This document shows, piece after piece, positions 1 through 64,000 of a stretch of DNA of 64,000 nt (within the stretch, counting starts at the first letter, position 1; every line of letters begins with the position of its first letter). Origin of the DNA: an uncultured candidatus Porisulfidus sp. (GTDB taxonomy: Bacteria > Pseudomonadota > Gammaproteobacteria > Poriferisulfidales > Poriferisulfidaceae); contig OY764335.1 in assembly GCA_963668445.1 (NCBI GenBank), positions 532,297-596,296 of the forward strand, written 5' to 3'. The position numbers and the translations under genes were made by a program. The notes below the pieces were generated by a model that saw nothing but the letters and a program-made list of their open reading frames with translations, was not told where the DNA came from and ran no database searches.

Positions 1-424
1 TGCACGCGCGCATCTGAAATATGTATGTTGTTCCGTTGGTGAGCCCGGTTACCCATTGATAGGATCTATAGTTGGGATAGTCTCTTCCGCTGCTCGGGAT
101 TGCTGTCCACCCGCCGAACGTCCCATTCTCCGTCTTGTACCTGTACTCCACACGCGAGATCGTTCCTAGGTTCTGGGTGAGAAGCTCTAGAACTAGAGCC
201 TTGTCTAGTTCATCAACAATATATGGCTGGTTCGGCGTGTTCGGCACTGCCGCCGATGCAGGAAGCAAGCAATCGGCAGCGGCGATCAGGATGAAGAAGG
301 CAGCGAGCCTACGGCCGGATCTGATGCAACTGAGATCGCGGATCCGGGCCCGCGGTCGGAGAATAGCCGCAGGCGATGCATTCCTACGGCGCAGGCTCGG
401 GGGGGGGGGGGGGGGGGGGGGCAT
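1..424 (-). CDS. Partial (N-terminal) secreted FN3-module surface protein, paralogous to the N-terminus of the giant adhesin. The ATG at 424-422 is followed directly by a C23 tract read in frame as poly-Pro, and the gene continues beyond the window start.
   Basis: Hand translation of the minus strand gives M-P7-PSLRRRNASPAAILRPRARIRDLSCIRSGRRLAAFFILIAAADCLLPASAAVP, a signal-peptide-like hydrophobic core. It continues ...RVEYRYKTENGTFGGWTAIPSSGRDYPNYRSYQWVTGLTNGTTYIFQMRA. This matches the FN3-like modules of the giant protein (YQYRQKEGSNNYGGWTDIGSS...GLTNGTQYTFKIRAVN). There is no stop codon before position 1. It is not in the ORF track because it has no stop in the window. Confidence 0.45.
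   Translation of the reverse strand, partial: MPPPPPPPPSLRRRNASPAAILRPRARIRDLSCIRSGRRLAAFFILIAAADCLLPASAAVPNTPNQPYIVDELDKALVLELLTQNLGTISRVEYRYKTENGTFGGWTAIPSSGRDYPNYRSYQWVTGLTNGTTYIFQMRAC
399..421. repeat. Homopolymeric G/C tract, 23 nt, lying in the first codons of the minus-strand surface protein gene. Putative slipped-strand phase-variation switch.
   Basis: 23 consecutive G on the plus strand, counted directly. The minus-strand ATG at 424-422 is immediately 5' of the C-run and is in frame with the downstream ORF at the current tract length. Confidence 0.8.
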
Positions 425-715
425 GCAAGTCCAATGTCAAGGGCAGGTTTAGGATAATGCAGGAACTTTAACACAATATTTGTTGAATGCCAAATTTGGC
501 GCGCAAGGCGGCGGCCCGCGCTCGCCGCAGGTGCGGGCTTGGCGGGCTCGGCTGGAAGACGAGCTTCGTTAGGCACCGGCGCTTGGAATCTTCCCGGCCC
601 CTTTCCGCCATGCGCTGAAGCCCATGGCGTGGCTCGATGCGCCCGTCCGGCGCGATTCCCAACGCTTCGTCGCTGTCCGGCTTCGGTCGCTCCGCTCCCT
701 GCGCCGAACAGCGAG

Positions 716-800
716 CCGCGACCCGGCGCCATCCGCCCACTCCTCGGTCCTGTTAAACTTGTTGCACTTGCAATTTGAATCCAGGTTTGGCTTGACAAAA
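716..800 (+). promoter_or_regulatory. Conserved non-coding element, copy 1 of 2. It contains the near-palindrome TTGCAcTTGCAA and sits upstream of the aprM promoter.
   Basis: About 70 of 75 nt are identical to the reverse complement of 50300-50385 (gccatccgcccactcctc.gtcctg.taaacttgttgc.cttgcaatttgaatcc.gg...tttgg.ttgacaa). It lies in the divergent intergenic region between the surface protein gene and aprM. Confidence 0.5.
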
Positions 801-814
801 AACCGCGCAGCAAC

Positions 815-842
815 TTGCGAAGACCATATTTTTTGGTATAAT
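815..842 (+). promoter_or_regulatory. Candidate sigma70 promoter for aprM-aprB-aprA: -35 TTGCGA (815-820), 16-nt spacer, -10 TATAAT (837-842).
   Basis: Hexamers with canonical spacing read directly from the sequence, 50 nt upstream of the proposed aprM ATG at 892. An alternative -35 TTGACA lies at 792-797. Confidence 0.35.
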
Positions 843-891
843 GGGCGAATCTGAGCACCCACAAACAGGAAGACCCCGGGTTCCAAAAGAC

Positions 892-1671
892 ATGTTTGCC
901 AGCAATCCCTTTGCTGAGCTGTCGGCGTACATTTCCAGCGCCGTGGCACAGGCTTTCGTCGCAGTGATGTTCGTGCTGGTCGTGGCGGGCACGCTGTTTG
1001 ATGTCATCCATAAGAAGAGCGCCAAATACTTTTTTGAAGACTGGCAGAAAGCCAAGAGCAAAGGAGCCAGGCAAGTCGGAGGCGGGGAAGTCGTATCCAT
1101 GGCCGCACGTACCTTGGCGAGCGAAGTGCTGACATCATCGGAATTTTGCTCCGCTCGGCGCAGGATCGCCCATTTGCTGACAATGTACGGCTTTGTCGCC
1201 TATATCGTGGCAACCGCCGTCATGGTATTCGGATACCCGACTTCGGCCAGTCCGACACCTGTCGTCTGGCCGATGGTGTGGCACATTGGAGCGCTGATGG
1301 TTTGCGTTGGCGGGTACTGGTTCTGGTTTTTCATTCGCGTCGATGTCACGGCCGAGGGCCATTCGCCGTTCCGCATCGTGCGCGCCGACCTGTTCGTCCT
1401 CTCGCTGGTGGCGAGCACGACCTTGGCCTTGGCCTGGTCATGGCTGCAGCCATCGATGCTTGGGTGGCTGTTTTTTGGGCTGTACGTGCTGGCTAGCGCC
1501 ATCCTGTTCGGATCCGTACCTTGGTCCAAGTTTGCGCATATGTTTTTCAAGCCTTCTGCCGCCTTGCAGAAAAGGGTGGCGGAAGCGGCCGGCACGAGAA
1601 GCAATTTGCCGGCGCCGGTGGACAAGCCCGAAACATTCGGTTCGGCGCGCCGGCTGCCGATGGATTATTGA
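892..1671 (+). CDS. aprM: Adenylylsulfate reductase membrane anchor AprM.
   Basis: Polytopic membrane protein (MFASNPFAELSAYISSAVAQAFVAVMFVLVVAG...) immediately upstream of aprB and aprA. The start was moved to the internal ATG at 892 because the ORF-track start at 841 overlaps the -10 hexamer. Confidence 0.75.
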   Translation: MFASNPFAELSAYISSAVAQAFVAVMFVLVVAGTLFDVIHKKSAKYFFEDWQKAKSKGARQVGGGEVVSMAARTLASEVLTSSEFCSARRRIAHLLTMYGFVAYIVATAVMVFGYPTSASPTPVVWPMVWHIGALMVCVGGYWFWFFIRVDVTAEGHSPFRIVRADLFVLSLVASTTLALAWSWLQPSMLGWLFFGLYVLASAILFGSVPWSKFAHMFFKPSAALQKRVAEAAGTRSNLPAPVDKPETFGSARRLPMDY

Positions 1672-1707
1672 CCCACCCAGCTTGGTAGCAGGAGGAAACA
1701 CAATACC

Positions 1708-2142
1708 ATGCCAACTTTCGTATACATGACACGCTGCGACGGCTGCGGCCACTGCGTCGATATCTGCCCTTCGGACATCATGCACATCGATAAGACCTAT
1801 CGGCGCGCCTACAACATTGAGCCCAACATGTGCTGGGAGTGCTACTCCTGCGTGAAGGCTTGCCCGCAAAATGCGATTGATGCGCGCGGCTATGCCGATT
1901 TTGCGCCTCTCGGCCACAGCGTCAGAGCGCTTCGTGAAGAAGAAAAGGGCACGATTTCCTGGAAAATCCTGTTCCGCGACGGCCGGGAGAAGAATTTCGT
2001 TTCGCCGATCCGGACCACCAAATGGGGCACGATTCCGTCCCCGGCCGAGTTGGAGGCACCCGGTGCGGAAGCGATGCAATCTCAAGAACTCGCGCACGAA
2101 CCGGATGCGCTCAACATCGACGGCGGACTACCCACGCTGTAG
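1708..2142 (+). CDS. aprB: Adenylylsulfate (APS) reductase beta subunit, an iron-sulfur protein.
   Basis: MPTFVYMTRCDGCGHCVDICPSDIMHID...CWECYSCVKACPQNAI carries two 4Fe-4S ferredoxin motifs, the AprB hallmark. An AGGAGG RBS lies at 1690-1695. Confidence 0.9.
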   Translation: MPTFVYMTRCDGCGHCVDICPSDIMHIDKTYRRAYNIEPNMCWECYSCVKACPQNAIDARGYADFAPLGHSVRALREEEKGTISWKILFRDGREKNFVSPIRTTKWGTIPSPAELEAPGAEAMQSQELAHEPDALNIDGGLPTL

Positions 2143-2171
2143 ATGGCCCACTAAAGCAAAAGCAGGAGCAC

Positions 2172-4019
2172 ATGATGGGATGGCTTAACCGAAGGAAAAC
2201 GATCCTTGTGGATTCCGATGTCCTCGTCGTCGGCGGCGGCATGGCCGGCTGCGGGGCCACGTACGAATCCAAATACTGGGGACGCGACCTGAAGGTGGTC
2301 TGCGTCGAAAAGGCGAATATCGAGCGCAGCGGCGCAGTCGCCCAAGGCCTGTACGCAATCAACTGCTACATGGGCATGCAGTGGGGCGAGAACCAGCCAG
2401 AGGATCATGTCCGCTATGCGCGCAGCGACCTCATGGGGCTTGTGCGGGAAGATTTGGGCTACGACATCGCCCGGCACGTCGATGCCACGGTGCATAAGTT
2501 TGAAGAATGGGGCCTCCCCATCATGCGGGATCCGGAAACGGGGCGCTACCAGCGCGAGGGCAAATGGCAGATCATGATCCATGGCGAAAGCTACAAGCCG
2601 ATTGTTGCTGAGGCTGCCCGCAAGGCTGCCGACGAGATATACAACCGCATCATGGTGACGCACCTGCTGATGGACGAGCTGAAACCGAACCGCGTGGCCG
2701 GTGCCGTCGGCTTCAATGTCCGCACGGGCGATTTCTATGTGTTCCGGTCCAAGGCCGTAATCGTTTGTGCCGGCGGTGCCTCGCACATATACAAGCCCCG
2801 CTCTGTGGGCGAAGGCATGGGGCGCACGTGGTATGCCCCGTGGAGCAGCGCATCGGCCTATGCGCTCCCGATTCTCGCCGGTGCCAAGATGACGCAAATG
2901 GAGAATCGGATCGTCCTTGCCCGGTTCAAGGACGGCTACGGCCCTGTCGGTGCCTACTTCCTGCACCTCAAGACTTATACGCAGAACGGCTACGGCGAGG
3001 AATACGAATCCAAATGGTATGAGCAGACGAAGGCGCTCGTCGGCGATTACATCGACAAGCATCCGACTCCGACCTGTCTGCGCAACCATGCTTTCCTTGA
3101 AGAAGTGAAAGCGGGCAGAGGCCCCATCCGCATGGTGACCAAAGAGGCTTTCCAGGATCCGCATAAGGAGACCGTGGGATGGGAGAACTTTCTCGGCATG
3201 ACCATCGGCCAAGCGGTCGTTTGGGCGTCGCAGAACATCGACCCCAAGCATACCAACCCGGAACTGACGACTTCCGAGCCCTACGTCATGGGCTCTCATG
3301 CCACCTGCTCGGGAGCTTGGGCAAGCGGCCCTTCGGATTGCGCGCCTTCGGATTATCAGTGGGGCTACAACCGCATGATGACCGTGGAAGGACTATTCGG
3401 CGCAGGGGACACGATCGGCGGCACCGCGCACAAGTTTTCGTCGGGCTCCTACACGGAAGGCCGAATCGCGGCCAAGGCAGCGGTCAATTACGTGAACGAC
3501 ATGAAAAACGAAAAGATTCGAGTCGGCGAAAAACAGTATCAGGATCTAAAGAAGGCCATCTACAAGCCCTTGGAAAATTACGAAGTCGGTCGTAACGAGA
3601 TCGTGGCGGGGACCGTCTCGCCAAGCTACATCTTGCCGATCCACGGCCTGCAACGCCTGGAAAAGATCATGGACGAATATGTCGGTGGCATTAGCACGAA
3701 CTATGTGACCAATGAGCCCTTGCTGACTCGCGGCTTGGAGCTGCTGGACATGCTGAAGGAGGACCTCGACAATATCGGGGCCGAAGACCTTCATCAACTG
3801 CAAAGGGCATGGGAGCTTCAACACCGGTTTCTGGCTTCGCAGTCGGTGGCCCACCATACGCTGTTCCGCAAGGAGACGCGTTGGCCGGGGTACTACTACC
3901 GGGGCGATTTCCCGAAACTCAACGACGAGGACTGGCACTGCTTCACTCTGTCCCGCTATGATCGGAGTTCCGACAGCTGGGAGGTGGAGAAGGCTCCCGT
4001 CCACCACATAATCGACTAA
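2172..4019 (+). CDS. aprA: Adenylylsulfate (APS) reductase alpha subunit, a flavoprotein.
   Basis: MMGWLNRRKTILVDSDVLVVGGGMAGCGATYE has an FAD-binding GxGxxG motif. The protein is about 615 aa with a fumarate-reductase/AprA-like fold and ends ...RWPGYYYRGDFPKLNDEDWHCF. RBS AGGAG lies at 2164-2168. The ORF-track start at 2022 is an upstream extension. Confidence 0.9.
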   Translation: MMGWLNRRKTILVDSDVLVVGGGMAGCGATYESKYWGRDLKVVCVEKANIERSGAVAQGLYAINCYMGMQWGENQPEDHVRYARSDLMGLVREDLGYDIARHVDATVHKFEEWGLPIMRDPETGRYQREGKWQIMIHGESYKPIVAEAARKAADEIYNRIMVTHLLMDELKPNRVAGAVGFNVRTGDFYVFRSKAVIVCAGGASHIYKPRSVGEGMGRTWYAPWSSASAYALPILAGAKMTQMENRIVLARFKDGYGPVGAYFLHLKTYTQNGYGEEYESKWYEQTKALVGDYIDKHPTPTCLRNHAFLEEVKAGRGPIRMVTKEAFQDPHKETVGWENFLGMTIGQAVVWASQNIDPKHTNPELTTSEPYVMGSHATCSGAWASGPSDCAPSDYQWGYNRMMTVEGLFGAGDTIGGTAHKFSSGSYTEGRIAAKAAVNYVNDMKNEKIRVGEKQYQDLKKAIYKPLENYEVGRNEIVAGTVSPSYILPIHGLQRLEKIMDEYVGGISTNYVTNEPLLTRGLELLDMLKEDLDNIGAEDLHQLQRAWELQHRFLASQSVAHHTLFRKETRWPGYYYRGDFPKLNDEDWHCFTLSRYDRSSDSWEVEKAPVHHIID

Positions 4020-4245
4020 GCGGCGCGGCGCTTGTGCCCTAATTGATCGCTCGGCGGGTGCCCGCCTGTCCCAAGCTTTTGCGAACCGGAGACGTTCATC
4101 AAAGCGTTGTGGCCGGTTCGGCCGCCTTGCGCCGGCAGCGTTTTCCGTCCGCTCCGGGAAGCCTTCCGAAGTTCCGAGAGGAATTGCATGCGCTTGTTGC
4201 CCCGCTGAATGGCGCGGCTTCGAAACCCGATGGAAATTCCGGTGA

Positions 4246-6591
<2,346 letters not shown>

Positions 6592-6603
6592 ATTAGACGC
6601 ATA

Positions 6604-6645
6604 GGGGGCGCTTCGCTCCATCGTGAAGCGCTCCCTTTCTCTTTG
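6604..6645 (+). terminator. Rho-independent terminator downstream of katG.
   Basis: Hairpin GCGCTTC...GAAGCGC (6608-6614 and 6625-6631) followed by the T-rich run TCCCTTTCTCTTT. Confidence 0.45.
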
Positions 6646-6782
6646 GGAACATCCGGAGCGTTCGTCTCCAAACACAGAAGCCCGCCTCTCGAAACGGCCA
6701 GAAACATGTTGTTCGCCAATCTAAAGACACTCGCTGGCGATTGCGGTGCAGCAGCCTGAATCGGGCTGTTCGCGGCAGCGCA

Positions 6783-7997
6783 TCAGAATGATGGGGAATC
6801 CGCTTCTGCGGATTTTCGTATGTGGTTCCCTTTTCCATCAGGGGCGCGGGTCATCGTCTCTAGCCCCTCGCGGTAATAGTCTTGCGCCGCTTCACGTAGG
6901 CCTAATTGCTCCAGTGCTTCCGCCAGTTCCCGACATAGCGCGGCGTTCGAGCCTTGCTGCACGGCGCGTTCCAAGTAGCGGCGCGCCGGCTCCCATTCTC
7001 CGAGCCGGGCATGCAGCCGGGCCAGAGTACGCAGTGCCATCGACCGCTCCGGTTCGCGCTTAAGCCACGATTCCGCATGCCGGATCATGTCGTGCGTGAC
7101 TGGATCCGGGAGGTTGGCGTACAACTCCATGCCCGCTTCGCTGGCAGCCATGCTGCGCACATGCTGCTCCAGTTCCGGCAGGTTCGTTCCGCAACACTGC
7201 AGAGCGGCTGCATACATGCGCAATACTTCCGGATCATCGCGGGCATGGGCCAGCTTGGGCCACAGGGATTTCAGCCCGGGTCCGTCGGCCTTGGCGCATA
7301 GGCGGCCCGTCGCCTCCTGCTGCCATTCGCGAACTTCGTTTTGGAGCAGATGCGTGCGAGCGGTAGGGGATTGCGCAAGTTCCAGCAGGCTCGTCCAATT
7401 GCTCAGTTCCCGGTAGCAGCGGGCCAGATGGCGCAGGGTGCGCGGATGCTGCTGGTCGCATCCGTCGGGTGCTTGCAGTACGGCCAGTGCTTCTTCCCAC
7501 TCATGCGCCGCAACAAGGCCATCGGCGCGCAACATGGCGCAAATCTGTTGATAGGCAGGGTCGTCGATGGCCCGCAAATGTTGTTCCCAAGCCGGCCGAT
7601 CGTTCGTTTGCGTGGCCGCCGCCGCCGCGAGCAGGCGCAGCAAGGGATGCTTGGGGCTGATCTTGGCTGCTTGCGCCATATCGCGCTGCGCCTGGTCCGG
7701 AGCGTCTTCCAGCATGGCGCGCAAGCCGCGGGCCAGCAACGCGTCGGTATGGCGGCGGCGGCGGTTGCGATTGCGGGAGCGGATGCGTTGCGGCGCTGCC
7801 ATCAGCCGCGACAGCGTCCAGACCAGCGCGAAGAACCCGAACATCGCCCCGATGCCGAGAAGCAGCGCCATCAGCAGCGACATGTTCGCCGTGTAGTCGG
7901 CCAGATGCACGATGATTCGTCCGCCCTGCATTTGGGTGGCCAAGACGGCCAGTACGGCGGCCAGCACCGCGACGAGCGTCAGCACCAAGAGTCTCAT
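6783..7997 (-). CDS. hemY: HemY-like membrane protein with a TPR-like domain.
   Basis: N-terminal transmembrane segments (MRLLVLTLVAVLAAVLAVLA...), an Arg-rich linker and a C-terminal TPR-like region. It is the last gene of the hemC-D-X-Y cluster. Confidence 0.7.
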   Translation of the reverse strand: MRLLVLTLVAVLAAVLAVLATQMQGGRIIVHLADYTANMSLLMALLLGIGAMFGFFALVWTLSRLMAAPQRIRSRNRNRRRRHTDALLARGLRAMLEDAPDQAQRDMAQAAKISPKHPLLRLLAAAAATQTNDRPAWEQHLRAIDDPAYQQICAMLRADGLVAAHEWEEALAVLQAPDGCDQQHPRTLRHLARCYRELSNWTSLLELAQSPTARTHLLQNEVREWQQEATGRLCAKADGPGLKSLWPKLAHARDDPEVLRMYAAALQCCGTNLPELEQHVRSMAASEAGMELYANLPDPVTHDMIRHAESWLKREPERSMALRTLARLHARLGEWEPARRYLERAVQQGSNAALCRELAEALEQLGLREAAQDYYREGLETMTRAPDGKGNHIRKSAEADSPSF

Positions 7998-8971
7998 CGG
8001 GTTTGGGACAGGGTATGGCGCAACAGCGGAAAATCAATGTCGGGCGGAAACGGATGCTCCCCGCGCAAGGTTTCAAGATCCTGCTTCAGTGCCGGGTACG
8101 CGTCGTCCAGCGCCGGATCGGCCAGCAGCACCAACGCATGTTCGATGGAATGCGCATAATCCTCAGAGCGGTGCGATTGCAAGGACAGACGCGCCAAGTA
8201 CAGTTCGGTTTGCACGGCATACAAAATGAGCACATGCTGGTAGGCCGAGATGGTTTGCACGGCCTGCGGGGCACCTTGGCGTACGGTGAGATGCTCTCCG
8301 AAATTGACGGTCAGATCGTCCCAAAACGCTTCCCAGCTGTCAGACGGCGGCGTGTGGTTTTGGTGCGCGACGGCGGTTTGGAGTTCGCCGATCTTGTCGC
8401 TCAGCACCAGCCAGCTGGCCGTCAAGATGCGATGGGCGCGGTCGGCTTTCTGGCCGGTGTAGCCTTCCAGCGTTGCCAGCGCTTCATCCAGCTGCTGGAT
8501 CAAGGTGTGGTAGCGGACCTGATCCATGGTCTTGAGAATGCGCCGGGCTTGGCGCATGGCGCTGAGCGTGCCCAAAGGGTCTTGCAGATAGTTTTGCTTG
8601 TACTGCGCGATCTGCAGCAGGAAGGAGATTTCCTCGATCGGGTACTGGCGCGGATCGGGCGCGATCGTGATGGGCGCAAGTTTCTCCTGCAGTAGCGTGT
8701 CGTAGGCCGTATAGCGGATGCGCAATTCTTCAAGGAACTGATCGACCAGGTCCTGCGTGTGTTGCTGTTCGCCCGACAGCGTTGCAAGCCGCTGCTCAAT
8801 GTTGCCCAGTGCCTGATGCGCAGTCTTGTGTGTATCGATCTGGCGGTCGCGGAGTTCTTGGAAGCGGCTTTGGGATTTGGACCAGTGGACGTACAGGGCG
8901 CCGCCGACCAGCAGCATGCCGAGCCAGCCGACCGCCGTCAGCGCGAGGAGCAGGCGCGTACCGCGGCTCAT
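7994..8971 (-). CDS. hemX: HemX-like membrane protein.
   Basis: N-terminal TM anchor (MSRGTRLLLALTAVGWLGMLLVGG) and a coiled-coil periplasmic domain. It sits between hemD and hemY with 4-nt overlaps at both ends. Confidence 0.65.
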   Translation of the reverse strand: MSRGTRLLLALTAVGWLGMLLVGGALYVHWSKSQSRFQELRDRQIDTHKTAHQALGNIEQRLATLSGEQQHTQDLVDQFLEELRIRYTAYDTLLQEKLAPITIAPDPRQYPIEEISFLLQIAQYKQNYLQDPLGTLSAMRQARRILKTMDQVRYHTLIQQLDEALATLEGYTGQKADRAHRILTASWLVLSDKIGELQTAVAHQNHTPPSDSWEAFWDDLTVNFGEHLTVRQGAPQAVQTISAYQHVLILYAVQTELYLARLSLQSHRSEDYAHSIEHALVLLADPALDDAYPALKQDLETLRGEHPFPPDIDFPLLRHTLSQTR

Positions 8972-9738
8972 GCGGGTTCCGGTGCGGTCGTGAAGTTGCG
9001 GAGGATGGCGTCTATCATGGCATCGTCGCCTGGATTGCTTGCGATGCCGCCAATTATGGCGTAGCCGCGGCCGCGGCAGGCTTCAGCAATACGTTCGTTG
9101 CCCGCCAGCAGCGGGCAGTTGAGGAGTGTCGTGCGTTCTTGCGGCGCGATGCACTGCAACAGGTTGATGGCAATTTCCGCGCTGGTGACGCAGATTAGTT
9201 CCGGCAGGCCGTGGGGCAGATTCTTGAGGGACAGCATGGCGGCAGGTGGTTCGCGGCGGTAGACCTCCAGATAGTGTACTGCCGCGCCGCGCCGATGCAA
9301 CTCCGCAGCCAGCAATTCCCGGCCGCCTTGGCCGCGGACAATGACTACGCGACGGTCGGGCAGTGCCTGGAATTCGTCCAATGCCAGCAGTGCTTCGCTG
9401 TTGTAGGGCGGTGATGCTTTGAGGTCGACCTCTAGGCCATGTTCCTGAAGCGCTCGGGCGGTCGCGTGGCCGATGGCGGCAATGCGCGGTACTGCAGGCG
9501 GATGGAGGATCGGCCAGTGCGGCGCCAGCCCGCGTGCCGCATTGGCACTAATGAAGATCGCCAAGTCGGCCTCTCGAAGACGCTGGAGAGCAGCCGCATC
9601 CGGTTCTTGCAGCACGATTCGAAGTGCCGGGAAGACGTCTGCGATAGCTCCGTGCTCCTGCAGACGCCGACGCATAGCTTGAGCTTGTCCGGCAGGGCGG
9701 GTCAGCAGAATGCGGCGACCAGTCAGTGCGGCATTCAT
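8968..9738 (-). CDS. hemD: Uroporphyrinogen-III synthase.
   Basis: MNAALTGRRILLTRPAGQAQAMRRRLQEHGAIADVFPALRI... is a HemD-type fold. The gene is translationally coupled to hemC upstream. Confidence 0.8.
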   Translation of the reverse strand: MNAALTGRRILLTRPAGQAQAMRRRLQEHGAIADVFPALRIVLQEPDAAALQRLREADLAIFISANAARGLAPHWPILHPPAVPRIAAIGHATARALQEHGLEVDLKASPPYNSEALLALDEFQALPDRRVVIVRGQGGRELLAAELHRRGAAVHYLEVYRREPPAAMLSLKNLPHGLPELICVTSAEIAINLLQCIAPQERTTLLNCPLLAGNERIAEACRGRGYAIIGGIASNPGDDAMIDAILRNFTTAPEPA

Positions 9739-10664
9739 GCGAAGCCTGCAACGCCGAGTTCCTTGAGAATGGTGCCGCCGCCTTGGGCCAGCAGGCTCGC
9801 GGCGGCCTCAGCGCCCGCTGCTTCCGGGTCGCCCTGTGCTTCCGCATGCAGCAGCAGCCGGCCGTCGGGGCGGGCTAGACAGGCGCGAAGCCGCACCTCG
9901 CCCGGATGGTCGCAGGTGGCATGGGCGGCAAGCGGAATCTGACAGCTAGCGGACAGGGCGCGGCTGACAGCACGCTCCGCCATGACGGCGGTTGCCGTAC
10001 GGGGCTCATGCAGTGCTTGAAGCCAATCGCGCACTCGCGGATGGGCGGCGGCAATCTCGATGCCCAAGGCGCCTTGGCCGATGGCGGGCAGGCAGTCTTC
10101 AGGTTCCAGCAGTTGCGTGATGCGCCGCTCCAGACCAAGCCGCTGGAGGCCGGCATAGGCCAAGATGATGGCCTCGAAGTCGCCAGCGTCCAGACGTTGC
10201 AGGCGCGTTCCGACATTGCCGCGCAAGTCTTCGAACCGCAAGCGGGGAAAGCGCGCCTGCAACTGCGCACGCCGGCGCAGGCTGGACGTGCCGATGCGGC
10301 TGTTGGGAGCGAGCGTCTCGAGCGTTTGCCGTCGCTGGGCGATGACGGCATCGCATGGATTGGCACGGGCGCAAATGGCGGCGATTTCGAGCCCTTCGGG
10401 GAGTTCCGCCGGAAGATCCTTCATGGAATGCACTGCCAGATCGGTGTCGCCGTACAACAGGCTTCTCTCCAACTCCTTGATAAATAATCCTTTTCCTCCA
10501 ATAGCGGCCAGCGGATGCTCCAGCATCCGGTCGCCTTGCGTCTGCAGGCGCACTAATTCCGGACGCAGTCCGTGGTGCCGGGCCAGTTCGCCGGCGACCC
10601 ATTCGGCCTGCCGGACGGCCAGAGGACTGCGGCGGGTTGCGATGCGGCATCGGGCGGCATTCAT
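9735..10664 (-). CDS. hemC: Porphobilinogen deaminase (hydroxymethylbilane synthase).
   Basis: RIATRRSPLAVRQAEWVAGELARHHG...GKGLFIKELE is the canonical HemC N-terminus. Confidence 0.9.
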   Translation of the reverse strand: MNAARCRIATRRSPLAVRQAEWVAGELARHHGLRPELVRLQTQGDRMLEHPLAAIGGKGLFIKELERSLLYGDTDLAVHSMKDLPAELPEGLEIAAICARANPCDAVIAQRRQTLETLAPNSRIGTSSLRRRAQLQARFPRLRFEDLRGNVGTRLQRLDAGDFEAIILAYAGLQRLGLERRITQLLEPEDCLPAIGQGALGIEIAAAHPRVRDWLQALHEPRTATAVMAERAVSRALSASCQIPLAAHATCDHPGEVRLRACLARPDGRLLLHAEAQGDPEAAGAEAAASLLAQGGGTILKELGVAGFA

Positions 10665-11086
10665 GGCTTTGCGGCATCGAATTGGATGGGGTGCTCGTCA
10701 GGCGCGTAGCTGCGGTCATTGACGAAGGCAATGTCCCAGCCGCCGGAGCGACGGCTCCGGTACTGGATTTGCTTGAGGTCGGGCAGGGATGCGCAAATCA
10801 TGGCCAATACTAGGCCCGCTTGGGAGTCGTCGCCTTGGTGTAAGGCCTCCGGGAGCATGCTGGCAGCGAATTGCGCGCACTGGAGCGCATCCGGCCGGTC
10901 GTACCGCACGCCTGCCGCGCTGAAACCTAGGCGCAACTTGTCTTCCAATTGCGCGATGGCGGTGCGCTGGGCATCGTTGAGGCGGATGGTTCGGTCCAGA
11001 TGCATTTCCAAAGTGCCGTCGATAAGTACGACGACCTTGTTTCGGTAGTTTGCGGGTGCAGATTCGGGGTTCATAGGGAGCGGCAT
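10661..11086 (-). CDS. Hypothetical protein, translationally coupled upstream of hemC.
   Basis: The ORF stop overlaps the hemC start (ATGA). No recognisable motif. The start was chosen at MPLPMNPES (11086) so that it does not overlap the divergent argH start. Confidence 0.35.
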   Translation of the reverse strand: MPLPMNPESAPANYRNKVVVLIDGTLEMHLDRTIRLNDAQRTAIAQLEDKLRLGFSAAGVRYDRPDALQCAQFAASMLPEALHQGDDSQAGLVLAMICASLPDLKQIQYRSRRSGGWDIAFVNDRSYAPDEHPIQFDAAKP

Positions 11087-11138
11087 GGCCGGAAACAGGC
11101 GCAGACAGGTAAAATGTTGCATATTTCCGGATTCTCGC

Positions 11139-12560
11139 ATGTCTGATTCTACCGTGAAACCTTGGGCCGGGCGGTTTGCCGGGGCGACCGACGGCGCGGT
11201 GGAGGCGTTTACCGCCTCCGTCCATTTCGATGGGCGCTTGTACCCCTACGATATTGCGGGGTCGCAGGCCCATGCTCGCGGTCTGCAGAAAGCGGGCGTA
11301 CTGAGCGCGGAAGAATGCGAGATGCTGGTTCGCGGCTTGCAGAAGGTGCGCGACGATATCGAGGCGGGCCGGATCGAATGGGATCCAGGCTTGGAAGACG
11401 TGCACATGAACATCGAGGCGCGCTTGGTGGATGAAGTTGGCGAGGTGGGCAAGAAGCTGCATACCGGCCGTTCCCGCAACGATCAGGTAGCGACCGATCT
11501 GCGCTTGTATGCGCGGGCCGCGCAGACGCATCTGGAAGCCCGGGTGCACGAACTTCAGGGTGCCTTGGTGGCGCGCGCCGCGGCGGAAGCGGAGACACTG
11601 ATGCCCGGCTTCACGCACTTGCAGACGGCGCAGCCGATCACCCTCGGCCATCATCTGCTGGCCTGGTACGAGATGCTGCGGCGCGATCGGGCGCGGTTGG
11701 CAGATGCCTTCCGGCGCACGGGCACGCTGCCTCTGGGGGCGGCAGCGCTCGCCGGCTCGGGCTACGCGATTGACCGCCGCTATGTCGCCGAACTTCTGGG
11801 CTTCGAGGCCGTCAGCGACAATTCGCTGGATGCGGTCAGCGACCGCGATTTCGTGGTGGAGACGTGCGCGGCCATCAGCCTGCTCATGGTGCACCTGTCG
11901 CGCATGGCGGAAGAAATCATCCTGTGGGCCAGTCCCGGCTTCGGCTTCGTGCGCCTGCCGGACGCGTTGTGCACCGGCTCGTCCCTGATGCCGCAGAAGA
12001 AGAATCCGGACGTGCTGGAACTGATCCGCGGCAAAAGTGCCCGCGTCTGCGGCCATGTGCAGGCGTTGCTGATGCTGATGAAGGCGCAGCCGTTGGCCTA
12101 CAACCGTGACAATCAGGAAGACAAGGAGCCGCTGTTCGACAGTGTGGATACGGCACTCGGCTGCGTGGCGATGCTGGCGGCCGTCGCGCAGGAGATGGAG
12201 TTCGATCAGGAGCGGATGCGGCAGGCGGCCGGCGCCGACTACGCCGTCGCCACCGATCTGGCCGACGCACTGGTGGCCCGCGGGGGCACGTTCCGGGATG
12301 CGCACCATGCCACCGGGCGCATCGTCGCGCATGCGGCGGAGCGCGGCGTGCCGCTGCATGAGTTGGACGTTGCTGAAGCGCAAGCGATCGATGCGGCGAT
12401 CGATGCCGAACTGCTGGCTACCTTGACGCCGCAAAGATCCGTGGAAGCGCGGCGCCTGCATGGCGGCACGGCGCCGGAACAGGTGCGCGAACGTGTCGCA
12501 CAGGCACAGGCGGATCTGGCCGCCGGTCCGCTTTTGAAGCTGGCAGCGCCCGGAATCTGA
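11139..12560 (+). CDS. argH: Argininosuccinate lyase.
   Basis: MSDSTVKPWAGRFAGATDGAVEAFTASVHFDGRLYPYDIAGSQAHARGL... plus the fumarase/aspartase family signature GSSLMPQKKNPD. Confidence 0.9.
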   Translation: MSDSTVKPWAGRFAGATDGAVEAFTASVHFDGRLYPYDIAGSQAHARGLQKAGVLSAEECEMLVRGLQKVRDDIEAGRIEWDPGLEDVHMNIEARLVDEVGEVGKKLHTGRSRNDQVATDLRLYARAAQTHLEARVHELQGALVARAAAEAETLMPGFTHLQTAQPITLGHHLLAWYEMLRRDRARLADAFRRTGTLPLGAAALAGSGYAIDRRYVAELLGFEAVSDNSLDAVSDRDFVVETCAAISLLMVHLSRMAEEIILWASPGFGFVRLPDALCTGSSLMPQKKNPDVLELIRGKSARVCGHVQALLMLMKAQPLAYNRDNQEDKEPLFDSVDTALGCVAMLAAVAQEMEFDQERMRQAAGADYAVATDLADALVARGGTFRDAHHATGRIVAHAAERGVPLHELDVAEAQAIDAAIDAELLATLTPQRSVEARRLHGGTAPEQVRERVAQAQADLAAGPLLKLAAPGI

Positions 12561-12577
12561 GGGTTCGGCCGGGCCGA

Positions 12578-13233
12578 TCAGGTCAGGCGTTCGCGCAGGA
12601 ATGCGCCGAGTTCGGCGAGTTCTTGCGGGTGCACTTCGTGCGCATAGGTGCTGCTGCTCCAGCACACGGATGCGCCGTGCCGTGCCAGCCAATCGCGGCT
12701 TGCTTCGCCGAAGATGACAGGGATAGTGTCATCAAGGGTGCCATGCGCGCAAAAGATAGGCGTATTCCATGTCAGATGTTCGGCACGGTGCTGCAGATGC
12801 GCATCTTGCGGCAGGTAGCCGGACAGGCAAACGGCGGCCGCCAGCGGCTCCGGATGGGTTAGAGCCGTATAGAGTGCCATGGCGCCGCCTTGCGAGAAGC
12901 CGCCGACGGCGAGATGCTCGATTCCCGCTTGCCGCTGCCGCTCCAGCTCGTCGCGCACGCATGCGGCGCTGGCATCCAAGTCTTCGAGGTTGCTGAGGAC
13001 GAGGCTGCCGAGCAGTGGCTGTATATCGAACCACGACGGTGCGGCTTGGCCATCGAACATGGTGACAGGCCGGACAGGAGCTTGCATGGCGACCACGCGC
13101 AGGCGCGGGCATTGCAGTTGTCGGCCCAAGCCGGCGAAATCGTGTGCATTTGCGCCAAGGCCGTGTAGCCAGACGAGCGCGGCGCGGGCCGGGCCATCGA
13201 GCGGTTCTTCAATCAACGGATCGGATGGTTCCA
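12578..13233 (-). CDS. Phospholipase/carboxylesterase-family alpha/beta hydrolase.
   Basis: MEPSDPLIEEPLDGPARAALVWLHGLGANAHDF...GGFSQGGAMALYT contains a GxSxG nucleophile elbow. The start was moved to 13233 from the ORF-track 13597. Confidence 0.7.
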
Positions 13234-13422
13234 TGCGAGGACTGGAGGCACCATGGGGCAGGCGAGGAGTTTGTGCGGCGCTGTCTCGGCACCGTCCGTA
13301 TTGTAGCGATGAATCATGGTGGCACCGCGGACGGTTGCGGAACGGGTCGTCTGCTTGGCCGGGCGGGCGACCAAGCAAAAGTAGTATCATTAATCGGTAT
13401 TTTGCTGCTTTCGGGTTTTCCA

Positions 13423-13584
13423 ATGCATCGATCGGCTCTTGACGGAAGGGGCACGCCCCCGGTGCACTGTCTGCTGCGGCAGGCGGTTTTGTGGCTCGTG
13501 TTGTCCGGCGCAGTCGCGGGATGCGGGCAGATGGGTCCGCTGGAGCCGCCTCCGGAGACGGAATTCGCCGCCACGAGCCGTTAA
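13423..13584 (+). CDS. Small lipoprotein, possibly LptM/YifL-like, upstream of lysA.
   Basis: ...LWLVLSGAVAGCGQMGPLEPPPETEFAATSR has the lipobox VAGC. The stop overlaps the lysA ATG (TAATG). The start is uncertain: ATG at 13423 or GTG at 13462. Confidence 0.3.
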   Translation: MHRSALDGRGTPPVHCLLRQAVLWLVLSGAVAGCGQMGPLEPPPETEFAATSR

Positions 13585-14843
13585 TGGAAGATTTCATTTA
13601 TCGCGAGGGCCGGCTGCACGCGGAGTCGGTGCCAGTACGGGAGATTGCGGAAGCGTACGGCACGCCATGCTATGTCTATTCGGCGACCGCAATGACCCGT
13701 CGCATCACCGAATTGCATGCGGCCTTCGGCGCACAGCCGCATCGAATCTGCTACGCCGTCAAAGCGAACGGCAATCTGGCCGTATTGCAGCGCTTGGCGC
13801 AGTTGGGCTGCGCTTTCGACATCGTGTCTGGCGGCGAGTTGGCGCGCGTGCGTGCGGCTGGCGGCGACCTGTCGCAGACGGTGTTTTCGGGGGTGGGAAA
13901 ATCCGAGGTCGAAATCCGGCAGGCGCTGGAGGCGGGCATCGGCGCCTTCCATGTGGAATCGGTCAGCGAACTGAAGCGGATCGACCGGATCGCCGGCGAA
14001 GAAGGCGTGACGGCGCCGGTCTCGTTGCGCATCAACCCGGCCGTCCAAGTGGACACGCATCCGAATATCGCGACGGGCTTTCGCGGCAGCAAGTTCGGCA
14101 TTCCGATGGAGGATGCGCTGGACGGCTACCGACTGGCCGCCGAACGGGATGCCCTGAAGATTTGCGGTGTGGCTTGCCACATCGGTTCGCAACTGGTCAA
14201 TGCGGAGCCGATTCTGGAGGCAGTGCGGCAACTGGTCGAATTGGCGGATACGCTGCGCGATGAGGGCATCGCGCTGGACTATGTGGATGCCGGCGGCGGG
14301 TTGGGGATCTGCTACAACAACGAACATCCGCCGCAGGCGAACGCGTATGTGGAAGGGCTTCAGCAGGCGATCGGCGATCGGCCCTTGACATTGGTCATCG
14401 AGCCGGGGCGGTTTGTCATGGGCAATGCGGGAATTCTGCTGACTCGTGTGGAATACATCAAGCGCACGGCGGGCGGCTGCTTCGCGGTGGTGGATGGCGC
14501 CATGACCGAACTGATGCGCCCGGCCCTGTATGGCGCTTGGCATGCCATCATGCCGGAACGGCAGCGCACGGAGACAGACGAGACCATCACCTGCGATGTC
14601 GTGGGCCCGGTGTGCGAGACGACCGACTGCCTCGGCCGCGCCCGGCGCCTGGCCGTTCAGGAAGGAGACTTGCTGGCGGTGTTTTCCGCCGGCGCTTACG
14701 CGTCGTCGATGTCCAGTTCCTACAACGCCCGTCCGCCTGCGCCCGAGGTCATGGTTGAGGAGAATCAGTATGACCTGATTCGGCAACGCGGGAATGCGGC
14801 GCAGCTGTATGCGGAAGACCGGCTTCTGTACAATGACGGCTGA
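13584..14843 (+). CDS. lysA: Diaminopimelate decarboxylase.
   Basis: MEDFIYREGRLHAESVPVREIAEAYGTPCYVYS...ICYAVKANGNLAVL is a PLP-dependent Orn/DAP decarboxylase of about 420 aa. Confidence 0.9.
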   Translation: MEDFIYREGRLHAESVPVREIAEAYGTPCYVYSATAMTRRITELHAAFGAQPHRICYAVKANGNLAVLQRLAQLGCAFDIVSGGELARVRAAGGDLSQTVFSGVGKSEVEIRQALEAGIGAFHVESVSELKRIDRIAGEEGVTAPVSLRINPAVQVDTHPNIATGFRGSKFGIPMEDALDGYRLAAERDALKICGVACHIGSQLVNAEPILEAVRQLVELADTLRDEGIALDYVDAGGGLGICYNNEHPPQANAYVEGLQQAIGDRPLTLVIEPGRFVMGNAGILLTRVEYIKRTAGGCFAVVDGAMTELMRPALYGAWHAIMPERQRTETDETITCDVVGPVCETTDCLGRARRLAVQEGDLLAVFSAGAYASSMSSSYNARPPAPEVMVEENQYDLIRQRGNAAQLYAEDRLLYNDG

Positions 14844-14862
14844 CAGCGGCTACCGAAATCGC

Positions 14863-15573
14863 ATGAACGCCCGTTTCCCAGCCATTTTTTTACTGGCCGC
14901 GTCGTCTGCAGCGCAGGCCGAATGCTCCCGGGAAGATGTCCAGTTCTATCTGGATCGGGGCTTCAGCCATGAACAGGTGGCCCAATTGTGTTCCGTGCAG
15001 CCGCACGCCAAGCAGTCCTACCGTGCGTATACGGACGAGTACGTCGACCGGGCCGACCACGAGTACCAGGCGCGCATGCGGCTGGAGCGGGAGGTCACCT
15101 TGCGCGGTGCCATCGAAGGCAACGATGTGCAGTTGCAGGGCGGCTACCTGTCGTATATCCGCAAGCAATGCGTAAGCGAAGGCGTGGAGAAGGATCGCAT
15201 GTTCGGGCTCAAATCCTGTCCGAATGTCCGGTACCGTATCCGCTTGGCGGGGCTGACGATCGATCCGAAGGAATACAAGAAGCGGTTCCTTTACGGCCAG
15301 CGCATGATTCGCGTGGAAGGCGTCATCCGTCGCCAACCGATGCCGGATGCCTTCTCCGACATTCCTGACGAGTACTGGCGGGCGCAATTGCGCAAGAAGC
15401 TGGAATCCGGCAATTCCACCAAGATTCCGTTGCGTTCGGGCGTGGACTTCCATTTCGTGCGCGGCACCATGGAGGACATGGTGGCCTTCGAAACCCGCCG
15501 CATTGAGGAACGCAACCGCCGCCATGCGGAAGAGAGTTCGGACGATCTGGATTTGAGCGGCGCTCTCGAATAA
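14863..15573 (+). CDS. Hypothetical secreted protein.
   Basis: Signal peptide MNARFPAIFLLAASSAAQA/EC. No motif identified. It lies immediately upstream of the second aprBA. Confidence 0.5.
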   Translation: MNARFPAIFLLAASSAAQAECSREDVQFYLDRGFSHEQVAQLCSVQPHAKQSYRAYTDEYVDRADHEYQARMRLEREVTLRGAIEGNDVQLQGGYLSYIRKQCVSEGVEKDRMFGLKSCPNVRYRIRLAGLTIDPKEYKKRFLYGQRMIRVEGVIRRQPMPDAFSDIPDEYWRAQLRKKLESGNSTKIPLRSGVDFHFVRGTMEDMVAFETRRIEERNRRHAEESSDDLDLSGALE

Positions 15574-15757
15574 CCGCCCACAGGGCCTCCCTTCGCGTGA
15601 TGAATCAATTATTGATTCCAAAGAATTTAAGCTATTCCGTGAATTTCATCGGTTTCATAAAAATGGCGATGTGCGCAATGCCGTTTTCTTTGCTAAGGCA
15701 GTCTTCATGGCCGGGGTGTATGGCACCCTGCGTGATGAACTTTTTCAGGAGGTAGAT

Positions 15758-16219
15758 ATGCCGACTTTCGTACGCACCGACAAATGCGACGGGTGCAAGG
15801 GCCAAGACAAGGCGGCCTGCATGTACATATGTCCTCACGATCTGATGCGTCTGGACGAGGACGGCACCGAGACCGGGCATGCCATGAAGGCATACAATCA
15901 GGAGCCGGAGCAGTGCTGGGAATGCTATGCCTGCGTCAAGATTTGTCCGCAGCAGGCGATCGAATGCCGCCACTATGCGGATGTCGTCCCGTTGGGAGCT
16001 TCGGTGCAGCCGTTGCGCGGCACGGATTCCGTCATGTGGGCCATCAAGTTTCGCAACGGCACCATGAAGCACTTCAAGTTCCCCATCCGCACCACGCCGG
16101 AAGGCTCGGCCAACCCGTTCGGCGGCGAGAACGAGGCGGTGACGGCGGAAGGCAAGGACCACAGCACTCTTTTTACCAAAGGCACGCACAGCTGCGACAT
16201 GTCGCAGTTTGCGAACTGA
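15758..16219 (+). CDS. aprB: APS reductase beta subunit, second copy.
   Basis: MPTFVRTDKCDGCKGQDKAACMYICPHDLMRLD...CWECYACVKICPQQAI. An AGGAGG RBS lies at 15748-15753. Confidence 0.9.
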   Translation: MPTFVRTDKCDGCKGQDKAACMYICPHDLMRLDEDGTETGHAMKAYNQEPEQCWECYACVKICPQQAIECRHYADVVPLGASVQPLRGTDSVMWAIKFRNGTMKHFKFPIRTTPEGSANPFGGENEAVTAEGKDHSTLFTKGTHSCDMSQFAN

Positions 16220-16259
16220 CAGCCGTGCCGGGCAGCGTGAAGGATGGGAGAGACAACCA

Positions 16260-18227
16260 ATGGCTGAATTCGGGAATCCCGAGATTGTCGAGGAAGAAGT
16301 CGATATTCTTCTGATCGGCGGCGGCATGGCGTGTTGCGGCGCGGCATTCGAAGTGTCGCGCTGGGTCGAGAAGGCTCGCGCCGAAGGCCATGACATCAAG
16401 GTCAAGCTTGTGGACAAGGCGGCCATGGACCGTTCTGGCGCCGTGGCGCAGGGGCTGTCCGCAATCAACACGTACATGGGCGAAAACGATCCGGCGGAGT
16501 ATGTGCGGTATGTGCGCGGCGACCTGATGGGCATCGTGCGCGAAGACCTCGTCTACGACGTCGGCCGGCATGTGGACGATTCGGTGCACAACTTCGAGAA
16601 GTGGGGCCTGCCGATCTGGAAACAGTCCGGCGACGAAGGCAAGCGGCTGGCCGACGGCGGCAAGCCGGTGCGCTCCGGGCGCTGGCAGATCATGATCAAC
16701 GGCGAGTCCTACAAGTGGATCGTGGCCGAGGCGGCGAAGAAGGCTTTGGGCATCGAGAACATCGACGAGCATATCTTCATCGTGCGGCTGATTACCGACA
16801 AGAACGACCCGACCTGCGTGGCGGGCGCGGCCGGCTTCAGCGTGCGCGACGACCGCGTGCACATCTACCGCTTCAAGTGCTGCCTGTTGGCATGCGGTGG
16901 TGCCGTCAATGTATTCCGCCCGCGTTCGGTGGGTGAAGGCATGGGACGGGCTTGGTACCCGGTGTGGAACGCCGGTTCCACCTACTCGATGGCGGCTGAA
17001 TGCGGCGCCGAACTGACCATGATGGAAAACCGCTTCGTGCCGGCCCGCTTCAAGGACGGCTACGGTCCGGTGGGCGCATGGTTCTTGCTGTTCAAAGCGA
17101 AGGCGATGAACGCATTCGGCGAGGACTATCAGGCCAAGAACTACGAGGATCTGAAGACCTACGGCTACGATGCCTACGCCAGCGGCCGCAAGATGGGCAC
17201 CTGCCTGCGCAACCATCTCATGATGAAGGAGTTGAAGGAGGGCCGCGGCCCGATCTTCATAGATACGCCGACGGCCATGGCCAAACTGGCGGAAAACATG
17301 ACGCCGAAGGAGATCAAGCATATGGAGGCCGAAGCATGGGAGGACTTCCTCGACATGACGATCGGCCAGTGCGGCGTGTGGGCCGGCGAGAACATCGAAC
17401 CGGACAAGGAAATGTCCGAACTGATGCCGACCGAGCCCTACCTGCTCGGCTCCCATGCCGGCTGTGCAGGCATCTGGGTGTCGGGTCCGGAAGATTTGCC
17501 GGGCACGCCCGACCACTACCATTGGGGCTACAACCGGATGGCCACCGTGTCCGGCCTGTTCACCGCCGGCGACGGCGTGGGCGCTTCAGGCCACAAGTTT
17601 TCCAGCGGGTCGCATTCCGAGGGACGGATCGCCGGCAAAGCTATGGTGCAGTACGTGCGGGACAATGCGGACTTCAAGCCGGAATTGGGCCGCTCCGTGG
17701 AGGATATCGTGGAAGAGATCTACCGCCCGGTGCGGAACTTCCTCGATCACAAGGACTACACGACCGCGATCGATGTCAATCCGCACTACATCACGCCGAA
17801 GATGTTCCAGTTCCGCCTGCAGAAAGTCATGGACGAATACGTGGCAGGCATCTCAACCATGTACCAGACGAACAAGCGCATGCTGGAACTGGCCGAACGC
17901 AAGCTGGAGATGTTGCGCGAGGATTCGCTGAAAATGCGGGCCAAGGACCTGCACGAGCTGTTGCGGGCTTGGGAGAACTACCATCGCCTGATTACTGCCT
18001 TCGCGCATATGAAGCACATCAAGTTCCGCGAGGAGACGCGCTACCCGGGCTACTACTACCGGGCCGACTACATGCGGATCGATGACGAGAACTGGAAGTG
18101 CTTCGTCAACTCCCAATTCGATCGGGACACCGGCGAGTGGAGCATGAAGAAGGTTCCGTATGTGCAACTGATCAAGGCCAGCGAGGAAGAGCCGGAGGGC
18201 ATGGGTCGCGTTGGCAGTGCTTGCTGA
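16260..18227 (+). CDS. aprA: APS reductase alpha subunit, second copy.
   Basis: MAEFGNPEIVEEEVDILLIGGGMACCGAAFE...RYPGYYYRADYMRIDDENWKCF is paralogous to 2172-4019. Confidence 0.9.
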   Translation: MAEFGNPEIVEEEVDILLIGGGMACCGAAFEVSRWVEKARAEGHDIKVKLVDKAAMDRSGAVAQGLSAINTYMGENDPAEYVRYVRGDLMGIVREDLVYDVGRHVDDSVHNFEKWGLPIWKQSGDEGKRLADGGKPVRSGRWQIMINGESYKWIVAEAAKKALGIENIDEHIFIVRLITDKNDPTCVAGAAGFSVRDDRVHIYRFKCCLLACGGAVNVFRPRSVGEGMGRAWYPVWNAGSTYSMAAECGAELTMMENRFVPARFKDGYGPVGAWFLLFKAKAMNAFGEDYQAKNYEDLKTYGYDAYASGRKMGTCLRNHLMMKELKEGRGPIFIDTPTAMAKLAENMTPKEIKHMEAEAWEDFLDMTIGQCGVWAGENIEPDKEMSELMPTEPYLLGSHAGCAGIWVSGPEDLPGTPDHYHWGYNRMATVSGLFTAGDGVGASGHKFSSGSHSEGRIAGKAMVQYVRDNADFKPELGRSVEDIVEEIYRPVRNFLDHKDYTTAIDVNPHYITPKMFQFRLQKVMDEYVAGISTMYQTNKRMLELAERKLEMLREDSLKMRAKDLHELLRAWENYHRLITAFAHMKHIKFREETRYPGYYYRADYMRIDDENWKCFVNSQFDRDTGEWSMKKVPYVQLIKASEEEPEGMGRVGSAC

Positions 18228-18265
18228 TCGGGCATTCGTGGCAAAGCGGGGCTACAATAGACGTC

Positions 18266-18580
18266 ATGGACATGCAGCAGCGCATCACAGACAAGCTGAC
18301 GGCGGAACTCGCGCCGACGCACCTTGAAATCGAGGACGAGAGCCCCATGCACAACGTTCCGGTTGGGGCGCAATCGCATTTCAAGGTTACGGTCGTCGCG
18401 CCCGAATTTGCCGAGAAATCCCTCGTGGAACGGCACCGGCGCGTGAATCGGATTTTGGCCGAAGAATTGGCGGGCCAAGTGCACGCGCTGGCACTGCATA
18501 CGCTCAGCGAGGCGGAATGGGATGCGGCCCCGGAGGTGCCGGACAGCCCTCCATGCCGAGGCGGTGGCGCAAAAGCCTAA
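18266..18580 (+). CDS. BolA-family protein.
   Basis: MDMQQRITDKLTAELAPTHLEIEDESPMHNVPVGAQSHFKVTVVAPEFAEKSLVERHRRVNRILAEELAGQVHALALHTLSEAEW follows the BolA pattern. Confidence 0.6.
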   Translation: MDMQQRITDKLTAELAPTHLEIEDESPMHNVPVGAQSHFKVTVVAPEFAEKSLVERHRRVNRILAEELAGQVHALALHTLSEAEWDAAPEVPDSPPCRGGGAKA

Positions 18581-18849
18581 ACGCCGACTTGGCGGTATCC
18601 CTGCGTTGGCTCCAGCACTTCAATATCGCAGACGGCGCCGGGTTCGAGCGCGAACCAGTCGCCGCCTTGCAGGTCGACCGCCGCTTGCTCCGCCATGTGG
18701 ATGCGGAGGCGGCCTTCAAGCAGATAGTATTCTTCGGGAACCACCACGGTTCGCCATGTCCGGCCGGGCTCGGCCTGCCAGTCCGGCCAGTCTTCTATCG
18801 CCCAGACTTCCAGTTTGCCTGGCGGCACACGTTTTTCGTAGCGGAGCAT
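18577..18849 (-). CDS. Small cupin-domain protein.
   Basis: ...WRTVVVPEEYYLLEGRLRIHMAEQAAVDLQGGDWFALEPGAVCDIEV is a cupin beta-barrel signature. Confidence 0.45.
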   Translation of the reverse strand: MLRYEKRVPPGKLEVWAIEDWPDWQAEPGRTWRTVVVPEEYYLLEGRLRIHMAEQAAVDLQGGDWFALEPGAVCDIEVLEPTQGYRQVGV

Positions 18850-19079
18850 GGGCGCATTATAGGTTTCACGGCATTAGGCCGGGCCTTTATTTGGTTCGGA
18901 CAGCGTATGCCTGGAAGAAGCGATCTTGCTGAGACGTCATGGCGCGATGGGCTCTTCCATATCCATAGTATACGAATAATCTATATTTGCAAAAATGTAT
19001 AGAAAATTCTATTTTTTATGCATATCATTCGGGTGGTTGGATGTTATTTAATATAAATATATGTTAAGTATAATATTTA

Positions 19080-20239
19080 ATGATTTCCAAAGAGATTCGG
19101 CATAAGTTGAATCAAGAGAAAATCTCCAAGAGAAAAAGGAGGCATATGTATAGAAAAATCTCAAAACTATTGCGCAGGTTCAACAACATATTGGAACAAA
19201 GGCAGGCGTCGGCCAATCGGGCTTTGGGCGAAGTCAAAGGCCGGGCTGCCAGCATCCCCAATCAGGATATTCTGATTGATACGTTGGTATTGCAGGAAGC
19301 GTGTTCCAGTTCTGAAATCGAAAACATTGTGACCAGACAAGATGAATTATTTCGGGCGGATAGCGGACCTCAGGTTTCGGATTCTCCGGAAGCCAAAGCA
19401 GTCTTGCGCTACCGAGTGGCTTTCAAAGAAGGGTACCAACTTCTGCAAAAGCATGGAAACATCACGAATGAGACGCTAATCACAATGTACCGCCGGATTA
19501 AACTTGCGGATGACAGATTTCGCAAGAAGCCTGTTTATATCGGCAATCCTGCAATGCAGGAGATCATCTGCACGCCGCCCAAAGATCCTGCGGAGATTCA
19601 AGAATTGATGAACGGTCTTGAACGCTTTATCAATGACGATGCCATGAGTGTGCTGGACCCATTAATAAAAATGGCTCTCATCCATTACCAGTTCGAAAGC
19701 ATTCACCCGTTCTCGGATGGCAACGGGCGCGTCGGACGCATCCTCAATATGCTATACCTCACGAAATCGAAGTTGCTTGACAATCCCATTTTGTATCCGA
19801 GCCGAATGATTGCGCAGACCAAAGAACGGTACTACCGGCTCTTCACCGAAGTGCGGGAGCAGGAGGCGTGGCATGAATGGGTGGCCTACATGCTGGGCAT
19901 CGTCGAGCAGTCCGCGCACTCTTCGCTGCATATGGTCTCGCGCATTCGCGAGTTGATGGCCGAATACGAAAATCGAATTCGCGGGCAATTTGGATCCTAC
20001 TCGCAGGATTTGCTCAATAATCTGTTTCGCCACCCCTATTCGCGCGTGGCGCATCTGAACATGACCTCGGAGTCGCGAGGCTGACCGCGACTCGTTATCT
20101 GGATGCGCTGGCAGATGCAGGACTTCTGGAAAAGCGTCGCGTGGGCCGGAGCAACTACTACATCAATCTGCCTCTGGTCGAGATTTTCACGGAAATCTCG
20201 CATCGCTCGGATCCGGGCCAATTCATGCGAATCACGTGA
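19080..20239 (+). pseudogene. fic: Fic/DOC-family protein, class II, with a Fic_N domain. The gene is frameshifted near 20055-20085 and its C-terminal winged-helix domain continues in the +2 frame to 20239.
   Basis: Fic motif HPFSDGNGRVGR. The Fic_N region is IDTLVLQEACSSSEIENIVTRQDELF, which includes an inhibitory (S/T)xxxE(G/N) motif. Frame 0 stops at 20084. Frame +2 encodes LTATRYLDALADAGLLEKRRVGRSNYYINLPLVEIFTEI, the typical Fic C-terminal wHTH. The gene lies in a lower-GC islet. An alternative start is the ATG at 19146. Confidence 0.6.
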
Positions 20240-20284
20240 TGTTTGGAGACAGTGCCATAGAGTTCAAAACCTATGCCATTCGCC

Positions 20285-20665
20285 TCAGTGCACGGCTTCG
20301 GCAAGCAGCGCCTGTTCCATTTGCTGTTCCGAAACCGGGAGATCCAAAGTCGCGTGGAATTCGTGCCAGTCTTCGAGCCGCTTGAAATGCGCACGGTGCG
20401 CGGGCTCCATCATGGCGACGGTGCGGATTCCAGAGTGCTTCTGAATCGCTCCGATCATGGATTCCAAGCTGCTGGTGCGGTCGCGGAAGTCGGATTGGTA
20501 GTTGAACTCGCAGACGATGACATCGGGCGGCTGCCGTCGAATGGCGGCCAGAGCCTTGCGCATTGAGGCGCACACCTCGACCGAGAAGCCCAGCCGGCGG
20601 TACAGCGGCGTAAAATCGGGATACCCTCCCAGTTCGACGATGGCCAGCAGGCGGCGTTCGCTCAT
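20285..20665 (-). CDS. Hypothetical protein with a degenerate CheY-like (pseudo-receiver) fold.
   Basis: MSERRLLAIVELGGYPDFTPLYRRLGFSVEVCASMRKALAAIRRQPPDVIVCEFNYQ resembles a receiver domain but lacks the conserved DD and phospho-Asp residues. Its start overlaps the upstream Nudix stop (ATGA). Confidence 0.4.
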   Translation of the reverse strand: MSERRLLAIVELGGYPDFTPLYRRLGFSVEVCASMRKALAAIRRQPPDVIVCEFNYQSDFRDRTSSLESMIGAIQKHSGIRTVAMMEPAHRAHFKRLEDWHEFHATLDLPVSEQQMEQALLAEAVH

Positions 20666-21240
20666 GCGCCCGGTTCGGTTTGGGCTTCCGAGCCGTGCGA
20701 CGGCATGACGACTCCCGTGTGCACCGTGCCGTTGCCGGGGCCGAACTCGAGGTACAGTTCGAGATTGATGCGAATGACATCGAAAGCGAGTTCGTCCCAT
20801 GGGATGTCGTCCGGAGCAGTCAATCGGGTGCTGCTGGATTCCGGGCCCGGAGAAGCCTCGCCGCCGGCCAGAATGCCGGAGTACATCGCGTAGATTTGGG
20901 AGACGTGCGGCAGGCTGTACAGGCTGAACAGCTTTAGGTTTTCGATTTGCGCATTCGCTTCTTCCATGCATTCACGGCGTGCGCATTCTGCTAGGGTCTC
21001 ATGGTTTTCCATGAACCCGGCCGGCAGCGTCCACAACCCGAGCTTGGGCTTGATCGCACGCTTGCACAGAAGGATTCGTCCTTCCCATTCCAGCACGGCG
21101 CCCGCCACCGTCAAGGGGTTCTGGTAGATGATGTGGCCGCAGCGGTCGCATACGTGGCGTCGCTTGGTATCCCCATCGGGAATGCGGTAAGCGAGATTGG
21201 CGTACCCGCATTGCGGGCAGAACGAAGGCTTGGCATGCAT
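20662..21240 (-). CDS. NUDIX hydrolase with an N-terminal zinc ribbon.
   Basis: CPQCG...CDRCG zinc ribbon, followed by the Nudix box GFMENHETLAECARRECMEEANA (GX5EX7REUXEEXGU). Confidence 0.7.
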   Translation of the reverse strand: MHAKPSFCPQCGYANLAYRIPDGDTKRRHVCDRCGHIIYQNPLTVAGAVLEWEGRILLCKRAIKPKLGLWTLPAGFMENHETLAECARRECMEEANAQIENLKLFSLYSLPHVSQIYAMYSGILAGGEASPGPESSSTRLTAPDDIPWDELAFDVIRINLELYLEFGPGNGTVHTGVVMPSHGSEAQTEPGA

Positions 21241-21249
21241 GGCGAATCT

Positions 21250-22092
21250 TCAGGCGTCGCCAGTAGCGATGGGCCGTTCAGGGTTGCGTATCCAAGCACT
21301 CCATGAGCCGACGTAGAGCCGGCCTGGTTCAAGTCCTGCATGTGCCATCGCCAGCAGGTTGTGGCATGCGGTCACGCCGGAGCCGCAAGAGTGGCAGACA
21401 GGCTGGGGATTTGCGGACAGGGCTGCGAAGCGTTCGCGCAAGTCGGCACGCGAACGGAACGTGCCATCCGCATTCAGGTTGCCGCGGAACGGTAGGTTTT
21501 GGGAGTTGGGAATGTGCCCGGCTTTGGCGTCCAGAGGCTCGATGCGCCCCGCGAAGCGGTCAGAGTCGCGGGCATCAACGACTTGGAGCGTCTTTTGCTC
21601 CAGTCCCGCTTCAATGTCTTCGGTCGAGACCCATAGAGCGTCGTTCGGTCTGATCGGATGGCAAGCGCGGGCTGCAGAAGGGCGGTCTTGGGAAAGCGCT
21701 CGCGCTTCCTGCACCCATTGGGGCAGTCCGCCATCCAAGACCGCAACGGCGGCATGGCCGACCCAACGTAACAGCCACCACATGCGTCCGGCAATGGCAC
21801 CGCCCGCATCGTCGTAGACGACGACTTGCGCCCCCGGTGTGATGCCGAATGCTTCGAGCCTTGTCTGGAAAGCCTCGGGATCGGGCAGGGGATGCCGTCC
21901 GCTGGACGCATCAGGAGCGGCTGCCATGTCGGTGTCCAGATGGGCATAGCGTGCGCTTGGGATATGGCCTTCGCGCCACGCGGCTTCTCCGGCGTCCGGG
22001 TGTCCGACATCGAAGCGGCAATCCAGAACTATGGCCGCATTCTGCGCCAGCAAATCCGCCAGTTGCCCGGTTTTGATCAATGTTGTGTACAT
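21250..22092 (-). CDS. sseA: Tandem-rhodanese sulfurtransferase (thiosulfate / 3-mercaptopyruvate sulfurtransferase).
   Basis: Two rhodanese domains. The catalytic Cys is in ...PVCHSCGSGVTACHNLLAMAHAGL. The N-terminus is MYTTLIKTGQLADLL. Confidence 0.8.
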   Translation of the reverse strand: MYTTLIKTGQLADLLAQNAAIVLDCRFDVGHPDAGEAAWREGHIPSARYAHLDTDMAAAPDASSGRHPLPDPEAFQTRLEAFGITPGAQVVVYDDAGGAIAGRMWWLLRWVGHAAVAVLDGGLPQWVQEARALSQDRPSAARACHPIRPNDALWVSTEDIEAGLEQKTLQVVDARDSDRFAGRIEPLDAKAGHIPNSQNLPFRGNLNADGTFRSRADLRERFAALSANPQPVCHSCGSGVTACHNLLAMAHAGLEPGRLYVGSWSAWIRNPERPIATGDA

Positions 22093-22154
22093 GCTCGTAG
22101 TCGCGGGAGACGCTTCCTTGCCCCAGTGTGCGAGATGTGCGCGATTATAACGAG

Positions 22155-23156
22155 TCAGCCGTCCGCGATGAAAATGGCGCGTTCCGGGGCGGGATGGCCT
22201 TCCTTGGTGAGTCGGGGATTTTCGGGGTCCAGCGCGTCCTGCAGCGAATAAAAGGGCATCCAGTCCGTGGTGCGTTGCTCTTCCGGCGTGGTGGCGGAGC
22301 AGTCGGCGCAGCGTGGCGTCAGGAAGCCGGCATCCTCAAGCTGGTGCAGGATGCGATCCGGGTGCATGAGCATCCAGACATTGTGCATGTTGGCATAGCG
22401 GCCGTCGATGGCGAGGATGCCGGAAGCCGGTGTCTGTGTACTGATCAGCGTCTCGAGGATCAATTCGCCGCCGGGGCGCAATTGCGTGCGCAATTGCCGC
22501 AGGTGCTCCTGCGGGTTGCGGCGATGATGCAGTACGCCCATCGAGAAGACGCTGTCGAAAGCGGCGGGCGGCAAGGCTTCGAAAGGTGCGGGAATCATCC
22601 AGGCCGGAAAATCTTCTGGCAGGAAATGTGTGAGCGCGGCGAACTGCCAATTGGCCAACCAGGAAGGTTCGACGCCCAGCGCGAAGCGGGTTCCTTGCCC
22701 GGTCATGCGCAGCAGGTAGTAGCCGTTGCTGCATCCGACATCCAGAACCTGTCGGCCTTGGAGGCCGGAGATATGGGGCAGGATGCGATTCCATTTCATA
22801 CCGCTGCGCCATTCCGCATCGATTTGTACACCGCATACCGAGAATGGGCCTTTCCGCCACGGAATCAGCGTTTGCAGGCTTTTGCGCAGGCGCGCATGCT
22901 GCGGGTCGCTTAGTTCGCTGTCGGCGCCGATGACGGGCCGGTCGGCATGGAGGGCCGTGTGCCGGGCAGCATGGGCGGGCAGAACCCGAACCGCATCGCG
23001 CCAGCGGGCGAAGTCGCCGTGCTCGGGATGCTGCCAGCGCTGTGCCGCAATTGGCAGCCATGCGTCGAGGCCGCCTTGCGCCAGAGTTTCGGTCAGGTAG
23101 GTTTCCCGCTGCAGCGCAAGGCCAGTATGGAGATGAAATGCAGGCATTGGAACCAT
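22155..23156 (-). CDS. cmoB: tRNA U34 carboxymethyltransferase.
   Basis: ...LIPWRKGPFSVCGVQIDAEWRSGMKWNRILPHIS aligns with the E. coli CmoB core (MPWRKGPFSLYGV.IDTEWRSDWKWDRVLPHLS). The ORF-track N-terminal extension to 23531 was rejected. Confidence 0.8.
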   Translation of the reverse strand: MVPMPAFHLHTGLALQRETYLTETLAQGGLDAWLPIAAQRWQHPEHGDFARWRDAVRVLPAHAARHTALHADRPVIGADSELSDPQHARLRKSLQTLIPWRKGPFSVCGVQIDAEWRSGMKWNRILPHISGLQGRQVLDVGCSNGYYLLRMTGQGTRFALGVEPSWLANWQFAALTHFLPEDFPAWMIPAPFEALPPAAFDSVFSMGVLHHRRNPQEHLRQLRTQLRPGGELILETLISTQTPASGILAIDGRYANMHNVWMLMHPDRILHQLEDAGFLTPRCADCSATTPEEQRTTDWMPFYSLQDALDPENPRLTKEGHPAPERAIFIADG

Positions 23157-23857
23157 ACGGCGGTCGAATCGAATCCGGCCGCAACCAGGCGGCTGCGGTG
23201 GGTGGCAAGCGAATCCCGCACCAGCGTCTGTTCGAGTGCGGTGCGCTTCTGGCTGATTTCCAGCGCACTGTAGCCTTGCGCCTTCTTGAAGGCGTCGTAG
23301 CGCTCTTGCGTACGACTTTCCAGCGGCTCCTTGAAGCGGAGCTTCTCCGTGAGAATCAGTGCGCCGCAAGGCCGTAGCGCATGCGCGATGCGCTGCAGCA
23401 GGGGCAGGCGGTCTTCCGGATCCAGAAACTGCAAGGTCAGGTTGAGCACGACGACGCCGGCCGGCTCCAAATCGACATGGCGGATATCGGCGCAATGGTA
23501 GCGGACCGGAGGGCCGGGCAGGCACTGGCACTGCTCGATCATATCTGTCGAAGCATCAATGCCCACGACCGGGCTGCTGGAGCCTAGGCGTGCGCTCAGG
23601 GCCCGGGCGACGGCGCCGAGGGAACAGCCGAGATCGTAGCACAGGGTGCCGGGCTGCGCGTGCCGAGCGCCTAGAATGCTGATGCCGTGAATGAGCGAAG
23701 CGTACCCCGGCACGGACCGTTCCGCCATGTCCTGAAACACTCGGGCGACTTCGGCATTAAAGCGGAACGGAGCCTCGGCGCGAGGCGCCGCATAGAGCGT
23801 GTCGATGGCGGGCGCCAGTTCAGGCGCCTTTGAAGCGGGTGCCCGGGGCGAAGCCAA
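23093..23857 (-). CDS. cmoA: Carboxy-S-adenosyl-L-methionine synthase.
   Basis: Class I SAM methyltransferase fold (...LCYDLGCSLGAVARAL...). Gene order cmoA-cmoB, with about 64 nt of overlap with cmoB. Confidence 0.85.
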   Translation of the reverse strand: MASPRAPASKAPELAPAIDTLYAAPRAEAPFRFNAEVARVFQDMAERSVPGYASLIHGISILGARHAQPGTLCYDLGCSLGAVARALSARLGSSSPVVGIDASTDMIEQCQCLPGPPVRYHCADIRHVDLEPAGVVVLNLTLQFLDPEDRLPLLQRIAHALRPCGALILTEKLRFKEPLESRTQERYDAFKKAQGYSALEISQKRTALEQTLVRDSLATHRSRLVAAGFDSTAVWFQCLHFISILALRCSGKPT

Positions 23858-24012
23858 AGATGTTTTCCAAGTGCAGTTCGCGAGTCAGGCCGTGACTGCC
23901 TGTTGGCCGTGTTCCCTGGACGTCTCTGCCAGAATCAGGCGAGCGCCGTTGCGCACGTAGCCGCCGGCGACTTGCGCTTGCTTGCGCAGCAGTTCGCGGG
24001 CTTTGTCGAGCG

Positions 24013-25272
24013 TCATGGCGCGAACGGCGGCAGTTTGCGTTCGACGGCAATGTTTTTGAGCTTGGCATAAGTCGGCAGGCCTTGTCGGAACGGCGGAGGC
24101 TCTTCGCCGCGGATGAGCGGCTCCAAGTACGCACGGCAGCGCTTGGTGATGCCGAAGCCATTGCGGGTGATGTAGCTGCGCGGCATCATGCGTTCCCGGT
24201 TGGCGACGCGGGATAGGGCGACATGGCCAATTTTCCAACGGTACGGACGATCGGAGGTGCGCACGATCGTCGGCATCACGGCCGTGTGCCCGGCAACGGC
24301 CAGCCGGACGGCGGCGCGGCCGACCCCATACGCCTGTTGCAGGTCGGTCGCGGAAGCGATGTGGCGAGCGGCGCGTTGCAGATAGTCGGCGACTGCCCAG
24401 TGGTACTTGTAGCCGAGGCGCTCTTTGACCATGTGCGCGAGAATCAGGGCGTTGCCGCCGAGTTGCGCATGGCCGAAGGCATCGCTAGAGCCGACCTCGG
24501 CCAGAAATTTGCCGTCCGGGGTGCGTACGCCTTCGGACGCGACGATGGCGCAGAAGCCGAAGCGTTGCACGCAGTCGTCGACGCGGGCTAGGAAGGCCTT
24601 GGCATCGAACGGGATTTCCGGGAACAGGATGAGATGCGGGGCGTCGCCGGGGGCTTCGGCGGCCAAGCCGCCGGCCGCGGCGATCCAGCCGGCGTGGCGG
24701 CCCATTACTTCGAGAATGAACACTTTGGTGGATGTCGCCGCCATGCCGGCGACATCCAGACCGGCCTCGCGGATCGAGGTGCCGACGTATTTCGCGACTG
24801 AGCCGAAGCCGGGGCAGTTGTCGGTGACGGGCAGATCGTTGTCGACCGTCTTCGGCACACCGATGCAGCGAAGAGGATATTTCAGCGAGCGAGCGAGCTG
24901 GGCGATCTTCCAGGCAGTGTCTTGCGAATCGCCGCCGCCGTTGTAGAAGAAATAGCCGATATCGTGCGCGTCGAACACCTCGATCAGGCGTTCGTATTCG
25001 CGCCGGTTCTCTTCGAGGCCCTTGAGTTTATAGCGGCAGGAGCCGAACGCGGCGCCCGGCGTGTTGCGCAGCGCGGCGATCGTGCGCGAGGTCTCGCGAT
25101 GGGTGTCGATCAGGTCTTCATGCAGAGCGCCGAGGATGCCGTGGCGCCCGGCATACACGCGGCCGATATGCGTTCGGCAGCCCCGGGCTGTTTCGATTAC
25201 GCCGCAGGCCGAAGCGTTGATGACGGCCGTCGGCCCTCCCGACTGGGCGTAGAAGGCGTTGCGGGGGCTCAT
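24013..25272 (-). CDS. pfp: Pyrophosphate-dependent 6-phosphofructokinase.
   Basis: MSPRNAFYAQSGGPTAVINASACGVIETAR...GGGDSQDTAWKIA...PKTVDNDL are PFK family signatures, in a roughly 420-aa PPi-type architecture. Confidence 0.8.
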   Translation of the reverse strand: MSPRNAFYAQSGGPTAVINASACGVIETARGCRTHIGRVYAGRHGILGALHEDLIDTHRETSRTIAALRNTPGAAFGSCRYKLKGLEENRREYERLIEVFDAHDIGYFFYNGGGDSQDTAWKIAQLARSLKYPLRCIGVPKTVDNDLPVTDNCPGFGSVAKYVGTSIREAGLDVAGMAATSTKVFILEVMGRHAGWIAAAGGLAAEAPGDAPHLILFPEIPFDAKAFLARVDDCVQRFGFCAIVASEGVRTPDGKFLAEVGSSDAFGHAQLGGNALILAHMVKERLGYKYHWAVADYLQRAARHIASATDLQQAYGVGRAAVRLAVAGHTAVMPTIVRTSDRPYRWKIGHVALSRVANRERMMPRSYITRNGFGITKRCRAYLEPLIRGEEPPPFRQGLPTYAKLKNIAVERKLPPFAP

Positions 25273-25649
25273 GGCGCCTCCGATGCTCGTCCGCGACCGG
25301 TCATGCGTGCATAGTCGGACTGCATCTGCAGCAGTTGCATGACGCATTCGGCAAGTTCCGTGTAGTCGGTCACATCCGGGCCCATCTGCTGCAAGCCATT
25401 ATAGAAAAATGGGCATCGGTAGTGGCTCTCGCCGGCCTTGACGATGAGGAAGTTGCAGTCGTTGGCGGCCCAGAACAGGGCCGGGCCGGGCGTGCCGCTT
25501 TCGGCCTTCGGGCGCAGGCCGATTTCCATGTCGGCCGCATGCAGTTCCACGGCACCTTGGCCCCAACGTTCCTTGACGGCGGTTTGGGTCACCCGTTTTT
25601 CACGATCCGTGAAGTCGGCGATGTTCGAAGGCACGGCGGATGCGGCCAT
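25269..25649 (-). CDS. Hypothetical protein co-transcribed upstream of pfp.
   Basis: 126-aa ORF whose stop overlaps the pfp ATG. No recognisable motif. Confidence 0.35.
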   Translation of the reverse strand: MAASAVPSNIADFTDREKRVTQTAVKERWGQGAVELHAADMEIGLRPKAESGTPGPALFWAANDCNFLIVKAGESHYRCPFFYNGLQQMGPDVTDYTELAECVMQLLQMQSDYARMTGRGRASEAP

Positions 25650-25667
25650 GGGCGTACCGGGCCGGCC

Positions 25668-26831
25668 TTATTGCTGGCGCAGTTCGTCGGACAGGGCCAT
25701 GGGCGACGGGTAGAACAGGATGATCCAGTAGGACGAGATGATGAAGGTCAGCAGGGTTGCCGTCTGGATCGTATAGGAGGCGGCTTCGCTGATGACGCCG
25801 CCAGTCAGCGCCAGCACCGAGATCAGCAGGGAAAATTCGCTGATATTGGCCATGCGCACGCCGACTTCATGCGATCGGTTCGGCTTTTCCCCGCCTTTCC
25901 GCAGCAGCGTGCGAAACAGCCACGGCTTGCTGAGCATCACGAAGGCGACCAGCAGCACGGAGGGCAGCATGACATCGCCGAAGGCATGCCAGTTGTATGC
26001 GGCGCCGACGGAGAAGAAGAAGATCACCAGGAAGAAATCGCGCAATGGCCGCAGCACTTCCGCAATGTAGTTGGCGATGGGGCTCGCAGCCAGTGCGACG
26101 CCGGCGATGAAGGCTCCGGATTCGCTGGACAGGCCAAGGAAAGTGGCCGCTTCCGCCATGCCCAGGCACCAGCCGATGACGACCAGAAAGACGTACTCCT
26201 GAATCTGGTCGAATTTGGTGAACAGCGGCACCAGAACATAGCGTTGCATCAGGAACGCCAAGCCGACGACCGCCGGGAAGCCGATCATCAGGCGCAGGAA
26301 TTCGTTGCCGACGAAGATTCCGGTCTGCAGTTCGATCAGTAGCAGGATGATGATCGCGATCAAGTCCTGCAGCAGAAGGATGCTGATCATCAGTTCGCCT
26401 GTAATCTGGTGGTGCAGGACGGTGGTCGGCAGCAGTTTCAGGCCGATGATGGTGCTGGAGAACATCAGGGCAGCGCCGATGACGGCTGCATCGATCAGGT
26501 TGAAGCCGAGCATATAGCAGATGGCAAAGCCGCCGGCAGCGAAAAAGCCGCTGGTGAGCGTGGTGATGATGGCGGTCTTCTTGAACAGGCCTACCAGTTT
26601 CTGGGGCACCAGATTGAGGCCGAGCAGGAACAGCAGGAACGTGATGCCGATATGGGAGACTTCCTGCACCATGTGCACATCCGGAATGAGTCCCAGGCTG
26701 TAGGGGCCGATGAGCAGTCCGAGCAGAATGTAGGCGATGAGCAGGGTTTGCCGGGCGAACAGGGCTAATGTCGCTAAAATAGCCGCACCCGTATAGATCA
26801 GGAAGATGGGAAATACGATATCGCCGTGCAT
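25668..26831 (-). CDS. Cation:proton antiporter (CPA family) membrane protein.
   Basis: About 12 TM helices (...GLLIGPYSLGLIPDVH...ELMISILLLQDLIAIIILL...) matching the Na+/H+ exchanger fold. Confidence 0.75.
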   Translation of the reverse strand: MHGDIVFPIFLIYTGAAILATLALFARQTLLIAYILLGLLIGPYSLGLIPDVHMVQEVSHIGITFLLFLLGLNLVPQKLVGLFKKTAIITTLTSGFFAAGGFAICYMLGFNLIDAAVIGAALMFSSTIIGLKLLPTTVLHHQITGELMISILLLQDLIAIIILLLIELQTGIFVGNEFLRLMIGFPAVVGLAFLMQRYVLVPLFTKFDQIQEYVFLVVIGWCLGMAEAATFLGLSSESGAFIAGVALAASPIANYIAEVLRPLRDFFLVIFFFSVGAAYNWHAFGDVMLPSVLLVAFVMLSKPWLFRTLLRKGGEKPNRSHEVGVRMANISEFSLLISVLALTGGVISEAASYTIQTATLLTFIISSYWIILFYPSPMALSDELRQQ

Positions 26832-26890
26832 GGGGGAATTCCCGGCAGGTTTCCTATGCTGAAAGCCGTATTCTATCAGGATTTCAGACC

Positions 26891-27445
26891 GTGCGCATGA
26901 AAGTGGCGGCTGGGCTTTTGCACGGCGTGCGCTATGCGGCGTCGCCGAATTGCGATGCGCGTCCGCCCGGATGCGAGCCGGAATTGGTCGTGGTGCATGG
27001 CATCAGTCTGCCGCCCGGGAAATTCGGCAGCGACGCGATCGAACGCTTGTTCATGAATACGCTGGACATCCAGGCGCATCCGTATTTCGAGCGGCTTCGG
27101 GGCTTGTGCGTATCCGCGCATGCCTTGATCCGCCGCGATGGGGAAGTTCTGCAGTTCGTGCCGTTCCATCTTCGGGCGTGGCACGCCGGCGAATCCTGCT
27201 ATGCGGGCCGGAAGGATTGCAACGATTTTTCAATCGGCATCGAACTGGAAGGGACGGACGATCAGCCGTATGCCGAAGTGCAGGTGCGGATGCTGGCCGC
27301 GATGATTCGGGCCTTGTGCGAGTGCTATCCTCGCTTGGGCCCAGACCGCGTGGCAGGGCATAGCGACATTGCGCCGGGGCGCAAGACCGACCCCGGACCG
27401 CATTTCGATTGGGTGGGCTTGCGGGAGCTGCTGGCCGAAGATTAG
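26891..27445 (+). CDS. ampD: 1,6-anhydro-N-acetylmuramyl-L-alanine amidase.
   Basis: [16 protein letters not shown]...[10 protein letters not shown]...HAGES...[10 protein letters not shown]...[19 protein letters not shown] is the amidase_2/AmpD signature. Confidence 0.8.
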
Positions 27446-27879
27446 TCTTGGCGCGATTCCAATTGCAAGGCCGCCGAATTGATGCAGTAGCGCTGGCCGC
27501 CCGGTGCCGGACCGTCGGGGAAGACATGGCCCAAATGCGCGTCGCATCGCGCGCACAGCACTTCCGTGCGGCGCATGCCGAAGCTGAAGTCGTCTTCTTC
27601 CGTCAGGCAGTGCGCCGCGGCGGGCCGTGCGAAACTGGGCCAGCCTGTGCCGGAATCGAACTTGTCCTGCGAATCGAACAGGGCTTGCCCGCAGCAGACG
27701 CAGGCGTAAATGCCGTCCGCATGGCAGTCCCAATAGAGCCCGGCAAAGGCCAGTTCGGTTCCTTTGCGGCGGCATACGGCGTATTGCTCGGCACTGAGCT
27801 GTTTGCGCCATTCGGCGTCGTTGCGGCGAAGCTTGTCCATTCGGGGTCGGGGTTTCTCGGAGGTGTCGCCTTTCATCAT
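27442..27879 (-). CDS. msrB: Peptide-methionine (R)-S-oxide reductase.
   Basis: CxxC...CxxC zinc site, plus GTGWPSF and ...[17 protein letters not shown] with the catalytic Cys. Confidence 0.85.
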
Positions 27880-27961
27880 ACCATTCCGGCGGCAGCGGCG
27901 GCGAATTTGAGGTACAATGCCGCCTACGCCGACCCACACACCTGATTGATGAGGAGAGCGA

Positions 27962-28042
27962 TATGACCGGATGGGCTTGGATGGCGCTGGGCGCCGTCGT
28001 TCTCGCCGTGGTGATTATGCAGATCGCCGCGCGCATTAAGTA
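27962..28042 (+). CDS. Candidate 26-aa small hydrophobic peptide.
   Basis: [26 protein letters not shown], preceded by a GAGGAG RBS 6 nt upstream. A hairpin CTGGCCGAGCGGCCAG lies just downstream. Confidence 0.25.
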
Positions 28043-28124
28043 ATCTGGCCGAGCGGCCAGCCATCGTCGGCAGCTGCGGCGCGGCGCTCTGGCCGGTGCT
28101 TGCGCGCCGGTTTTCGCTAGAGCT

Positions 28125-29711
28125 TTGATGCCCCTGAATCCGCGGCTTTTCCAAGCGCGCTTGGATGCGATGCGCACTTCTGGCGTGCGAGCGGAATTGC
28201 GCGACATCCGAATCGGCTTGGAGCGCGAAGCCTTGCGCGTGGATGCGGAAGCGAATTTGAGTCGGCGTCCACACCCCCCGGAACTGGGTGCAGCTCTGAC
28301 GCACTCCTACATCACGACGGATTACTCCGAGGCGATGCTTGAACTGATTACGCCGCCGGGCCGTCTGGACGAAACGCATGCCTTCCTCGCCGAACTTCAT
28401 CGCTATGCCTACGGCCACCTAGGCGGGGAGAATTTGTGGTGCGGGAGCATGCCCTGCGTGATTGCGGGCGACCCGGACATTCCGCTGGCGCGCTATGGGG
28501 AATCCAATGCCGGGCTCATGAAGACCGTTTACCGCCGCGGGCTCGGCTACCGCTATACCCGATCCATGCAGGTCATCGCCGGCCTGCATTTCAATTGCTC
28601 CATGCCGGACGGTTTCTGGCGGCACGAACAAGGCGGCGTGCCGGATCGTCCGGCGGTCTCCGAACGCTATTTCGGCGTGCTGCGCAATCTGCTGCGGTTC
28701 GGTTGGCTGGTCGCCTACCTGTGGGGCGCCTCGCCAGCGACCTGCCGGCGTTTTCTGGCCCGCAATCCCAGCGACTACGAGCTGGAATCCTTTACGCCGG
28801 GGACGTATTACGGCCCGTATGCCACATCGCTGCGGCTGGGGGGCATCGGCTACCAAAACAATTTGGGAGCCAGCACCGGCGTGCAGGCCGATTACAACAG
28901 TTTGGCCGGCTATATCCGGAGTCTGGAGCGGGCGACGAGCACGCCGTGCCCGGCCTACGAGCGCATCGGGGTGCGACAGGCGGACAAGTACCTGCAACTG
29001 AACGCGAACCGGCTGCAGATCGAAAACGAGTTCTACAGTTCGGTGCGCCCGAAATGCGTCCCGCACGGCAACGAGCGGCCGATTCGCGCGTTCCGGATGC
29101 GCGGTGTGGAATACGTGGAACTGCGTGCGCTGGACATCAACCCGTTCGAGCCTTGCGGCATCGATCGGACGGCGATGCGGTTTTTGACGGCACTGATCGT
29201 CTATTGCCTTTTGGATGACAGCCCCGACATGTCCGAAGCCGAGCAGCAGGAGGCGCATGGCAACATGCAGTGGGTCGCGCAGCGCGGGCGAGGTTCGGGC
29301 ATGATGCTGGAGCGCAGCGGCGCGGCTGTGGCGTTGCGCGATTGGGCGGAAGAATTGCTGAAGGACATCCGGCCGGTCTGCGCGCTCTTGGACGACGCGT
29401 ACGGGCAGGCGCATTTCGCCCAAGCTTGGCGGCAGCAGCAGAATCGCGTACGGGATGTGACGCAGACCTTGTCCGCGAAGATGGTGGAGGATATGCGGAT
29501 GCATGGCGAGGGCTATGTGGAATGGGTGCTGGCCCGTTCGCAAGCGCATCGAGAGTTCTTCATGCGGCAGCCTCCGGATGCGGCCCTGAACGCGCGGTTG
29601 GATCGGATGGCCGTGCAGTCGCATGTGCAGCAGCAGGCGATGGAAGCGGCGGAACGTGAGACGCCGATGTCGTTCGAGGACTATTTAGCGGCGTACGAGG
29701 CGCGGCGATGA
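28125..29711 (+). CDS. gshA: Glutamate--cysteine ligase (proteobacterial GshA type).
   Basis: About 525 aa with ...LEREALRV...; length and N-terminal pattern match E. coli-type GshA. Confidence 0.85.
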   Translation: MMPLNPRLFQARLDAMRTSGVRAELRDIRIGLEREALRVDAEANLSRRPHPPELGAALTHSYITTDYSEAMLELITPPGRLDETHAFLAELHRYAYGHLGGENLWCGSMPCVIAGDPDIPLARYGESNAGLMKTVYRRGLGYRYTRSMQVIAGLHFNCSMPDGFWRHEQGGVPDRPAVSERYFGVLRNLLRFGWLVAYLWGASPATCRRFLARNPSDYELESFTPGTYYGPYATSLRLGGIGYQNNLGASTGVQADYNSLAGYIRSLERATSTPCPAYERIGVRQADKYLQLNANRLQIENEFYSSVRPKCVPHGNERPIRAFRMRGVEYVELRALDINPFEPCGIDRTAMRFLTALIVYCLLDDSPDMSEAEQQEAHGNMQWVAQRGRGSGMMLERSGAAVALRDWAEELLKDIRPVCALLDDAYGQAHFAQAWRQQQNRVRDVTQTLSAKMVEDMRMHGEGYVEWVLARSQAHREFFMRQPPDAALNARLDRMAVQSHVQQQAMEAAERETPMSFEDYLAAYEARR

Positions 29712-29884
29712 GGAATGATATGAGCCCTCTGGGTTCGTCCAAGCCCGATAGAATCAGATGGATTCATGGGCAGGGCCTTGTTCATGCATGCCCGCTGCCA
29801 ATGTCCGATTGCCCGAAACGTGAGATTCCGGTACGATTGTCGTGAGTTGGGGAGGCGGCTTGAACTGGCTTCGGCGGCGAAAGG

Positions 29885-32800
29885 TCAGAACATCAGTTCG
29901 ATTTTCAGATGGATGCTCAAGCCATTTGCCTCGTTGCTGGCGGCATGTTCGCCGAACACATCCGCGCGCCATTGCGCCATGGCGCCTGTCTCGCGCCCGA
30001 ACCGCACACCCAATCGCATTTTCGAGAGGTCGCTGCTGTGTTCCGCCTTGCCAAACCACTCGATCGGCCGCCTCAGCCACGGCGACCACATGCCGTATCC
30101 GACTTCCACTCCCATGGCTGCGGATTCATTCGGTGCTGATCGATCAGCCAGATCGGCGGCGTTCTCCTCCCACATCGTGGACGAGCTGTCGGTTGGCGCG
30201 CCCCATCGCGGGGACAGCATCAGGGACAGCCCGCGACCGTCCGCGTCTGGATTTTTCTTCAGCGTCACACTCACGCCCCGTTCTTCGTAGTCGCTCTCGG
30301 AATGTGCTGCCAGCCATCGCCCTTGTACATCCAGTGCCCAGCCGTCGACCACACTTTCGAAATACATGCCGCCGGCCAATTCCAGCCCGACTCCTTCGGA
30401 CCCGTTGCCACCATCGTAGCGGGCAAACGCCTGCGCGTACGGATTCGTGAAGTTGCCAGCCTCGTCCTCGATTGTCCGGGAATATTCCATTCCGGCACGG
30501 ACCTGATGCGCATTCGCTGTCAGGTCGTCAATCTCCAGAATCTCGCCATCGGCTTCCAGCTGGACGTATCCGGCATCGGCCATCAGTGCCCAGCGATGGT
30601 CCTTCCGCTCCGATTCCCCGAGTTCTCGGCGCAAGCCCACCGAAGCCATCTGCATCGATAGGTCTCTGTGCTCGGAATCCGCGCTGTCCATGCCGCTACG
30701 CAAGCTCTCCAATTCGATATCCCCCTCGCCTGCGCCCAGCATCATCCAAACCCCTACACCATCTCCCAAGTCCACATGGGCGTAAGGATGCACACTGGTC
30801 AGTTTCATCTCCATCGTGCCCGACCCGTTTAGACCTTGCTCGCCGAAAGAATAATCCGAATGCGCCCGACGATGCGATACCGCAACTCCGGCGATCCATT
30901 GTTTCTGAATGCGGGCATCAACGCCTACGTAGAACGAGCGCATGTCGCTTTCGTAATGGCCATTGCCATTGATTTCACCGGAGCTTTCCGTGTAGTCGCC
31001 CTGACCCCAGACGCTCCATTGCGCATGCGACGCTTCACTGCCCGCATTGAGGGAGAAGTCAAAAGTGCTTTCCAACAACCATTCGGTTGTGCTGATGCGA
31101 GAGCCCTCGTCCGTTACCGAGCCTGCTTTGAACCTTTCGATAACATCTAACGCGGCTGGCTGCGTCAAGGTTCGACGGTCGGATTCCGATGTGTCTGGCT
31201 CCAGTCCGGCCATACGAATCACGTCGTCGGGCGGCTTCGCAAACCTCCAATTTAGCACTTGCTGCGTACTTGCCATCATGCTGCCTGCGATTTGGCTCAA
31301 GGAGGCTTCCAAGACTGCCTTTTCCTCAATGGTATCTGTTTGCACCGCGATGGTAAAGGCGGCGGCGGCACTGTTGCCGTCGGCGTCGGTGGCGGTGTAG
31401 GTGTAGCCGGTGGCGGCCTGGGTGCCGCTGGGGGTGCCGGACAGGGTGCGGGTGGCGGCGTCGAAGCTCAGCCCGGGGGGCAGCGCCGGGGTGCCGCTGG
31501 TGCGCGCCAGCGCGTAGCTGAGCGCGCCGTTGCCGCCGCTGGCCAGCGGCAACGCCAAGTCCGTGATTCTGCGGCCTCGTGCATACACCTGGTCGGCAAT
31601 TGTGTCGTTCAAGGTTGGAGGGCCCAAGGGGGGGCTCTCTATAGATTCCTGCACCATGATGGTGAAGGTGGCGGTGGCGGCGTCGCCGTCGGCGTCGGTG
31701 GCGGTGTAGGTGTAGCCGGTGGCGGCCTGGGTGCCGCTGGGGGTGCCGGACAGGGTGCGGGTGGCGGCGTCGAAGCTCAGCCCGGGGGGCAGCGCCGGGG
31801 TGCCGCTGGTGCGCGCCAGCGCGTAGCTGAGCGCGCCGTTGCCGCCGGTCGCGGCCGGCAGCACCAGATCGGTGATCGGGCGGCCCTCGGAGTAGGCCTG
31901 GTCGGACGGCGCGGTCACGGCGGGCTGGCTGTTGGACTCGACCGCGAGGCTGAAGGTCGCCGAGTCGGTCTCGCCGTCGGCGTCGGTGACCGCGTACTTC
32001 AGGCTGGCGGTGGCGGCGCTGCCCGGCGTGGTGCCGGACAGGGTGCGGGTGGCGGCGGCGAACGACAGCCAGGCGGGCAGCGCGGTGCCGTCTTCCTTGG
32101 TCAGCGCGTAGCTCAGCGGGGCGTTGCCGCCGGTGGCGGCCGGCAGCTGGTGCGAGACGCTGCGCCCGGTGCCGTAGGTGAGGCCGGCCTGGGACGGCAG
32201 GTCCGGGGCGCTGTTCGCGGCCACCGCGATGGTGAAGGTGGCGGTGGCGGCGTCGCCGTCGGCGTCGGTGGCGGTGTAGGTGTAGCCGGTGGCGGCCTGG
32301 GTGCCGCTGGGGGTGCCGGACAGGGTGCGGGTGGCGGCGTCGAAGCTCAGCCCGGGGGGCAGCGCCGGGGTGCCGCTGGTGCGCGCCAGCGCGTAGCTGA
32401 GCGCGCCGTTGCCGCCGGTCGCGGCCGGCAGCACCAGATCGGTGATCGGGCGGCCCTCGGAGTAGGCCTGGTCGGACGGCGCGGTCACGGCGGGCTGGCT
32501 GTTGGACTCGACCGCGAGGCTGAAGGTCGCCGAGTCGGTCTCGCCGTCGGCGTCGGTGACCGCGTACTTCAGGCTGGCGGTGGCGGCGCTGCCCGGCGTG
32601 GTGCCGGACAGGGTGCGGGTGGCGGCGGCGAACGACAGCCAGGCGGGCAGCGCGGTGCCGTCTTCCTTGGTCAGCGCGTAGCTCAGCGGGGCGTTGCCGC
32701 CGGTGGCGGCCGGCAGCTGGTGCGAGACGCTGCGCCCGGTGCCGTAGGTGAGGCCGGCCTGGGACGGCAGGTCCGGGGCGCTGTTCGCGGCCACCGCGAT

Positions 32801-35800
32801 GGTGAAGGTGGCGGTGGCGGCGTCGCCGTCGGCGTCGGTGGCGGTGTAGGTGTAGCCGGTGGCGGCCTGGGTGCCGCTGGGGGTGCCGGACAGGGTGCGG
32901 GTGGCGGCGTCGAAGCTCAGCCCGGGGGGCAGCGCCGGGGTGCCGCTGGTGCGCGCCAGCGCGTAGCTGAGCGCGCCGTTGCCGCCGGTCGCGGCCGGCA
33001 GCACCAGATCGGTGATCGGGCGGCCCTCGGAGTAGGCCTGGTCGGACGGCGCGGTCACGGCGGGCTGGCTGTTGGACTCGACCGCGAGGCTGAAGGTCGC
33101 CGAGTCGGTCTCGCCGTCGGCGTCGGTGACCGCGTACTTCAGGCTGGCGGTGGCGGCGCTGCCCGGCGTGGTGCCGGACAGGGTGCGGGTGGCGGCGGCG
33201 AACGACAGCCAGGCGGGCAGCGCGGTGCCGTCTTCCTTGGTCAGCGCGTAGCTCAGCGGGGCGTTGCCGCCGGTGGCGGCCGGCAGCTGGTGCGAGACGC
33301 TGCGCCCGGTGCCGTAGGTGAGGCCGGCCTGGGACGGCAGGTCCGGGGCGCTGTTCGCGGCCACCGCGATGGTGAAGGTGGCGGTGGCGGCGTCGCCGTC
33401 GGCGTCGGTGGCGGTGTAGGTGTAGCCGGTGGCGGCCTGGGTGCCGCTGGGGGTGCCGGACAGGGTGCGGGTGGCGGCGTCGAAGCTCAGCCCGGGGGGC
33501 AGCGCCGGGGTGCCGCTGGTGCGCGCCAGCGCGTAGCTGAGCGCGCCGTTGCCGCCGGTCGCGGCCGGCAGCACCAGATCGGTGATCGGGCGGCCCTCGG
33601 AGTAGGCCTGGTCGGACGGCGCGGTCACGGCGGGCTGGCTGTTGGACTCGACCGCGAGGCTGAAGGTCGCCGAGTCGGTCTCGCCGTCGGCGTCGGTGAC
33701 CGCGTACTTCAGGCTGGCGGTGGCGGCGCTGCCCGGCGTGGTGCCGGACAGGGTGCGGGTGGCGGCGGCGAACGACAGCCAGGCGGGCAGCGCGGTGCCG
33801 TCTTCCTTGGTCAGCGCGTAGCTCAGCGGGGCGTTGCCGCCGGTGGCGGCCGGCAGCTGGTGCGAGACGCTGCGCCCGGTGCCGTAGGTGAGGCCGGCCT
33901 GGGACGGCAGGTCCGGGGCGCTGTTCGCGGCCACCGCGATGGTGAAGGTGGCGGTGGCGGCGTCGCCGTCGGCGTCGGTGGCGGTGTAGGTGTAGCCGGT
34001 GGCGGCCTGGGTGCCGCTGGGGGTGCCGGACAGGGTGCGGGTGGCGGCGTCGAAGCTCAGCCCGGGGGGCAGCGCCGGGGTGCCGCTGGTGCGCGCCAGC
34101 GCGTAGCTGAGCGCGCCGTTGCCGCCGGTCGCGGCCGGCAGCACCAGATCGGTGATCGGGCGGCCCTCGGAGTAGGCCTGGTCGGACGGCGCGGTCACGG
34201 CGGGCTGGCTGTTGGACTCGACCGCGAGGCTGAAGGTCGCCGAGTCGGTCTCGCCGTCGGCGTCGGTGACCGCGTACTTCAGGCTGGCGGTGGCGGCGCT
34301 GCCCGGCGTGGTGCCGGACAGGGTGCGGGTGGCGGCGGCGAACGACAGCCAGGCGGGCAGCGCGGTGCCGTCTTCCTTGGTCAGCGCGTAGCTCAGCGGG
34401 GCGTTGCCGCCGGTGGCGGCCGGCAGCTGGTGCGAGACGCTGCGCCCGGTGCCGTAGGTGAGGCCGGCCTGGGACGGCAGGTCCGGGGCGCTGTTCGCGG
34501 CCACCGCGATGGTGAAGGTGGCGGTGGCGGCGTCGCCGTCGGCGTCGGTGGCGGTGTAGGTGTAGCCGGTGGCGGCCTGGGTGCCGCTGGGGGTGCCGGA
34601 CAGGGTGCGGGTGGCGGCGTCGAAGCTCAGCCCGGGGGGCAGCGCCGGGGTGCCGCTGGTGCGCGCCAGCGCGTAGCTGAGCGCGCCGTTGCCGCCGGTC
34701 GCGGCCGGCAGCACCAGATCGGTGATCGGGCGGCCCTCGGAGTAGGCCTGGTCGGACGGCGCGGTCACGGCGGGCTGGCTGTTGGACTCGACCGCGAGGC
34801 TGAAGGTCGCCGAGTCGGTCTCGCCGTCGGCGTCGGTGACCGCGTACTTCAGGCTGGCGGTGGCGGCGCTGCCCGGCGTGGTGCCGGACAGGGTGCGGGT
34901 GGCGGCGGCGAACGACAGCCAGGCGGGCAGCGCGGTGCCGTCTTCCTTGGTCAGCGCGTAGCTCAGCGGGGCGTTGCCGCCGGTGGCGGCCGGCAGCTGG
35001 TGCGAGACGCTGCGCCCGGTGCCGTAGGTGAGGCCGGCCTGGGACGGCAGGTCCGGGGCGCTGTTCGCGGCCACCGCGATGGTGAAGGTGGCGGTGGCGG
35101 CGTCGCCGTCGGCGTCGGTGGCGGTGTAGGTGTAGCCGGTGGCGGCCTGGGTGCCGCTGGGGGTGCCGGACAGGGTGCGGGTGGCGGCGTCGAAGCTCAG
35201 CCCGGGGGGCAGCGCCGGGGTGCCGCTGGTGCGCGCCAGCGCGTAGCTGAGCGCGCCGTTGCCGCCGGTCGCGGCCGGCAGCACCAGATCGGTGATCGGG
35301 CGGCCCTCGGAGTAGGCCTGGTCGGACGGCGCGGTCACGGCGGGCTGGCTGTTGGACTCGACCGCGAGGCTGAAGGTCGCCGAGTCGGTCTCGCCGTCGG
35401 CGTCGGTGACCGCGTACTTCAGGCTGGCGGTGGCGGCGCTGCCCGGCGTGGTGCCGGACAGGGTGCGGGTGGCGGCGGCGAACGACAGCCAGGCGGGCAG
35501 CGCGGTGCCGTCTTCCTTGGTCAGCGCGTAGCTCAGCGGGGCGTTGCCGCCGGTGGCGGCCGGCAGCTGGTGCGAGACGCTGCGCCCGGTGCCGTAGGTG
35601 AGGCCGGCCTGGGACGGCAGGTCCGGGGCGCTGTTCGCGGCCACCGCGATGGTGAAGGTGGCGGTGGCGGCGTCGCCGTCGGCGTCGGTGGCGGTGTAGG
35701 TGTAGCCGGTGGCGGCCTGGGTGCCGCTGGGGGTGCCGGACAGGGTGCGGGTGGCGGCGTCGAAGCTCAGCCCGGGGGGCAGCGCCGGGGTGCCGCTGGT

Positions 35801-38800
35801 GCGCGCCAGCGCGTAGCTGAGCGCGCCGTTGCCGCCGGTCGCGGCCGGCAGCACCAGATCGGTGATCGGGCGGCCCTCGGAGTAGGCCTGGTCGGACGGC
35901 GCGGTCACGGCGGGCTGGCTGTTGGACTCGACCGCGAGGCTGAAGGTCGCCGAGTCGGTCTCGCCGTCGGCGTCGGTGACCGCGTACTTCAGGCTGGCGG
36001 TGGCGGCGCTGCCCGGCGTGGTGCCGGACAGGGTGCGGGTGGCGGCGGCGAACGACAGCCAGGCGGGCAGCGCGGTGCCGTCTTCCTTGGTCAGCGCGTA
36101 GCTCAGCGGGGCGTTGCCGCCGGTGGCGGCCGGCAGCTGGTGCGAGACGCTGCGCCCGGTGCCGTAGGTGAGGCCGGCCTGGGACGGCAGGTCCGGGGCG
36201 CTGTTCGCGGCCACCGCGATGGTGAAGGTGGCGGTGGCGGCGTCGCCGTCGGCGTCGGTGGCGGTGTAGGTGTAGCCGGTGGCGGCCTGGGTGCCGCTGG
36301 GGGTGCCGGACAGGGTGCGGGTGGCGGCGTCGAAGCTCAGCCCGGGGGGCAGCGCCGGGGTGCCGCTGGTGCGCGCCAGCGCGTAGCTGAGCGCGCCGTT
36401 GCCGCCGGTCGCGGCCGGCAGCACCAGATCGGTGATCGGGCGGCCCTCGGAGTAGGCCTGGTCGGACGGCGCGGTCACGGCGGGCTGGCTGTTGGACTCG
36501 ACCGCGAGGCTGAAGGTCGCCGAGTCGGTCTCGCCGTCGGCGTCGGTGACCGCGTACTTCAGGCTGGCGGTGGCGGCGCTGCCCGGCGTGGTGCCGGACA
36601 GGGTGCGGGTGGCGGCGGCGAACGACAGCCAGGCGGGCAGCGCGGTGCCGTCTTCCTTGGTCAGCGCGTAGCTCAGCGGGGCGTTGCCGCCGGTGGCGGC
36701 CGGCAGCTGGTGCGAGACGCTGCGCCCGGTGCCGTAGGTGAGGCCGGCCTGGGACGGCAGGTCCGGGGCGCTGTTCGCGGCCACCGCGATGGTGAAGGTG
36801 GCGGTGGCGGCGTCGCCGTCGGCGTCGGTGGCGGTGTAGGTGTAGCCGGTGGCGGCCTGGGTGCCGCTGGGGGTGCCGGACAGGGTGCGGGTGGCGGCGT
36901 CGAAGCTCAGCCCGGGGGGCAGCGCCGGGGTGCCGCTGGTGCGCGCCAGCGCGTAGCTGAGCGCGCCGTTGCCGCCGGTCGCGGCCGGCAGCACCAGATC
37001 GGTGATCGGGCGGCCCTCGGAGTAGGCCTGGTCGGACGGCGCGGTCACGGCGGGCTGGCTGTTGGACTCGACCGCGAGGCTGAAGGTCGCCGAGTCGGTC
37101 TCGCCGTCGGCGTCGGTGACCGCGTACTTCAGGCTGGCGGTGGCGGCGCTGCCCGGCGTGGTGCCGGACAGGGTGCGGGTGGCGGCGGCGAACGACAGCC
37201 AGGCGGGCAGCGCGGTGCCGTCTTCCTTGGTCAGCGCGTAGCTCAGCGGGGCGTTGCCGCCGGTGGCGGCCGGCAGCTGGTGCGAGACGCTGCGCCCGGT
37301 GCCGTAGGTGAGGCCGGCCTGGGACGGCAGGTCCGGGGCGCTGTTCGCGGCCACCGCGATGGTGAAGGTGGCGGTGGCGGCGTCGCCGTCGGCGTCGGTG
37401 GCGGTGTAGGTGTAGCCGGTGGCGGCCTGGGTGCCGCTGGGGGTGCCGGACAGGGTGCGGGTGGCGGCGTCGAAGCTCAGCCCGGGGGGCAGCGCCGGGG
37501 TGCCGCTGGTGCGCGCCAGCGCGTAGCTGAGCGCGCCGTTGCCGCCGGTCGCGGCCGGCAGCACCAGATCGGTGATCGGGCGGCCCTCGGAGTAGGCCTG
37601 GTCGGACGGCGCGGTCACGGCGGGCTGGCTGTTGGACTCGACCGCGAGGCTGAAGGTCGCCGAGTCGGTCTCGCCGTCGGCGTCGGTGACCGCGTACTTC
37701 AGGCTGGCGGTGGCGGCGCTGCCCGGCGTGGTGCCGGACAGGGTGCGGGTGGCGGCGGCGAACGACAGCCAGGCGGGCAGCGCGGTGCCGTCTTCCTTGG
37801 TCAGCGCGTAGCTCAGCGGGGCGTTGCCGCCGGTGGCGGCCGGCAGCTGGTGCGAGACGCTGCGCCCGGTGCCGTAGGTGAGGCCGGCCTGGGACGGCAG
37901 GTCCGGGGCGCTGTTCGCGGCCACCGCGATGGTGAAGGTGGCGGTGGCGGCGTCGCCGTCGGCGTCGGTGGCGGTGTAGGTGTAGCCGGTGGCGGCCTGG
38001 GTGCCGCTGGGGGTGCCGGACAGGGTGCGGGTGGCGGCGTCGAAGCTCAGCCCGGGGGGCAGCGCCGGGGTGCCGCTGGTGCGCGCCAGCGCGTAGCTGA
38101 GCGCGCCGTTGCCGCCGGTCGCGGCCGGCAGCACCAGATCGGTGATCGGGCGGCCCTCGGAGTAGGCCTGGTCGGACGGCGCGGTCACGGCGGGCTGGCT
38201 GTTGGACTCGACCGCGAGGCTGAAGGTCGCCGAGTCGGTCTCGCCGTCGGCGTCGGTGACCGCGTACTTCAGGCTGGCGGTGGCGGCGCTGCCCGGCGTG
38301 GTGCCGGACAGGGTGCGGGTGGCGGCGGCGAACGACAGCCAGGCGGGCAGCGCGGTGCCGTCTTCCTTGGTCAGCGCGTAGCTCAGCGGGGCGTTGCCGC
38401 CGGTGGCGGCCGGCAGCTGGTGCGAGACGCTGCGCCCGGTGCCGTAGGTGAGGCCGGCCTGGGACGGCAGGTCCGGGGCGCTGTTCGCGGCCACCGCGAT
38501 GGTGAAGGTGGCGGTGGCGGCGTCGCCGTCGGCGTCGGTGGCGGTGTAGGTGTAGCCGGTGGCGGCCTGGGTGCCGCTGGGGGTGCCGGACAGGGTGCGG
38601 GTGGCGGCGTCGAAGCTCAGCCCGGGGGGCAGCGCCGGGGTGCCGCTGGTGCGCGCCAGCGCGTAGCTGAGCGCGCCGTTGCCGCCGGTCGCGGCCGGCA
38701 GCACCAGATCGGTGATCGGGCGGCCCTCGGAGTAGGCCTGGTCGGACGGCGCGGTCACGGCGGGCTGGCTGTTGGACTCGACCGCGAGGCTGAAGGTCGC

Positions 38801-41800
38801 CGAGTCGGTCTCGCCGTCGGCGTCGGTGACCGCGTACTTCAGGCTGGCGGTGGCGGCGCTGCCCGGCGTGGTGCCGGACAGGGTGCGGGTGGCGGCGGCG
38901 AACGACAGCCAGGCGGGCAGCGCGGTGCCGTCTTCCTTGGTCAGCGCGTAGCTCAGCGGGGCGTTGCCGCCGGTGGCGGCCGGCAGCTGGTGCGAGACGC
39001 TGCGCCCGGTGCCGTAGGTGAGGCCGGCCTGGGACGGCAGGTCCGGGGCGCTGTTCGCGGCCACCGCGATGGTGAAGGTGGCGGTGGCGGCGTCGCCGTC
39101 GGCGTCGGTGGCGGTGTAGGTGTAGCCGGTGGCGGCCTGGGTGCCGCTGGGGGTGCCGGACAGGGTGCGGGTGGCGGCGTCGAAGCTCAGCCCGGGGGGC
39201 AGCGCCGGGGTGCCGCTGGTGCGCGCCAGCGCGTAGCTGAGCGCGCCGTTGCCGCCGGTCGCGGCCGGCAGCACCAGATCGGTGATCGGGCGGCCCTCGG
39301 AGTAGGCCTGGTCGGACGGCGCGGTCACGGCGGGCTGGCTGTTGGACTCGACCGCGAGGCTGAAGGTCGCCGAGTCGGTCTCGCCGTCGGCGTCGGTGAC
39401 CGCGTACTTCAGGCTGGCGGTGGCGGCGCTGCCCGGCGTGGTGCCGGACAGGGTGCGGGTGGCGGCGGCGAACGACAGCCAGGCGGGCAGCGCGGTGCCG
39501 TCTTCCTTGGTCAGCGCGTAGCTCAGCGGGGCGTTGCCGCCGGTGGCGGCCGGCAGCTGGTGCGAGACGCTGCGCCCGGTGCCGTAGGTGAGGCCGGCCT
39601 GGGACGGCAGGTCCGGGGCGCTGTTCGCGGCCACCGCGATGGTGAAGGTGGCGGTGGCGGCGTCGCCGTCGGCGTCGGTGGCGGTGTAGGTGTAGCCGGT
39701 GGCGGCCTGGGTGCCGCTGGGGGTGCCGGACAGGGTGCGGGTGGCGGCGTCGAAGCTCAGCCCGGGGGGCAGCGCCGGGGTGCCGCTGGTGCGCGCCAGC
39801 GCGTAGCTGAGCGCGCCGTTGCCGCCGGTCGCGGCCGGCAGCACCAGATCGGTGATCGGGCGGCCCTCGGAGTAGGCCTGGTCGGACGGCGCGGTCACGG
39901 CGGGCTGGCTGTTGGACTCGACCGCGAGGCTGAAGGTCGCCGAGTCGGTCTCGCCGTCGGCGTCGGTGACCGCGTACTTCAGGCTGGCGGTGGCGGCGCT
40001 GCCCGGCGTGGTGCCGGACAGGGTGCGGGTGGCGGCGGCGAACGACAGCCAGGCGGGCAGCGCGGTGCCGTCTTCCTTGGTCAGCGCGTAGCTCAGCGGG
40101 GCGTTGCCGCCGGTGGCGGCCGGCAGCTGGTGCGAGACGCTGCGCCCGGTGCCGTAGGTGAGGCCGGCCTGGGACGGCAGGTCCGGGGCGCTGTTCGCGG
40201 CCACCGCGATGGTGAAGGTGGCGGTGGCGGCGTCGCCGTCGGCGTCGGTGGCGGTGTAGGTGTAGCCGGTGGCGGCCTGGGTGCCGCTGGGGGTGCCGGA
40301 CAGGGTGCGGGTGGCGGCGTCGAAGCTCAGCCCGGGGGGCAGCGCCGGGGTGCCGCTGGTGCGCGCCAGCGCGTAGCTGAGCGCGCCGTTGCCGCCGGTC
40401 GCGGCCGGCAGCACCAGATCGGTGATCGGGCGGCCCTCGGAGTAGGCCTGGTCGGACGGCGCGGTCACGGCGGGCTGGCTGTTGGACTCGACCGCGAGGC
40501 TGAAGGTCGCCGAGTCGGTCTCGCCGTCGGCGTCGGTGACCGCGTACTTCAGGCTGGCGGTGGCGGCGCTGCCCGGCGTGGTGCCGGACAGGGTGCGGGT
40601 GGCGGCGGCGAACGACAGCCAGGCGGGCAGCGCGGTGCCGTCTTCCTTGGTCAGCGCGTAGCTCAGCGGGGCGTTGCCGCCGGTGGCGGCCGGCAGCTGG
40701 TGCGAGACGCTGCGCCCGGTGCCGTAGGTGAGGCCGGCCTGGGACGGCAGGTCCGGGGCGCTGTTCGCGGCCACCGCGATGGTGAAGGTGGCGGTGGCGG
40801 CGTCGCCGTCGGCGTCGGTGGCGGTGTAGGTGTAGCCGGTGGCGGCCTGGGTGCCGCTGGGGGTGCCGGACAGGGTGCGGGTGGCGGCGTCGAAGCTCAG
40901 CCCGGGGGGCAGCGCCGGGGTGCCGCTGGTGCGCGCCAGCGCGTAGCTGAGCGCGCCGTTGCCGCCGGTCGCGGCCGGCAGCACCAGATCGGTGATCGGG
41001 CGGCCCTCGGAGTAGGCCTGGTCGGACGGCGCGGTCACGGCGGGCTGGCTGTTGGACTCGACCGCGAGGCTGAAGGTCGCCGAGTCGGTCTCGCCGTCGG
41101 CGTCGGTGACCGCGTACTTCAGGCTGGCGGTGGCGGCGCTGCCCGGCGTGGTGCCGGACAGGGTGCGGGTGGCGGCGGCGAACGACAGCCAGGCGGGCAG
41201 CGCGGTGCCGTCTTCCTTGGTCAGCGCGTAGCTCAGCGGGGCGTTGCCGCCGGTGGCGGCCGGCAGCTGGTGCGAGACGCTGCGCCCGGTGCCGTAGGTG
41301 AGGCCGGCCTGGGACGGCAGGTCCGGGGTTAGCCTCAGTGGCGTTGCTTTTGCTGTATCTGAAGGGGGGCTGCCACCGGTCGAATTCACCGCACGAATCT
41401 GAAAGGAGTATTCCACCCCGGTGGTCAAGTTGCCAACCGTGTGGCTTGTGGTATTTGCTCCGCTTTTGTTGATATTTCCCCAGATCTCGAATACGCTATC
41501 CGTTTCGGTCTTTTTCCGTATTTGGTATGTCGTAATGTTCGTGTCGGACGGATCCGTCCATTCGAGCAAGACCTGCTGATCGCCTGCAGTGGCCGCGAAG
41601 CCGCTCGGTTTCGCCGGCCTCGGCCTCGGTGTCACCGACACCTCGTCCGATTCTGTGCCATTGCCCACTGGGTTGACCGCTCTGATCTTGAACGTGTATT
41701 GGGTTCCGCTGGTCAATCCGGTGACCGTGTGGCTTGTGGTGGTCGCGCTGCTGGAGCCGATATCCGTCCACCCGCCATAATTGTTCGAGCCTTCTTTTTG

Positions 41801-42895
41801 CCGGTACTGGTATTTCGAAATGCTTGCGTTGGACGGATTGGTCCATCCCAAGAACACCCGAGTTCCATCAAGTGCTTGTGCGGTGAAATTGCTTGGTTTG
41901 CCCGGTGCCGTCAGATTCGCCATTACTGTAGATGAAGAACCAGCACCCGCTGGATTCACTGCACGGAGTTGAAACGTATATTCCGTCTCATTGGTCAATC
42001 CGGTGATCGTGTGGCTTGTGGTGGTTGCGCTGCTGGAGCCGATATCCGTCCATACGCCATAATTGTTTGAGCCTTCTTTTTGCCGGTACTGGTATTTCGA
42101 AATGGTTGTGTCCGACGGATCCGTCCATTTCAATGCCACGCTCTGATTGCCTACTGTCGCGGCAAGGTTGGTCGGGGCCGCTGGCGGAGGCGTTGCCGTT
42201 GCTGTTGCTTCATCCGATTCCAGCCCATCGCCGACTGAGTTGACCGCTCTGATCTTGAACGTGTATTGGGTTCCGTTGGTCAATCCGGTGACCGTGTGGG
42301 TCGTGGTGGTCGCGCTGCTGGAGCCGATATCCGTCCATCCGCCGTAATTGTTCGAGCCTTCCTTTTGCCGGTACTGGTATTTCGAAATGGTTGTGTCCGA
42401 CGGATCCGTCCATTTCAAGTTCATGCTTTTGTCAGCCGGCGTCACGGTGAAGTCGGTTGGTTTGTCCGGCGATGCCGACATGGAAACCGAGTTGGAGCCT
42501 AGGGAGAGTCCGCAGGATGATGATGTATGTTTAAGCCAATTGCTGTCTTTTGTGAACGATGACAGGTTCATGGTGTTGGTGCCGATCTTGACTTTCACGT
42601 CAGCGGTTTTCAGGTTGTTCGGATCCTTATTGAACTGGATCCAGCATTGGCCAGAAGATTGGAAAAAGTCTTTTATTTCGTATGTGGTCCCCCGGAAATC
42701 AAAATCGTCATCGCTTAAACTCCCATATGTGATGATGAGTGTGCTGTATCCTAGAGAATTGCCGAAACCCTGTGCTGCATTTAACGTGGCACTCCAGAAG
42801 AGTCCTGAATTGGCCGCGTATGTCGGTCGCGCTTCTCCTGTCAGTAGCACTGCAAGCAGCAATAAGAGATGTACTGCCTTGGGTTCCTTGCACAT
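29885..42895 (-). CDS. Giant (about 4336 aa) secreted repeat adhesin. Order: signal peptide, FN3-like modules, 17 tandem copies of a 190-aa double He_PIG/'putative Ig' unit, then a C-terminal autotransporter-like beta-barrel.
   Basis: Signal peptide MCKEPKAVHLLLLLAVLLTGEARPTYA/AN. Repeated motif LPxGLSFDAATRTLSGTP. The C-terminal 400 aa have alternating hydrophobic beta-strand patterning (AQWSVWGQGDY...), are Gly/aromatic-rich and end ...HLKIELMF. The start was moved from the ORF-track 43090 to the ATG at 42895, ahead of the signal peptide. Confidence 0.85.
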   Translation of the reverse strand: MCKEPKAVHLLLLLAVLLTGEARPTYAANSGLFWSATLNAAQGFGNSLGYSTLIITYGSLSDDDFDFRGTTYEIKDFFQSSGQCWIQFNKDPNNLKTADVKVKIGTNTMNLSSFTKDSNWLKHTSSSCGLSLGSNSVSMSASPDKPTDFTVTPADKSMNLKWTDPSDTTISKYQYRQKEGSNNYGGWTDIGSSSATTTTHTVTGLTNGTQYTFKIRAVNSVGDGLESDEATATATPPPAAPTNLAATVGNQSVALKWTDPSDTTISKYQYRQKEGSNNYGVWTDIGSSSATTTSHTITGLTNETEYTFQLRAVNPAGAGSSSTVMANLTAPGKPSNFTAQALDGTRVFLGWTNPSNASISKYQYRQKEGSNNYGGWTDIGSSSATTTSHTVTGLTSGTQYTFKIRAVNPVGNGTESDEVSVTPRPRPAKPSGFAATAGDQQVLLEWTDPSDTNITTYQIRKKTETDSVFEIWGNINKSGANTTSHTVGNLTTGVEYSFQIRAVNSTGGSPPSDTAKATPLRLTPDLPSQAGLTYGTGRSVSHQLPAATGGNAPLSYALTKEDGTALPAWLSFAAATRTLSGTTPGSAATASLKYAVTDADGETDSATFSLAVESNSQPAVTAPSDQAYSEGRPITDLVLPAATGGNGALSYALARTSGTPALPPGLSFDAATRTLSGTPSGTQAATGYTYTATDADGDAATATFTIAVAANSAPDLPSQAGLTYGTGRSVSHQLPAATGGNAPLSYALTKEDGTALPAWLSFAAATRTLSGTTPGSAATASLKYAVTDADGETDSATFSLAVESNSQPAVTAPSDQAYSEGRPITDLVLPAATGGNGALSYALARTSGTPALPPGLSFDAATRTLSGTPSGTQAATGYTYTATDADGDAATATFTIAVAANSAPDLPSQAGLTYGTGRSVSHQLPAATGGNAPLSYALTKEDGTALPAWLSFAAATRTLSGTTPGSAATASLKYAVTDADGETDSATFSLAVESNSQPAVTAPSDQAYSEGRPITDLVLPAATGGNGALSYALARTSGTPALPPGLSFDAATRTLSGTPSGTQAATGYTYTATDADGDAATATFTIAVAANSAPDLPSQAGLTYGTGRSVSHQLPAATGGNAPLSYALTKEDGTALPAWLSFAAATRTLSGTTPGSAATASLKYAVTDADGETDSATFSLAVESNSQPAVTAPSDQAYSEGRPITDLVLPAATGGNGALSYALARTSGTPALPPGLSFDAATRTLSGTPSGTQAATGYTYTATDADGDAATATFTIAVAANSAPDLPSQAGLTYGTGRSVSHQLPAATGGNAPLSYALTKEDGTALPAWLSFAAATRTLSGTTPGSAATASLKYAVTDADGETDSATFSLAVESNSQPAVTAPSDQAYSEGRPITDLVLPAATGGNGALSYALARTSGTPALPPGLSFDAATRTLSGTPSGTQAATGYTYTATDADGDAATATFTIAVAANSAPDLPSQAGLTYGTGRSVSHQLPAATGGNAPLSYALTKEDGTALPAWLSFAAATRTLSGTTPGSAATASLKYAVTDADGETDSATFSLAVESNSQPAVTAPSDQAYSEGRPITDLVLPAATGGNGALSYALARTSGTPALPPGLSFDAATRTLSGTPSGTQAATGYTYTATDADGDAATATFTIAVAANSAPDLPSQAGLTYGTGRSVSHQLPAATGGNAPLSYALTKEDGTALPAWLSFAAATRTLSGTTPGSAATASLKYAVTDADGETDSATFSLAVESNSQPAVTAPSDQAYSEGRPITDLVLPAATGGNGALSYALARTSGTPALPPGLSFDAATRTLSGTPSGTQAATGYTYTATDADGDAATATFTIAVAANSAPDLPSQAGLTYGTGRSVSHQLPAATGGNAPLSYALTKEDGTALPAWLSFAAATRTLSGTTPGSAATASLKYAVTDADGETDSATFSLAVESNSQPAVTAPSDQAYSEGRPITDLVLPAATGGNGALSYALARTSGTPALPPGLSFDAATRTLSGTPSGTQAATGYTYTATDADGDAATATFTIAVAANSAPDLPSQAGLTYGTGRSVSHQLPAATGGNAPLSYALTKEDGTALPAWLSFAAATRTLSGTTPGSAATASLKYAVTDADGETDSATFSLAVESNSQPAVTAPSDQAYSEGRPITDLVLPAATGGNGALSYALARTSGTPALPPGLSFDAATRTLSGTPSGTQAATGYTYTATDADGDAATATFTIAVAANSAPDLPSQAGLTYGTGRSVSHQLPAATGGNAPLSYALTKEDGTALPAWLSFAAATRTLSGTTPGSAATASLKYAVTDADGETDSATFSLAVESNSQPAVTAPSDQAYSEGRPITDLVLPAATGGNGALSYALARTSGTPALPPGLSFDAATRTLSGTPSGTQAATGYTYTATDADGDAATATFTIAVAANSAPDLPSQAGLTYGTGRSVSHQLPAATGGNAPLSYALTKEDGTALPAWLSFAAATRTLSGTTPGSAATASLKYAVTDADGETDSATFSLAVESNSQPAVTAPSDQAYSEGRPITDLVLPAATGGNGALSYALARTSGTPALPPGLSFDAATRTLSGTPSGTQAATGYTYTATDADGDAATATFTIAVAANSAPDLPSQAGLTYGTGRSVSHQLPAATGGNAPLSYALTKEDGTALPAWLSFAAATRTLSGTTPGSAATASLKYAVTDADGETDSATFSLAVESNSQPAVTAPSDQAYSEGRPITDLVLPAATGGNGALSYALARTSGTPALPPGLSFDAATRTLSGTPSGTQAATGYTYTATDADGDAATATFTIAVAANSAPDLPSQAGLTYGTGRSVSHQLPAATGGNAPLSYALTKEDGTALPAWLSFAAATRTLSGTTPGSAATASLKYAVTDADGETDSATFSLAVESNSQPAVTAPSDQAYSEGRPITDLVLPAATGGNGALSYALARTSGTPALPPGLSFDAATRTLSGTPSGTQAATGYTYTATDADGDAATATFTIAVAANSAPDLPSQAGLTYGTGRSVSHQLPAATGGNAPLSYALTKEDGTALPAWLSFAAATRTLSGTTPGSAATASLKYAVTDADGETDSATFSLAVESNSQPAVTAPSDQAYSEGRPITDLVLPAATGGNGALSYALARTSGTPALPPGLSFDAATRTLSGTPSGTQAATGYTYTATDADGDAATATFTIAVAANSAPDLPSQAGLTYGTGRSVSHQLPAATGGNAPLSYALTKEDGTALPAWLSFAAATRTLSGTTPGSAATASLKYAVTDADGETDSATFSLAVESNSQPAVTAPSDQAYSEGRPITDLVLPAATGGNGALSYALARTSGTPALPPGLSFDAATRTLSGTPSGTQAATGYTYTATDADGDAATATFTIAVAANSAPDLPSQAGLTYGTGRSVSHQLPAATGGNAPLSYALTKEDGTALPAWLSFAAATRTLSGTTPGSAATASLKYAVTDADGETDSATFSLAVESNSQPAVTAPSDQAYSEGRPITDLVLPAATGGNGALSYALARTSGTPALPPGLSFDAATRTLSGTPSGTQAATGYTYTATDADGDAATATFTIAVAANSAPDLPSQAGLTYGTGRSVSHQLPAATGGNAPLSYALTKEDGTALPAWLSFAAATRTLSGTTPGSAATASLKYAVTDADGETDSATFSLAVESNSQPAVTAPSDQAYSEGRPITDLVLPAATGGNGALSYALARTSGTPALPPGLSFDAATRTLSGTPSGTQAATGYTYTATDADGDAATATFTIMVQESIESPPLGPPTLNDTIADQVYARGRRITDLALPLASGGNGALSYALARTSGTPALPPGLSFDAATRTLSGTPSGTQAATGYTYTATDADGNSAAAAFTIAVQTDTIEEKAVLEASLSQIAGSMMASTQQVLNWRFAKPPDDVIRMAGLEPDTSESDRRTLTQPAALDVIERFKAGSVTDEGSRISTTEWLLESTFDFSLNAGSEASHAQWSVWGQGDYTESSGEINGNGHYESDMRSFYVGVDARIQKQWIAGVAVSHRRAHSDYSFGEQGLNGSGTMEMKLTSVHPYAHVDLGDGVGVWMMLGAGEGDIELESLRSGMDSADSEHRDLSMQMASVGLRRELGESERKDHRWALMADAGYVQLEADGEILEIDDLTANAHQVRAGMEYSRTIEDEAGNFTNPYAQAFARYDGGNGSEGVGLELAGGMYFESVVDGWALDVQGRWLAAHSESDYEERGVSVTLKKNPDADGRGLSLMLSPRWGAPTDSSSTMWEENAADLADRSAPNESAAMGVEVGYGMWSPWLRRPIEWFGKAEHSSDLSKMRLGVRFGRETGAMAQWRADVFGEHAASNEANGLSIHLKIELMF
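31640..41335. repeat. Seventeen nucleotide-identical tandem repeats of 570 bp inside the giant adhesin gene. A divergent partial copy lies at each end.
   Basis: Sequence blocks 570 nt apart are character-for-character identical; for example the lines at 32221 and 33361 continue identically across the whole array. Each unit encodes DLPSQAGLTYGTGRSV...TFTIAVAANSAP. Confidence 0.9.
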
Positions 42896-42936
42896 GTCCT
42901 GCAACCATTTCTCAATGGCCTTACGACAGGGCCGAT

Positions 42937-42960
42937 GGGGGGGGGGGGGGGGGGGGGGGG
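42937..42960. repeat. Homopolymeric G/C tract, 24 nt, 41 nt upstream of the giant adhesin start codon. Putative phase-variation switch.
   Basis: 24 consecutive G on the plus strand, counted directly. It lies between the adhesin ATG (42895) and the AT-rich upstream region. Confidence 0.8.
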
Positions 42961-43949
42961 CTGTAATGTTAGGAATGCGCCGCCTGCTGCCATTCGCTGG
43001 CCGGGCCGGATCAATGCTGGCCAAAGCCTTCCGGAAATCCATGCGCGCTAAGCCTTCCCGTGAAAAGCGGAGAATTTGCTCTGGCACCAATTGCGCGGGT
43101 TATAATCCATAGAGATAGCATCTCCACTATGTTTGAATTCTTGTTGTGGTTAATGTGGGTTTGTTCGTTACTTTCTGTTATGTATTTATTAGTTACATCA
43201 CATTTTTGCATGCATGTTTAGGTATCTTATAGCAGATTCCCACAATTTGTCAACAACTGCAAGGCAAATGTCAAACCAAAGCCGGAACGACTATGGCGAG
43301 AAAACTAAGACTTCCCCGAAGGTCCAAAGTGTCAGAAGACTCGGATTCGAAGCGTCAAGTCGGTGTTGAGTTTCAAGGACTGGAGACGGATTTGGAGACT
43401 TAAGGCCGCAGGATTCGACTTGTATCCTTCCTGCCATGATTACGTGCGGATGGTCATAATCAATCTATGGATGACTGCATGAGCATGCTTGATCGGACGC
43501 ACGAAACCGTGCATGGCATACATCGGAGCGTATGCCCACAAGGACGGCATCGCCATCGCCCGGGCGCTGTCGGTCGCAATGGGTGGCATCGCCCGTCATT
43601 CCATGAGTCTTTGCCGCGACGTTCACGATACGGGAGGCTTTGTCGAATGCTGCAGTCGAAGTGTCGCGGCCGGTCTGGGGAACCCTTGATCATGTTCCAG
43701 AGTGCCGGAAAATTCCTAGTAGCAAGACGAAAGCAGCTCGCGACGAACGTGTGATCTTGCAGCAGCCAATCCGCACATAGCAACTTGATCAATCATCGTC
43801 ATTAGCAGTGGCACCCTGACTTGGTGCAAACCTCCGCATTCTCCACTACAAGACATGGTATCATGAAATGCTGCATCGCAGAGCTTTCGCCCGACATCGG
43901 CGGAGGTTACGAGCCGGTCACAACATAGCAGCACAATTATTCTCCAACG

Positions 43950-44351
43950 ATGAGCTACTGCATTCTGGACACGCGGGGACTTTGGATTGAGCGCGTTGAG
44001 CAGAGTTCGGAATGCCTGTCGCTGGCCTTTGCGCAGGCGAACATCGAAAAAATCATGGACAATGCAGAACAGCGCACATTGTGGACGCAGGCGGGAGCGC
44101 TTGAAATCTGGACGGCGCAGATGGTGCCGGACCTGCCGGAGGCTCCGTTCGTGATTGCGCATTCGGGTCTGGACGACGGCTTGTACACGCAACGCGACAT
44201 GATTCGCATCCCGATGGATGCTTCGGGGACGGTCGCGATGGAGTTGCAATGCGCGGGGCTGCCGGAGCCTTGGCGCATCGAAGGGGAACGCGTGCGGCTG
44301 CGCTTGGATGGAAACCCGCGCTATGTGCGCCATTTGGAGCCGGAAGCCTAA
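43950..44351 (+). CDS. Hypothetical protein immediately upstream of djlA.
   Basis: 133-aa ORF ending 4 nt before the djlA start. No recognisable motif. Confidence 0.4.
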   Translation: MSYCILDTRGLWIERVEQSSECLSLAFAQANIEKIMDNAEQRTLWTQAGALEIWTAQMVPDLPEAPFVIAHSGLDDGLYTQRDMIRIPMDASGTVAMELQCAGLPEPWRIEGERVRLRLDGNPRYVRHLEPEA

Positions 44352-44355
44352 GCCC

Positions 44356-45129
44356 ATGCCCAACCTGCTCGGCACCGTCCTGAAGACGATCCTCTTCATG
44401 CTGATCGGCGGTTTTTTTCTGGGCAGCTGGGGCATTCTTCTCGGCGCCATGGTGGGCTTCATGTCGGGCATGAACAGCGAACGGGTGCGCGTCTCGCGCA
44501 GCGACGAATTCTTCCGTGTCACGTTCCGGATGATGGGGCACATGGCCAAAGCGGACGGCCGGGTTTCTGAGCAGGAGATCGCATGCGCCCGGCAGGCGAT
44601 GCATTCCTTCGGGCTGGATCCGGTGCAGCGGGACCGTGCCATCGACTACTTCCGGGAAGGGGCGCAGGAGGAGGTAGATCTGGCCGCGGAATTGCGCGAA
44701 GTGGCGCAGATTTGCCGCCGCGACGTCCGGCTGGCGGCGATGTTCGTGGAAATCCAAGTCGCGCTGGCCTGCGCGGATGGCGAGTTCTCGCCGCCAGAGC
44801 AGGAAATCGTTCGGGCCTGCTGCACGACATTGGGATTTTCGGAAGAACAGGCGCAGGTCTTTGTGGAGCATCATCTCGGCGGCGGAGACGCTGGGACGGA
44901 TGCGGGCATGGCGCGCGGGCAGGAACTGGAGCGGGCGTACGGCCTGCTGGAAGTGGAGGCTTCGGCCTCGATGGAAGAGGTGCAGCGGGCATACGGCCGC
45001 AAGATGAAGGGCTTCCATCCGGACAAATTGGCATCCAAGGGCCTGCCGAAGGAATTCATGGATTTCGCGACCGAGCAGACCAAGAAGTTCACGAAGGCGT
45101 ACCAAGTCATCAAGCAGGCGCGGAGGTGA
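44356..45129 (+). CDS. djlA: DnaJ-like co-chaperone DjlA: TM anchor, TerB-like domain and C-terminal J domain.
   Basis: N-terminal TM segment (MPNLLGTVLKTILFMLIGGFFLGSWGILLGAMVGF). C-terminal J-domain with the HPD motif (...AYGRKMKGFHPDKLASKGLP...). Confidence 0.8.
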   Translation: MPNLLGTVLKTILFMLIGGFFLGSWGILLGAMVGFMSGMNSERVRVSRSDEFFRVTFRMMGHMAKADGRVSEQEIACARQAMHSFGLDPVQRDRAIDYFREGAQEEVDLAAELREVAQICRRDVRLAAMFVEIQVALACADGEFSPPEQEIVRACCTTLGFSEEQAQVFVEHHLGGGDAGTDAGMARGQELERAYGLLEVEASASMEEVQRAYGRKMKGFHPDKLASKGLPKEFMDFATEQTKKFTKAYQVIKQARR

Positions 45130-45132
45130 CCG

Positions 45133-46014
45133 ATGCGTTTGGTGACCGTTGCTTTTGAAGGCTGCGACCAGTTGGGCGTATGGCAGGAGGATCTGGTGTT
45201 TCTGCCGGCTCGGCAGGATGCCGCACTGCCGGCGACGATGCTGGCATTGATCGACGGAGGGGATGCCGCGCTGCTCGCCTTGCGGCAGGCGGTGGAGGCG
45301 GCCGATGCGCAGGCGCATGTGCCCGCGGACCGAATGGAATTGCTGGCGCCCATACCGCGGCCTCGCCAGAATATCATGTGCATGGGGTTGAACTATGCCG
45401 ATCATGTCGAGGAGGCATCCGCTTCGCTGGGGCGCGGATCCGACCTGCCGAAATACCCGATCGTATTCACCAAGGCTGCCAACAGCATCAATGCGCCGTA
45501 TGGAGATATTCCCTACGATGCCTCCGTTTCGGACAAGCTCGACTGGGAAGCGGAATTGGGCGTCGTGATCGGCCGTGCGGGCCAGGGCATTGCGGAAGCG
45601 GATGCGCAGACGCATGTCTTCGGCTATACCGTCATCAACGACGTTTCAGCTCGCGACTTGCAGCGCCGGCACAAGCAGTTCTTCATCGGCAAGAGCCTCA
45701 GCGGCTTCTGTCCCATGGGGCCATGCATCGTGACGGCGGACGAGATCGAAGACCCGCACAATTTGGAACTGTGGTGCCGCGTCAACGGTGTGGAGAAGCA
45801 GCATTCCAATACGCGCCACCAGATATTCCGCATCGAGCAACAGATTGCGGTGCTGTCGCATGGCATGCGGCTGGAGCCGGGCGATATTCTGGCGACCGGC
45901 ACGCCGAGCGGCGTCGGCTTCGCCCGTACGCCGCCGGAATACTTGCGGCCGGGGGATGTGGTGGAATGCGAAGTCGAGCGGGTTGGCGTAATCCGCAACC
46001 GCGTGCGCGGCTGA
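45133..46014 (+). CDS. Fumarylacetoacetate hydrolase (FAH)-family hydratase/isomerase.
   Basis: ...NIMCMGLNYADHVEE...PIVFTKAANSINAPYGDI...GTPSGVG... is the FAH fold signature. Confidence 0.8.
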   Translation: MRLVTVAFEGCDQLGVWQEDLVFLPARQDAALPATMLALIDGGDAALLALRQAVEAADAQAHVPADRMELLAPIPRPRQNIMCMGLNYADHVEEASASLGRGSDLPKYPIVFTKAANSINAPYGDIPYDASVSDKLDWEAELGVVIGRAGQGIAEADAQTHVFGYTVINDVSARDLQRRHKQFFIGKSLSGFCPMGPCIVTADEIEDPHNLELWCRVNGVEKQHSNTRHQIFRIEQQIAVLSHGMRLEPGDILATGTPSGVGFARTPPEYLRPGDVVECEVERVGVIRNRVRG

Positions 46015-46033
46015 AGGCTGGCCGCGACGGCCC

Positions 46034-46780
46034 CTACCAGTAGCTTTCGGTCGTAATTTGCCCGGGTGCGCTTCGTCGGTTGCGCGCCAAACCCATCGTG
46101 CGCAGCAGCGCCGATGTGTCTTTCACCATCTGCGGGTTGCCGCAGAGCATGACTTGGGCGTGCGCCGGATCGAAATCCATGCCGGTGCGTTTTGCCAGCC
46201 GGTCGTCCTCAATGGCGGCGGGAATGCGTCCGTCCAGCGCATTCGGATCGTTTTCGCGGCTGACGATCGGGACGAAGGCGAATTGCTTCGGATGCTGCTG
46301 CTGATAGGTTCGGATGGTCTCCCGGTACGAAAGTTCGCGGCTGTAGCGTACGGCATGCACCAAGGCAATTTTCCGGTGCCGGGCCCATGGCTCCGGCGTG
46401 CCGAGCATGGACAGATACGGGCCGATGCCGGTGCCGGTCGAAAGCAGCCAGAGGCATTCGCTTTCAGGCACTTCGCTCAGCACGAAGAACCCGACGCCCT
46501 GCGACGACACCCAGATCGTATCGCCGGGCTTCAGGGCTTCCAGACGCGACGACAGCGGCCCTTCGGGCACGATGATGGAATAGAATTCCAGCGGCGAGGT
46601 GCCGGGCGGGTTGACGAACGAGTAAGGGCGCGCCACACGCTCGCCGTCGATATCAAGCGCCAGACGCCCGAATTGCCCAGCTTGAAATCGGACGCCCGGA
46701 GCATCGATGCGCAAGGAGTACAGTTGATCGGTCCAGTGGCGATTTTCGACCACCGTGCCGGCGAGCCATTCGGTTGCCAT
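46034..46780 (-). CDS. fpr: Ferredoxin--NADP+ reductase.
   Basis: FAD-binding RPYSF and NAD(P)-binding LLSTGTGIGPYLS motifs in a roughly 250-aa Fpr-type architecture. Confidence 0.8.
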   Translation of the reverse strand: MATEWLAGTVVENRHWTDQLYSLRIDAPGVRFQAGQFGRLALDIDGERVARPYSFVNPPGTSPLEFYSIIVPEGPLSSRLEALKPGDTIWVSSQGVGFFVLSEVPESECLWLLSTGTGIGPYLSMLGTPEPWARHRKIALVHAVRYSRELSYRETIRTYQQQHPKQFAFVPIVSRENDPNALDGRIPAAIEDDRLAKRTGMDFDPAHAQVMLCGNPQMVKDTSALLRTMGLARNRRSAPGQITTESYW

Positions 46781-46786
46781 CGAATC

Positions 46787-47098
46787 TCAGCAGCGGACGA
46801 AGATGTGATTGTCCTCAACGCGCACCGGATAGGTGCGCAGCGGCTCATCGGCCGGTTCTTCCATCGGCTGCCCGGTGCGGACGCTGAAGCGGCTGCCATG
46901 CAGCGTGCATTTGATCAGTTCGCCATCCAGGCATCCTAGGGACAGGGAAGAGTCTTCATGCGTGCATGTGTCGTCGCAGGCGTACACCGTGCCCGACACG
47001 TTGGCTAGAAGAATAGGGCCGTTCGGGTGCTCGATGCGAAGGGTGCAACCAAGCGGCAAGTCGGCCATTTTCGCGACCCGTTGGTAGGGATTTGGCAT
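46787..47098 (-). CDS. Rieske (2Fe-2S) domain protein.
   Basis: CTHEDSSL...CTLHGSRF supplies the Cys-x-His and Cys-x-x-His ligands. The start is uncertain (ATG at 47098 or 47068). Confidence 0.6.
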   Translation of the reverse strand: MPNPYQRVAKMADLPLGCTLRIEHPNGPILLANVSGTVYACDDTCTHEDSSLSLGCLDGELIKCTLHGSRFSVRTGQPMEEPADEPLRTYPVRVEDNHIFVRC

Positions 47099-47165
47099 AA
47101 TCAATCCGGCTTTACGGAGCAATTATAGCCGCAAGCCGTTTGGCGCAGGCGATCAGGGCGCAACT

Positions 47166-48692
47166 ATGGACTATTTGGAACGCATTCGGCAGGCGTGTCG
47201 GGTTTACGATGTGGCGGAGCGTACGCCGTTGCAGCGAGCGCCGCGGCTGACGGAGCGGCTGGGTTGCGAGGTATGGCTCAAGCGCGAAGACCTGCAGCAG
47301 GTTTTTTCGTTTAAATTGAGGGGCGCGTACAACAAAATCGCGTCGCTCGATGCGCAACAGCGTGTGCACGGCGTGATTGCTGCTTCCGCTGGCAATCATG
47401 CGCAGGGCGTGGCGTTGGCTGCCGCCAAACTGGGCCTGGATGCGGTCATCGTGATGCCGCGCACCACGCCGCCTATCAAGATCAACGCCGTGCGTGCGTT
47501 GGGCGCGAAGATCATTTTGGAAGGCGATGATTACGATGCGGCGCAGCAATATGCGCTGGACCGGGCTGCGGCGGAACAGCGCGCCTTCGTGCCGCCGTAC
47601 GACGATCCGGACGTGATCGCCGGGCAGGGCACGATCGCTGTGGAAATTTGCGAGCAATGCGAATCGCCGCCGCATGCGGTCTTCATCCCAGTGGGCGGCG
47701 GCGGGCTGGTGGCTGGCATGGGCACGTGGCTGCGCCATGCCATGCCCGAAACGCTGGTCATCGGTGTGGAACCTGAGGATGCGCCTTCGATGGAGCGAGC
47801 CTTGGCAGCAGGCGAGCGCGTGCGTCTGGAGCAGGTCGGCCTGTTCGCGGATGGCGCGGCCGTGCGCCAAGTGGGCGAGGAAACGTTCCGGCTGGCGCGC
47901 GAGTGCGTGGATGAAATGATTCTGGTCGGCATCGACGAGATCTGCGCGGCGATCAAGGATATGTTCGAAGAGACGCGGGTGCTGGTCGAACCGGCCGGTG
48001 CGCTGGCGGTCGCCGGCATCAAGCGTTATACGCAGAACCACGCTGTCCAAGGCCAATCGCTGGTGGCCGTGAGCAGCGGCGCCAATATCAATTTCGATCG
48101 CTTGCGGCATGTGGCCGAACGTTCCGAACTGGGCGAGGGGCATGAAGGCATTTTTGCGGTGACGATTCCGGAAGAACCCGGCAGTTTCCTGCGTTTTTGC
48201 AAAGCGGTCGGCAAGCACAGCATCAGCGAGTTCAATTACCGTTATGCGGATTCCCAGAATGCGCAGATATTCGTCGGCATTAAATTCCGCGATGCCGAAG
48301 CCGAAAAGCCGGACTGGGTGGCGCATCTTCGGGATTGCGGCTACCGCGTGCAGGACTTAAGCGACAACGAAGCTGCCAAACTGCATTTGCGCTATATGGT
48401 CGGCGGGCATACGCATAGTCCGCAGCGCGAAATCTTGTACCGCTTCGAGTTTCCGGAACGGCCGGGGGCATTGCTGAACTTTCTGTCCAGCATGAGCCAG
48501 AATTGGAACATCAGCCTGTTCCATTACCGGAACCACGGTTCCGCATACGGGCGGGTGTTGGTCGGCATGCAAGTGCCGGAAGGCGAAATGGATTTGCTGA
48601 GGGAATTTCTTGATACGTTAGGCTACCGCTACTATGAGGAAACGAGCAATGCGGCCTGCCAGATTTTTCTGGGATTGGTAGCAGAGGCTTGA
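47166..48692 (+). CDS. ilvA: Biosynthetic threonine dehydratase.
   Basis: PLP lysine motif SFKLRGAYNK, with a catalytic domain plus two C-terminal ACT-like regulatory domains (about 508 aa). Confidence 0.9.
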   Translation: MDYLERIRQACRVYDVAERTPLQRAPRLTERLGCEVWLKREDLQQVFSFKLRGAYNKIASLDAQQRVHGVIAASAGNHAQGVALAAAKLGLDAVIVMPRTTPPIKINAVRALGAKIILEGDDYDAAQQYALDRAAAEQRAFVPPYDDPDVIAGQGTIAVEICEQCESPPHAVFIPVGGGGLVAGMGTWLRHAMPETLVIGVEPEDAPSMERALAAGERVRLEQVGLFADGAAVRQVGEETFRLARECVDEMILVGIDEICAAIKDMFEETRVLVEPAGALAVAGIKRYTQNHAVQGQSLVAVSSGANINFDRLRHVAERSELGEGHEGIFAVTIPEEPGSFLRFCKAVGKHSISEFNYRYADSQNAQIFVGIKFRDAEAEKPDWVAHLRDCGYRVQDLSDNEAAKLHLRYMVGGHTHSPQREILYRFEFPERPGALLNFLSSMSQNWNISLFHYRNHGSAYGRVLVGMQVPEGEMDLLREFLDTLGYRYYEETSNAACQIFLGLVAEA

Positions 48693-48707
48693 TCGCTACT
48701 GGAAAAG

Positions 48708-48735
48708 CATAGGGCCTGCCGAAGCAGGCCCTGTA
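48708..48735. terminator. Bidirectional hairpin terminator between ilvA and the H1-like gene.
   Basis: Perfect hairpin GGGCCTGC-CGAA-GCAGGCCC (48712-48731), flanked by an A-run on the plus side (a T-run on the minus side). Confidence 0.5.
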
Positions 48736-48776
48736 CAAAACATCGCGGCAGCAGCGGCTACTGTCCGCAGATTGCT

Positions 48777-49346
48777 TTACGCCTTTTTAGCGGTTTTCCG
48801 CTTGGTGTATTTGCGCTTGGCGACCTTGCGTTTAGCCGTCTTGCGCTTGGCGGTTTTCCGCTTGGTGTATTTGCGCTTGGCGACCTTGCGTTTAGCCGTC
48901 TTGCGCTTGGCGGTTTTCCGCTTGGTGTATTTGCGCTTGGCGACCTTGCGTTTAGCCGTCTTGCGCTTGGCGGTTTTCCGCTTGGTGTATTTGCGCTTGG
49001 CGACCTTGCGTTTAGCCGTCTTGCGCTTGGCGGTTTTCCGCTTGGTGTATTTGCGCTTGGCGACCTTGCGTTTAGCCGTCTTGCGCTTGGCGGTTTTCCG
49101 CTTGGCGACTTTGCGTTTAGCCGTCTTGCGCTTGGCGGTTTTCCGCTTGGTGTATTTGCGCTTGGCGACTTTGCGTTTAGCCGTCTTGCGCTTGGTGACT
49201 TTCCTCTTGGCCGTCTTTCTCTTGGCGACTTTGCGCTTGGGCGTAGTTTTTTTCTTTGCTACGCGACGTTTGGTCGCGGATTTCGCGGCGCTGGCCTTTT
49301 TCTTGACGCTACGGCGCTTTTTCTTGGTGGTGCTTTTGACAGCCAT
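48777..49346 (-). CDS. Histone H1-like lysine/alanine-rich nucleoid protein (AlgP / BpH1-like).
   Basis: MAVKSTTKKKRRSVKKKASAAKS... followed by KRKTAKRKVAKRKYT repeats. An AGGGAGA RBS precedes the ATG. Confidence 0.75.
   Translation of the reverse strand: MAVKSTTKKKRRSVKKKASAAKSATKRRVAKKKTTPKRKVAKRKTAKRKVTKRKTAKRKVAKRKYTKRKTAKRKTAKRKVAKRKTAKRKTAKRKVAKRKYTKRKTAKRKTAKRKVAKRKYTKRKTAKRKTAKRKVAKRKYTKRKTAKRKTAKRKVAKRKYTKRKTAKRKTAKRKVAKRKYTKRKTAKKA
48790..49200. repeat. Perfect 60-nt tandem repeat array (about 5 exact copies plus shortened variants) inside the H1-like gene.
   Basis: The sequence lines at 48841, 48901, 48961 and 49021 are identical. A variant unit with a 15-nt deletion begins at 49081. 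Confidence 0.9.
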
Positions 49347-49511
49347 GTGATTCTCCCTTGGTTTGTGGAAAGAAAATATTTACGCCAAGGCAAGACGGCA
49401 GGCTGCACGGTAATGCGCCTTAGCGTGGTTGGGAGCGCGGTTCGCAGCCTGTAGCAGGCCTCGAATTGCGCAAGGTGACGCATGTGCGCCGTGGATGGTT
49501 GGCAGTTGTAG

Positions 49512-49696
49512 AGGGTGCACTCCGCATGCCCCATGCCGCATCACGACACTGAACCGGAGGTTCAGGTGGGTCCCTAGGAGACGCCGCAGGCTTCCCGGCA
49601 TCGTACGCCGGTACTGCGCAAAGGCATCTGCACGCTGGGTCCCATGATTGTGTGATAGGTTCACGGGCGTGATTGGCGAGGCATGCGGAGGCACGT
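49512..49696 (-). ncRNA. ssrS: Candidate 6S RNA (ssrS).
   Basis: Located immediately downstream of zapA, the conserved ssrS position. About 185 nt long. The ends can form a long closing stem: GUGCCUCCGCAUGCC at the 5' end pairs with GGCAUGCGGAGUGCAC at the 3' end. Internal imperfect repeats are compatible with a central bubble. Confidence 0.45.
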
Positions 49697-49732
49697 GATT
49701 AGAAGCATCGGAACTTGGGGTTGCGGAAGGCA

Positions 49733-50041
49733 TCACGAAAACTTTACGTTTCTGGCCTGTTCCAGAACCTTCTTGATGCGTTGCGATTGCGCATCCAAGC
49801 GCGTGGCAAGATCGTCCGGCATGGCTTGAGAAAATTTCAGGTAGTCATGGCTGATATTCAAGGCCGCAACGACGGCGATCTGATCCATCGGCGCATTGGC
49901 ATCGTGGTCATGGATATTCCGCACCCGTTGCTTGAGCATTTTGACGGCGTCGTCGAAGGATTTGCGTTGTTCGGGCGGACACGTGACCTCGTAGGTCTTC
50001 TTGAGAAGCCGGAACGATACATGCGAGGAATCGGAGTTCAT
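49733..50041 (-). CDS. zapA: Cell division protein ZapA.
   Basis: MNSDSSHVSFRLLKKTYEVTCPPEQRKSFDDAVKMLKQ...VVAALNISHDY parallels E. coli ZapA (...RVNCPPDQRDALNQAA...IAALNISYEL). Confidence 0.7.
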   Translation of the reverse strand: MNSDSSHVSFRLLKKTYEVTCPPEQRKSFDDAVKMLKQRVRNIHDHDANAPMDQIAVVAALNISHDYLKFSQAMPDDLATRLDAQSQRIKKVLEQARNVKFS

Positions 50042-50265
50042 TGGATTTCGGCGTAGGGGCGAAGTTGCGTCAGGATGCGTTCGACATCTGCGCGGGCTTG
50101 TCGATTCTTGCGACGCAATTCAAGTTGTTGCTGCTCAAGTTGGTCGCAATTCTGAACCAGCAAACGGTTCGCTTCCAGCAGATCTTCGCACAAGGCCGTA
50201 AGCGCGTCAACATGCTGCTCGAGCGAGGCGAGCGCCAATTCGGACGAGGGCTTTTGCGGACTCAC
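50038..50265 (-). CDS. Small coiled-coil protein (ZapB-like) co-transcribed with zapA.
   Basis: 75 aa, Leu/Glu/Gln-rich with a heptad pattern. Its stop overlaps the zapA start. Confidence 0.45.
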   Translation of the reverse strand: MSPQKPSSELALASLEQHVDALTALCEDLLEANRLLVQNCDQLEQQQLELRRKNRQARADVERILTQLRPYAEIQ

Positions 50266-50299
50266 GCTTGAATGAAAAGTTGTTTTTCAACTCCCGCAG

Positions 50300-50385
50300 T
50301 ATATCAAACCACAAAATGCGCATTATTGCAAGTCCAACTTGTCAAACCAAAGCTAAAATTCCCGGATTCAAATTGCAAGCGCAAC
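50300..50385 (-). promoter_or_regulatory. Conserved non-coding element, copy 2, upstream of the zapB-like/zapA operon.
   Basis: Reverse complement nearly identical to 716-800. It includes the TTGCGCTTGCAA palindrome and the TTTGGTTTGACAA motif. Confidence 0.5.
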
Positions 50386-50499
50386 AAGTTTAGCAGGACT
50401 GAGGAGTGGGCGGATGGCACCGGGCCGCGTTTCGCCGGAGGTATCGCCATTTTTCTGCTTTGCGAATCCTGAGCCGGATGCGCGCGGAAGATGAAAGCT

Positions 50500-51006
50500 T
50501 CAGGCTCGCAAGGCTTCGAGAGCTGCCGCATAATCGGGCTCGTCGCCGATTTCGGGGACCAGTTCCGTGTAGGTCACCTTGTTGCGGGCATCCAGCACGA
50601 CGATGGCTCGTGCCATAATGCCTTGGAGCGGCCCCTCGGCAATCAGGACCCCGTAGTCGCGGGCAAAATCGTGGTTGCGGGTCATGGACAAGGTGATCAG
50701 CCGGTTGGTGTCCTTGTCCGTGCAGAAGCGGTTCATGGCGAACGGAAGATCGGCCGATATGACCAGCATCACAGATTTCTCGTCGAGCTTGGCGGCTTCT
50801 TCATCGAATTTTACGGAAGACGTGGCGCAGACCGGCGTGTCAAGGCTGGGGACGATGGACAGCAGCTTGCGCGTATCTCCGAATGTGCTGAGCGTGACAT
50901 CGTTGAGGTCGCGGTCGACTAGGATGAAATCCGGCGCGTCGCTGCCGATCTTTGGCAGTTCGCCCTCTAAATGGACTTCATTGCCGTGCAGAGTAACGGT
51001 GGTCAT
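50500..51006 (-). CDS. tpx: Thiol peroxidase (atypical 2-Cys peroxiredoxin).
   Basis: ...LLSIVPSLDTPVCATS... carries the peroxidatic Cys in the Tpx-typical context. Confidence 0.85.
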   Translation of the reverse strand: MTTVTLHGNEVHLEGELPKIGSDAPDFILVDRDLNDVTLSTFGDTRKLLSIVPSLDTPVCATSSVKFDEEAAKLDEKSVMLVISADLPFAMNRFCTDKDTNRLITLSMTRNHDFARDYGVLIAEGPLQGIMARAIVVLDARNKVTYTELVPEIGDEPDYAAALEALRA

Positions 51007-51114
51007 GATATGGCTCCTGTGCGAAATAATGGGCAATTCGGACTGCTGATTCTACCCTCTTTTGCGTTCCATGTAGAATGGCACACCAAATAAGGCCTTG
51101 GGAGGGCCGGATTC

Positions 51115-52323
51115 ATGCAGCAGGGCTTGTTCACTTCCGAGGCGGTGTCGCGCGGGCATCCGGACAAGGTCTGCGATCAGATTTCCGATGCGGTGCTGGA
51201 TGCGGCACTGGCATGCGACCTTCAGGCGCGGGTGGCCGTGGAGGCGATGGTCAAGGACCAGCACGTGATTCTGGCGGGGGAATTGTCGCTCAAGCAGGGC
51301 CGCGAGACGCTGGATTACGACCGGATTGTCCGCACAGTGATTGCCGACATCGGCTACGTTGAGGAGTTGCAGGTCGGGTTCGATGCGCGCAATTGCCGGA
51401 TTACGCAGCATCTCGGCGGCCAGTCCGCGGACATTGCGGGCGGCGTCGACCCGGATCCGGCCAATGCGAAGGAGCTGGGGGCCGGCGACCAGGGCATCAT
51501 TTTCGGGTATGCCTGCGATGAGACGGAGCATTTCATGCCGGCGCCGATCCATTACGCGCATGCGCTGATGCGCCGCCATGAGCAGGTGCGCTTGGGCGAA
51601 GGGGCCGGCGCGCTGCGTCCGGATGCGAAGAGTCAGGTGACGTTCCGCTACGACGCGCAGGGGCATCCGATGGAAGTGGTGGCCGTGGTGCTTTCGACCC
51701 AGCACAGTGCGCAGGTTCGCGGGACCGACTTGGAGGAACTGGTGCGCCAGCAGATCATCGATCCGGTGATTCCTGCCGAGATGCGGGCTGCGGAATTCCG
51801 GATGCACGTCAATCCGGCCGGCGATTTCGTGACGGGCGGGCCGGTCGGAGACTGCGGCGTGACGGGGCGCAAGATCATCGTGGACACGTATGGCGGCATG
51901 GCGCGGCATGGCGGCGGCGCCTTTTCCGGCAAGGATCCGTCCAAGGTCGACCGTTCGGCCGCATATGCGGCACGCTACGTCGCCCGGCATGTGGTCAGCT
52001 GTGGCTTGGCGCGACGCTGCGAAGTGCAGTTGGCGTATGCGATCGGACGGGCGGAACCGGTTTCGGTGCGTGTGGAAACGTTCGGGAGCGGCCGGATCTC
52101 CGATGAGCAACTGCAGCGCGTGCTGGAGGCGGGCAGCGTGTTCGACCTGTCGCCATCCGGTATTATCGACATGCTGGGGCTGTTGAATGCGGACGCGGCA
52201 CGGCGTCCCTGCTACCAGCGGACCGCGGAGCATGGGCATTTTGGTTGCCCGGACTGGTCGTTCTCATGGGAAGCGGCGGACCGGGCGGAAGCATTGCTTG
52301 AAGCAGTGGGAGAATACGCATGA
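51115..52323 (+). CDS. metK: S-adenosylmethionine synthetase.
   Basis: [26 protein letters not shown] is the MetK N-terminal signature, with ATP-binding loops downstream. Confidence 0.9.
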
Positions 52324-53630
52324 CGGAACTGGCTACCCAACTACACCCGGATTACGAGGTTGCCGACTTGGGCTTGGCCGCATGGGGGCAGCGCGAAATC
52401 GCGATTGCCCGCACGGAAATGCCGGGGCTGGTGGCGCTGTGCGACAAGTACCGGGAGGCGCAGCCGCTGGCGGGTGCCCGCATTGCTGGCTGCCTGCATA
52501 TGACCATCCAGACTGCGGTGCTGATGGAGACCTTGGCAGCGCTGGGCGCAGAGCTGCGCTGGTCGTCGTGCAACATCTATTCCACGCAGGACCATGCGGC
52601 GGCGGCAATGGCCGAGCAGGGCATTCCGGTGTTCGCGTGGAAGGGCGAGACGGAGGAAGAATATCTGCAATGCATCCGGCGCACCATCGAAGGGCCGGGC
52701 GGCTGGCGGCCGAATTTGCTGCTGGACGACGGCGGCGATCTGACGCGCATCATGCACGACGAATACCCGCAGTTGCTGGAGGATGTGCGGGGCGTTTCCG
52801 AAGAGACGACCACGGGGGTCAGCCGTCTGCATGCGATGCATCGCGCCGGCGAGTTGAAGATTCCGGCGATCGACGTCAACAATTCGGTCACCAAATCCAA
52901 GTTCGACAATACGTACGGATGCCGCGAGTCGTTGCTGGACGGCCTCAAGCGTGCGACGGATGTCATGATCGCCGGAAAGGTTTGCGTGGTCGCGGGCTAC
53001 GGAGGCGTCGGCAAGGGTTGCGCCCAGTCGCTGCGGGCGCAAGGCGCGGTCGTCTGGGTCACGGAAATCGATCCGATCTGCGCTCTGCAGGCGGCAATGG
53101 AAGGGTTGCCGGTCGTTACGATGGAGCAGGCCGCGCCGCAGGCGGACATCTTCGTGACGGCGACCGGCTGCCGGCATGTCATCGACCGCCGGCACATGGA
53201 GCAGATGAAAGACGAGGCCATCATCTGCAATATCGGGCACTTTGACAACGAGATCGATATTGCGTCGCTAGAGGATTGCGTGTGGGAAGAGATCAAGCCC
53301 CAAGTGGATCATGTGGTGTTTCCCGACGGCAAGCGCCTGATCGTGCTGGCCCGGGGTCGGCTGGTGAATCTGGGCTGCGCCACGGGCCATCCGAGCTTCG
53401 TCATGTCGTGTTCGTTCACCAATCAGGTGCTGGCCCAAATCGAGTTGTGGCGGAACCCGGAGGGTTACGCCATCGATGTCCACACGCTGCCGAAGGCCAA
53501 GGACGAAGAAGTGGCGCGGCTGCATCTTGGCAAGCTGGGGGTCGACCTGACGGCTTTGACGGAGGAGCAGGCCGCCTATCTGGGCGTGCCGGCCGACGGG
53601 CCGTACAAGCCGGACCTGTATCGCTACTGA
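52320..53630 (+). CDS. ahcY: Adenosylhomocysteinase.
   Basis: ...[37 protein letters not shown] is the NAD-binding signature of SAH hydrolase. The start overlaps the metK stop. Confidence 0.9.
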
Positions 53631-53657
53631 CAGGGTTGCGGGGCTGGCGGTCGGCGA

Positions 53658-54614
53658 ATGCCAGAAGTGTGCCGCGTAGCCGTCGTCATGGATCCGCCGG
53701 CGCGGATCCGGGCGGCCAAGGACTCGACGGTGGCCTTGATGCTGGCGGCCCAGCAGCGCGGTGCCGAAGTCTTCATCACCACGCTTTCCGAACTGCGCGC
53801 CGGGCCGGCCGGCATTGATGCGGACGTCCGCAAAATCAAACTGGCGGATCGCGAGGATTGGTGGCAGGAGCAGGAGCGTTGCGTGGCGGCCTTGACGGAT
53901 TTCGATGTAGTGCTCATGCGTAAGGACCCGCCCGTGGACATGGCCTACATCACGGCCACATGGATGCTGGATCGGGTTCAGGCTGCCGGGACTTGCGTAC
54001 TCAATGCCCCGGCAGCCCTGCGCGGCATGAACGAGAAGCTGTCGATCTTGGGCTATCAGGATTTGGCGCCTCCGTTTCTGGTGGGCGCGCGGCGGGAAGA
54101 CCTGCTGGCGTTTCTGGACGAGCACGGCGAGATTGTCATCAAGCCGTTGGATCGCATGGGCGGCGCTCTCGTGTACCATCTGCGTCGTGGAGAGCCGAAT
54201 GTGGAGACGATCATCGAGTCCTTGACGCACGCAGGCGGGGAGGCGATCATGGCGCAGCGCTTCCTTCCGGAAGTGGCCGAAGGGGACCGGCGGCTGCTGC
54301 TGGTGGATGGCCAGCTGGTTCCGGATGTAGCGGTACGCATGCCGAAACAGGGCGAGTTCCGGGCGAATCTGGCGCAGGGCGGGACGTTGAGGGTGGAGCC
54401 TGCCAATGGGCGGGATCGAGAAATTGCCGAGCATGTGGGCGAACCTTTGCGCCGTGCAGGCGTCTGCTTCGCCGGCCTCGACGTGGTGGGCGGATGGCTC
54501 ACCGAAATCAATATCACGTCGCCGACCTGCATCCGCGAAGTGGAGGCGCACACCGGGCGTTCAGTGGCCATGGGCTTCTGGGATGCCGTAGCCGATCATT
54601 GGCTGGAGTCTTGA
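53658..54614 (+). CDS. gshB: Glutathione synthetase.
   Basis: ...VAVVMDPPARIRAAKDSTVALM parallels E. coli GshB (GIVMDPIANINIKKDSSFAML), with a C-terminal ATP-grasp domain. Confidence 0.85.
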   Translation: MPEVCRVAVVMDPPARIRAAKDSTVALMLAAQQRGAEVFITTLSELRAGPAGIDADVRKIKLADREDWWQEQERCVAALTDFDVVLMRKDPPVDMAYITATWMLDRVQAAGTCVLNAPAALRGMNEKLSILGYQDLAPPFLVGARREDLLAFLDEHGEIVIKPLDRMGGALVYHLRRGEPNVETIIESLTHAGGEAIMAQRFLPEVAEGDRRLLLVDGQLVPDVAVRMPKQGEFRANLAQGGTLRVEPANGRDREIAEHVGEPLRRAGVCFAGLDVVGGWLTEINITSPTCIREVEAHTGRSVAMGFWDAVADHWLES

Positions 54615-54618
54615 GGTC

Positions 54619-55176
54619 ATGGAGACGTTGCGCGGCAGATTGCTGGTGGCGGCGCCGGACATGCAGGATTCGATCTTCCAGCGCGCCCTGATTCTGGTGT
54701 GCGAGCATGATGCCAAGAATGGCGCGATGGGGGTCATCGTCAACCATCCGTCCGAAATGACGTTGCGCGATTTGCTGGAGGATTTGGATATCAAGCCTCT
54801 GGTCGAGCAAGGCTTGACGCGGCCTATTTTCCTGGGCGGCCCGGTGCAGCCGAGTTTGGGCTTCGGGTTGTATGCCGGCGCACTCGAACTAGTGGACAGC
54901 ATGGCGATCGACGGAGATCTCAAGATAACGGCCTCGCGCGATTTGCTGGAGAAGTGCGCGGTCGGCGAGGGGCCGAAAAGCCTGCTGCTGATCATGGGCT
55001 ATGCCGGCTGGTCGCCTGGGCAGTTGGAACGGGAGTTGCAGGTGGGCGCTTGGTGGCTGGCATCGCCGTCGCCCACGCTCATGTTCGAGTTGCCGCCCGT
55101 GCAGCGCTGGGGCGAAGCGGTACGGCAGCTGGGGCTGGACGAATCGACCCTGTACCATGGCAGCGGGCATGCCTGA
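54619..55176 (+). CDS. yqgE: YqgE/AlgH-family protein (UPF0301).
   Basis: METLRGRLLVAAPDMQDSIFQRALILVCEHDAKNGAMGVIVNHP is the family signature. Confidence 0.8.
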   Translation: METLRGRLLVAAPDMQDSIFQRALILVCEHDAKNGAMGVIVNHPSEMTLRDLLEDLDIKPLVEQGLTRPIFLGGPVQPSLGFGLYAGALELVDSMAIDGDLKITASRDLLEKCAVGEGPKSLLLIMGYAGWSPGQLERELQVGAWWLASPSPTLMFELPPVQRWGEAVRQLGLDESTLYHGSGHA

Positions 55177-55621
55177 AAAGCAGGGGCTGGCCTTGGCGTT
55201 CGATTTCGGACTGGCCCGCATCGGCGTGGCGGTCGGGTCGTTGGAAGCCGCCACTGCTCACGGGCTGGATGTGGTTCCGGTGCGCCGGGGCGTGGTCGAT
55301 TGGGCGGCCGTGGACCGGCTGGTTGCGACGTGGCGCCCGGACCATCTGGTCGTGGGGGAGCCGCAGGCGCAGGTTGGTGGCGATCGCCGGCTCTTGCAGG
55401 CTTTGCGCCGCTTTTGCGCGGAGCTTGCGACGCGTTACCGGCTGCCGGTCAGCCGGATCAACGAGGATTACACGTCCGCGTGCGCCCGTGCGGAATTGCG
55501 GGCGCGGCGGCAGGCCGGGGGGCGGCGGCGCACATTGCGCGGCGAAACTGATAAAATGGCCGCCGCCTACATCCTGAACACGTGGCTTTCGGAGCGCGAT
55601 GCCGTCACAGGAAAAGATTGA
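55169..55621 (+). CDS. ruvX: Holliday-junction-resolvase-like / pre-16S rRNA nuclease YqgF.
   Basis: MPEKQGLALAFDFGLARIGVAVG parallels E. coli YqgF (LLAFDFGTKSIGVAVG). Its start overlaps the yqgE stop. Confidence 0.8.
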   Translation: MPEKQGLALAFDFGLARIGVAVGSLEAATAHGLDVVPVRRGVVDWAAVDRLVATWRPDHLVVGEPQAQVGGDRRLLQALRRFCAELATRYRLPVSRINEDYTSACARAELRARRQAGGRRRTLRGETDKMAAAYILNTWLSERDAVTGKD

Positions 55622-56135
55622 GACCGGTGCAGTGTTGGCCCACTTGGGCGATGCCGTTAAATCTTTTCTGGCCACGCGAAGCATCTCGCAGCCGGTATTC
55701 GTCGGCCTTCACACGGGCGGCGTGTGGGTCGCCGAGGTCCTGCATGCGCATTGCGGCATTGCAGAGCCTCTGGGCATGTTGGATGTCAGCTACCATCGCG
55801 ACGACGTGGGGCGTACGGGAGTGCGTCCGCTGCAGTCCGTGTGCATGCCGGCGTCGCTGGACGGGCGGCATGTGCTGCTGGTGGACGATGTGCTGTATAC
55901 CGGCCGCACGACGCGAGCGGCCCTCAACGAACTGTTCGAATATGGCCGGCCTGCATCGGTGGTGCTGGCCGTGCTGGTCGACCGGCCCGGGCGCGAGGTT
56001 CCGGTGGCGCCCAACCTGACCGGCATGCGTTTGGAGCTGGGGCCGGACGACCGGGTCAAGCTGCATGGCCCAGCGCCGCTGGAACTGATCATCACGCGGG
56101 CCTCTGGCTCGCTGCTGGAGGAGGCCGGCGGGTGA
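55599..56135 (+). CDS. pyrR: Bifunctional pyrimidine operon regulator / uracil phosphoribosyltransferase.
   Basis: PRTase motif [18 protein letters not shown]. Confidence 0.85.
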
Positions 56136-56161
56136 GCGCGCAGAGCACGCTGTTCCCGATG

Positions 56162-57124
56162 CCGGATACGGCGCAATGCCAACTGGACGAGCAGGGCCGG
56201 CTGCGGCATTTCCTGACAATCGAAGGGTTGCCGGCCGAGCTGCTGGAAGCCGTTCTAAGAACGGCGCAGTCGTTCCATGTTGCTTCGAGTCGGGCGGTGC
56301 GCAAGGTCCCGCTATTGCGCGGCAAGACGATCGCCAATCTTTTTTTCGAAGCGAGCACGCGCACGCGCACGACCTTCGAGTTGGCTGCCAAGCGCTTGTC
56401 GGCCGATGTGCTGAATCTGGACATGGCGACTTCCGCCACCCGCAAGGGCGAGAGCCTGCTGGATACCTTGCGCAATCTGCAGGCGATGGGCTGCGACATG
56501 TTTGTGGTGCGCCACGACGAAAGCGGGGCCGCGCATTTCATCGCCCGCCATGTGGCGGAGCATGTCAGCGTCATCAATGCGGGAGACGGTCGGCATGCGC
56601 ATCCGACGCAAGCCATGCTGGACGTGTTCACATTGCGCCAGAAGTTTCCGGACTTCCGGACTCTGACGGTGGTGATCGTGGGCGACATCCTGCACTCGCG
56701 GGTCGCCCGCTCCCTGATGCGGGCCTTGCAGACGCTGCATGTCGGCGAGATTCGGGTCGTCGCGCCGCGGACGCTTCTGCCGCCGGAAGCGGAAAGCATG
56801 GGCGTGGTGCCGTTCAAATCGATGGAAGAGGGTCTGGCAGGCGCGCAGGCCGTCGTCATGCTGCGCTTGCAGAAGGAGCGGATGCACGGCAGTTTCGTGC
56901 CGAACGAGAGCGAATACTATCGGCTGTACGGCCTGACGCAGGCGCGGGCGGATCTGTTGGCGGACGACGGGGTCGTGATGCATCCCGGGCCAGTCAATCG
57001 CGGGGTGGAGATCGAGTCGGCGGTCGTGGACGGGCCGCGGTCAGTGATTCTGCAGCAGGTGCACAACGGCATCGCGGTGCGCATGGCGGTGCTGTCGATG
57101 GCGATGCAGAGGCATTCATGGTGA
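56162..57124 (+). CDS. pyrB: Aspartate carbamoyltransferase catalytic subunit.
   Basis: Carbamoyl-phosphate binding STRTR ([13 protein letters not shown]) and an HPxQ motif. An alternative GTG start at 56132 overlaps the pyrR stop. Confidence 0.85.
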
Positions 57125-58407
57125 TGCGGCTGGCGATTCGCGGCGGGCATGTGCTGGACCCTGCCAATGGGGTCGATGCGGTGCAGGACGTCTTTTGCGC
57201 TGACGGCGTCATCGTTGCGCTGGGCGCAGCTCCGGAAGGCTATGAGGCGGAGCGGGAGTTGGATGCGCGGGACTGCCTGGTCATGCCTGGTGCCATCGAC
57301 TTGGCGGTCTGCCTGAGCCCATTGGGCGAGCAGCGAGCAAGCGTCGCGAGCGAAGCGCGGGCGGCGGCCTCCGGCGGCATTACGACCGTCTGCTCGGTCG
57401 CGGAGACGCATCCGGTGCCGGATTCGGCGGCGACGGTGCGGCTGCTTCTGGAGCAGGCGCAGCAGGCCGGCTTCGTGCGGCTGGCGCCGTTGGGGGCGGC
57501 GATGCAGGGATTGGGCGACACGCAATTGGCCAGTCTGGGCGCCTTGCGCGAAACCGGTTGCGTAGGCGTCAGCAACGGGTTGCGGCCGTACGCCAATTCG
57601 CTGGTGCTGCGGCGCGTCATGGAGTATGCGGCTAGTCAGGACATGATCCTGTTCTACCATCCCTTGGATCATGCCTTGGCGGGCGAAGGTTGCGCCCACG
57701 AGGGCACGTATGCGGCCCGGCTGGGATTGCCGGGCATTCCGCGCGCCGCGGAAACGGCGGCGCTGGCGCAGATGATGGCGCTGGTTCAAGACACCGGGGC
57801 GCGAGTCCACTTCTGCCGCCTGTCGTGCGCCCTGGCGGTCGATATGCTGGAAGCGGGGCGGCGGTCCGGGCTGCCGGTGACGGCGGATGTCGCGGTGCAC
57901 CAGTTGTTCCTGACAGAGGCGGCGGTCGAAGGCTTCGATGTCAACGCGCATGTCTGCCCGCCGTTGCGTACGGAAGGCGATTGCGTGCGTCTGCGCGAAG
58001 CGGTGCGGGACGGCGTGGTCGACGCGGTCTGCTCGGATCATCAGCCGCTGGATCCGGATTCCAAGGCGGCGCCGTTCCCGGCGACTCGGGCGGGCATATC
58101 CGGCGTCGAGACGCTGGTGCCTCTGACTCTGCGTCTGGCAACGGACGGGGTGCTGTCGCGGATGACCGCGGTGGAGCGGCTGACGTCCGGGCCGGCGAAG
58201 ATCCTCGGGCGCGGAGGCTCGCTGGAGGCGGGCGCGGATGCGGACGTGTGCGTCGTTCGCCCGGATGTTCCGTGGCATTTCGACCGAGAGTCCATGCTGA
58301 GCGCGGGCCGTAACACGCCGTTCGACGCCTGGCAGTTGCATGATCGCGTGCAGGCGACGGTCTGCAGTGGCCGAATCGTCTATGCGCGTCCGGAACAGGC
58401 GGCATGA
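57118..58407 (+). CDS. Dihydroorotase-like protein (PyrC-prime type, possibly non-catalytic).
   Basis: Amidohydrolase fold (...[12 protein letters not shown]...), position after pyrB, and a start overlapping the pyrB stop (ATGGTGA). The ORF-track 743-aa version is an upstream read-through. Confidence 0.7.
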
Positions 58408-59285
58408 ACGAGTCCCGTAATGTCATCTACAGCATCGAGGCGCGGGTGGCGCAGGTGCACCATCTGGGGGCGGAGCAGCATGTGCTGACGCTGGAGGCTC
58501 CGGACATTGCCCGCACGGCCGTGCCGGGGAGTTTCGTGCATGTGGCGCCGGATGAGGAGGGGCGCAGCCTGCGCCGGCCCCTTTCGATCCTGTGGAGCGA
58601 CCCGCAGGCGGGAACCGTCGATGTGCTGTACAAGGTCGTCGGCGAGGGCACGGCGGCGCTGGCGAGGATCGAGCAAGGCGAAATGCGGCCCGTGCTCGGA
58701 CCGGTCGGACGCGGCTTCGCGTTTGATCCGGCGTACGACCGTCCGCTTCTGGTGGGCGGCGGCGTCGGCATTCCGCCCATCCTGTTTCTGGCGCGGGAGA
58801 TCAGGCAGCAGGCCGAGCCGCTGGTGGTCATGGGCTCGGAAGTGCCGTTCCCGTTCAAGAGTCGCCCGTCGGCCATTCGGGTTCCGGGCATGCCGGACGG
58901 CGTCATCGCCGGCATGGAACTTCTGGAGGATTGGGGCATTGCGTCGCGCTTGTGCTCGCTGCAAGGCTACGCAGGCTGCCATGCGGGCTATGTGGATGCG
59001 TTGGCGCGGATGTGGCTGGAGGTCCAGACCGACGAACTGTGCGCTCGGGTGGCGGTGTACGCATGCGGCCCGATGCCGATGCTGGAAGCTGTGGCGAAAC
59101 TGGCGCGGGATTTCGGGCTGCCGTGCCAAGTCTGCGTCGAGGAGTACATGGCTTGCGCCGTAGGCGGCTGCGCCGGCTGCACTTTGCCTGTCATGGGCGA
59201 GCATGGCCTCGCCATGAAGCGGGTATGCGTGGACGGGCCGGTGTTTGATGCACGTTCCGTGTTCTATGCCGAGGCAGGGGCCTAG
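58404..59285 (+). CDS. PyrK-like FAD/NAD(P)-binding oxidoreductase with a C-terminal 2Fe-2S cluster.
   Basis: FNR-family FAD-binding RRPLSI, NAD-binding LLVGGGVGIPP, and a C-terminal C-x4-C-x2-C...C motif (CAVGGCAGC...C). Confidence 0.55.
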   Translation: MNESRNVIYSIEARVAQVHHLGAEQHVLTLEAPDIARTAVPGSFVHVAPDEEGRSLRRPLSILWSDPQAGTVDVLYKVVGEGTAALARIEQGEMRPVLGPVGRGFAFDPAYDRPLLVGGGVGIPPILFLAREIRQQAEPLVVMGSEVPFPFKSRPSAIRVPGMPDGVIAGMELLEDWGIASRLCSLQGYAGCHAGYVDALARMWLEVQTDELCARVAVYACGPMPMLEAVAKLARDFGLPCQVCVEEYMACAVGGCAGCTLPVMGEHGLAMKRVCVDGPVFDARSVFYAEAGA

Positions 59286-59319
59286 GCACCGGGCCGGCTT
59301 GTCCTGAAAGGCGCCTATA

Positions 59320-60039
59320 ATGGATGCGGACAACTCTGTCGCGGAGCGGCTGCAGGCATTGCAGCAGCGCGTCCGGGAAGCGGAACGACGGTACGGACGC
59401 GCTCCGGGCAGCGTCCGGTTGCTGGCGGTCAGCAAGCAGCAGGATGTCGCCTTGATGCGTGCGGCGGTGCGGCTGGGGGTTCAGGATCTTGGCGAGAATC
59501 ATGTGCAACCGGCCATGGAGAAAATGACGGCCATGTCGGATTGCGCGGTGCGCTGGCACTTCATCGGTTCCATCCAAAGCCGCAAGGCGAAGGAGGTGGC
59601 GCACCGCTTCGATTGGACGCACAGCCTGGATCGTCTGGAGGTGGCCCGGCGCCTGCACGATGCGCGTCCGGAGGGCATGCCGAAGCTTTCCGTGTGCGTA
59701 CAGGTGAAGATCGGCGGCGAGTCCGGAAAATCCGGCATCGAGTTGGTGCAGGTGGCATCCTTCCTCGAGCGCTTGGCCGAATTGGGCCGGCTGCATGTGC
59801 GCGGTCTGATGACCATTCCGGCGCCGGTCGCCGGGTTTGATGCGCAACGGGCGCAGTTCGCTCTCTTGCGCGCTTGCCAAGAGCGGATGAATGCGGCCGG
59901 CTTCAATCTGGACGTGCTGTCGATGGGCATGAGCGGCGATTTCGAAGCGGCGATCGCCGAGGGGGCGACTTGGATCCGGATCGGCACCGCCTTGTTCGGG
60001 CCCCGGCCGCAGCAGGAGCGGAGGCATGCACATGTCTGA
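59320..60039 (+). CDS. yggS: YggS-family PLP-homeostasis protein.
   Basis: ...RLLAVSKQQ... has the PLP-binding Lys context. The roughly 230-aa alanine-racemase N-terminal fold precedes proC as in many proteobacteria. Confidence 0.8.
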   Translation: MDADNSVAERLQALQQRVREAERRYGRAPGSVRLLAVSKQQDVALMRAAVRLGVQDLGENHVQPAMEKMTAMSDCAVRWHFIGSIQSRKAKEVAHRFDWTHSLDRLEVARRLHDARPEGMPKLSVCVQVKIGGESGKSGIELVQVASFLERLAELGRLHVRGLMTIPAPVAGFDAQRAQFALLRACQERMNAAGFNLDVLSMGMSGDFEAAIAEGATWIRIGTALFGPRPQQERRHAHV

Positions 60040-60871
60040 TGTGCCGCGACTGTTGCTGATTGGCGGCGGCAACATGGGCCGTGCGCTCATCGGCGGCCTG
60101 CTTCGGCATGGCTGGGAGGCCGGACGCATTGCGGTCGCAGACCCGGATCCGCAATCGCATCAGGTGCTCTCCGAGGAGTTCGGTTTGGAACGGCGCTTCT
60201 ATGATAATTCGCTGGCGTACGACGAGGTGCGCCCGGCGGTGCTGCTGTTCGCCGTCAAGCCGGGCCGGATGCCGACGACCGCGACGGACTTGGCGCCTTG
60301 GATGGTGGCGGAGCCTCCGCTGCTCATGACCATCGCCGCCGGCGTGCGTGCGGACGATCTGGCGCGATGGACCGGCGGGCACTGCCCTGTGGTGCGCGTA
60401 ATGCCGAACACGCCGGCTCTCGTTGGTGCGGGCATGAGCGTGCTGTATGCCCGCGATGAAGCTTCGGCTGCGCAGCGCGAACTGGCCGAACGGATCATGC
60501 GAAGCGTCGGGCGGACGCTGTGGGTGGACGACGAGGGCCTCATGGATGCGGCGACGGCGGTGTCCGGCAGCGGGCCGGCCTATTTCTTCGCCTTCATGCA
60601 GGCGATGATCGAGAGCGCTTGCGGCATGGGCTTGAATGAGGAGCAGGCGCGCATGCTGGTGCTCGAAACGGCGCGCGGTGCGCAGCAATTGGCTGGCGCG
60701 TCCGAGGGGTCGCTGGATGCGCTCTGCCGGCAGGTTACGTCCAAGGGCGGAACGACCGAGAAAGCGCTCGAGGTCATGGAATCGAGCGACTTCCACGGAA
60801 TCGTCGCCAAGGCGCTGGAAGCGGCGCGTCGGCGAGCTCAAGAGATCGGGGATGAAAACGGTCGGGCTTGA
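60026..60871 (+). CDS. proC: Pyrroline-5-carboxylate reductase.
   Basis: Rossmann motif LLLIGGGNMGRAL. The C-terminal dimerisation-domain signature is ...VTSKGGTTEKAL. Confidence 0.85.
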   Translation: MHMSDVPRLLLIGGGNMGRALIGGLLRHGWEAGRIAVADPDPQSHQVLSEEFGLERRFYDNSLAYDEVRPAVLLFAVKPGRMPTTATDLAPWMVAEPPLLMTIAAGVRADDLARWTGGHCPVVRVMPNTPALVGAGMSVLYARDEASAAQRELAERIMRSVGRTLWVDDEGLMDAATAVSGSGPAYFFAFMQAMIESACGMGLNEEQARMLVLETARGAQQLAGASEGSLDALCRQVTSKGGTTEKALEVMESSDFHGIVAKALEAARRRAQEIGDENGRA

Positions 60872-60962
60872 GTTGCGTTCCATGTTGCTGATGCAGACTT
60901 CGATGGGTTCGATGCGCCGCAGAGGCTTGCGAACGGGAATTTGAGAAAAGCGATTCGATCGG

Positions 60963-61511
60963 ATGGATTTCATAGCGCTGCTTAAGCTCTTGCTGAGCCT
61001 GTATTTGTACGGGCTGCTGCTGCGCTGGCTGCTGCAGGCGCATCGTGCGGATTTCTACAATCCGCTGTCGCAAATGCTGGTGCGGGTCACCAACCCGGTG
61101 TGCCAGCCGGTGCGGCGCATCGTGCCGCTGGTGCGGGGATGGGATCTGCCGCTTCTCGTCGTGGCCTTGGCTCTGAAGCTGCTCATCTTGTACCTTTCGG
61201 GGGCCATGCACATGCAGGTCTCGGCGCTGGGCTTGGGGCTTTTTGCGCTGGCGCAGTTGGCGGCGATGGTGCTGAATCTCTATCTGGTGCTGCTGATCGT
61301 GGCGGTGGTGGCGAGTTGGGTGCAGCTGGCGGCGGGCGCGGCGCCGCTTTTGATGCTGGTGCATAGCGTGACCGCGCCGCTTCTGTCGCGCATCCGAGCG
61401 GTGCTTCCGAACACGGGAATGCTCGACTTCTCGCCGATGGTGGCGCTGTTCGGCATCTATTTCGCGGGCACGGCGTTGAATCAGTTCGGTGCTTGGGTAT
61501 TGCGGCTGTAG
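60963..61511 (+). CDS. yggT: YggT-family membrane protein.
   Basis: Two YGGT-like hydrophobic repeats. Follows proC as in the conserved yggS-proC-yggT cluster. Confidence 0.7.
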   Translation: MDFIALLKLLLSLYLYGLLLRWLLQAHRADFYNPLSQMLVRVTNPVCQPVRRIVPLVRGWDLPLLVVALALKLLILYLSGAMHMQVSALGLGLFALAQLAAMVLNLYLVLLIVAVVASWVQLAAGAAPLLMLVHSVTAPLLSRIRAVLPNTGMLDFSPMVALFGIYFAGTALNQFGAWVLRL

Positions 61512-61584
61512 CGTTCTCGGGGCATGCAGGCTGGTCCTGCGGGACCGTCTGCTTAGCTTTGGCCGGTAGCACGGCCGGTCGCCG

Positions 61585-62712
61585 CTACGCGGCCGGCGGC
61601 TGGTACTGCCATTCGTCCACCGCAAACCGCCAGACCTCGTCCACTCGCGCAATCACAGACGGGTCTTCGGGATAAACATTCTTATGGTATCCCTCGAGGC
61701 TTTTCAGATATGCCTCGATTGGCGCATGCGCATCGTCCCAGCCCTCTATGCCCAATTGCCGATAAATGCGCTCCAACTCTGAAACCGGCCGCCGCTCGAG
61801 GTCTTCGTAACGCACTTCCACGAGGCGTCCGTCCGGAATCAGGTCGCGGTCTTCCAGATACTTGCGCATGAACCATATGTAGAACTGTTCAATGTTTTGG
61901 CGGGTCTGCTCCATTGTCGTCGCCTGCAGCTGGCAGACCTCCGTAAGCCGGGTGAACAGTCCTACGAGCGAGTTGTAAATGGTGTACGGGCTGCGTATGA
62001 TATGGATGAAGCGTGCTTCAGGGAACAGGCGCAGCAGATGCGGAATCCGGCCCATGTTGCCCGGACTCTTCAGCACGAGGCGCTTGCCGCCGGCGTTGTA
62101 GGCCGCCTTGCGCAACGTTTCCAGATACAGCCGTTCCCAGTGCGCCAGTTCGCGGGGCGACAGGGCATCCAGAGTCGAGTAGCGATGCAGCAGGAATGCT
62201 AGGCTTCGCGGGAATGAAAAGCAGTGCATGAAGGAACGATGGGTCATGTTGGATAGGGCGATTTCCTCTTCCTGAGGGGTGTTCGCTGAGACTTTCATGT
62301 TGTCCATCGGGCGCAGGATTTCCGGCATATTCTGCAAGCGCCGCCATGTGACCCCTTTGGACAGGAACAAGCCGGGCATCATCGCTTGCTGATTGGTGAG
62401 CGAGCCGAGGCGGGGATCCTGCGCCATCAGGTTGTGCAAGTGCGTGGTGCCGCTGCGGTTGCAGCCCAGAATGAACAGCGGCGAAGAATCGATAGGAACC
62501 CGTGCGACATGCCGCCTGTACAGCGGCCGTTCCGCCAACCGCCGCGGAGCGTGCATCGCCGTCACCAGAAGCATCTTCGCCAGCCGCTTTCGGTATTCCG
62601 TATCCGGGCCTCCGTGCTCCCACAGCAGCCGCATCCAGACATGCAGCGGGGCCATGATGTTGAGGGGAATGGTGACCCGGGCGGGCTTCGCCGCAGAAGC
62701 AGAATCATTCAT
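61585..62712 (-). CDS. Sulfotransferase-family protein.
   Basis: 5'-PSB motif ILGCNRSGTTHLHNL and a 3'-PB-like region RLVLKSPGNM. Confidence 0.7.
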   Translation of the reverse strand: MNDSASAAKPARVTIPLNIMAPLHVWMRLLWEHGGPDTEYRKRLAKMLLVTAMHAPRRLAERPLYRRHVARVPIDSSPLFILGCNRSGTTHLHNLMAQDPRLGSLTNQQAMMPGLFLSKGVTWRRLQNMPEILRPMDNMKVSANTPQEEEIALSNMTHRSFMHCFSFPRSLAFLLHRYSTLDALSPRELAHWERLYLETLRKAAYNAGGKRLVLKSPGNMGRIPHLLRLFPEARFIHIIRSPYTIYNSLVGLFTRLTEVCQLQATTMEQTRQNIEQFYIWFMRKYLEDRDLIPDGRLVEVRYEDLERRPVSELERIYRQLGIEGWDDAHAPIEAYLKSLEGYHKNVYPEDPSVIARVDEVWRFAVDEWQYQPPAA

Positions 62713-62763
62713 CGCGTTTTGGGTACCTGTCGATCATGTTCGTTCGGATTTTCCTGAGCGTGC

Positions 62764-64000
62764 CTATCGTCGCTTCTGAACCTTGAAAGCAAACGAGTCG
62801 GCCGGGCGCAAGTTTGGCAGATTCTGAACCGGCACCGGCCCTTTCCTTCCAACCCTTCCCAGTTCCAGTCCATGCAGTAGCGTCGCTACGACCAACGGGC
62901 AAAGCATCATCGCAAAACTGGCTCCAAGGCAGGCATGTGTGCCCAGTCCGAAAGGGGCGTACGTGCCCGGTGTGCTGTTTTCCATGCGTTCCGGCAAATA
63001 GCGGTCGATGTCGAAGCGCTCGGGATCGGGGTAGCATTCCGGAAGGCGGTGCACCACGGTCGAAGCGATGAGCACAGGCTCGCCGGCGGGAATCCGATAG
63101 CCGCCGAAATCGAAGGTATTGGCGGTCGTCCGAGGCATCACGTTGAGTGGTGGGTACATCCGAAGCGTTTCCATCATCACGCGGCGCAGGATATCCAGTT
63201 TCTTCACGGCCTCCGGCGCGGGCGTGCCGTGCGCAAACAGTTCGTCCGCTTCCGCCGTTCCCTGCATCATCAGATCCGGATTATCGAGCAAGGCGTACAG
63301 CATGAAGCCTACCGTGCTGCCGACCGTATCAATGCCGGCGAGGAACGGCAAACTCGTCGTTGCGGGAAAATCCGCTTCGGACAGGAATCCGGGGTCTTCC
63401 TCGTGCAGGGCAAGCATGGTGTCGAGGTAATGCTGTGCGGTGCCATCGCGTGGCTTCGTACGGTGCTGTCGCACGATGCCGGCGAGCAGTTCCAGCACCT
63501 GCTCGCGATGCTTCTCGTAATTCGGATATTTCATTGGCACTAGGAATTTGGGCCCACCACGCCTGAGCACCTGAAGGGCTATCTCCGCATCGATGAACTC
63601 CACCAAATCGTCCACGTATTCGCCCGCGGAGGTGCCGTAATGCAGGCGGGCCTGGACTTCCGCCATGAGGCGGAACAGTTCGTGGTTTGCGGGGACGGGC
63701 TTCCCTGTCGCCCATGCCGCCATCCGACGGTGCGTGGCATCTATGACATCGGGAATCCGGTCTGTTAGGCAATGGGGGCCGAATGGCTTTTTGAAAGCTT
63801 TGCGCATCCGGTCGTGGCCTGAACCGTCCATGGCGAGAAGAAAGCCTTCTCTCCCCGCTCCCATGTCTCTGCCGAACCGGCCCCATGCATCGAAGCTTCT
63901 CAGGCAGCGCGCGCTGTGCCGAGCGATGAAGCGATTCGCTTCCGGCCCGGCCAAGACCGTGCTCATGCGGTGCATCCCCCAGATGCGGAAAACCGGCCCC
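62764..64000 (-). CDS. Cytochrome P450. Its N-terminus is probably beyond the window end.
   Basis: Heme-binding loop FGLGTHACLG, the ExxR motif (METLR) and the PERF-like motif PERF. Confidence 0.8.
   Translation of the reverse strand, partial: GPVFRIWGMHRMSTVLAGPEANRFIARHSARCLRSFDAWGRFGRDMGAGREGFLLAMDGSGHDRMRKAFKKPFGPHCLTDRIPDVIDATHRRMAAWATGKPVPANHELFRLMAEVQARLHYGTSAGEYVDDLVEFIDAEIALQVLRRGGPKFLVPMKYPNYEKHREQVLELLAGIVRQHRTKPRDGTAQHYLDTMLALHEEDPGFLSEADFPATTSLPFLAGIDTVGSTVGFMLYALLDNPDLMMQGTAEADELFAHGTPAPEAVKKLDILRRVMMETLRMYPPLNVMPRTTANTFDFGGYRIPAGEPVLIASTVVHRLPECYPDPERFDIDRYLPERMENSTPGTYAPFGLGTHACLGASFAMMLCPLVVATLLHGLELGRVGRKGPVPVQNLPNLRPADSFAFKVQKRR

Follow-up and report, generated by a model that had tools for sequence, protein, structure and literature searches.

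A giant autotransporter gene in a housekeeping neighbourhood

The window, a stretch of 64,000 nucleotides, carries on its minus strand one uninterrupted ORF for a giant autotransporter (Table 1), with gshA, amidase, djlA-like and similar housekeeping genes as its neighbours. ORF translation confirmed the 4336-aa frame from ATG 42895 reported in the initial annotation, and fixed its strand. The frame is open farther upstream, as far as ATG 43042 and TTG 43090, and ATG 43042 is probably the true start; the 4385-aa form that it gives is identical to P0079 of a public protein collection. The mature protein has a calculated mass of ∼432 kDa and a pI of 4.4. It contains only two Cys, both in the tip domain; a low Cys content is a known property of autotransporter passengers. 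In the signal-peptide-like segment, MCKEPKAVHLLLLLAVLLTGEARPTYA followed by AN, n-, h- and c-regions and a T-x-A cleavage motif (T-Y-A, cut before A) were recognised by eye.

Table 1. Features mapped at the autotransporter locus, in window coordinates
Feature	Coordinates	Strand	Remarks
Left direct-repeat copy CGATGAG	29706..29712	plus	includes gshA stop codon; junction alignment
Autotransporter CDS from the ATG of the initial annotation	29885..42895	minus	ATG 42895, stop 29885-29887; 4336 aa
Beta-barrel translocator region	29888..31066	minus	residues 96-488 of C-terminal 488 aa; ends ...IELMF
Predicted long alpha-helix, candidate linker	31238..31348	minus	residues 2-38 of C-terminal 488 aa; pLDDT 79-94
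35th He_PIG domain	31343..31633	minus	hybrid terminal domain
He_PIG array	31634..41323	minus	17 units x 570 bp, two He_PIG each; GC 0.763, GC3 0.99
Four FN3 domains	41324..42472	minus	residues 142-524; FN3 subtype as in P0080-P0082
Distal tip domain	42473..42814	minus	residues 28-141 (114 aa), beta-rich, GC 0.48
Signal-peptide-like segment	42815..42895	minus	residues 1-27 of 4336-aa form, by inspection
Probable 5' CDS extension	42896..43042	minus	ATG 43042, MDFRKALAS...; contains poly-C tract; in frame with signal peptide
C24 homopolymer, candidate slipped-strand switch	42937..42960	minus	G24 on plus strand; Pro7 plus flanking codons
Sigma-70-like promoter match	43224..43253	minus	TTGACA-18-TAAGAT, 10/12; consensus match only
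Right direct-repeat copy CGATGAG	43948..43954	plus	includes ATG of 133-aa ORF (43950-44351, plus strand)

Composition along the gene is mosaic, with GC of 0.48, 0.55, 0.76 and 0.58, and the GC3 of the He_PIG array contrasts with values of 0.55–0.67 elsewhere in the gene. A plus-strand ORF of 3357 aa (31259..41332) was dismissed as an antisense artefact, free of stops because the array on the opposite strand is so GC3-rich. The repeats, domains and C-terminal match of the minus-strand product are beyond chance. No Rfam family was found in the window, and no terminator-like site where gshA and the autotransporter gene converge.

Tip, FN3 domains and He_PIG array

No homologue of the N-terminal tip domain was detected; its Pfam matches were marginal (Big_12 and BACON_2, E about 0.03–0.04) and its single-sequence AF2 model was poor (pLDDT 25–63). 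The FN3 modules that follow had been put at about five. Their number is instead four, both by Pfam profile search (PF00041 fn3, four stretches, 156.7 bits) and by the module ending ...LT.G..Y.F..RAVN, which can be read four times in the translation; a stricter regular expression catches three of these, the fourth being GNLTTGVEYSFQIRAVN. The first FN3 was modelled at pLDDT 76–93 even without an alignment.

Next comes an array of 17 tandem units with a period of 190 aa, each made of sub-repeats A and B that match each other at 49 of 97 aligned positions. TDADG(D/E) motifs in the He_PIG domains make a Ca2+-dependent rigidity conceivable. Units 1–16 are 100% identical in DNA and unit 17 is identical to them over its first 545 of 570 nt, so the earlier description of 17 identical units holds for all but the last; perfect periodicity spans 9,665 bp (31659..41323). 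Profile search bore out the He_PIG family (PF05345, 1229.7 bits in total, cutoff 24) and revised the count, given as 34, to 35 separately significant stretches: two in each unit and one hybrid terminal domain. The ∼160-nt core of this 35th domain is, by eye, identical to sub-repeat B, while its flanks are unique and lower in GC, which looks like gene conversion. Besides He_PIG, fn3 and related beta-sandwich families, the Pfam table for the whole protein held weak summed matches to unrelated families, and no beta-helix-specific passenger family.

Repeat arrays of related proteins (see below) share 71–87% DNA identity, making the 100% identity of this one an outlier, and polishing can homogenise repeats. 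Because one assembly alone holds the gene, repeat collapse or expansion has to be weighed where exact copy number is concerned: the gene would be real and its array partly a product of assembly or polishing, with a copy number that is not 17, or that varies among cells, and units that are not strictly identical. The copy number, the perfect unit identity and the length of the 24-nt tract described below all derive from that assembly, and each could be off. The sheer extent of the perfect periodicity points in this direction, as does the single occurrence of the protein, on one contig of 1,757,089 bp, exact look-up having returned no other record. JGI metagenomes likewise contained no close copy and no donor of the GC3-rich unit; the best match there, at 46% aa identity, was to a He_PIG protein of 1359 aa in which no autotransporter domain was matched at that threshold. 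On the other hand, the reading frame stays open over 13 kb, both ends of the array are clean, and a discrete B-type tract set between unique flanks in the 35th domain is the pattern of real gene conversion; the megabase contigs of the lineage would also imply long reads able to span 10 kb. We consider an artefactual array somewhat improbable, although it deserves real weight. Should copy number or tract length prove to be an assembly product, the point about architecture would survive but the claims about variability would fall.

Homopolymer tracts at the 5' ends of secreted FN3 genes

A run of 24 C separates the signal peptide from the in-frame ATG 43042 upstream of it. Only two homopolymers of at least 8 nt occur in the window, this C24 and a C23 (399–421), each on the coding strand at the 5' end of a secreted FN3 gene; about 1.45 Mb of control loci contained no G or C run of at least 9 nt. 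At 23–24 nt the two are presumably longer than the tracts of Neisseria and Bordetella. The frame is open with 24 C, and with 22, 23, 25 or 26 C it runs into stops 39–67 codons past ATG 43042. In the second FN3 gene the tract follows immediately on the ATG, which is the sole ATG, GTG or TTG start ahead of the hydrophobic core of the signal peptide. At the locus of P0080, a relative by its barrel, no start codon belongs to the signal peptide itself, which becomes complete only when read through a C12 tract; in its assembly C12 leaves the upstream ATG out of frame (OFF), and 11 or 14 C would give a single ORF with a complete signal peptide. The layout shared by C24, C23 and C12 suggests phase variation by slipped strands, and the gene is probably switched on and off through its C24 tract. 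Beyond the tract, the two poly-C genes in the window have nothing in common in their promoter regions.

Precedents for homopolymer-tract phase variation are NalP and MspA of Neisseria meningitidis (PMC3723659) and tract genes of Bordetella pertussis (PMC1891110). There, as here, poly-C/G is in or beside the 5' coding region and a change in tract length shifts the frame, an effect that we computed for C24. The present tracts differ in lying upstream of the signal-peptide core, where translation would give poly-proline, and in belonging to an uncultured, small-genome, gammaproteobacterium-like lineage that is no known pathogen and whose switching is a prediction from sequence.

The internal ATG 42895 adjoins the signal-peptide core and could permit translation at any tract length, which would weaken the case for an ON/OFF switch. 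If translation began there, the tracts would not be coding switches; C24 would lie in the 5' UTR, where it might tune transcription or mRNA stability, or do nothing. This start does yield a compact, canonical signal peptide, and AGGA lies 1 nt before it, but the GGGAAGG motif found 10 nt before ATG 43042 and the open frame that runs from that codon right through C24 speak for the upstream start. Initiation at ATG 43042 would place 49 residues, Pro7 included, ahead of the signal peptide, an atypical layout. Among the other tracts, a G11 at the P0204 locus is non-coding, ∼195 nt upstream of the start, and so favours a UTR role, whereas the sole start abutting the tract in the second window gene and the tract-dependent signal peptide of P0080 oppose it. 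We judge a purely non-coding role unlikely, and keep slipped-strand switching as the preferred reading.

The C-terminal translocator

The proposal that the last 400 aa or so form an autotransporter-like barrel with a terminal Phe was upheld. Scanned alone, the last 488 aa matched the Autotransporter family PF03797 at 35.0 bits (cutoff 26, E 1.7e-8), as did eight of ten close barrel relatives, and the protein ends in ...LKIELMF, with a terminal aromatic beta-signal. In an AF2 model of this region (pLDDT 78, pTM 0.75) a long helix is followed by amphipathic strands, 18 by DSSP, with a low-confidence segment of ∼52 aa between the helix and barrel strand 1. Its best fold matches were AIDA-I, Hbp, NalP, EspP, EstA, AaaA and BrkA. 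Fold comparison alone succeeded here, no autotransporter having turned up when the PDB was searched by sequence with the single barrel or with a profile of it.

The Pfam match is limited to strands 1–9 (30395..31012), and the barrel region is ∼115 aa longer than the canonical Pfam model covers. Taken with the 18 strands and the ∼52-aa segment, this excess suggests that the translocator may depart from the textbook 12-strand unit. Internal duplication as the source of the extra strands was rejected, similarity being weak and confined to the level of hairpins (hhalign P about 4e-4, probability 25–34%).

The long helix and the ∼52-aa disordered stretch could harbour a processing site. Many type Va passengers are freed by a cut within or close to the linker helix (PMC9289746), and this one could similarly be released as a matrix, sheath, S-layer-like fibre or decoy. 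Such release seems to us quite unlikely: inspection by eye of the helix revealed no known cleavage motif (e.g. SPATE-type Asn-Asn), the housekeeping neighbours include no protease gene, and the layout of tip, stalk and anchor fits anchored fibrillar adhesins (PMC9704523).

Membership in another class of giant adhesin, either T1SS RTX adhesins of the LapA/SiiE/MpIBP type or inverse (type Ve) autotransporters, both known for long tandem Ig-like arrays with identical repeats, is contradicted by Pfam, NCBIfam and fold comparison and is extremely improbable: the whole-protein score of NCBIfam T1SS_rpt_143 (83 bits, cutoff 66) is summed from a ∼20-aa motif occurring 35 times with no single significant stretch, the Pfam and NCBIfam tables list no RTX family, no T1SS genes lie nearby, the N-terminal signal looks to be of Sec type, and the protein has no N-terminal intimin/invasin-type barrel with a C-terminal passenger.

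A metagenomic clade with the same barrel

A search of metagenomic clusters with the barrel returned 5999 relatives at E ≤ 1e-3, of which 652 remained at E ≤ 1e-30; many are 1000–6155 aa long. A barrel scan of 185,579 species genomes found nothing. Among 27 long clade members, fn3 was found in 12, He_PIG in 11, SWM_repeat and PKD in six each, and Big_5, Calx-beta and Cadherin-like in four each, with no beta-helix-specific passenger family among the 25 families listed of 35. Members include P0182 (4147 aa, 25 He_PIG), P0080 (4942 aa, 29 fn3 plus Calx-beta), P0204 (4001 aa) and P0218 (6155 aa). With the present protein they share barrels that are 33–44% identical, the C-terminal extension and tandem Ig-like arrays; several are giant, and P0080 and P0204 share 5' homopolymer tracts as well. 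The present protein is set apart from the clade by its combination of FN3 with He_PIG, its orphan tip domain and the identity and GC3 of its array.

Judged by these matches, the architecture is not unique, since the same type of barrel bears Ig-like arrays in many metagenomic proteins. The passenger had been called unusual; it is so against the autotransporters covered in reviews (PMC6555100, PMC9289746), but not in sequence space, where P0182 and P0080 are its counterparts. Literature searches found no experimental work on members of this widespread clade.

A more ambitious reading, which we advance as a long shot, is that the clade, with its hundreds of clusters, represents an undescribed type V subclass. 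Its translocator would exceed 12 strands by virtue of a conserved C-terminal block of ∼115 aa and six amphipathic strands, and would have co-evolved with tandem, all-beta-sandwich passengers exported C-to-N. In this small-genome lineage it would be run as a contingency-gene family through poly-C tracts of 12–24 nt, read as poly-proline before the signal peptide. If the enlarged-translocator reading were true, the clade would in effect be the mirror image of intimin/invasin.

A 14.2-kb indel

The gene lies in a 14,242-bp segment that is bounded by the two 7-bp CGATGAG copies and is missing at the syntenic site of the closest relative, L103. Gene order in L103 is Na/H exchanger, amidase, SelR, gshA, orf133, djlA-like, FAA hydrolase and, farther on, metK; nothing lies between gshA and orf133, which directly overlaps the gshA stop. 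From this comparison the autotransporter gene was probably gained as a 14-kb insert, although the indel could instead be a deletion in L103. Transposon-type ends were rejected, because local alignment of the segment ends scored no better than the mean of shuffled sequences and so gave no terminal inverted repeats. None of the ORFs listed in the segment was recognised as a mobility gene, the Pfam scan having covered two of its small upstream ORFs.

A proposed surface adhesin and its variation

We think it likely that the gene product is a monomeric, outer-membrane-anchored fibrillar adhesin exported as a classical (type Va) autotransporter, with display at the surface and adhesion its presumed functions. 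The 35 He_PIG and four fn3 domains, the PF03797 match and the barrel fold match agree with the initial annotation in pointing to a surface adhesin with an autotransporter anchor. Following the established type Va model, Sec export would come first, then BAM-assisted insertion of the C-terminal barrel with its Phe beta-signal, after which the passenger would be threaded outward C-to-N. Outside the cell the 35 He_PIG and then the four FN3 domains would fold in sequence, giving export its directionality. The resulting stalk of ∼39 domains, roughly 140–175 nm long if each contributes an estimated 3.5–4.5 nm, would hold the orphan 114-aa tip, presumably ligand-binding, off the cell.

Variation may act in three layers. 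The first is presence, the gene and its promoter region residing in a compositionally mosaic segment that is missing at the syntenic site of the relative. The second would be length: 9.7 kb of identical units could let recombination add or remove repeats, the behaviour of a 'Periscope protein', and feed gene conversion from the array into the neighbouring 35th domain. The third would be expression, with slipped-strand mispairing at C24, past the upstream ATG but ahead of the signal peptide, turning translation ON or OFF. One gene would thus unite three mechanisms of surface variation: gain of a 14-kb insert, expansion and homogenisation of repeats foreign in composition, and a homopolymer switch.

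With AIDA-I, Ag43 and EstA (type Va) the protein shares a single chain of putative N-terminal signal, passenger, candidate linker helix and C-terminal barrel, together with an above-cutoff PF03797 match, AIDA-I/Hbp-type fold matches and a terminal aromatic beta-signal. It departs from them in its barrel region, with ∼115 aa beyond the Pfam model and 18 predicted strands, and in its passenger, where 39 beta-sandwich domains stand in place of a beta-helix and autochaperone. In reviews the beta-helix is the rule for type Va passengers, and EstA stands as the one exception among structures (PMC6555100, PMC9289746). With 10,429 aa, BigE is a larger known autotransporter than the present one (PMC3419190).

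The inverse autotransporters intimin, invasin and relatives, with 2–47 BIg repeats, likewise have a monomeric barrel anchor, a tandem Ig-like stalk and a distal binding domain, tip binding being presumed in our case. Their secretion is thought to be driven by Ig domains folding one after another (PMC6555100, PMC9704523). The present protein has the opposite topology, with its barrel at the C-terminus and its tip at the N-terminus, and would therefore be exported from C to N.

Like the present protein, Periscope proteins are single chains in which a stalk of DNA-identical repeats joins a functional domain at the distal end to a cell anchor (PMC9704523). The stalk, with 16 tandem units 100% identical, is of the Periscope kind, but those proteins are defined by strain-to-strain variation in length, and the present gene is known from one assembly. 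The Gram-negative Periscope Proteins named in a review are inverse autotransporters, and the same review mentions variation of repeat number in the classical autotransporter ShdA (PMC9704523).

Autotransporter biology has been built almost wholly on beta-helical virulence factors of pathogens, and reviews assign the Ig-like-array design to inverse autotransporters and T1SS adhesins. This gene and its clade indicate that uncultured bacteria widely use a C-terminal barrel for very long Ig-like arrays. They are natural material in which to ask if independent beta-sandwich domains, by folding vectorially, can power secretion from C to N, and if this takes the longer barrel.

The host lineage

Comparison with betaproteobacteria had been proposed and the host presumed to be free-living, and neither view found support; GshA and MetK reach no more than 49% and 58% identity, respectively, to proteins of named Gammaproteobacteria. 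Close relatives are limited to contigs of 1.39 and 1.64 Mb. Such an investment by a lineage with contigs of 1.4–1.8 Mb suggests a way of life centred on attachment to a partner or surface. A sponge-symbiont origin, considered but not claimed here, was prompted by two indirect observations. Some barrel homologues bear names of lineages that we take to be associated with sponges. A gammaproteobacterial symbiont of sponges has aprAB and expressed FN3 and cadherin proteins (PMC10947273).

Anatomy of the giant gene

The giant gene occupies the minus strand, within a longest open frame of 43090..29885. Translation from the ATG at 42895 yields the 4336-aa product that the initial annotation had described as a secreted Ig-like adhesin with an autotransporter-like barrel; its parts are listed in the table. 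Tandem Repeats Finder reported a 288-bp period over 31742-41267, and a 285-bp array over 41657-42419 that corresponds to the FN3 modules. Pfam resolved four fn3 stretches rather than "about five", and 35 individually significant He_PIG stretches (1229.7 bits) rather than 34, upholding the Ig-like family assignment of the repeat. The claim of 17 identical units held for units 1-16, which were base-for-base identical in direct comparison (570 bp each), but for unit 17 only over its first 545 nt. The two He_PIG sub-repeats of each unit, A and B, match each other at 49 of the 97 positions aligned. The mature protein is acidic (~432 kDa, pI 4.4), with only two cysteines, both within the tip, a domain for which our searches returned no homologue and no usable structural model.

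Features of the giant gene, by residue of the 4336-aa form, with base composition
Feature	Residues	GC	GC3
Signal-peptide-like segment	1-27		
Orphan tip	28-141		
Signal peptide and tip together		0.48	0.55
FN3 x4	142-524	0.55	0.64
He_PIG array, (He_PIG-A, He_PIG-B) x17	525-3754	0.76	0.99
35th He_PIG	about 3755-3851		
Helix, low-confidence linker and barrel	3849-4336		
Barrel region		0.58	0.67

Every He_PIG domain (residues 525-3851) carries a TDADG(D/E/N) motif just ahead of its last strand; the motif may bind Ca2+, by analogy with the Ig-like stalks of other bacteria. Summed over the domains, the ~20-aa motif around it gives rise to spurious NCBIfam T1SS_rpt_143 and tandem-95 scores. A 3357-aa plus-strand "ORF" (31259-41332) was rejected as a gene; it is antisense to the He_PIG array, and its freedom from stops is an artefact of a 9.7-kb repeat with a GC3 of 0.99.

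The C-terminal translocator

The repeats hid the barrel in a whole-protein Pfam scan, so the last 488 aa were scanned alone. They matched the autotransporter barrel family PF03797 at 35.0 bits (cutoff 26; profile positions 1-207 of 255), as had been anticipated. An AF2 model of the C-terminus, based on 38 homologues (pLDDT 78, pTM 0.75), runs from a 37-residue helix through a low-confidence stretch to a long meander of amphipathic strands. DSSP assigned the model 18 strands of 10-22 residues each, with short turns between them and a single disordered loop of 24 residues; hydrophobic residues alternate in every one of the 18, as they do in membrane strands. The PF03797 match ends at strand 9, with nine further strands downstream, and in 8/8 relatives with a PF03797 match ~110-125 residues lie beyond the reach of the 255-position profile. 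Complete 12-stranded barrels superpose on the AF2 model at <3 Å, which leads us to think that the model combines a canonical barrel of 12 strands with six additional ones. Profile-profile comparison of the barrel region showed no clear duplication behind the extra strands.

Ig-like passengers are widespread in the barrel clade

With the barrel as query, an exhaustive HMMER search returned 5999 cluster representatives at E<=1e-3, of which 652 reached E<=1e-30. The best match, P0079, is the protein of the giant gene itself (100% identity, 4385 aa, beginning at the upstream ATG), and occurs once, on a contig of 1,757,089 bp. The next best, P0080, is 44% identical over its barrel and has 29 fn3 stretches plus Calx-beta in 4942 aa; P0182 has 25 He_PIG stretches in 4147 aa, and the longest clade members reach 6155 aa. 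Passengers of 27 members longer than 1100 aa contained fn3 (12 members), He_PIG (11), SWM_repeat (6), PKD-like (6), and Big_5, Calx-beta and Cadherin-like (4 each); none of the 25 families listed, of 35 found in these members, was a beta-helix-specific passenger family.

According to reviews in the literature searched, type Va passengers are beta-helices, EstA being the structural exception, and Ig-like arrays belong to the inverse (Ve) class (PMC6555100, PMC9289746). The largest autotransporter in a 2012 census, BigE, is beta-rich and has 10,429 aa (PMC3419190). In the literature searched, "autotransporter" was not found coupled with He_PIG, and appeared together with PF05345 in a single paper, on an RTX exoprotein. 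The protein, whose passenger was earlier called unusual, is atypical against the literature on classical autotransporters. It is also one of many such proteins in metagenomes, and the clade members with Ig-like arrays show that other genomes, too, pair a classical barrel with a many-domain Ig-like passenger. The initial observation is confirmed, and its interpretation supported with corrections.

Fragments probably account for many of the "short" members of the clade in the database. Within L081 7626-11851, the autotransporter gene of P0009 (616 aa) starts in the middle of a PKD domain and overlaps by 4 nt the end of a same-strand 792-aa SWM_repeat/Big_5 ORF, probably representing one gene split by a frameshift.

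Poly-C tracts and the start site

Only two homopolymers of at least 8 nt occur in the window, plus-strand G23 at 399-421 and G24 at 42937-42960; both belong to minus-strand genes and read as poly-C in the coding orientation. Tract lengths here and below are those of the assemblies, where homopolymer lengths are error-prone. The C24 tract of the giant gene lies downstream of an in-frame ATG (43042) and upstream of the signal peptide; 24 C leave the frame open, and 22, 23, 25 or 26 C bring a stop within 39-67 codons of that ATG. The C23 tract belongs to a second secreted FN3 gene (1-424, running off the left window edge), whose ATG (424-422) abuts the tract, translated as Pro8. In its product, M-P8-SLRRRN...RRLAAFFILIAAADCLLPASAA|VPNT..., an Arg-rich segment and the signal peptide (RRLAAFFILIAAADCLLPASAA|VP) are followed by an FN3 domain that shares 33% identity with those of the giant gene; the hydrophobic core of the signal peptide is preceded by no other ATG, GTG or TTG start. 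Judged by sequence, the two genes have a common switch layout, the FN3 gene being visible only to the window edge.

At the P0080 locus (L082 626-800), ATG 626 and a signal peptide lacking its own start codon stand on either side of a C12 tract. With 12 C, as assembled, the two are out of frame, reflecting either a phase variant in the OFF state or an error in the homopolymer; lengths of 11 or 14 C would join them in one continuous ORF with a complete N-terminus. The P0080 gene has been called from an internal TTG that truncates the signal peptide. The P0204 locus has a G11 tract ~195 nt upstream of the start. G or C runs of at least 9 nt were absent from ~1.45 Mb of control loci.

This layout, known here from assembled sequence, matches that of slipped-strand contingency genes, which among autotransporters include meningococcal NalP and MspA (PMC3723659) and which are also found in Bordetella pertussis (PMC1891110). 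The layout also favours 43042 over 42895 as the true start; the internal ATG at the latter position could provide a bypass of the C24 tract.

A probable insertion, and the composition of the gene

The closest relative, a 1.39-Mb contig with a 91% identical MetK, has the same succession of genes around this site (Na/H exchanger, amidase, SelR, gshA, 133-aa ORF, djlA-like, FAA hydrolase ... metK, ahcY). There gshA directly overlaps the 133-aa ORF, with no sequence between; in the window 14,242 bp separate them. This extra segment is flanked by a 7-bp direct repeat, CGATGAG, one copy supplying the gshA stop and the other the ATG of the 133-aa ORF. No terminal inverted repeats were found on the segment, and no mobility gene was recognised among its listed ORFs. 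Within it, ~850 bp (43100-43947, GC 0.49) between the promoter-like site of the giant gene and the right 7-bp repeat hold only short ORFs (<=110 aa); the two scanned, 43467-43754 (+) and 43460-43792 (-), had no Pfam match.

In composition the giant gene is a mosaic (table), set among neighbours with GC3 ~0.75. The 35th He_PIG domain has a ~160-nt core that reads identically to sub-repeat B within lower-GC unique flanks, which looks like a gene-conversion footprint. Repeat arrays of relatives are 71-87% identical, so the perfect unit identity here reflects either very recent expansion or partial homogenisation by assembly polishing. Our inference is that the autotransporter gene had already been acquired when, very recently, a He_PIG pair whose composition is foreign or conversion-driven was amplified within it.

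The closest relative has its own FN3 autotransporter at a different locus, beside rpsL-rpsG-fusA (L083 1-12742). Its sequence is broken into at least five successive ORFs on one strand (1668+, 685, 786, 441 and 913 aa), with two small opposite-strand ORFs between pieces, and looks like a decaying or frameshifted giant gene.

Proposed export and variation

Building on the observed anatomy, family and fold assignments, frame logic of the tract and indel, we propose a scheme after the type Va model. The giant protein would be exported by Sec and its barrel inserted in a BAM-dependent manner; the passenger would emerge C-to-N, driven by domain-by-domain folding outside. Folding-driven export has also been proposed for the Ig-like domains of intimin, in the opposite direction (PMC6555100). 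The product would be a ~39-domain stalk, by our estimate 140-175 nm long, presenting the orphan tip. Recombination between identical units could change its length, as in Periscope proteins (PMC9704523), and the C tract could switch its expression.

Genomic context

The neighbours of the giant gene are housekeeping genes, and the window also contains two aprA genes, katG and others. Since housekeeping proteins are no more than 49-58% identical to those of named Gammaproteobacteria, the terms "betaproteobacterial" and "free-living" in the initial annotation find no support; the small contigs of relatives (1.39 Mb; 1.64 Mb, which may be circular) hint at a reduced genome. The aprA genes (adenylyl-sulfate reductase alpha) lie within 841-4019 and 15671-18227 and score 975 and 947 bits, respectively; ahead of the first are an AprB-like ferredoxin ORF (1708-2142) and a membrane-protein ORF (841-1671). 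The remark "sulfur oxidiser" probably goes back to this duplication of APS reductase. A GC dip (0.53) at 18001-20084 coincides with a Fic-type protein adenylyltransferase gene (19080-20084), which, with a GC3 of 0.61 against ~0.75 in its neighbours, may be another acquired gene.

Follow-up and report, generated by a model that had tools for sequence, protein, structure and literature searches.

The window, i.e., the whole 64,000-nucleotide stretch of DNA that was analysed, harbors on its minus strand a giant autotransporter gene at 29885..43042. According to the ORF list and its translation, this gene encodes 4,385 amino acids when read from the ATG at 43042 to the stop codon at 29885..29887, within an uninterrupted ORF of 4,401 codons. 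The product corresponds to P0273 in the public protein library, on a contig of 1,757,089 bp. From N- to C-terminus, it displays a signal peptide, a tip domain, four fibronectin type III (FN3) domains, 17 pairs of He_PIG domains (A and B), a single diverged He_PIG domain referred to as B', a helix and a β-barrel, so that a total of 35 He_PIG domains (17 units of two, plus B') can be counted. All features are on the minus strand. The Sec-type signal peptide (MCKEPKAVHLLLLLAVLLTGEARPTYA, then A; 42812..42895), judged by inspecting the translation, is followed by a domain of ~110 amino acids (42476..42811) that would form the distal tip. This domain is without Pfam match and is common to the N-termini of related FN3 proteins: N-termini similar in the motif LWSATLTVG...YGSL..F can be found in P0205, P0208, P0200, and P0215. 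The four FN3 domains (41327..42475; Pfam fn3, E = 1e-50, four stretches), encoded by 285-bp repeats that are ~78% alike (TRF) with a GC3 of 0.64, directly abut the array of He_PIG pairs (31658..41328). On the other, promoter-distal side of the array are found a linker and B' (31331..31657; Pfam He_PIG, E = 1.8e-12, and alignment to B), a predicted long α-helix (31238..31333; residues 109–140 of the AlphaFold model, with high confidence) and the C-terminal β-barrel (29888..31066; Pfam PF03797 and Foldseek). An Rfam scan of the window found no RNA family.

At the 5' end of the gene lies a poly-C tract of 24 nt (42937..42960; poly-G on the plus strand); across the 64 kb, just one other homopolymer exceeds 7 nt. 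The tract is read as an in-frame proline run in the ORF starting at 43042, and 41 nt separate it from an alternative ATG downstream, at 42895, which stands immediately before the signal peptide. Further upstream, a consensus scan detects a sigma-70-like promoter match at 43224..43253 on the minus strand (TTGACA-18-TAAGAT, 10 of 12 positions), within an AT-rich stretch.

The array spans 9,671 bp and consists of 16.97 units of 570 bp with zero mismatches upon self-comparison at a lag of 570, which bears out the 17 identical copies reported in the preliminary description, the bounds given there (31640..41335) being within ~20 bp of those measured. The match is exact from 31658 to 40758, each full unit being identical at 570 of 570 positions, and chance is of no concern for a perfect self-match of 9.1 kb. 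While the first and last units had been described as diverged, the array is exact to both edges and the diverged piece is the separate half-unit B'. The unit has a G+C content of 76.5% and is composed of two half-units of 285 bp that are ~71% alike, which explains why TRF returns a period of 288 at 72%. At the protein level, one unit is 190 amino acids long and comprises one He_PIG domain A and one He_PIG domain B (PF05345; E = 1.2e-25, 90.2 bits against a gathering threshold of 24, two stretches per unit). The model of the unit (pLDDT 96) predicts two Ig/cadherin-like β-sandwiches and matches tandem cadherin and titin fragments. An ORF on the plus strand (31259..41332), which overlaps the array with 3,357 codons, was rejected as a gene and is regarded as the antisense shadow of the GC3-saturated gene.

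Regarding the barrel, the match to PF03797 is only just over threshold (E = 4e-7, 30.5 bits against a cut-off of 26) and no sequence similarity to solved translocators is detectable. The top 16 Foldseek matches of the C-terminal model are nevertheless all autotransporter β domains, with EspP, Hbp, BrkA, AaaA, EstA, AIDA-I, and NalP at the top and a target-normalised TM-score of at most 0.73. In the AlphaFold model, the barrel region of ~390 amino acids is predicted to have over 12 strands and includes two stretches modelled with low confidence, whereas solved translocators are smaller and 12-stranded; the protein ends in IELMF, with an aromatic last residue (F). With a C-terminal barrel of the PF03797 fold, an N-terminal signal peptide (by inspection) and a passenger ahead of the barrel, the protein has the features of a type Va autotransporter. 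As in EspP, Hbp, BrkA, AIDA-I, NalP, and EstA, a signal peptide, a passenger, a helix and a C-terminal barrel of the same fold are present, but the passenger is an Ig-like string instead of a β-helix and the barrel segment is longer. Inverse autotransporters (type Ve, intimin/invasin) require an N-terminal barrel followed by an Ig-like passenger and are ruled out by the C-terminal position of the barrel. An RTX or T1SS giant adhesin of the BapA/LapA/MpIBP type was also rejected, the C-terminus being a barrel and the NCBIfam family models being below cut-off on the segments scanned (adhes_GNV_Cterm, 19 bits against 180; T1SS_rpt_143, 17 against 66). The 35 He_PIG and four FN3 domains would form a single-chain rod of an estimated ~160–175 nm, which would hold the small N-terminal tip domain off the outer membrane while the C-terminal barrel provides the anchor. 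The earlier proposal of a surface adhesin-like protein agrees with this architecture (domains, unit and barrel models), ligand binding itself being deduced. More generally, we infer the adhesin function and the rod geometry, as well as the recombination enzymes and whatever selective value changes in length may have.

The same locus can be found on an independent metagenome contig, L001, which is syntenic, with gshA adjoining the barrel, and is the sole related locus. Over 2,537 bp of non-repeat flank, both strains differ by five mismatches only (99.8% identity). In L001 the unit is 573 bp long and the array counts at least 19.55 of them, a lower bound since the contig ends within the array, and these units are 0–1 substitution apart from one another. 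Yet, the units of the two strains are separated by 31 substitutions and one 3-bp indel, i.e., 5.4% difference. Unit divergence thus exceeds that of the flank (Fisher p = 1e-18) by ~28-fold, and is mostly nonsynonymous. At flank divergence, each lineage should have gained ~9.5 substitutions over 9.67 kb, whereas the window array has none (P = 7e-5). The two strains show, and their comparison supports, concerted evolution together with a difference in copy number. Homogenisation or recent expansion, which had been suspected from the window, is supported by an L001 array that is near-uniform inside yet 31 substitutions away from the window unit, and by the conversion patches described below; likewise, the expected length difference between strains is observed in this single comparison (16.97 units in the window, at least 19.55 in L001). 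One-bp indels disrupt the reading frame of L001, reflecting sequencing errors or a pseudogene.

Footprints of sequence exchange can be found within and beside the arrays. In B', a patch of 163 bp (31376..31538, minus strand) aligns with 100% identity to the array domain B and has a GC3 of 1.0, while the diverged B' sequence flanking it has a GC3 of 0.58–0.72 and, by inspection of two short stretches, ~60% amino-acid identity to B. Judging from this alignment, the patch is a gene-conversion tract. In L001, an exact run of 127 nt is shared between its own B' and its own last array B domain, and B' is thus tied to the array by conversion patches in the one strain as in the other. With respect to the differences between the window and L001 units, 22 of the 31 substitutions and the 3-bp indel fall within 82 bp, and L001 has a 32-nt exact run between A and B exactly at this strongest difference. 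The dN/dS of 3.5 was therefore not retained as proof of diversifying selection, because the differences are clustered and synonymous sites are nearly saturated with G/C; being partly copied from B, the changes are not independent events.

An alternative is that the identity of the units was produced by assembly or polishing, the true copy number being different and/or the units slightly diverged. Tandem arrays are a classic failure case, where ambiguous read mapping and polishing can erase rare variants, and the related contig L001 indeed stops inside its own array. However, the window array is embedded in a 1.76-Mb contig, implying long reads for which 9.7 kb is spannable, and the reading frame is open over 13 kb. 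Moreover, the independent L001 assembly has the same architecture and keeps a G/A unit polymorphism as well as indels, so variation was not simply flattened, and the exact patch in B' lies outside the array and is not a product of collapse. An artefact, which had also been envisaged in the preliminary description, is hence improbable: L001 independently corroborates a long near-identical array, and the array is real biology and not only a product of the assembler, although the exact count of 17 and the absolute perfection come from one assembly. Altogether, the array is probably the stalk coding sequence of a type Va autotransporter, its units being kept identical by homologous recombination and its length being variable. 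Unequal crossing-over and gene conversion between the 570-bp repeats would homogenise them much faster than the lineage gains point mutations, and the same recombination would add or remove units, so that close relatives would differ in protein length. New variants of the unit, among them patches copied between A and B or between B' and the array edge, would either spread through the array or vanish.

Homogenisation alone leaves both the GC3 of 98.9% and the ~28-fold unit divergence unexplained. While GC3 is 98.9% in the array, it is 56–72% in the rest of the gene, 72–81% in neighbouring genes and ~76% in the genome. In the unit, 188 of the 190 codons end in G or C, third positions are 70% C, and the codon set is narrow (ACC, GGC, CTG, CGC, GCC). 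Import of an A+B pair from a donor of very high GC3 into an autotransporter with an FN3 stalk, followed by amplification in one recent burst, is a possible but doubtful origin; perfect identity and odd composition would then reflect youth and foreign origin instead of long-term homogenisation. The contrast in GC3 with both the remainder of the gene and its neighbours fits such an import, as do an ACC:ACG ratio of 28:1 in the array versus 43:56 in the host, the occurrence of family members in genomes with a GC3 of 0.90–0.95 (L082), and P0274, whose barrel is the closest relative at 45% identity and whose stalk consists of diverged FN3 domains without such an array. Conversely, the strain with a 99.8% identical flank has an array of a different unit, which means at least one full turnover after any import. 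Besides, B' has a native-like composition outside the patch and is at least as close to B as any listed external homologue, the array unit having at most 54% amino-acid identity to these homologues among the matches listed. No donor was found, and the codon fit to a high-GC relative is no better than to the host (logL −114.5 versus −107.5, a difference that is not decisive).

GC-biased gene conversion, where repair favoring G/C during unit conversion would have saturated synonymous sites and driven AT-to-GC amino-acid changes, is rather unlikely on present evidence. For bacteria, a mechanism of this type has already been suggested (PMC4450053). It would account for the G/C-ending codons, for the GC3 of 1.0 in the converted patch of B' next to unconverted parts at 0.58–0.72, and for the lower GC3 of the FN3 repeats of the same gene, which are presumably not converting. 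G/C in the window faces A/T in L001 at 17 sites, versus 4 sites with the reverse (p = 0.007; first codon positions account for 13), but this asymmetry between two strains could equally result from ordinary AT-biased mutation in the L001 lineage. In addition, G and C would be expected equally, which differs from the 70% C observed. Elevated GC3 as a general trait of such arrays is absent in the family member L084, whose array (91–94% identical) has a GC3 of 0.82–0.86 versus 0.79–0.84 elsewhere in the gene, with no excess. Translational selection is the least probable reading and a very improbable one: a synonymous change spread to all 17 units would count 17-fold, driving codons to an optimal set. 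The narrow set found in the array is indeed optimal in many GC-rich proteobacteria. Nevertheless, aprA, for which high expression is expected in a sulfur oxidiser, has a GC3 of 0.75 and an ACC:ACG ratio of 10:16 and does not display such a set, and the rest of the giant gene has a GC3 under the genome average. It can be speculated, with low expectation, that this array serves as a natural bacterial reporter of GC-biased gene conversion, a process that would mimic positive selection (dN/dS of 3.5), in a gene variable at three levels. If so, the 24-nt poly-C tract would govern on/off state or dosage, unit gain and loss would alter length, and concerted evolution would change the sequence. Its saturated GC3 makes the locus a candidate test bed for biased gene conversion in bacteria.

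Searches for relatives point to an uncultured gammaproteobacterium without a close genome in GTDB. A scan of GTDB representative genomes with the C-terminal 471 amino acids returned no relative, which means that this genome is not itself a species representative, and with gshA the best matches (47–49% identity) are gammaproteobacterial MAGs, giving placement at the class level only. A 33-mer common to the units of both strains gave nothing in JGI metagenomes, and no exact-protein match was found in the gene-position index for IlvA, the FAH-family protein, ferredoxin-NADP reductase, AprB, GshA or the giant protein. [quoted passage not shown] The homologue searches list proteins of at most ~1,033 amino acids for queries of ~500–600 amino acids and of at most 333 for the 190-amino acid unit. 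The scarcity of close homologues is thus not meaningful because giant orthologues, including the 1,614-amino acid fragment of L001, fall outside. For annotators, such a locus calls for caution: short-read assemblies collapse the array, the 3,357-codon shadow ORF overlaps it in antisense, and databases dropping very long proteins hide relatives.

With regards to known systems, the stalk with identical repeats is of a known kind, that of Periscope Proteins and identical-repeat adhesins, of which the giant protein is a new and extreme example. Periscope Proteins include SasG, Rib/alpha C, the SHIRT domains of Sgo_0707, Esp, CdrA, inverse autotransporters, and ShdA (PMC8201768, PMC9704523). On the Gram-negative side, the figure of the Periscope review shows inverse autotransporters, and its text adds CdrA and the type Va adhesin ShdA, which has β-helical PATR repeats. 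As in these proteins, a single-chain surface protein has tandem folded domains encoded by near-identical repeats (here at 100% DNA identity), their number differing between close strains in one comparison, and a putative functional domain at the distal end. The giant protein departs from them in that it is anchored by a barrel of the classical type Va, pairs of He_PIG domains make up the super-repeat of its stalk, it comes from an uncultured gammaproteobacterium, environmental or symbiotic, rather than from a pathogen, and saturated GC3 in the array is not among the features described for that class. With this locus, the Periscope principle of variable length reaches a classical autotransporter, the stalk of which consists of Ig-like He_PIG domains. 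What is unusual here is the GC3 of the array, the ~28-fold unit divergence over the flank and the 24-nt poly-C tract at the 5' end; the two-strain view of concerted evolution is also unusually clean, with near-identical flanks and arrays that are uniform inside and 5.4% apart.

Among solved structures, the CDHL modules of SraP from Staphylococcus aureus (PDB 4M00-4M03) are the only relatives that can be detected from sequence (profile E = 2.9e-26) and, at 25% identity, also give the best match in fold. SraP is also an adhesin with tandem Ig/cadherin-like modules, but it has two of them in a Gram-positive serine-rich repeat protein, compared with 35 in an autotransporter passenger. Giant RTX or type I-secreted adhesins (MpIBP of Marinomonas, LapA, SiiE) reach hundreds of kDa with chains of Ig-like extenders, and the repeats of MpIBP are identical at the DNA level. 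They are similarly very large, with an Ig-like extender projecting distal binding domains, but follow another secretion and anchoring logic, a C-terminal β-barrel being used here. As for the poly-C tract, nanH3 of Gardnerella encodes a homopolymer-controlled surface protein with a tract of 8–14 C (bioRxiv 10.1101/2020.09.16.300947). In both genes, a poly-C tract is located at the 5' end of a gene for a secreted protein, where its length could set the frame; the tract of the giant gene is nonetheless longer, with 24 nt (23–41 nt in related cases), and the downstream start codon could bypass it.

The window matches itself at a lag of 570 nt without any mismatch from 31658 to 40758, as determined by autocorrelation, and the minus-strand array therefore extends over 31658..41328, i.e., 9,671 bp or 16.97 units, each complete unit being identical at 570 of 570 bases. 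The array coordinates and copy number of the preliminary description are thus correct, but not its diverged first and last units, as exactness reaches both array edges. With the periods restricted to at most 500, TRF breaks this region down into 33.4 copies with a period of 288 bp (72%) because each unit is made of two half-units sharing about 71% identity. In the protein, self-identity runs without a break over 3,033 residues; of the best 150 of 6,043 barrel relatives (E≤0.001), 42 have 1,500 aa or more, and the second-longest perfect run in this set is 399 residues.

The ORF holding the array occupies 29885..43090 on the minus strand. Its product, called from the ATG at 43042, has 4,385 aa (P0273 in the public protein library) and is encoded on one 1,757,089-bp contig (NCBI, ENA), while a canonical signal peptide, read from the translation, directly follows a second ATG at 42895. 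According to Pfam, the protein harbors four copies of fn3 (E=1e-50), and each 190-aa unit has a pair of He_PIG domains, A and B (E=1.2e-25); one more He_PIG domain, B′, lies C-terminal to the array, and there is an autotransporter beta-domain (30.5 bits, for a cut-off of 26). Modelled with AlphaFold, a single unit (pLDDT 96) folds into two Ig-like sandwiches. Among solved structures, it is matched best by the cadherin-like modules of SraP, a staphylococcal adhesin (25% identity), and by cadherins and dystroglycan; a sequence profile, too, recovers SraP and no other solved relative. For the C-terminal 590 residues, the model (pLDDT 73.5) has the B′ sandwich followed by a helix of 32 residues and a large barrel, and all top 16 Foldseek matches are translocators of classical autotransporters, among them EspP, Hbp, BrkA, AaaA, EstA, AIDA-I, and NalP. 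From these domain matches and models, the protein is predicted to be a type Va autotransporter, the passenger of which would string together 39 Ig-like domains and bear a tip domain of about 110 residues. Giant RTX adhesins also carry identical extender repeats; an identity as RTX/T1SS adhesin was rejected, the model scores being far under threshold on the segments scanned, and the position of the barrel rules out an inverse autotransporter. Periscope Proteins are bacterial surface proteins with highly identical tandem domain repeats, the number of which varies through intragenic recombination (PMC8201768, PMC9704523). By those features of the class that are testable here, as outlined in these two sources, the present protein is a member, and an extreme case, of this known class. 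It differs by its classical Va anchor and its He_PIG two-domain super-repeat, neither of which is named in the text of PMC8201768 or PMC9704523 covered by a keyword look-up.

The only close relative found in the database is a sister-strain locus, L001 (contig ctg626295l, ENA assembly ERZ21830300), in which gshA likewise adjoins the barrel. Outside the He_PIG domains, 5 mismatches in 2,537 positions separate the two loci, and gshA is identical over a stretch of 917 bp. The C-terminal 589 aa of a 1,614-aa fragment encoded by L001 are 98% identical to the query from the window. The homologues listed were proteins of at most about 1,033 aa (at most 333 aa for the 190-aa query), this fragment not being among them, and giant relatives surfaced solely in a search of protein representatives. 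The L001 array has at least 19.55 units of 573 bp and reaches past the contig end; its 18 full units fall into six variants, which are set apart by a single G/A site, a deletion of 3 bp and a few insertions of 1 bp. The G/A variant is scattered (GAGGAAGAAAGAGGGGAA) rather than arranged in blocks. The 1-bp insertions break the array ORF of L001 into three ORFs (L001 1236..12959); three units carry them, with four, two and one insertions, respectively. They represent either low-coverage consensus errors or a decaying gene.

Every L001 unit is separated from that of the window by 31 substitutions and an indel of 3 bp, so that unit divergence amounts to 5.4% versus 0.2% in the flanks (Fisher p=1e-18). 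Had the array diverged at the rate of the flank, its 9.67 kb should carry about 9.5 substitutions per lineage; none is observed in the window (P=7e-5). Since units are alike within an array and far less alike between orthologous arrays of near-identical strains, the comparison bears the signature of concerted evolution, and the recent expansion or homogenisation proposed from the window alone appears essentially right. The alternative raised with it, that the array is an assembly artefact, is unlikely: L001, assembled independently, has the same architecture and has kept unit polymorphisms, which argues against an assembler invention, and the exact count of 17 is still assembly-based.

Conversion has left traces in both strains. 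In the window, a 163-bp stretch of B′ (31376..31538) is identical to array domain B, with only 65–75% identity on both sides of it. In L001, where the last array unit is unlike the others, the exact run that links B′ to the array's last B domain is 127 nt long, compared with 36 nt for canonical B. The difference between the units of the two strains peaks in an 82-bp segment of domain A (window 31942..32023), and the L001 counterpart of this segment contains a 32-nt run identical to L001's own domain B. The B′ patch, the 127-nt run and the A/B 32-nt run are direct conversion footprints.

Homogenisation by itself does not explain the composition of the array or the divergence of its units. The G/C share at third codon positions (GC3) reaches 0.989 in the array, where 188 of 190 codons end in C (132) or G (56), compared with 0.56–0.72 in other parts of the giant gene and 0.72–0.81 in ten neighboring genes; within B′, it is 1.0 in the converted patch and 0.58–0.72 in the remainder. 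Regarding divergence, the units of the two strains differ by 28.8 nonsynonymous versus 3.2 synonymous changes (dN/dS 3.5, p=0.011), with a dN/dS of 0.51 for B′, linker and barrel. The dN/dS above 1 in the units was rejected as proof of diversifying selection because the differences are clustered and the A/B patch is templated. The differences are directional in an unpolarised comparison: 17 sites pair a G/C of the window with an A/T of L001, and 4 show the reverse (p=0.007). GC-biased gene conversion, which has been proposed for bacteria (PMC4450053), was considered as the source of the composition, but a 91–94%-identical array of another family member (L084) lacks the GC3 excess, and such a bias alone would not predict the asymmetry of C over G at third positions. 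The units may also have been imported from a donor with very high GC3, as a relative (L082) sits in a genome with GC3 0.90–0.95 and the stalk of P0274, the nearest barrel relative, consists of diverged FN3 domains without such an array. The codon choices of the array are also unlike those of the high-GC family member. The ACC:ACG ratio is 28:1 in the array, 43:56 in housekeeping genes and 10:16 in aprA, the last of which leaves copy-number-amplified translational selection unsupported. With 70% C at its third positions, the array shows a plus-strand GC skew of +0.22, versus about +0.1 across most of the remaining window. A plus-strand ORF of 3,357 codons (31259..41332), antisense to the array, was discarded as a gene: it shadows the GC3-saturated gene and is a trap for annotators. 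The FN3 domains (41657..42419) form a tandem repeat of their own, with a 285-bp period, 2.7 copies, 78% matches and a GC3 of 0.64, under the genome average; this older repeat provides an internal contrast to the He_PIG array.

Together with the saturated GC3, long poly-C tracts add somewhat to the interest of the locus. The only homopolymers longer than 7 nt within the 64 kb are two minus-strand poly-C tracts, both at the 5′ ends of genes for surface proteins with signal peptide and FN3 domains. The first, of 24 nt (42937..42960), lies in the giant gene; the ORF from 43042 reads through it in frame, and the ATG at 42895 follows 41 nt downstream. The second, of 23 nt (399..421), belongs to a gene extending past the left window edge; it directly follows the sole in-frame ATG (M-Pro8, 43 codons, then signal peptide and FN3) and must therefore be translated. 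This arrangement at giant surface-protein genes recurs in two other genomes, L083 and L084 (3.29-Mb and 2.56-Mb circular contigs). L083 has a C26 tract (3019..3044) five codons past the ATG of an FN3 protein and a G13 tract (5003..5015) where two FN3 ORFs overlap, while in L084 a C15 tract (2962..2976) precedes a 6,155-aa autotransporter by 25 nt and a C41 tract (21854..21894) lies 77–117 nt into a 17,162-aa ORF. No tract of at least 12 nt was found in unrelated loci totalling 1.40 Mb. The obvious reading is that of a candidate slipped-strand phase-variation switch, for which nanH3 offers a comparison (bioRxiv 10.1101/2020.09.16.300947), although the tracts of classical contingency loci are shorter than those here; a poly-proline, EF-P-dependent leader is another candidate.

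With regard to the host, the neighboring genes comprise the housekeeping genes pfp, ampD, msrB, gshA, and ilvA, as well as aprBA (adenylylsulfate reductase; 1708..4019, plus strand), preceded by a membrane-protein gene (841..1671). The presence of aprBA suggests a sulfur-oxidising or sulfite-handling metabolism. GshA is at most 47–49% identical to GTDB species representatives, the best matches being gammaproteobacterial MAGs. Among the proteins listed, of at most about 1,033 aa, the FN3 part finds its closest matches (about 50%) in FN3 proteins from MAGs of sponge symbionts, which may be a hint, not proof, of the habitat. A minus-strand gene (48777..49346) encodes a 189-aa, Lys/Ala-rich, histone-H1-like protein with 60-bp tandem repeats (6.3 copies, 94% matches, motif KRKTAKRKVAKRKYT).

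Follow-up and report, generated by a model that had tools for sequence, protein, structure and literature searches.

Phase variation by simple repeats is known mostly from pathogens. In Neisseria, the poly-G tract of pilC and the repeats of opa and nalP sit in signal-peptide coding regions or in open reading frames (ORFs) and switch expression by changing the frame. The meningococcal SSR genes include hmbR and hpuA (PMC5084427, PMC3786947). In Bordetella, the autotransporter gene bapC (BP2738/BB2033) carries C/G tracts in its 5'-coding region, with a length of 14 in B. pertussis and of 35 in B. bronchiseptica RB50, and a G10-G13 tract of this gene varied within single colonies, one of the lengths restoring the frame (PMC1891110). 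Poly-C tracts of 20-22 are also found at fim2 and fim3 of B. bronchiseptica (PMC1891110).

We examined a window of 64 kb, that is, the whole stretch of DNA that was analysed, from a sulfur oxidiser, as yet uncultured, that is related to the sponge symbiont Ca. Porisulfidus; within this window, a simple-repeat device occurs at least twice. The main finding is a homopolymeric tract upstream of a giant adhesin gene on the minus strand, reported by an earlier note on this DNA as a 24-nt G/C tract located 41 nt from the adhesin start. Both statements agree with what we find: 24 uninterrupted G occupy exactly positions 42937..42960 of the plus strand (C24 in gene sense), and the spacer 42896..42936 separates them from the minus-strand ATG at 42895. 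This is probably a genuine and functional homopolymeric contingency tract, and the most likely role of the run is that of a common slipped-strand on/off switch, as known from Bordetella and Neisseria. The tract thus belongs to a well-known kind, and what is unusual is its organism, a relative of a sponge symbiont.

The closest precedent is bapC, which likewise is an autotransporter gene of a high-GC proteobacterium and of which the coding sequence (CDS) starts with mononucleotide tracts of C/G in its 5' part. The differences are that the sequence relationship between the two proteins goes no further than the beta-barrel superfamily, that the adhesin tract precedes or sits in the signal-peptide region, that length variation has been shown for bapC alone, and that the host of the adhesin is an uncultured relative of a sponge symbiont. 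The pilC-type loci of Neisseria share the placement of the repeat in a part of the ORF that is cleaved off, where in-frame changes are harmless and out-of-frame ones turn the protein off, a design that is matched exactly by the second tract of the window (locus 2, see below); in contrast, the neisserial tracts are usually 8-17 nt long, there is no homology, and the host association is different. At fim2/fim3/fimX and porA/opc, long poly-C tracts precede surface-structure genes and tune expression through their length, but these tracts are located between promoter elements or activator sites, whereas the adhesin run is not flanked by a -35/-10 pair. Finally, in Campylobacter jejuni, slippage in G/C homopolymers, located within genes or between them, switches surface-structure genes (PMC8355987), but in a low-GC genome, with tracts of 8-13 nt, and mainly in glycosylation genes.

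Rarity and authenticity of the tract

The GC content of the window is 63.6%, and only two mononucleotide runs in it are longer than 7 nt, namely, the G24 run at the adhesin gene and a G23 run at 399..421. Judging from the base composition, we estimate that runs of G or C of at least 23 nt are expected at ~3e-7 per 64 kb, which excludes a chance origin of the 24-nt run. Hypermutability is associated with G/C tracts of ~8-9 nt or more, a length that the G24 tract exceeds.

Long homopolymers are the weakest point of every sequencing platform, and the run, or the join across it, might be a sequencing or assembly artefact, or else its length might be badly wrong; we consider this highly unlikely. 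Some long-read metagenome assemblers operate in homopolymer-compressed space. The MetaMDBG assembler, for one, was used on a related sponge data set (PMC12988363). The artefact explanation can draw on a scan of public metagenomes for ATG followed by C21, in which most of the 120 loci detected were at contig ends or in low-complexity, eukaryote-like sequence, and none of these loci represented a recurring design of ATG, poly-C and signal peptide. However, artefacts from the poly-G read tails of two-colour sequencing terminate contigs and do not bridge unique sequence, whereas both runs in the window are internal, are flanked by unique sequence on both sides, lie precisely at gene starts and are in frame. 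Furthermore, each run adjoins a copy of the same 46-nt element (E, see below), and the adhesin gene together with its leader forms a coherent unit with a promoter-like site. Records of the adhesin protein come from a single contig of 1.76 Mb, and this contig, along with the resolved 9.6-kb perfect tandem repeat, indicates a long-read assembly. It appears safe to assume that the run exists in the organism, with an uncertainty of +/-1-2 in the exact assembled length. Gene calls and presence/absence calls in MAGs depend on the length of such runs, which assemblers cannot reliably determine.

The adhesin and its genomic setting

Read from the proximal ATG, the adhesin CDS spans 29885..42895 of the minus strand and encodes 4336 amino acids (aa) followed by the stop codon. 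The protein consists, in this order, of a signal peptide, an N-terminal domain of ~135 aa, four FN3 domains, He_PIG repeats, and a beta-barrel that ends in ...ELMF. The repeats form a tandem array (31700..41270, minus strand) of ~16.8 units of 570 nt, each encoding 190 aa with two He_PIG Ig-like domains. The GC content of the array is 77%, and there are zero mismatches between successive copies, which implies a very recent expansion or homogenisation; the copy number is likely to be variable, and the assembled count is uncertain. The repeat region also yields a 3357-aa shadow ORF on the plus strand (31259-41332). The autotransporter beta-domain (PF03797; 30.4 bits, with a cut-off of 26) maps to 30398..31012 of the minus strand, and its homologues were detected with scores up to E = 3e-90. 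The protein begins with a Sec signal peptide, continues with a repetitive passenger, and closes with a beta-barrel and an aromatic residue at its very C-terminus. The predicted gene product is therefore a type Va autotransporter, of which the passenger is built from Ig-like and FN3 domains. The label of giant adhesin is a fair one. Contingency loci encode surface or host-interaction products, and the signal peptide, the four FN3 domains, the He_PIG repeats and PF03797 identify the adhesin as such a protein.

The ~135-aa N-terminal domain (42487-42895, minus strand) gave no match in Pfam. It recurs, often in multiple copies, in 34 large secreted proteins from metagenomes (P0033-P0066), and may represent an undescribed domain family. 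One of these proteins, P0034 (44% identity), combines the domain with FN3 domains and leucine-rich repeats, and three others (P0052, P0056 and P0062) look autotransporter-like, by eye, in their C-terminal sequences.

Eukaryote-like surface proteins with FN3 or Ig-like domains are thought to mediate recognition between symbionts and the sponge host (e.g., PMC11706023, PMC6506613). If the tracts vary, the symbiont population would be a permanent mixture of cells with and without giant surface proteins, with a bearing on the escape of symbionts from phagocytosis or phage attack and on colonisation of the host.

To the left of the adhesin gene, there are genes for an adenylylsulfate-reductase-like flavoprotein, KatG and HemY, and to the right, for a DjlA-like protein, FAA hydrolase, IlvA, MetK and AhcY. 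The closest genome that we found is the MAG of a related Ca. Porisulfidus (L001), with an FAA hydrolase that is 83% identical. Porisulfidus is counted among the known sponge symbionts (PMC12988363). The synteny with L001 is clean on both flanks, and the genes at 28125..29711 and 43950..44351 are adjacent in L001, with an overlap of 4 nt (L001 8769-8772); the segment 29712..43949, which includes the adhesin gene, the tract and the AT-rich leader, is therefore a lineage-specific insertion of 14.2 kb. The GC content of the 5' part of this island is 50-53%, compared with 77% in the repeat region and 63.6% in the window. The interval from the adhesin leader to the syntenic gene that follows (43290-43700) contains nothing but short ORFs, including one of 36 aa (MARKLRLPRRSKV...) and one of 66 aa (...HKDGIAIARALSVAMGGIARHS...), which look like decayed gene fragments. 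Elsewhere in the window, a gene of the Fic/DOC family (Fic_N, Fic and a SoFic-like C-terminal part; 19080-20084, plus strand) lies in a pocket of 46% GC amid surroundings of 60-65%, which suggests that it is another acquired element.

Searches for a related locus in genome, metagenome and protein collections detected none. Exact look-ups of the AprA-like ORF and of the 4385-aa adhesin returned no record, and a word-indexed protein search found nothing for the N-termini of the adhesin and of the locus-2 protein; a full HMMER scan retrieved the adhesin protein itself and the 34 remote relatives of the N-terminal domain. Among 35 homologues of this domain, none contains a homopolymeric amino-acid run in the first 120 residues, and in six loci encoding homologues of the beta-domain (33-40% identity; L081-L083 and L204-L206, ~90 kb), no run exceeds 7 nt. 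Given its absence from both sets of homologues, we rejected the possibility that the tract is a family trait. The entire adhesin island is missing in L001, of which the 20 kb contain no run of 9 nt or more. The absence of the tract from the detectable homologues and from L001 is what one would expect of a contingency repeat that evolved recently, and not of a conserved structural element. In several of the metagenomic homologues (L204, 2-11678; L205, 3-4618; L082, 7626-11851), the beta-domain ORF is preceded by adjacent ORFs on the same strand that carry Calx-beta, SWM-repeat or PKD-like domains. These sets give the impression of large adhesin genes that frameshifts or the gene caller have broken up, and at the breaks between the ORFs there is no long homopolymer to explain them.

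Transcription and translation across the tract

In the region from 42700 to 44000, the minus strand has a single sigma-70-like site, TTGACA-18-TAAGAT, located in an AT-rich stretch at 43224..43253, ~264 nt upstream of the tract, so that the tract is predicted to be transcribed. The earlier note had expected the tract to lie in the promoter or in the 5'-UTR. The run is indeed inside the predicted transcript, but the promoter part of this expectation did not hold: no -35/-10 pair flanks the run, and no -10-like or other promoter-like element could be read in the 41-nt spacer ahead of ATG 42895. With no hexamer pair around the run and the single promoter-like site so far upstream, a promoter-spacer switch of the fim/porA type was rejected. 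A structured leader or a known RNA element was rejected as well, given that Rfam yielded no match at E <= 1 in either tract region, and that the predicted leader folds leave the tract unpaired and are not unusual in stability (z = +2.8 and -1.7).

Upstream of ATG 42895, the reading frame remains open through the run up to ATG 43042, GTG 43087 and TTG 43090. This open stretch, which begins at 43090, crosses the run and enters the signal peptide, amounts to 65 codons, for which we estimate a chance probability of ~0.1. From ATG 43042, the in-frame extension (42961..43042, minus strand) starts with MDFRKALASIDPARPANGSRRRIPNIT, the codons of the tract are A-P7-H, and the frame runs into the adhesin as MDFRKALASIDPARPANGSRRRIPNIT-A-P7-H-RPCRKAIEKWLQD-MCKEP. 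The upstream in-frame ATG (MDFRK...) and the poly-proline reading that had been proposed are both present, and the proposed toggling of the frame by changes of +/-1 was reproduced in silico. Starting from ATG 43042, only tract lengths of 3n, such as the present C24, reach the adhesin; with a run of 22 or 25, the frame closes at codons 39-40, and with one of 23 or 26, at codons 66-67. The repeat is accordingly placed where its length would alter expression, both by its position in the predicted transcript and by the 3n frame from 43042.

Under the mechanism that we favour, the 24-bp G:C run would gain and lose bases during replication by slipped-strand mispairing, and, with the run inside the adhesin transcript, each change in length would alter the expression of the giant autotransporter. 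Translation from ATG 43042 would read the run as prolines in an N-terminal extension that is removed along with the signal peptide. The adhesin would be in frame only at run lengths of 3n, and translation at the other lengths would terminate after 39-67 codons.

The run is very probably a slippage-driven expression switch of some kind. We consider it reasonably probable that it is a hypermutable contingency tract, for which the translational version, from ATG 43042, is the most likely one; the chance that the run is a translational frame switch from ATG 43042 appears to fall slightly short of even. We infer that the length of the run varies and that adhesin expression switches with it. The earlier proposal of a slipped-strand contingency tract thus gains support from the sequence features of the locus, namely, a run beyond chance, a predicted surface protein, and the location in a transcribed leader or a 5' ORF.

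The main competitor is a graded effect from the 5'-UTR, which we regard as unlikely but as less so than any of the other alternatives. Under this explanation, the adhesin starts at ATG 42895, and slippage has a modulatory or leaky effect rather than an ON/OFF one, possibly through the fate of the upstream ORF (uORF) that starts at 43042 (fused, stopping early or overlapping), through spacing, or through mRNA stability. ATG 42895 opens a canonical 29-aa Sec-type signal peptide, MCKEPKAVHLLLLLAVLLTGEARPTYA|ANSG, with an n-region of 8 residues as read from the sequence. The cleavage region of this signal peptide aligns with that of P0034 (...SPSARA|ANSEPFWSATL; 44% identity), and the mature N-terminus, ANSGLFWSATL, aligns with P0034 and P0038 directly past their signal peptides. 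In addition, the off-frame uORFs from 43042 end either 24 nt (8 codons) before ATG 42895 or 47 nt past it, so that re-initiation would be possible, and the unpaired state of the tract in the predicted leader folds is also compatible with a role in the 5'-UTR. However, ATG 42895 is preceded at only 1 nt by AGGA, a spacing at which a Shine-Dalgarno sequence is unusable, a translated tract exists at locus 2 of the same genome, and the gene as called in the public record (P0032; 4385 aa, with no difference from the window) begins at ATG 43042. The latter start has a Shine-Dalgarno-like GGGAAGG at a spacing of 9 nt (-6.5 kcal/mol), compared with -4.0 kcal/mol at a spacing of 0 for ATG 42895, with the caveat that this scoring is only weakly discriminating, as many reference ORFs of the window also score poorly. 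On balance, we lean, not strongly, towards 43042 over 42895, and we infer that 43042 is the start in use.

Several considerations weigh against the frame switch from 43042. A pre-sequence of 77 aa with seven prolines is unusual. The in-frame status of the run has a prior of one in three, and the assembled length may be off by one base. Furthermore, RNA-polymerase slippage at 23-24 bases could blur a clean ON/OFF state.

A second tract and an oppositely oriented start module

The second homopolymeric tract (locus 2; G23 on the plus strand at 399..421, C23 in gene sense) lies 42.5 kb from the adhesin tract, in the 5' part (1..424, minus strand) of a gene that extends beyond the window and encodes another secreted FN3 protein. 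Both tract genes encode secreted proteins with FN3 domains of the same subtype (..TGLTNGT.Y.F..RA..). In gene sense, the sequence of locus 2 reads ATG(424-422)-C23-G..., encoding M P8 SLRRRNASPAAILRPRARIRDLSCIRSGRR-LAAFFILIAAADCLLPASA-AVPNTP, followed by the FN3 domain. There is a stop 5 codons upstream of this ATG and no other ATG, GTG or TTG before the hydrophobic core, so that the abutting ATG is the only usable start ahead of the signal peptide, and the tract must be translated. Among the lengths examined in silico, only 23 (3n+2) leaves the frame open; 21, 22, 24 and 25 stop after 12-46 codons. A promoter-like site, TTGGCA-17-(TG)TAAAGT, is located at 465..493 of the minus strand, ~35 nt upstream of the ATG-C23. 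In addition, the 17 nt that abut this ATG (TTGACATTGGACTTGCA) show a marginal similarity to 43274-43258, a score reached in 7 of 300 shuffles.

As judged from this layout, locus 2 has the classical design of translational phase variation. It provides independent evidence that such tracts are functional parts of genes in this genome, and a C23 right after the only possible start of a secreted FN3 protein implies that the organism uses a design in which ATG is followed by a homopolymer. The contingency interpretation of the adhesin tract is thereby further backed by a case in which C23 directly follows the ATG, a signal peptide is present, and there is no alternative start. The case of the adhesin tract is strengthened by this clearer second example and, at the same time, complicated by an inverted copy of the start module, described next.

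Both tracts adjoin a 46-nt element, E (TAGGAATGC..CGCCTGC.GC.ATTC...GGATC). At locus 2, E is in gene sense (341..386, minus strand), 12 nt downstream of C23 and within the coding region for the leader peptide. At the adhesin locus, E (TAGGAATGCGCCGCCTGCTGCCATTC...GGATC) occupies 42970..43012 of the plus strand, on the far side of the tract and 9 nt from it. The two copies are homologous and in inverted orientation (score 39, reached in 0 of 300 shuffles). A search with the E motif (22 specified bases) produced 0 matches in genome contigs and 0 in metagenome contigs.

Together with E, the plus strand of the adhesin locus contains an entire start module that is antisense to the gene and leads to a dead end (42935..43051): ATG(42935-42937)-G23-CNV-RNAPPAAIRWPGRI..., with the stop at 43049-43051, for a total of 38 codons pointing away from the adhesin gene. 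The counterpart at locus 2 (290-424, minus strand) is ATG-C23-SLRR-RNASPAAILRPRARI..., and the two modules share the frame over the first ~20 codons past the homopolymer. The oppositely oriented module may be an inverted partial duplication. Given that the run is part of a start module with the opposite orientation, the adhesin tract may not have evolved for the adhesin.

The extreme version of this argument is that a module of ATG, homopolymer and E was inserted or inverted at the adhesin locus as a dead end, and that the run there, although hypermutable, did not evolve to control the adhesin. The parallel between the two modules and their common frame are what such a relic would look like, there is no gene on the plus strand after the antisense module, and the 14.2-kb adhesin island, which has remnants of decayed ORFs upstream, was inserted recently. 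We nevertheless find a relic distinctly improbable. Long homopolymers that are not under selection shrink fast, yet the adhesin run is as long as the functional one, and on the minus strand the inverted module can be read without a stop, in the same frame as the adhesin. Moreover, the adhesin module has G where locus 2 has C, with the result that, at either locus, the sense strand of the intact gene carries the tract as poly-C, and both tracts are currently in frame; the same polarity of the tracts at the two loci argues for selection relative to the adhesin.

We also considered whether the module could be part of an invertible DNA switch. Only imperfect arms of 7-12 nt flank the antisense module, and 42961-43960 contains no recombinase-like ORF; with no convincing flanking inverted repeats and no recombinase gene nearby, such a switch appears unlikely. 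If flipped, the segment 42935-43012 would be in frame with the adhesin signal peptide, for which the prior is one in three. The idea that the copies of E are att-like direct repeats of an island was rejected, because synteny sets the borders of the island at 29712 and 43949.

A run of 24 G is capable of folding into a quadruplex. Conceivably, the tract could play a structural or recombinational role, with a G-quadruplex of the G24 template strand or an i-motif of the C-rich strand blocking or tuning transcription, or with the tract serving as a hot spot for swapping the 5' ends of surface genes. The occurrence of the module at two loci in different orientations, with a part of it inside a third gene, hints at DNA exchange. 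However, nothing specific supports such a role: neither silent cassettes nor genes for a recombinase turned up in the vicinity, the tract regions contain no structured RNA or known RNA family, and a pure homopolymer is a far better substrate for slippage than a designed G4 motif. We find this explanation scarcely credible, the least so of those considered, and retain slippage as the preferred one.

The third occurrence is a copy of the E core (GCAGGCGATGCATTCCTTCGG...) at 44592..44621 of the plus strand, within the CDS of the DjlA-like (TerB+DnaJ) protein. It matches 26 of the 30 nt of the sequence directly past the locus-2 tract (score 38, a value reached in 0 of 300 shuffles), and the L001 orthologue of the DjlA-like gene is not similar at this spot. 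It is tempting to view the combination of ATG, a G:C homopolymer of ~23 nt and the E leader as a start cassette that can move or invert and that serves the surface-protein genes of this symbiont lineage, a possibility that we think very doubtful. Such a cassette would occur once in sense orientation (locus 2), once in antisense (the adhesin locus), and in part inside a neighbouring housekeeping gene. Should it exist, and should the tracts mediate exchange of 5' ends, two stochastic switches, rearrangement and slippage, would be stacked on one another.
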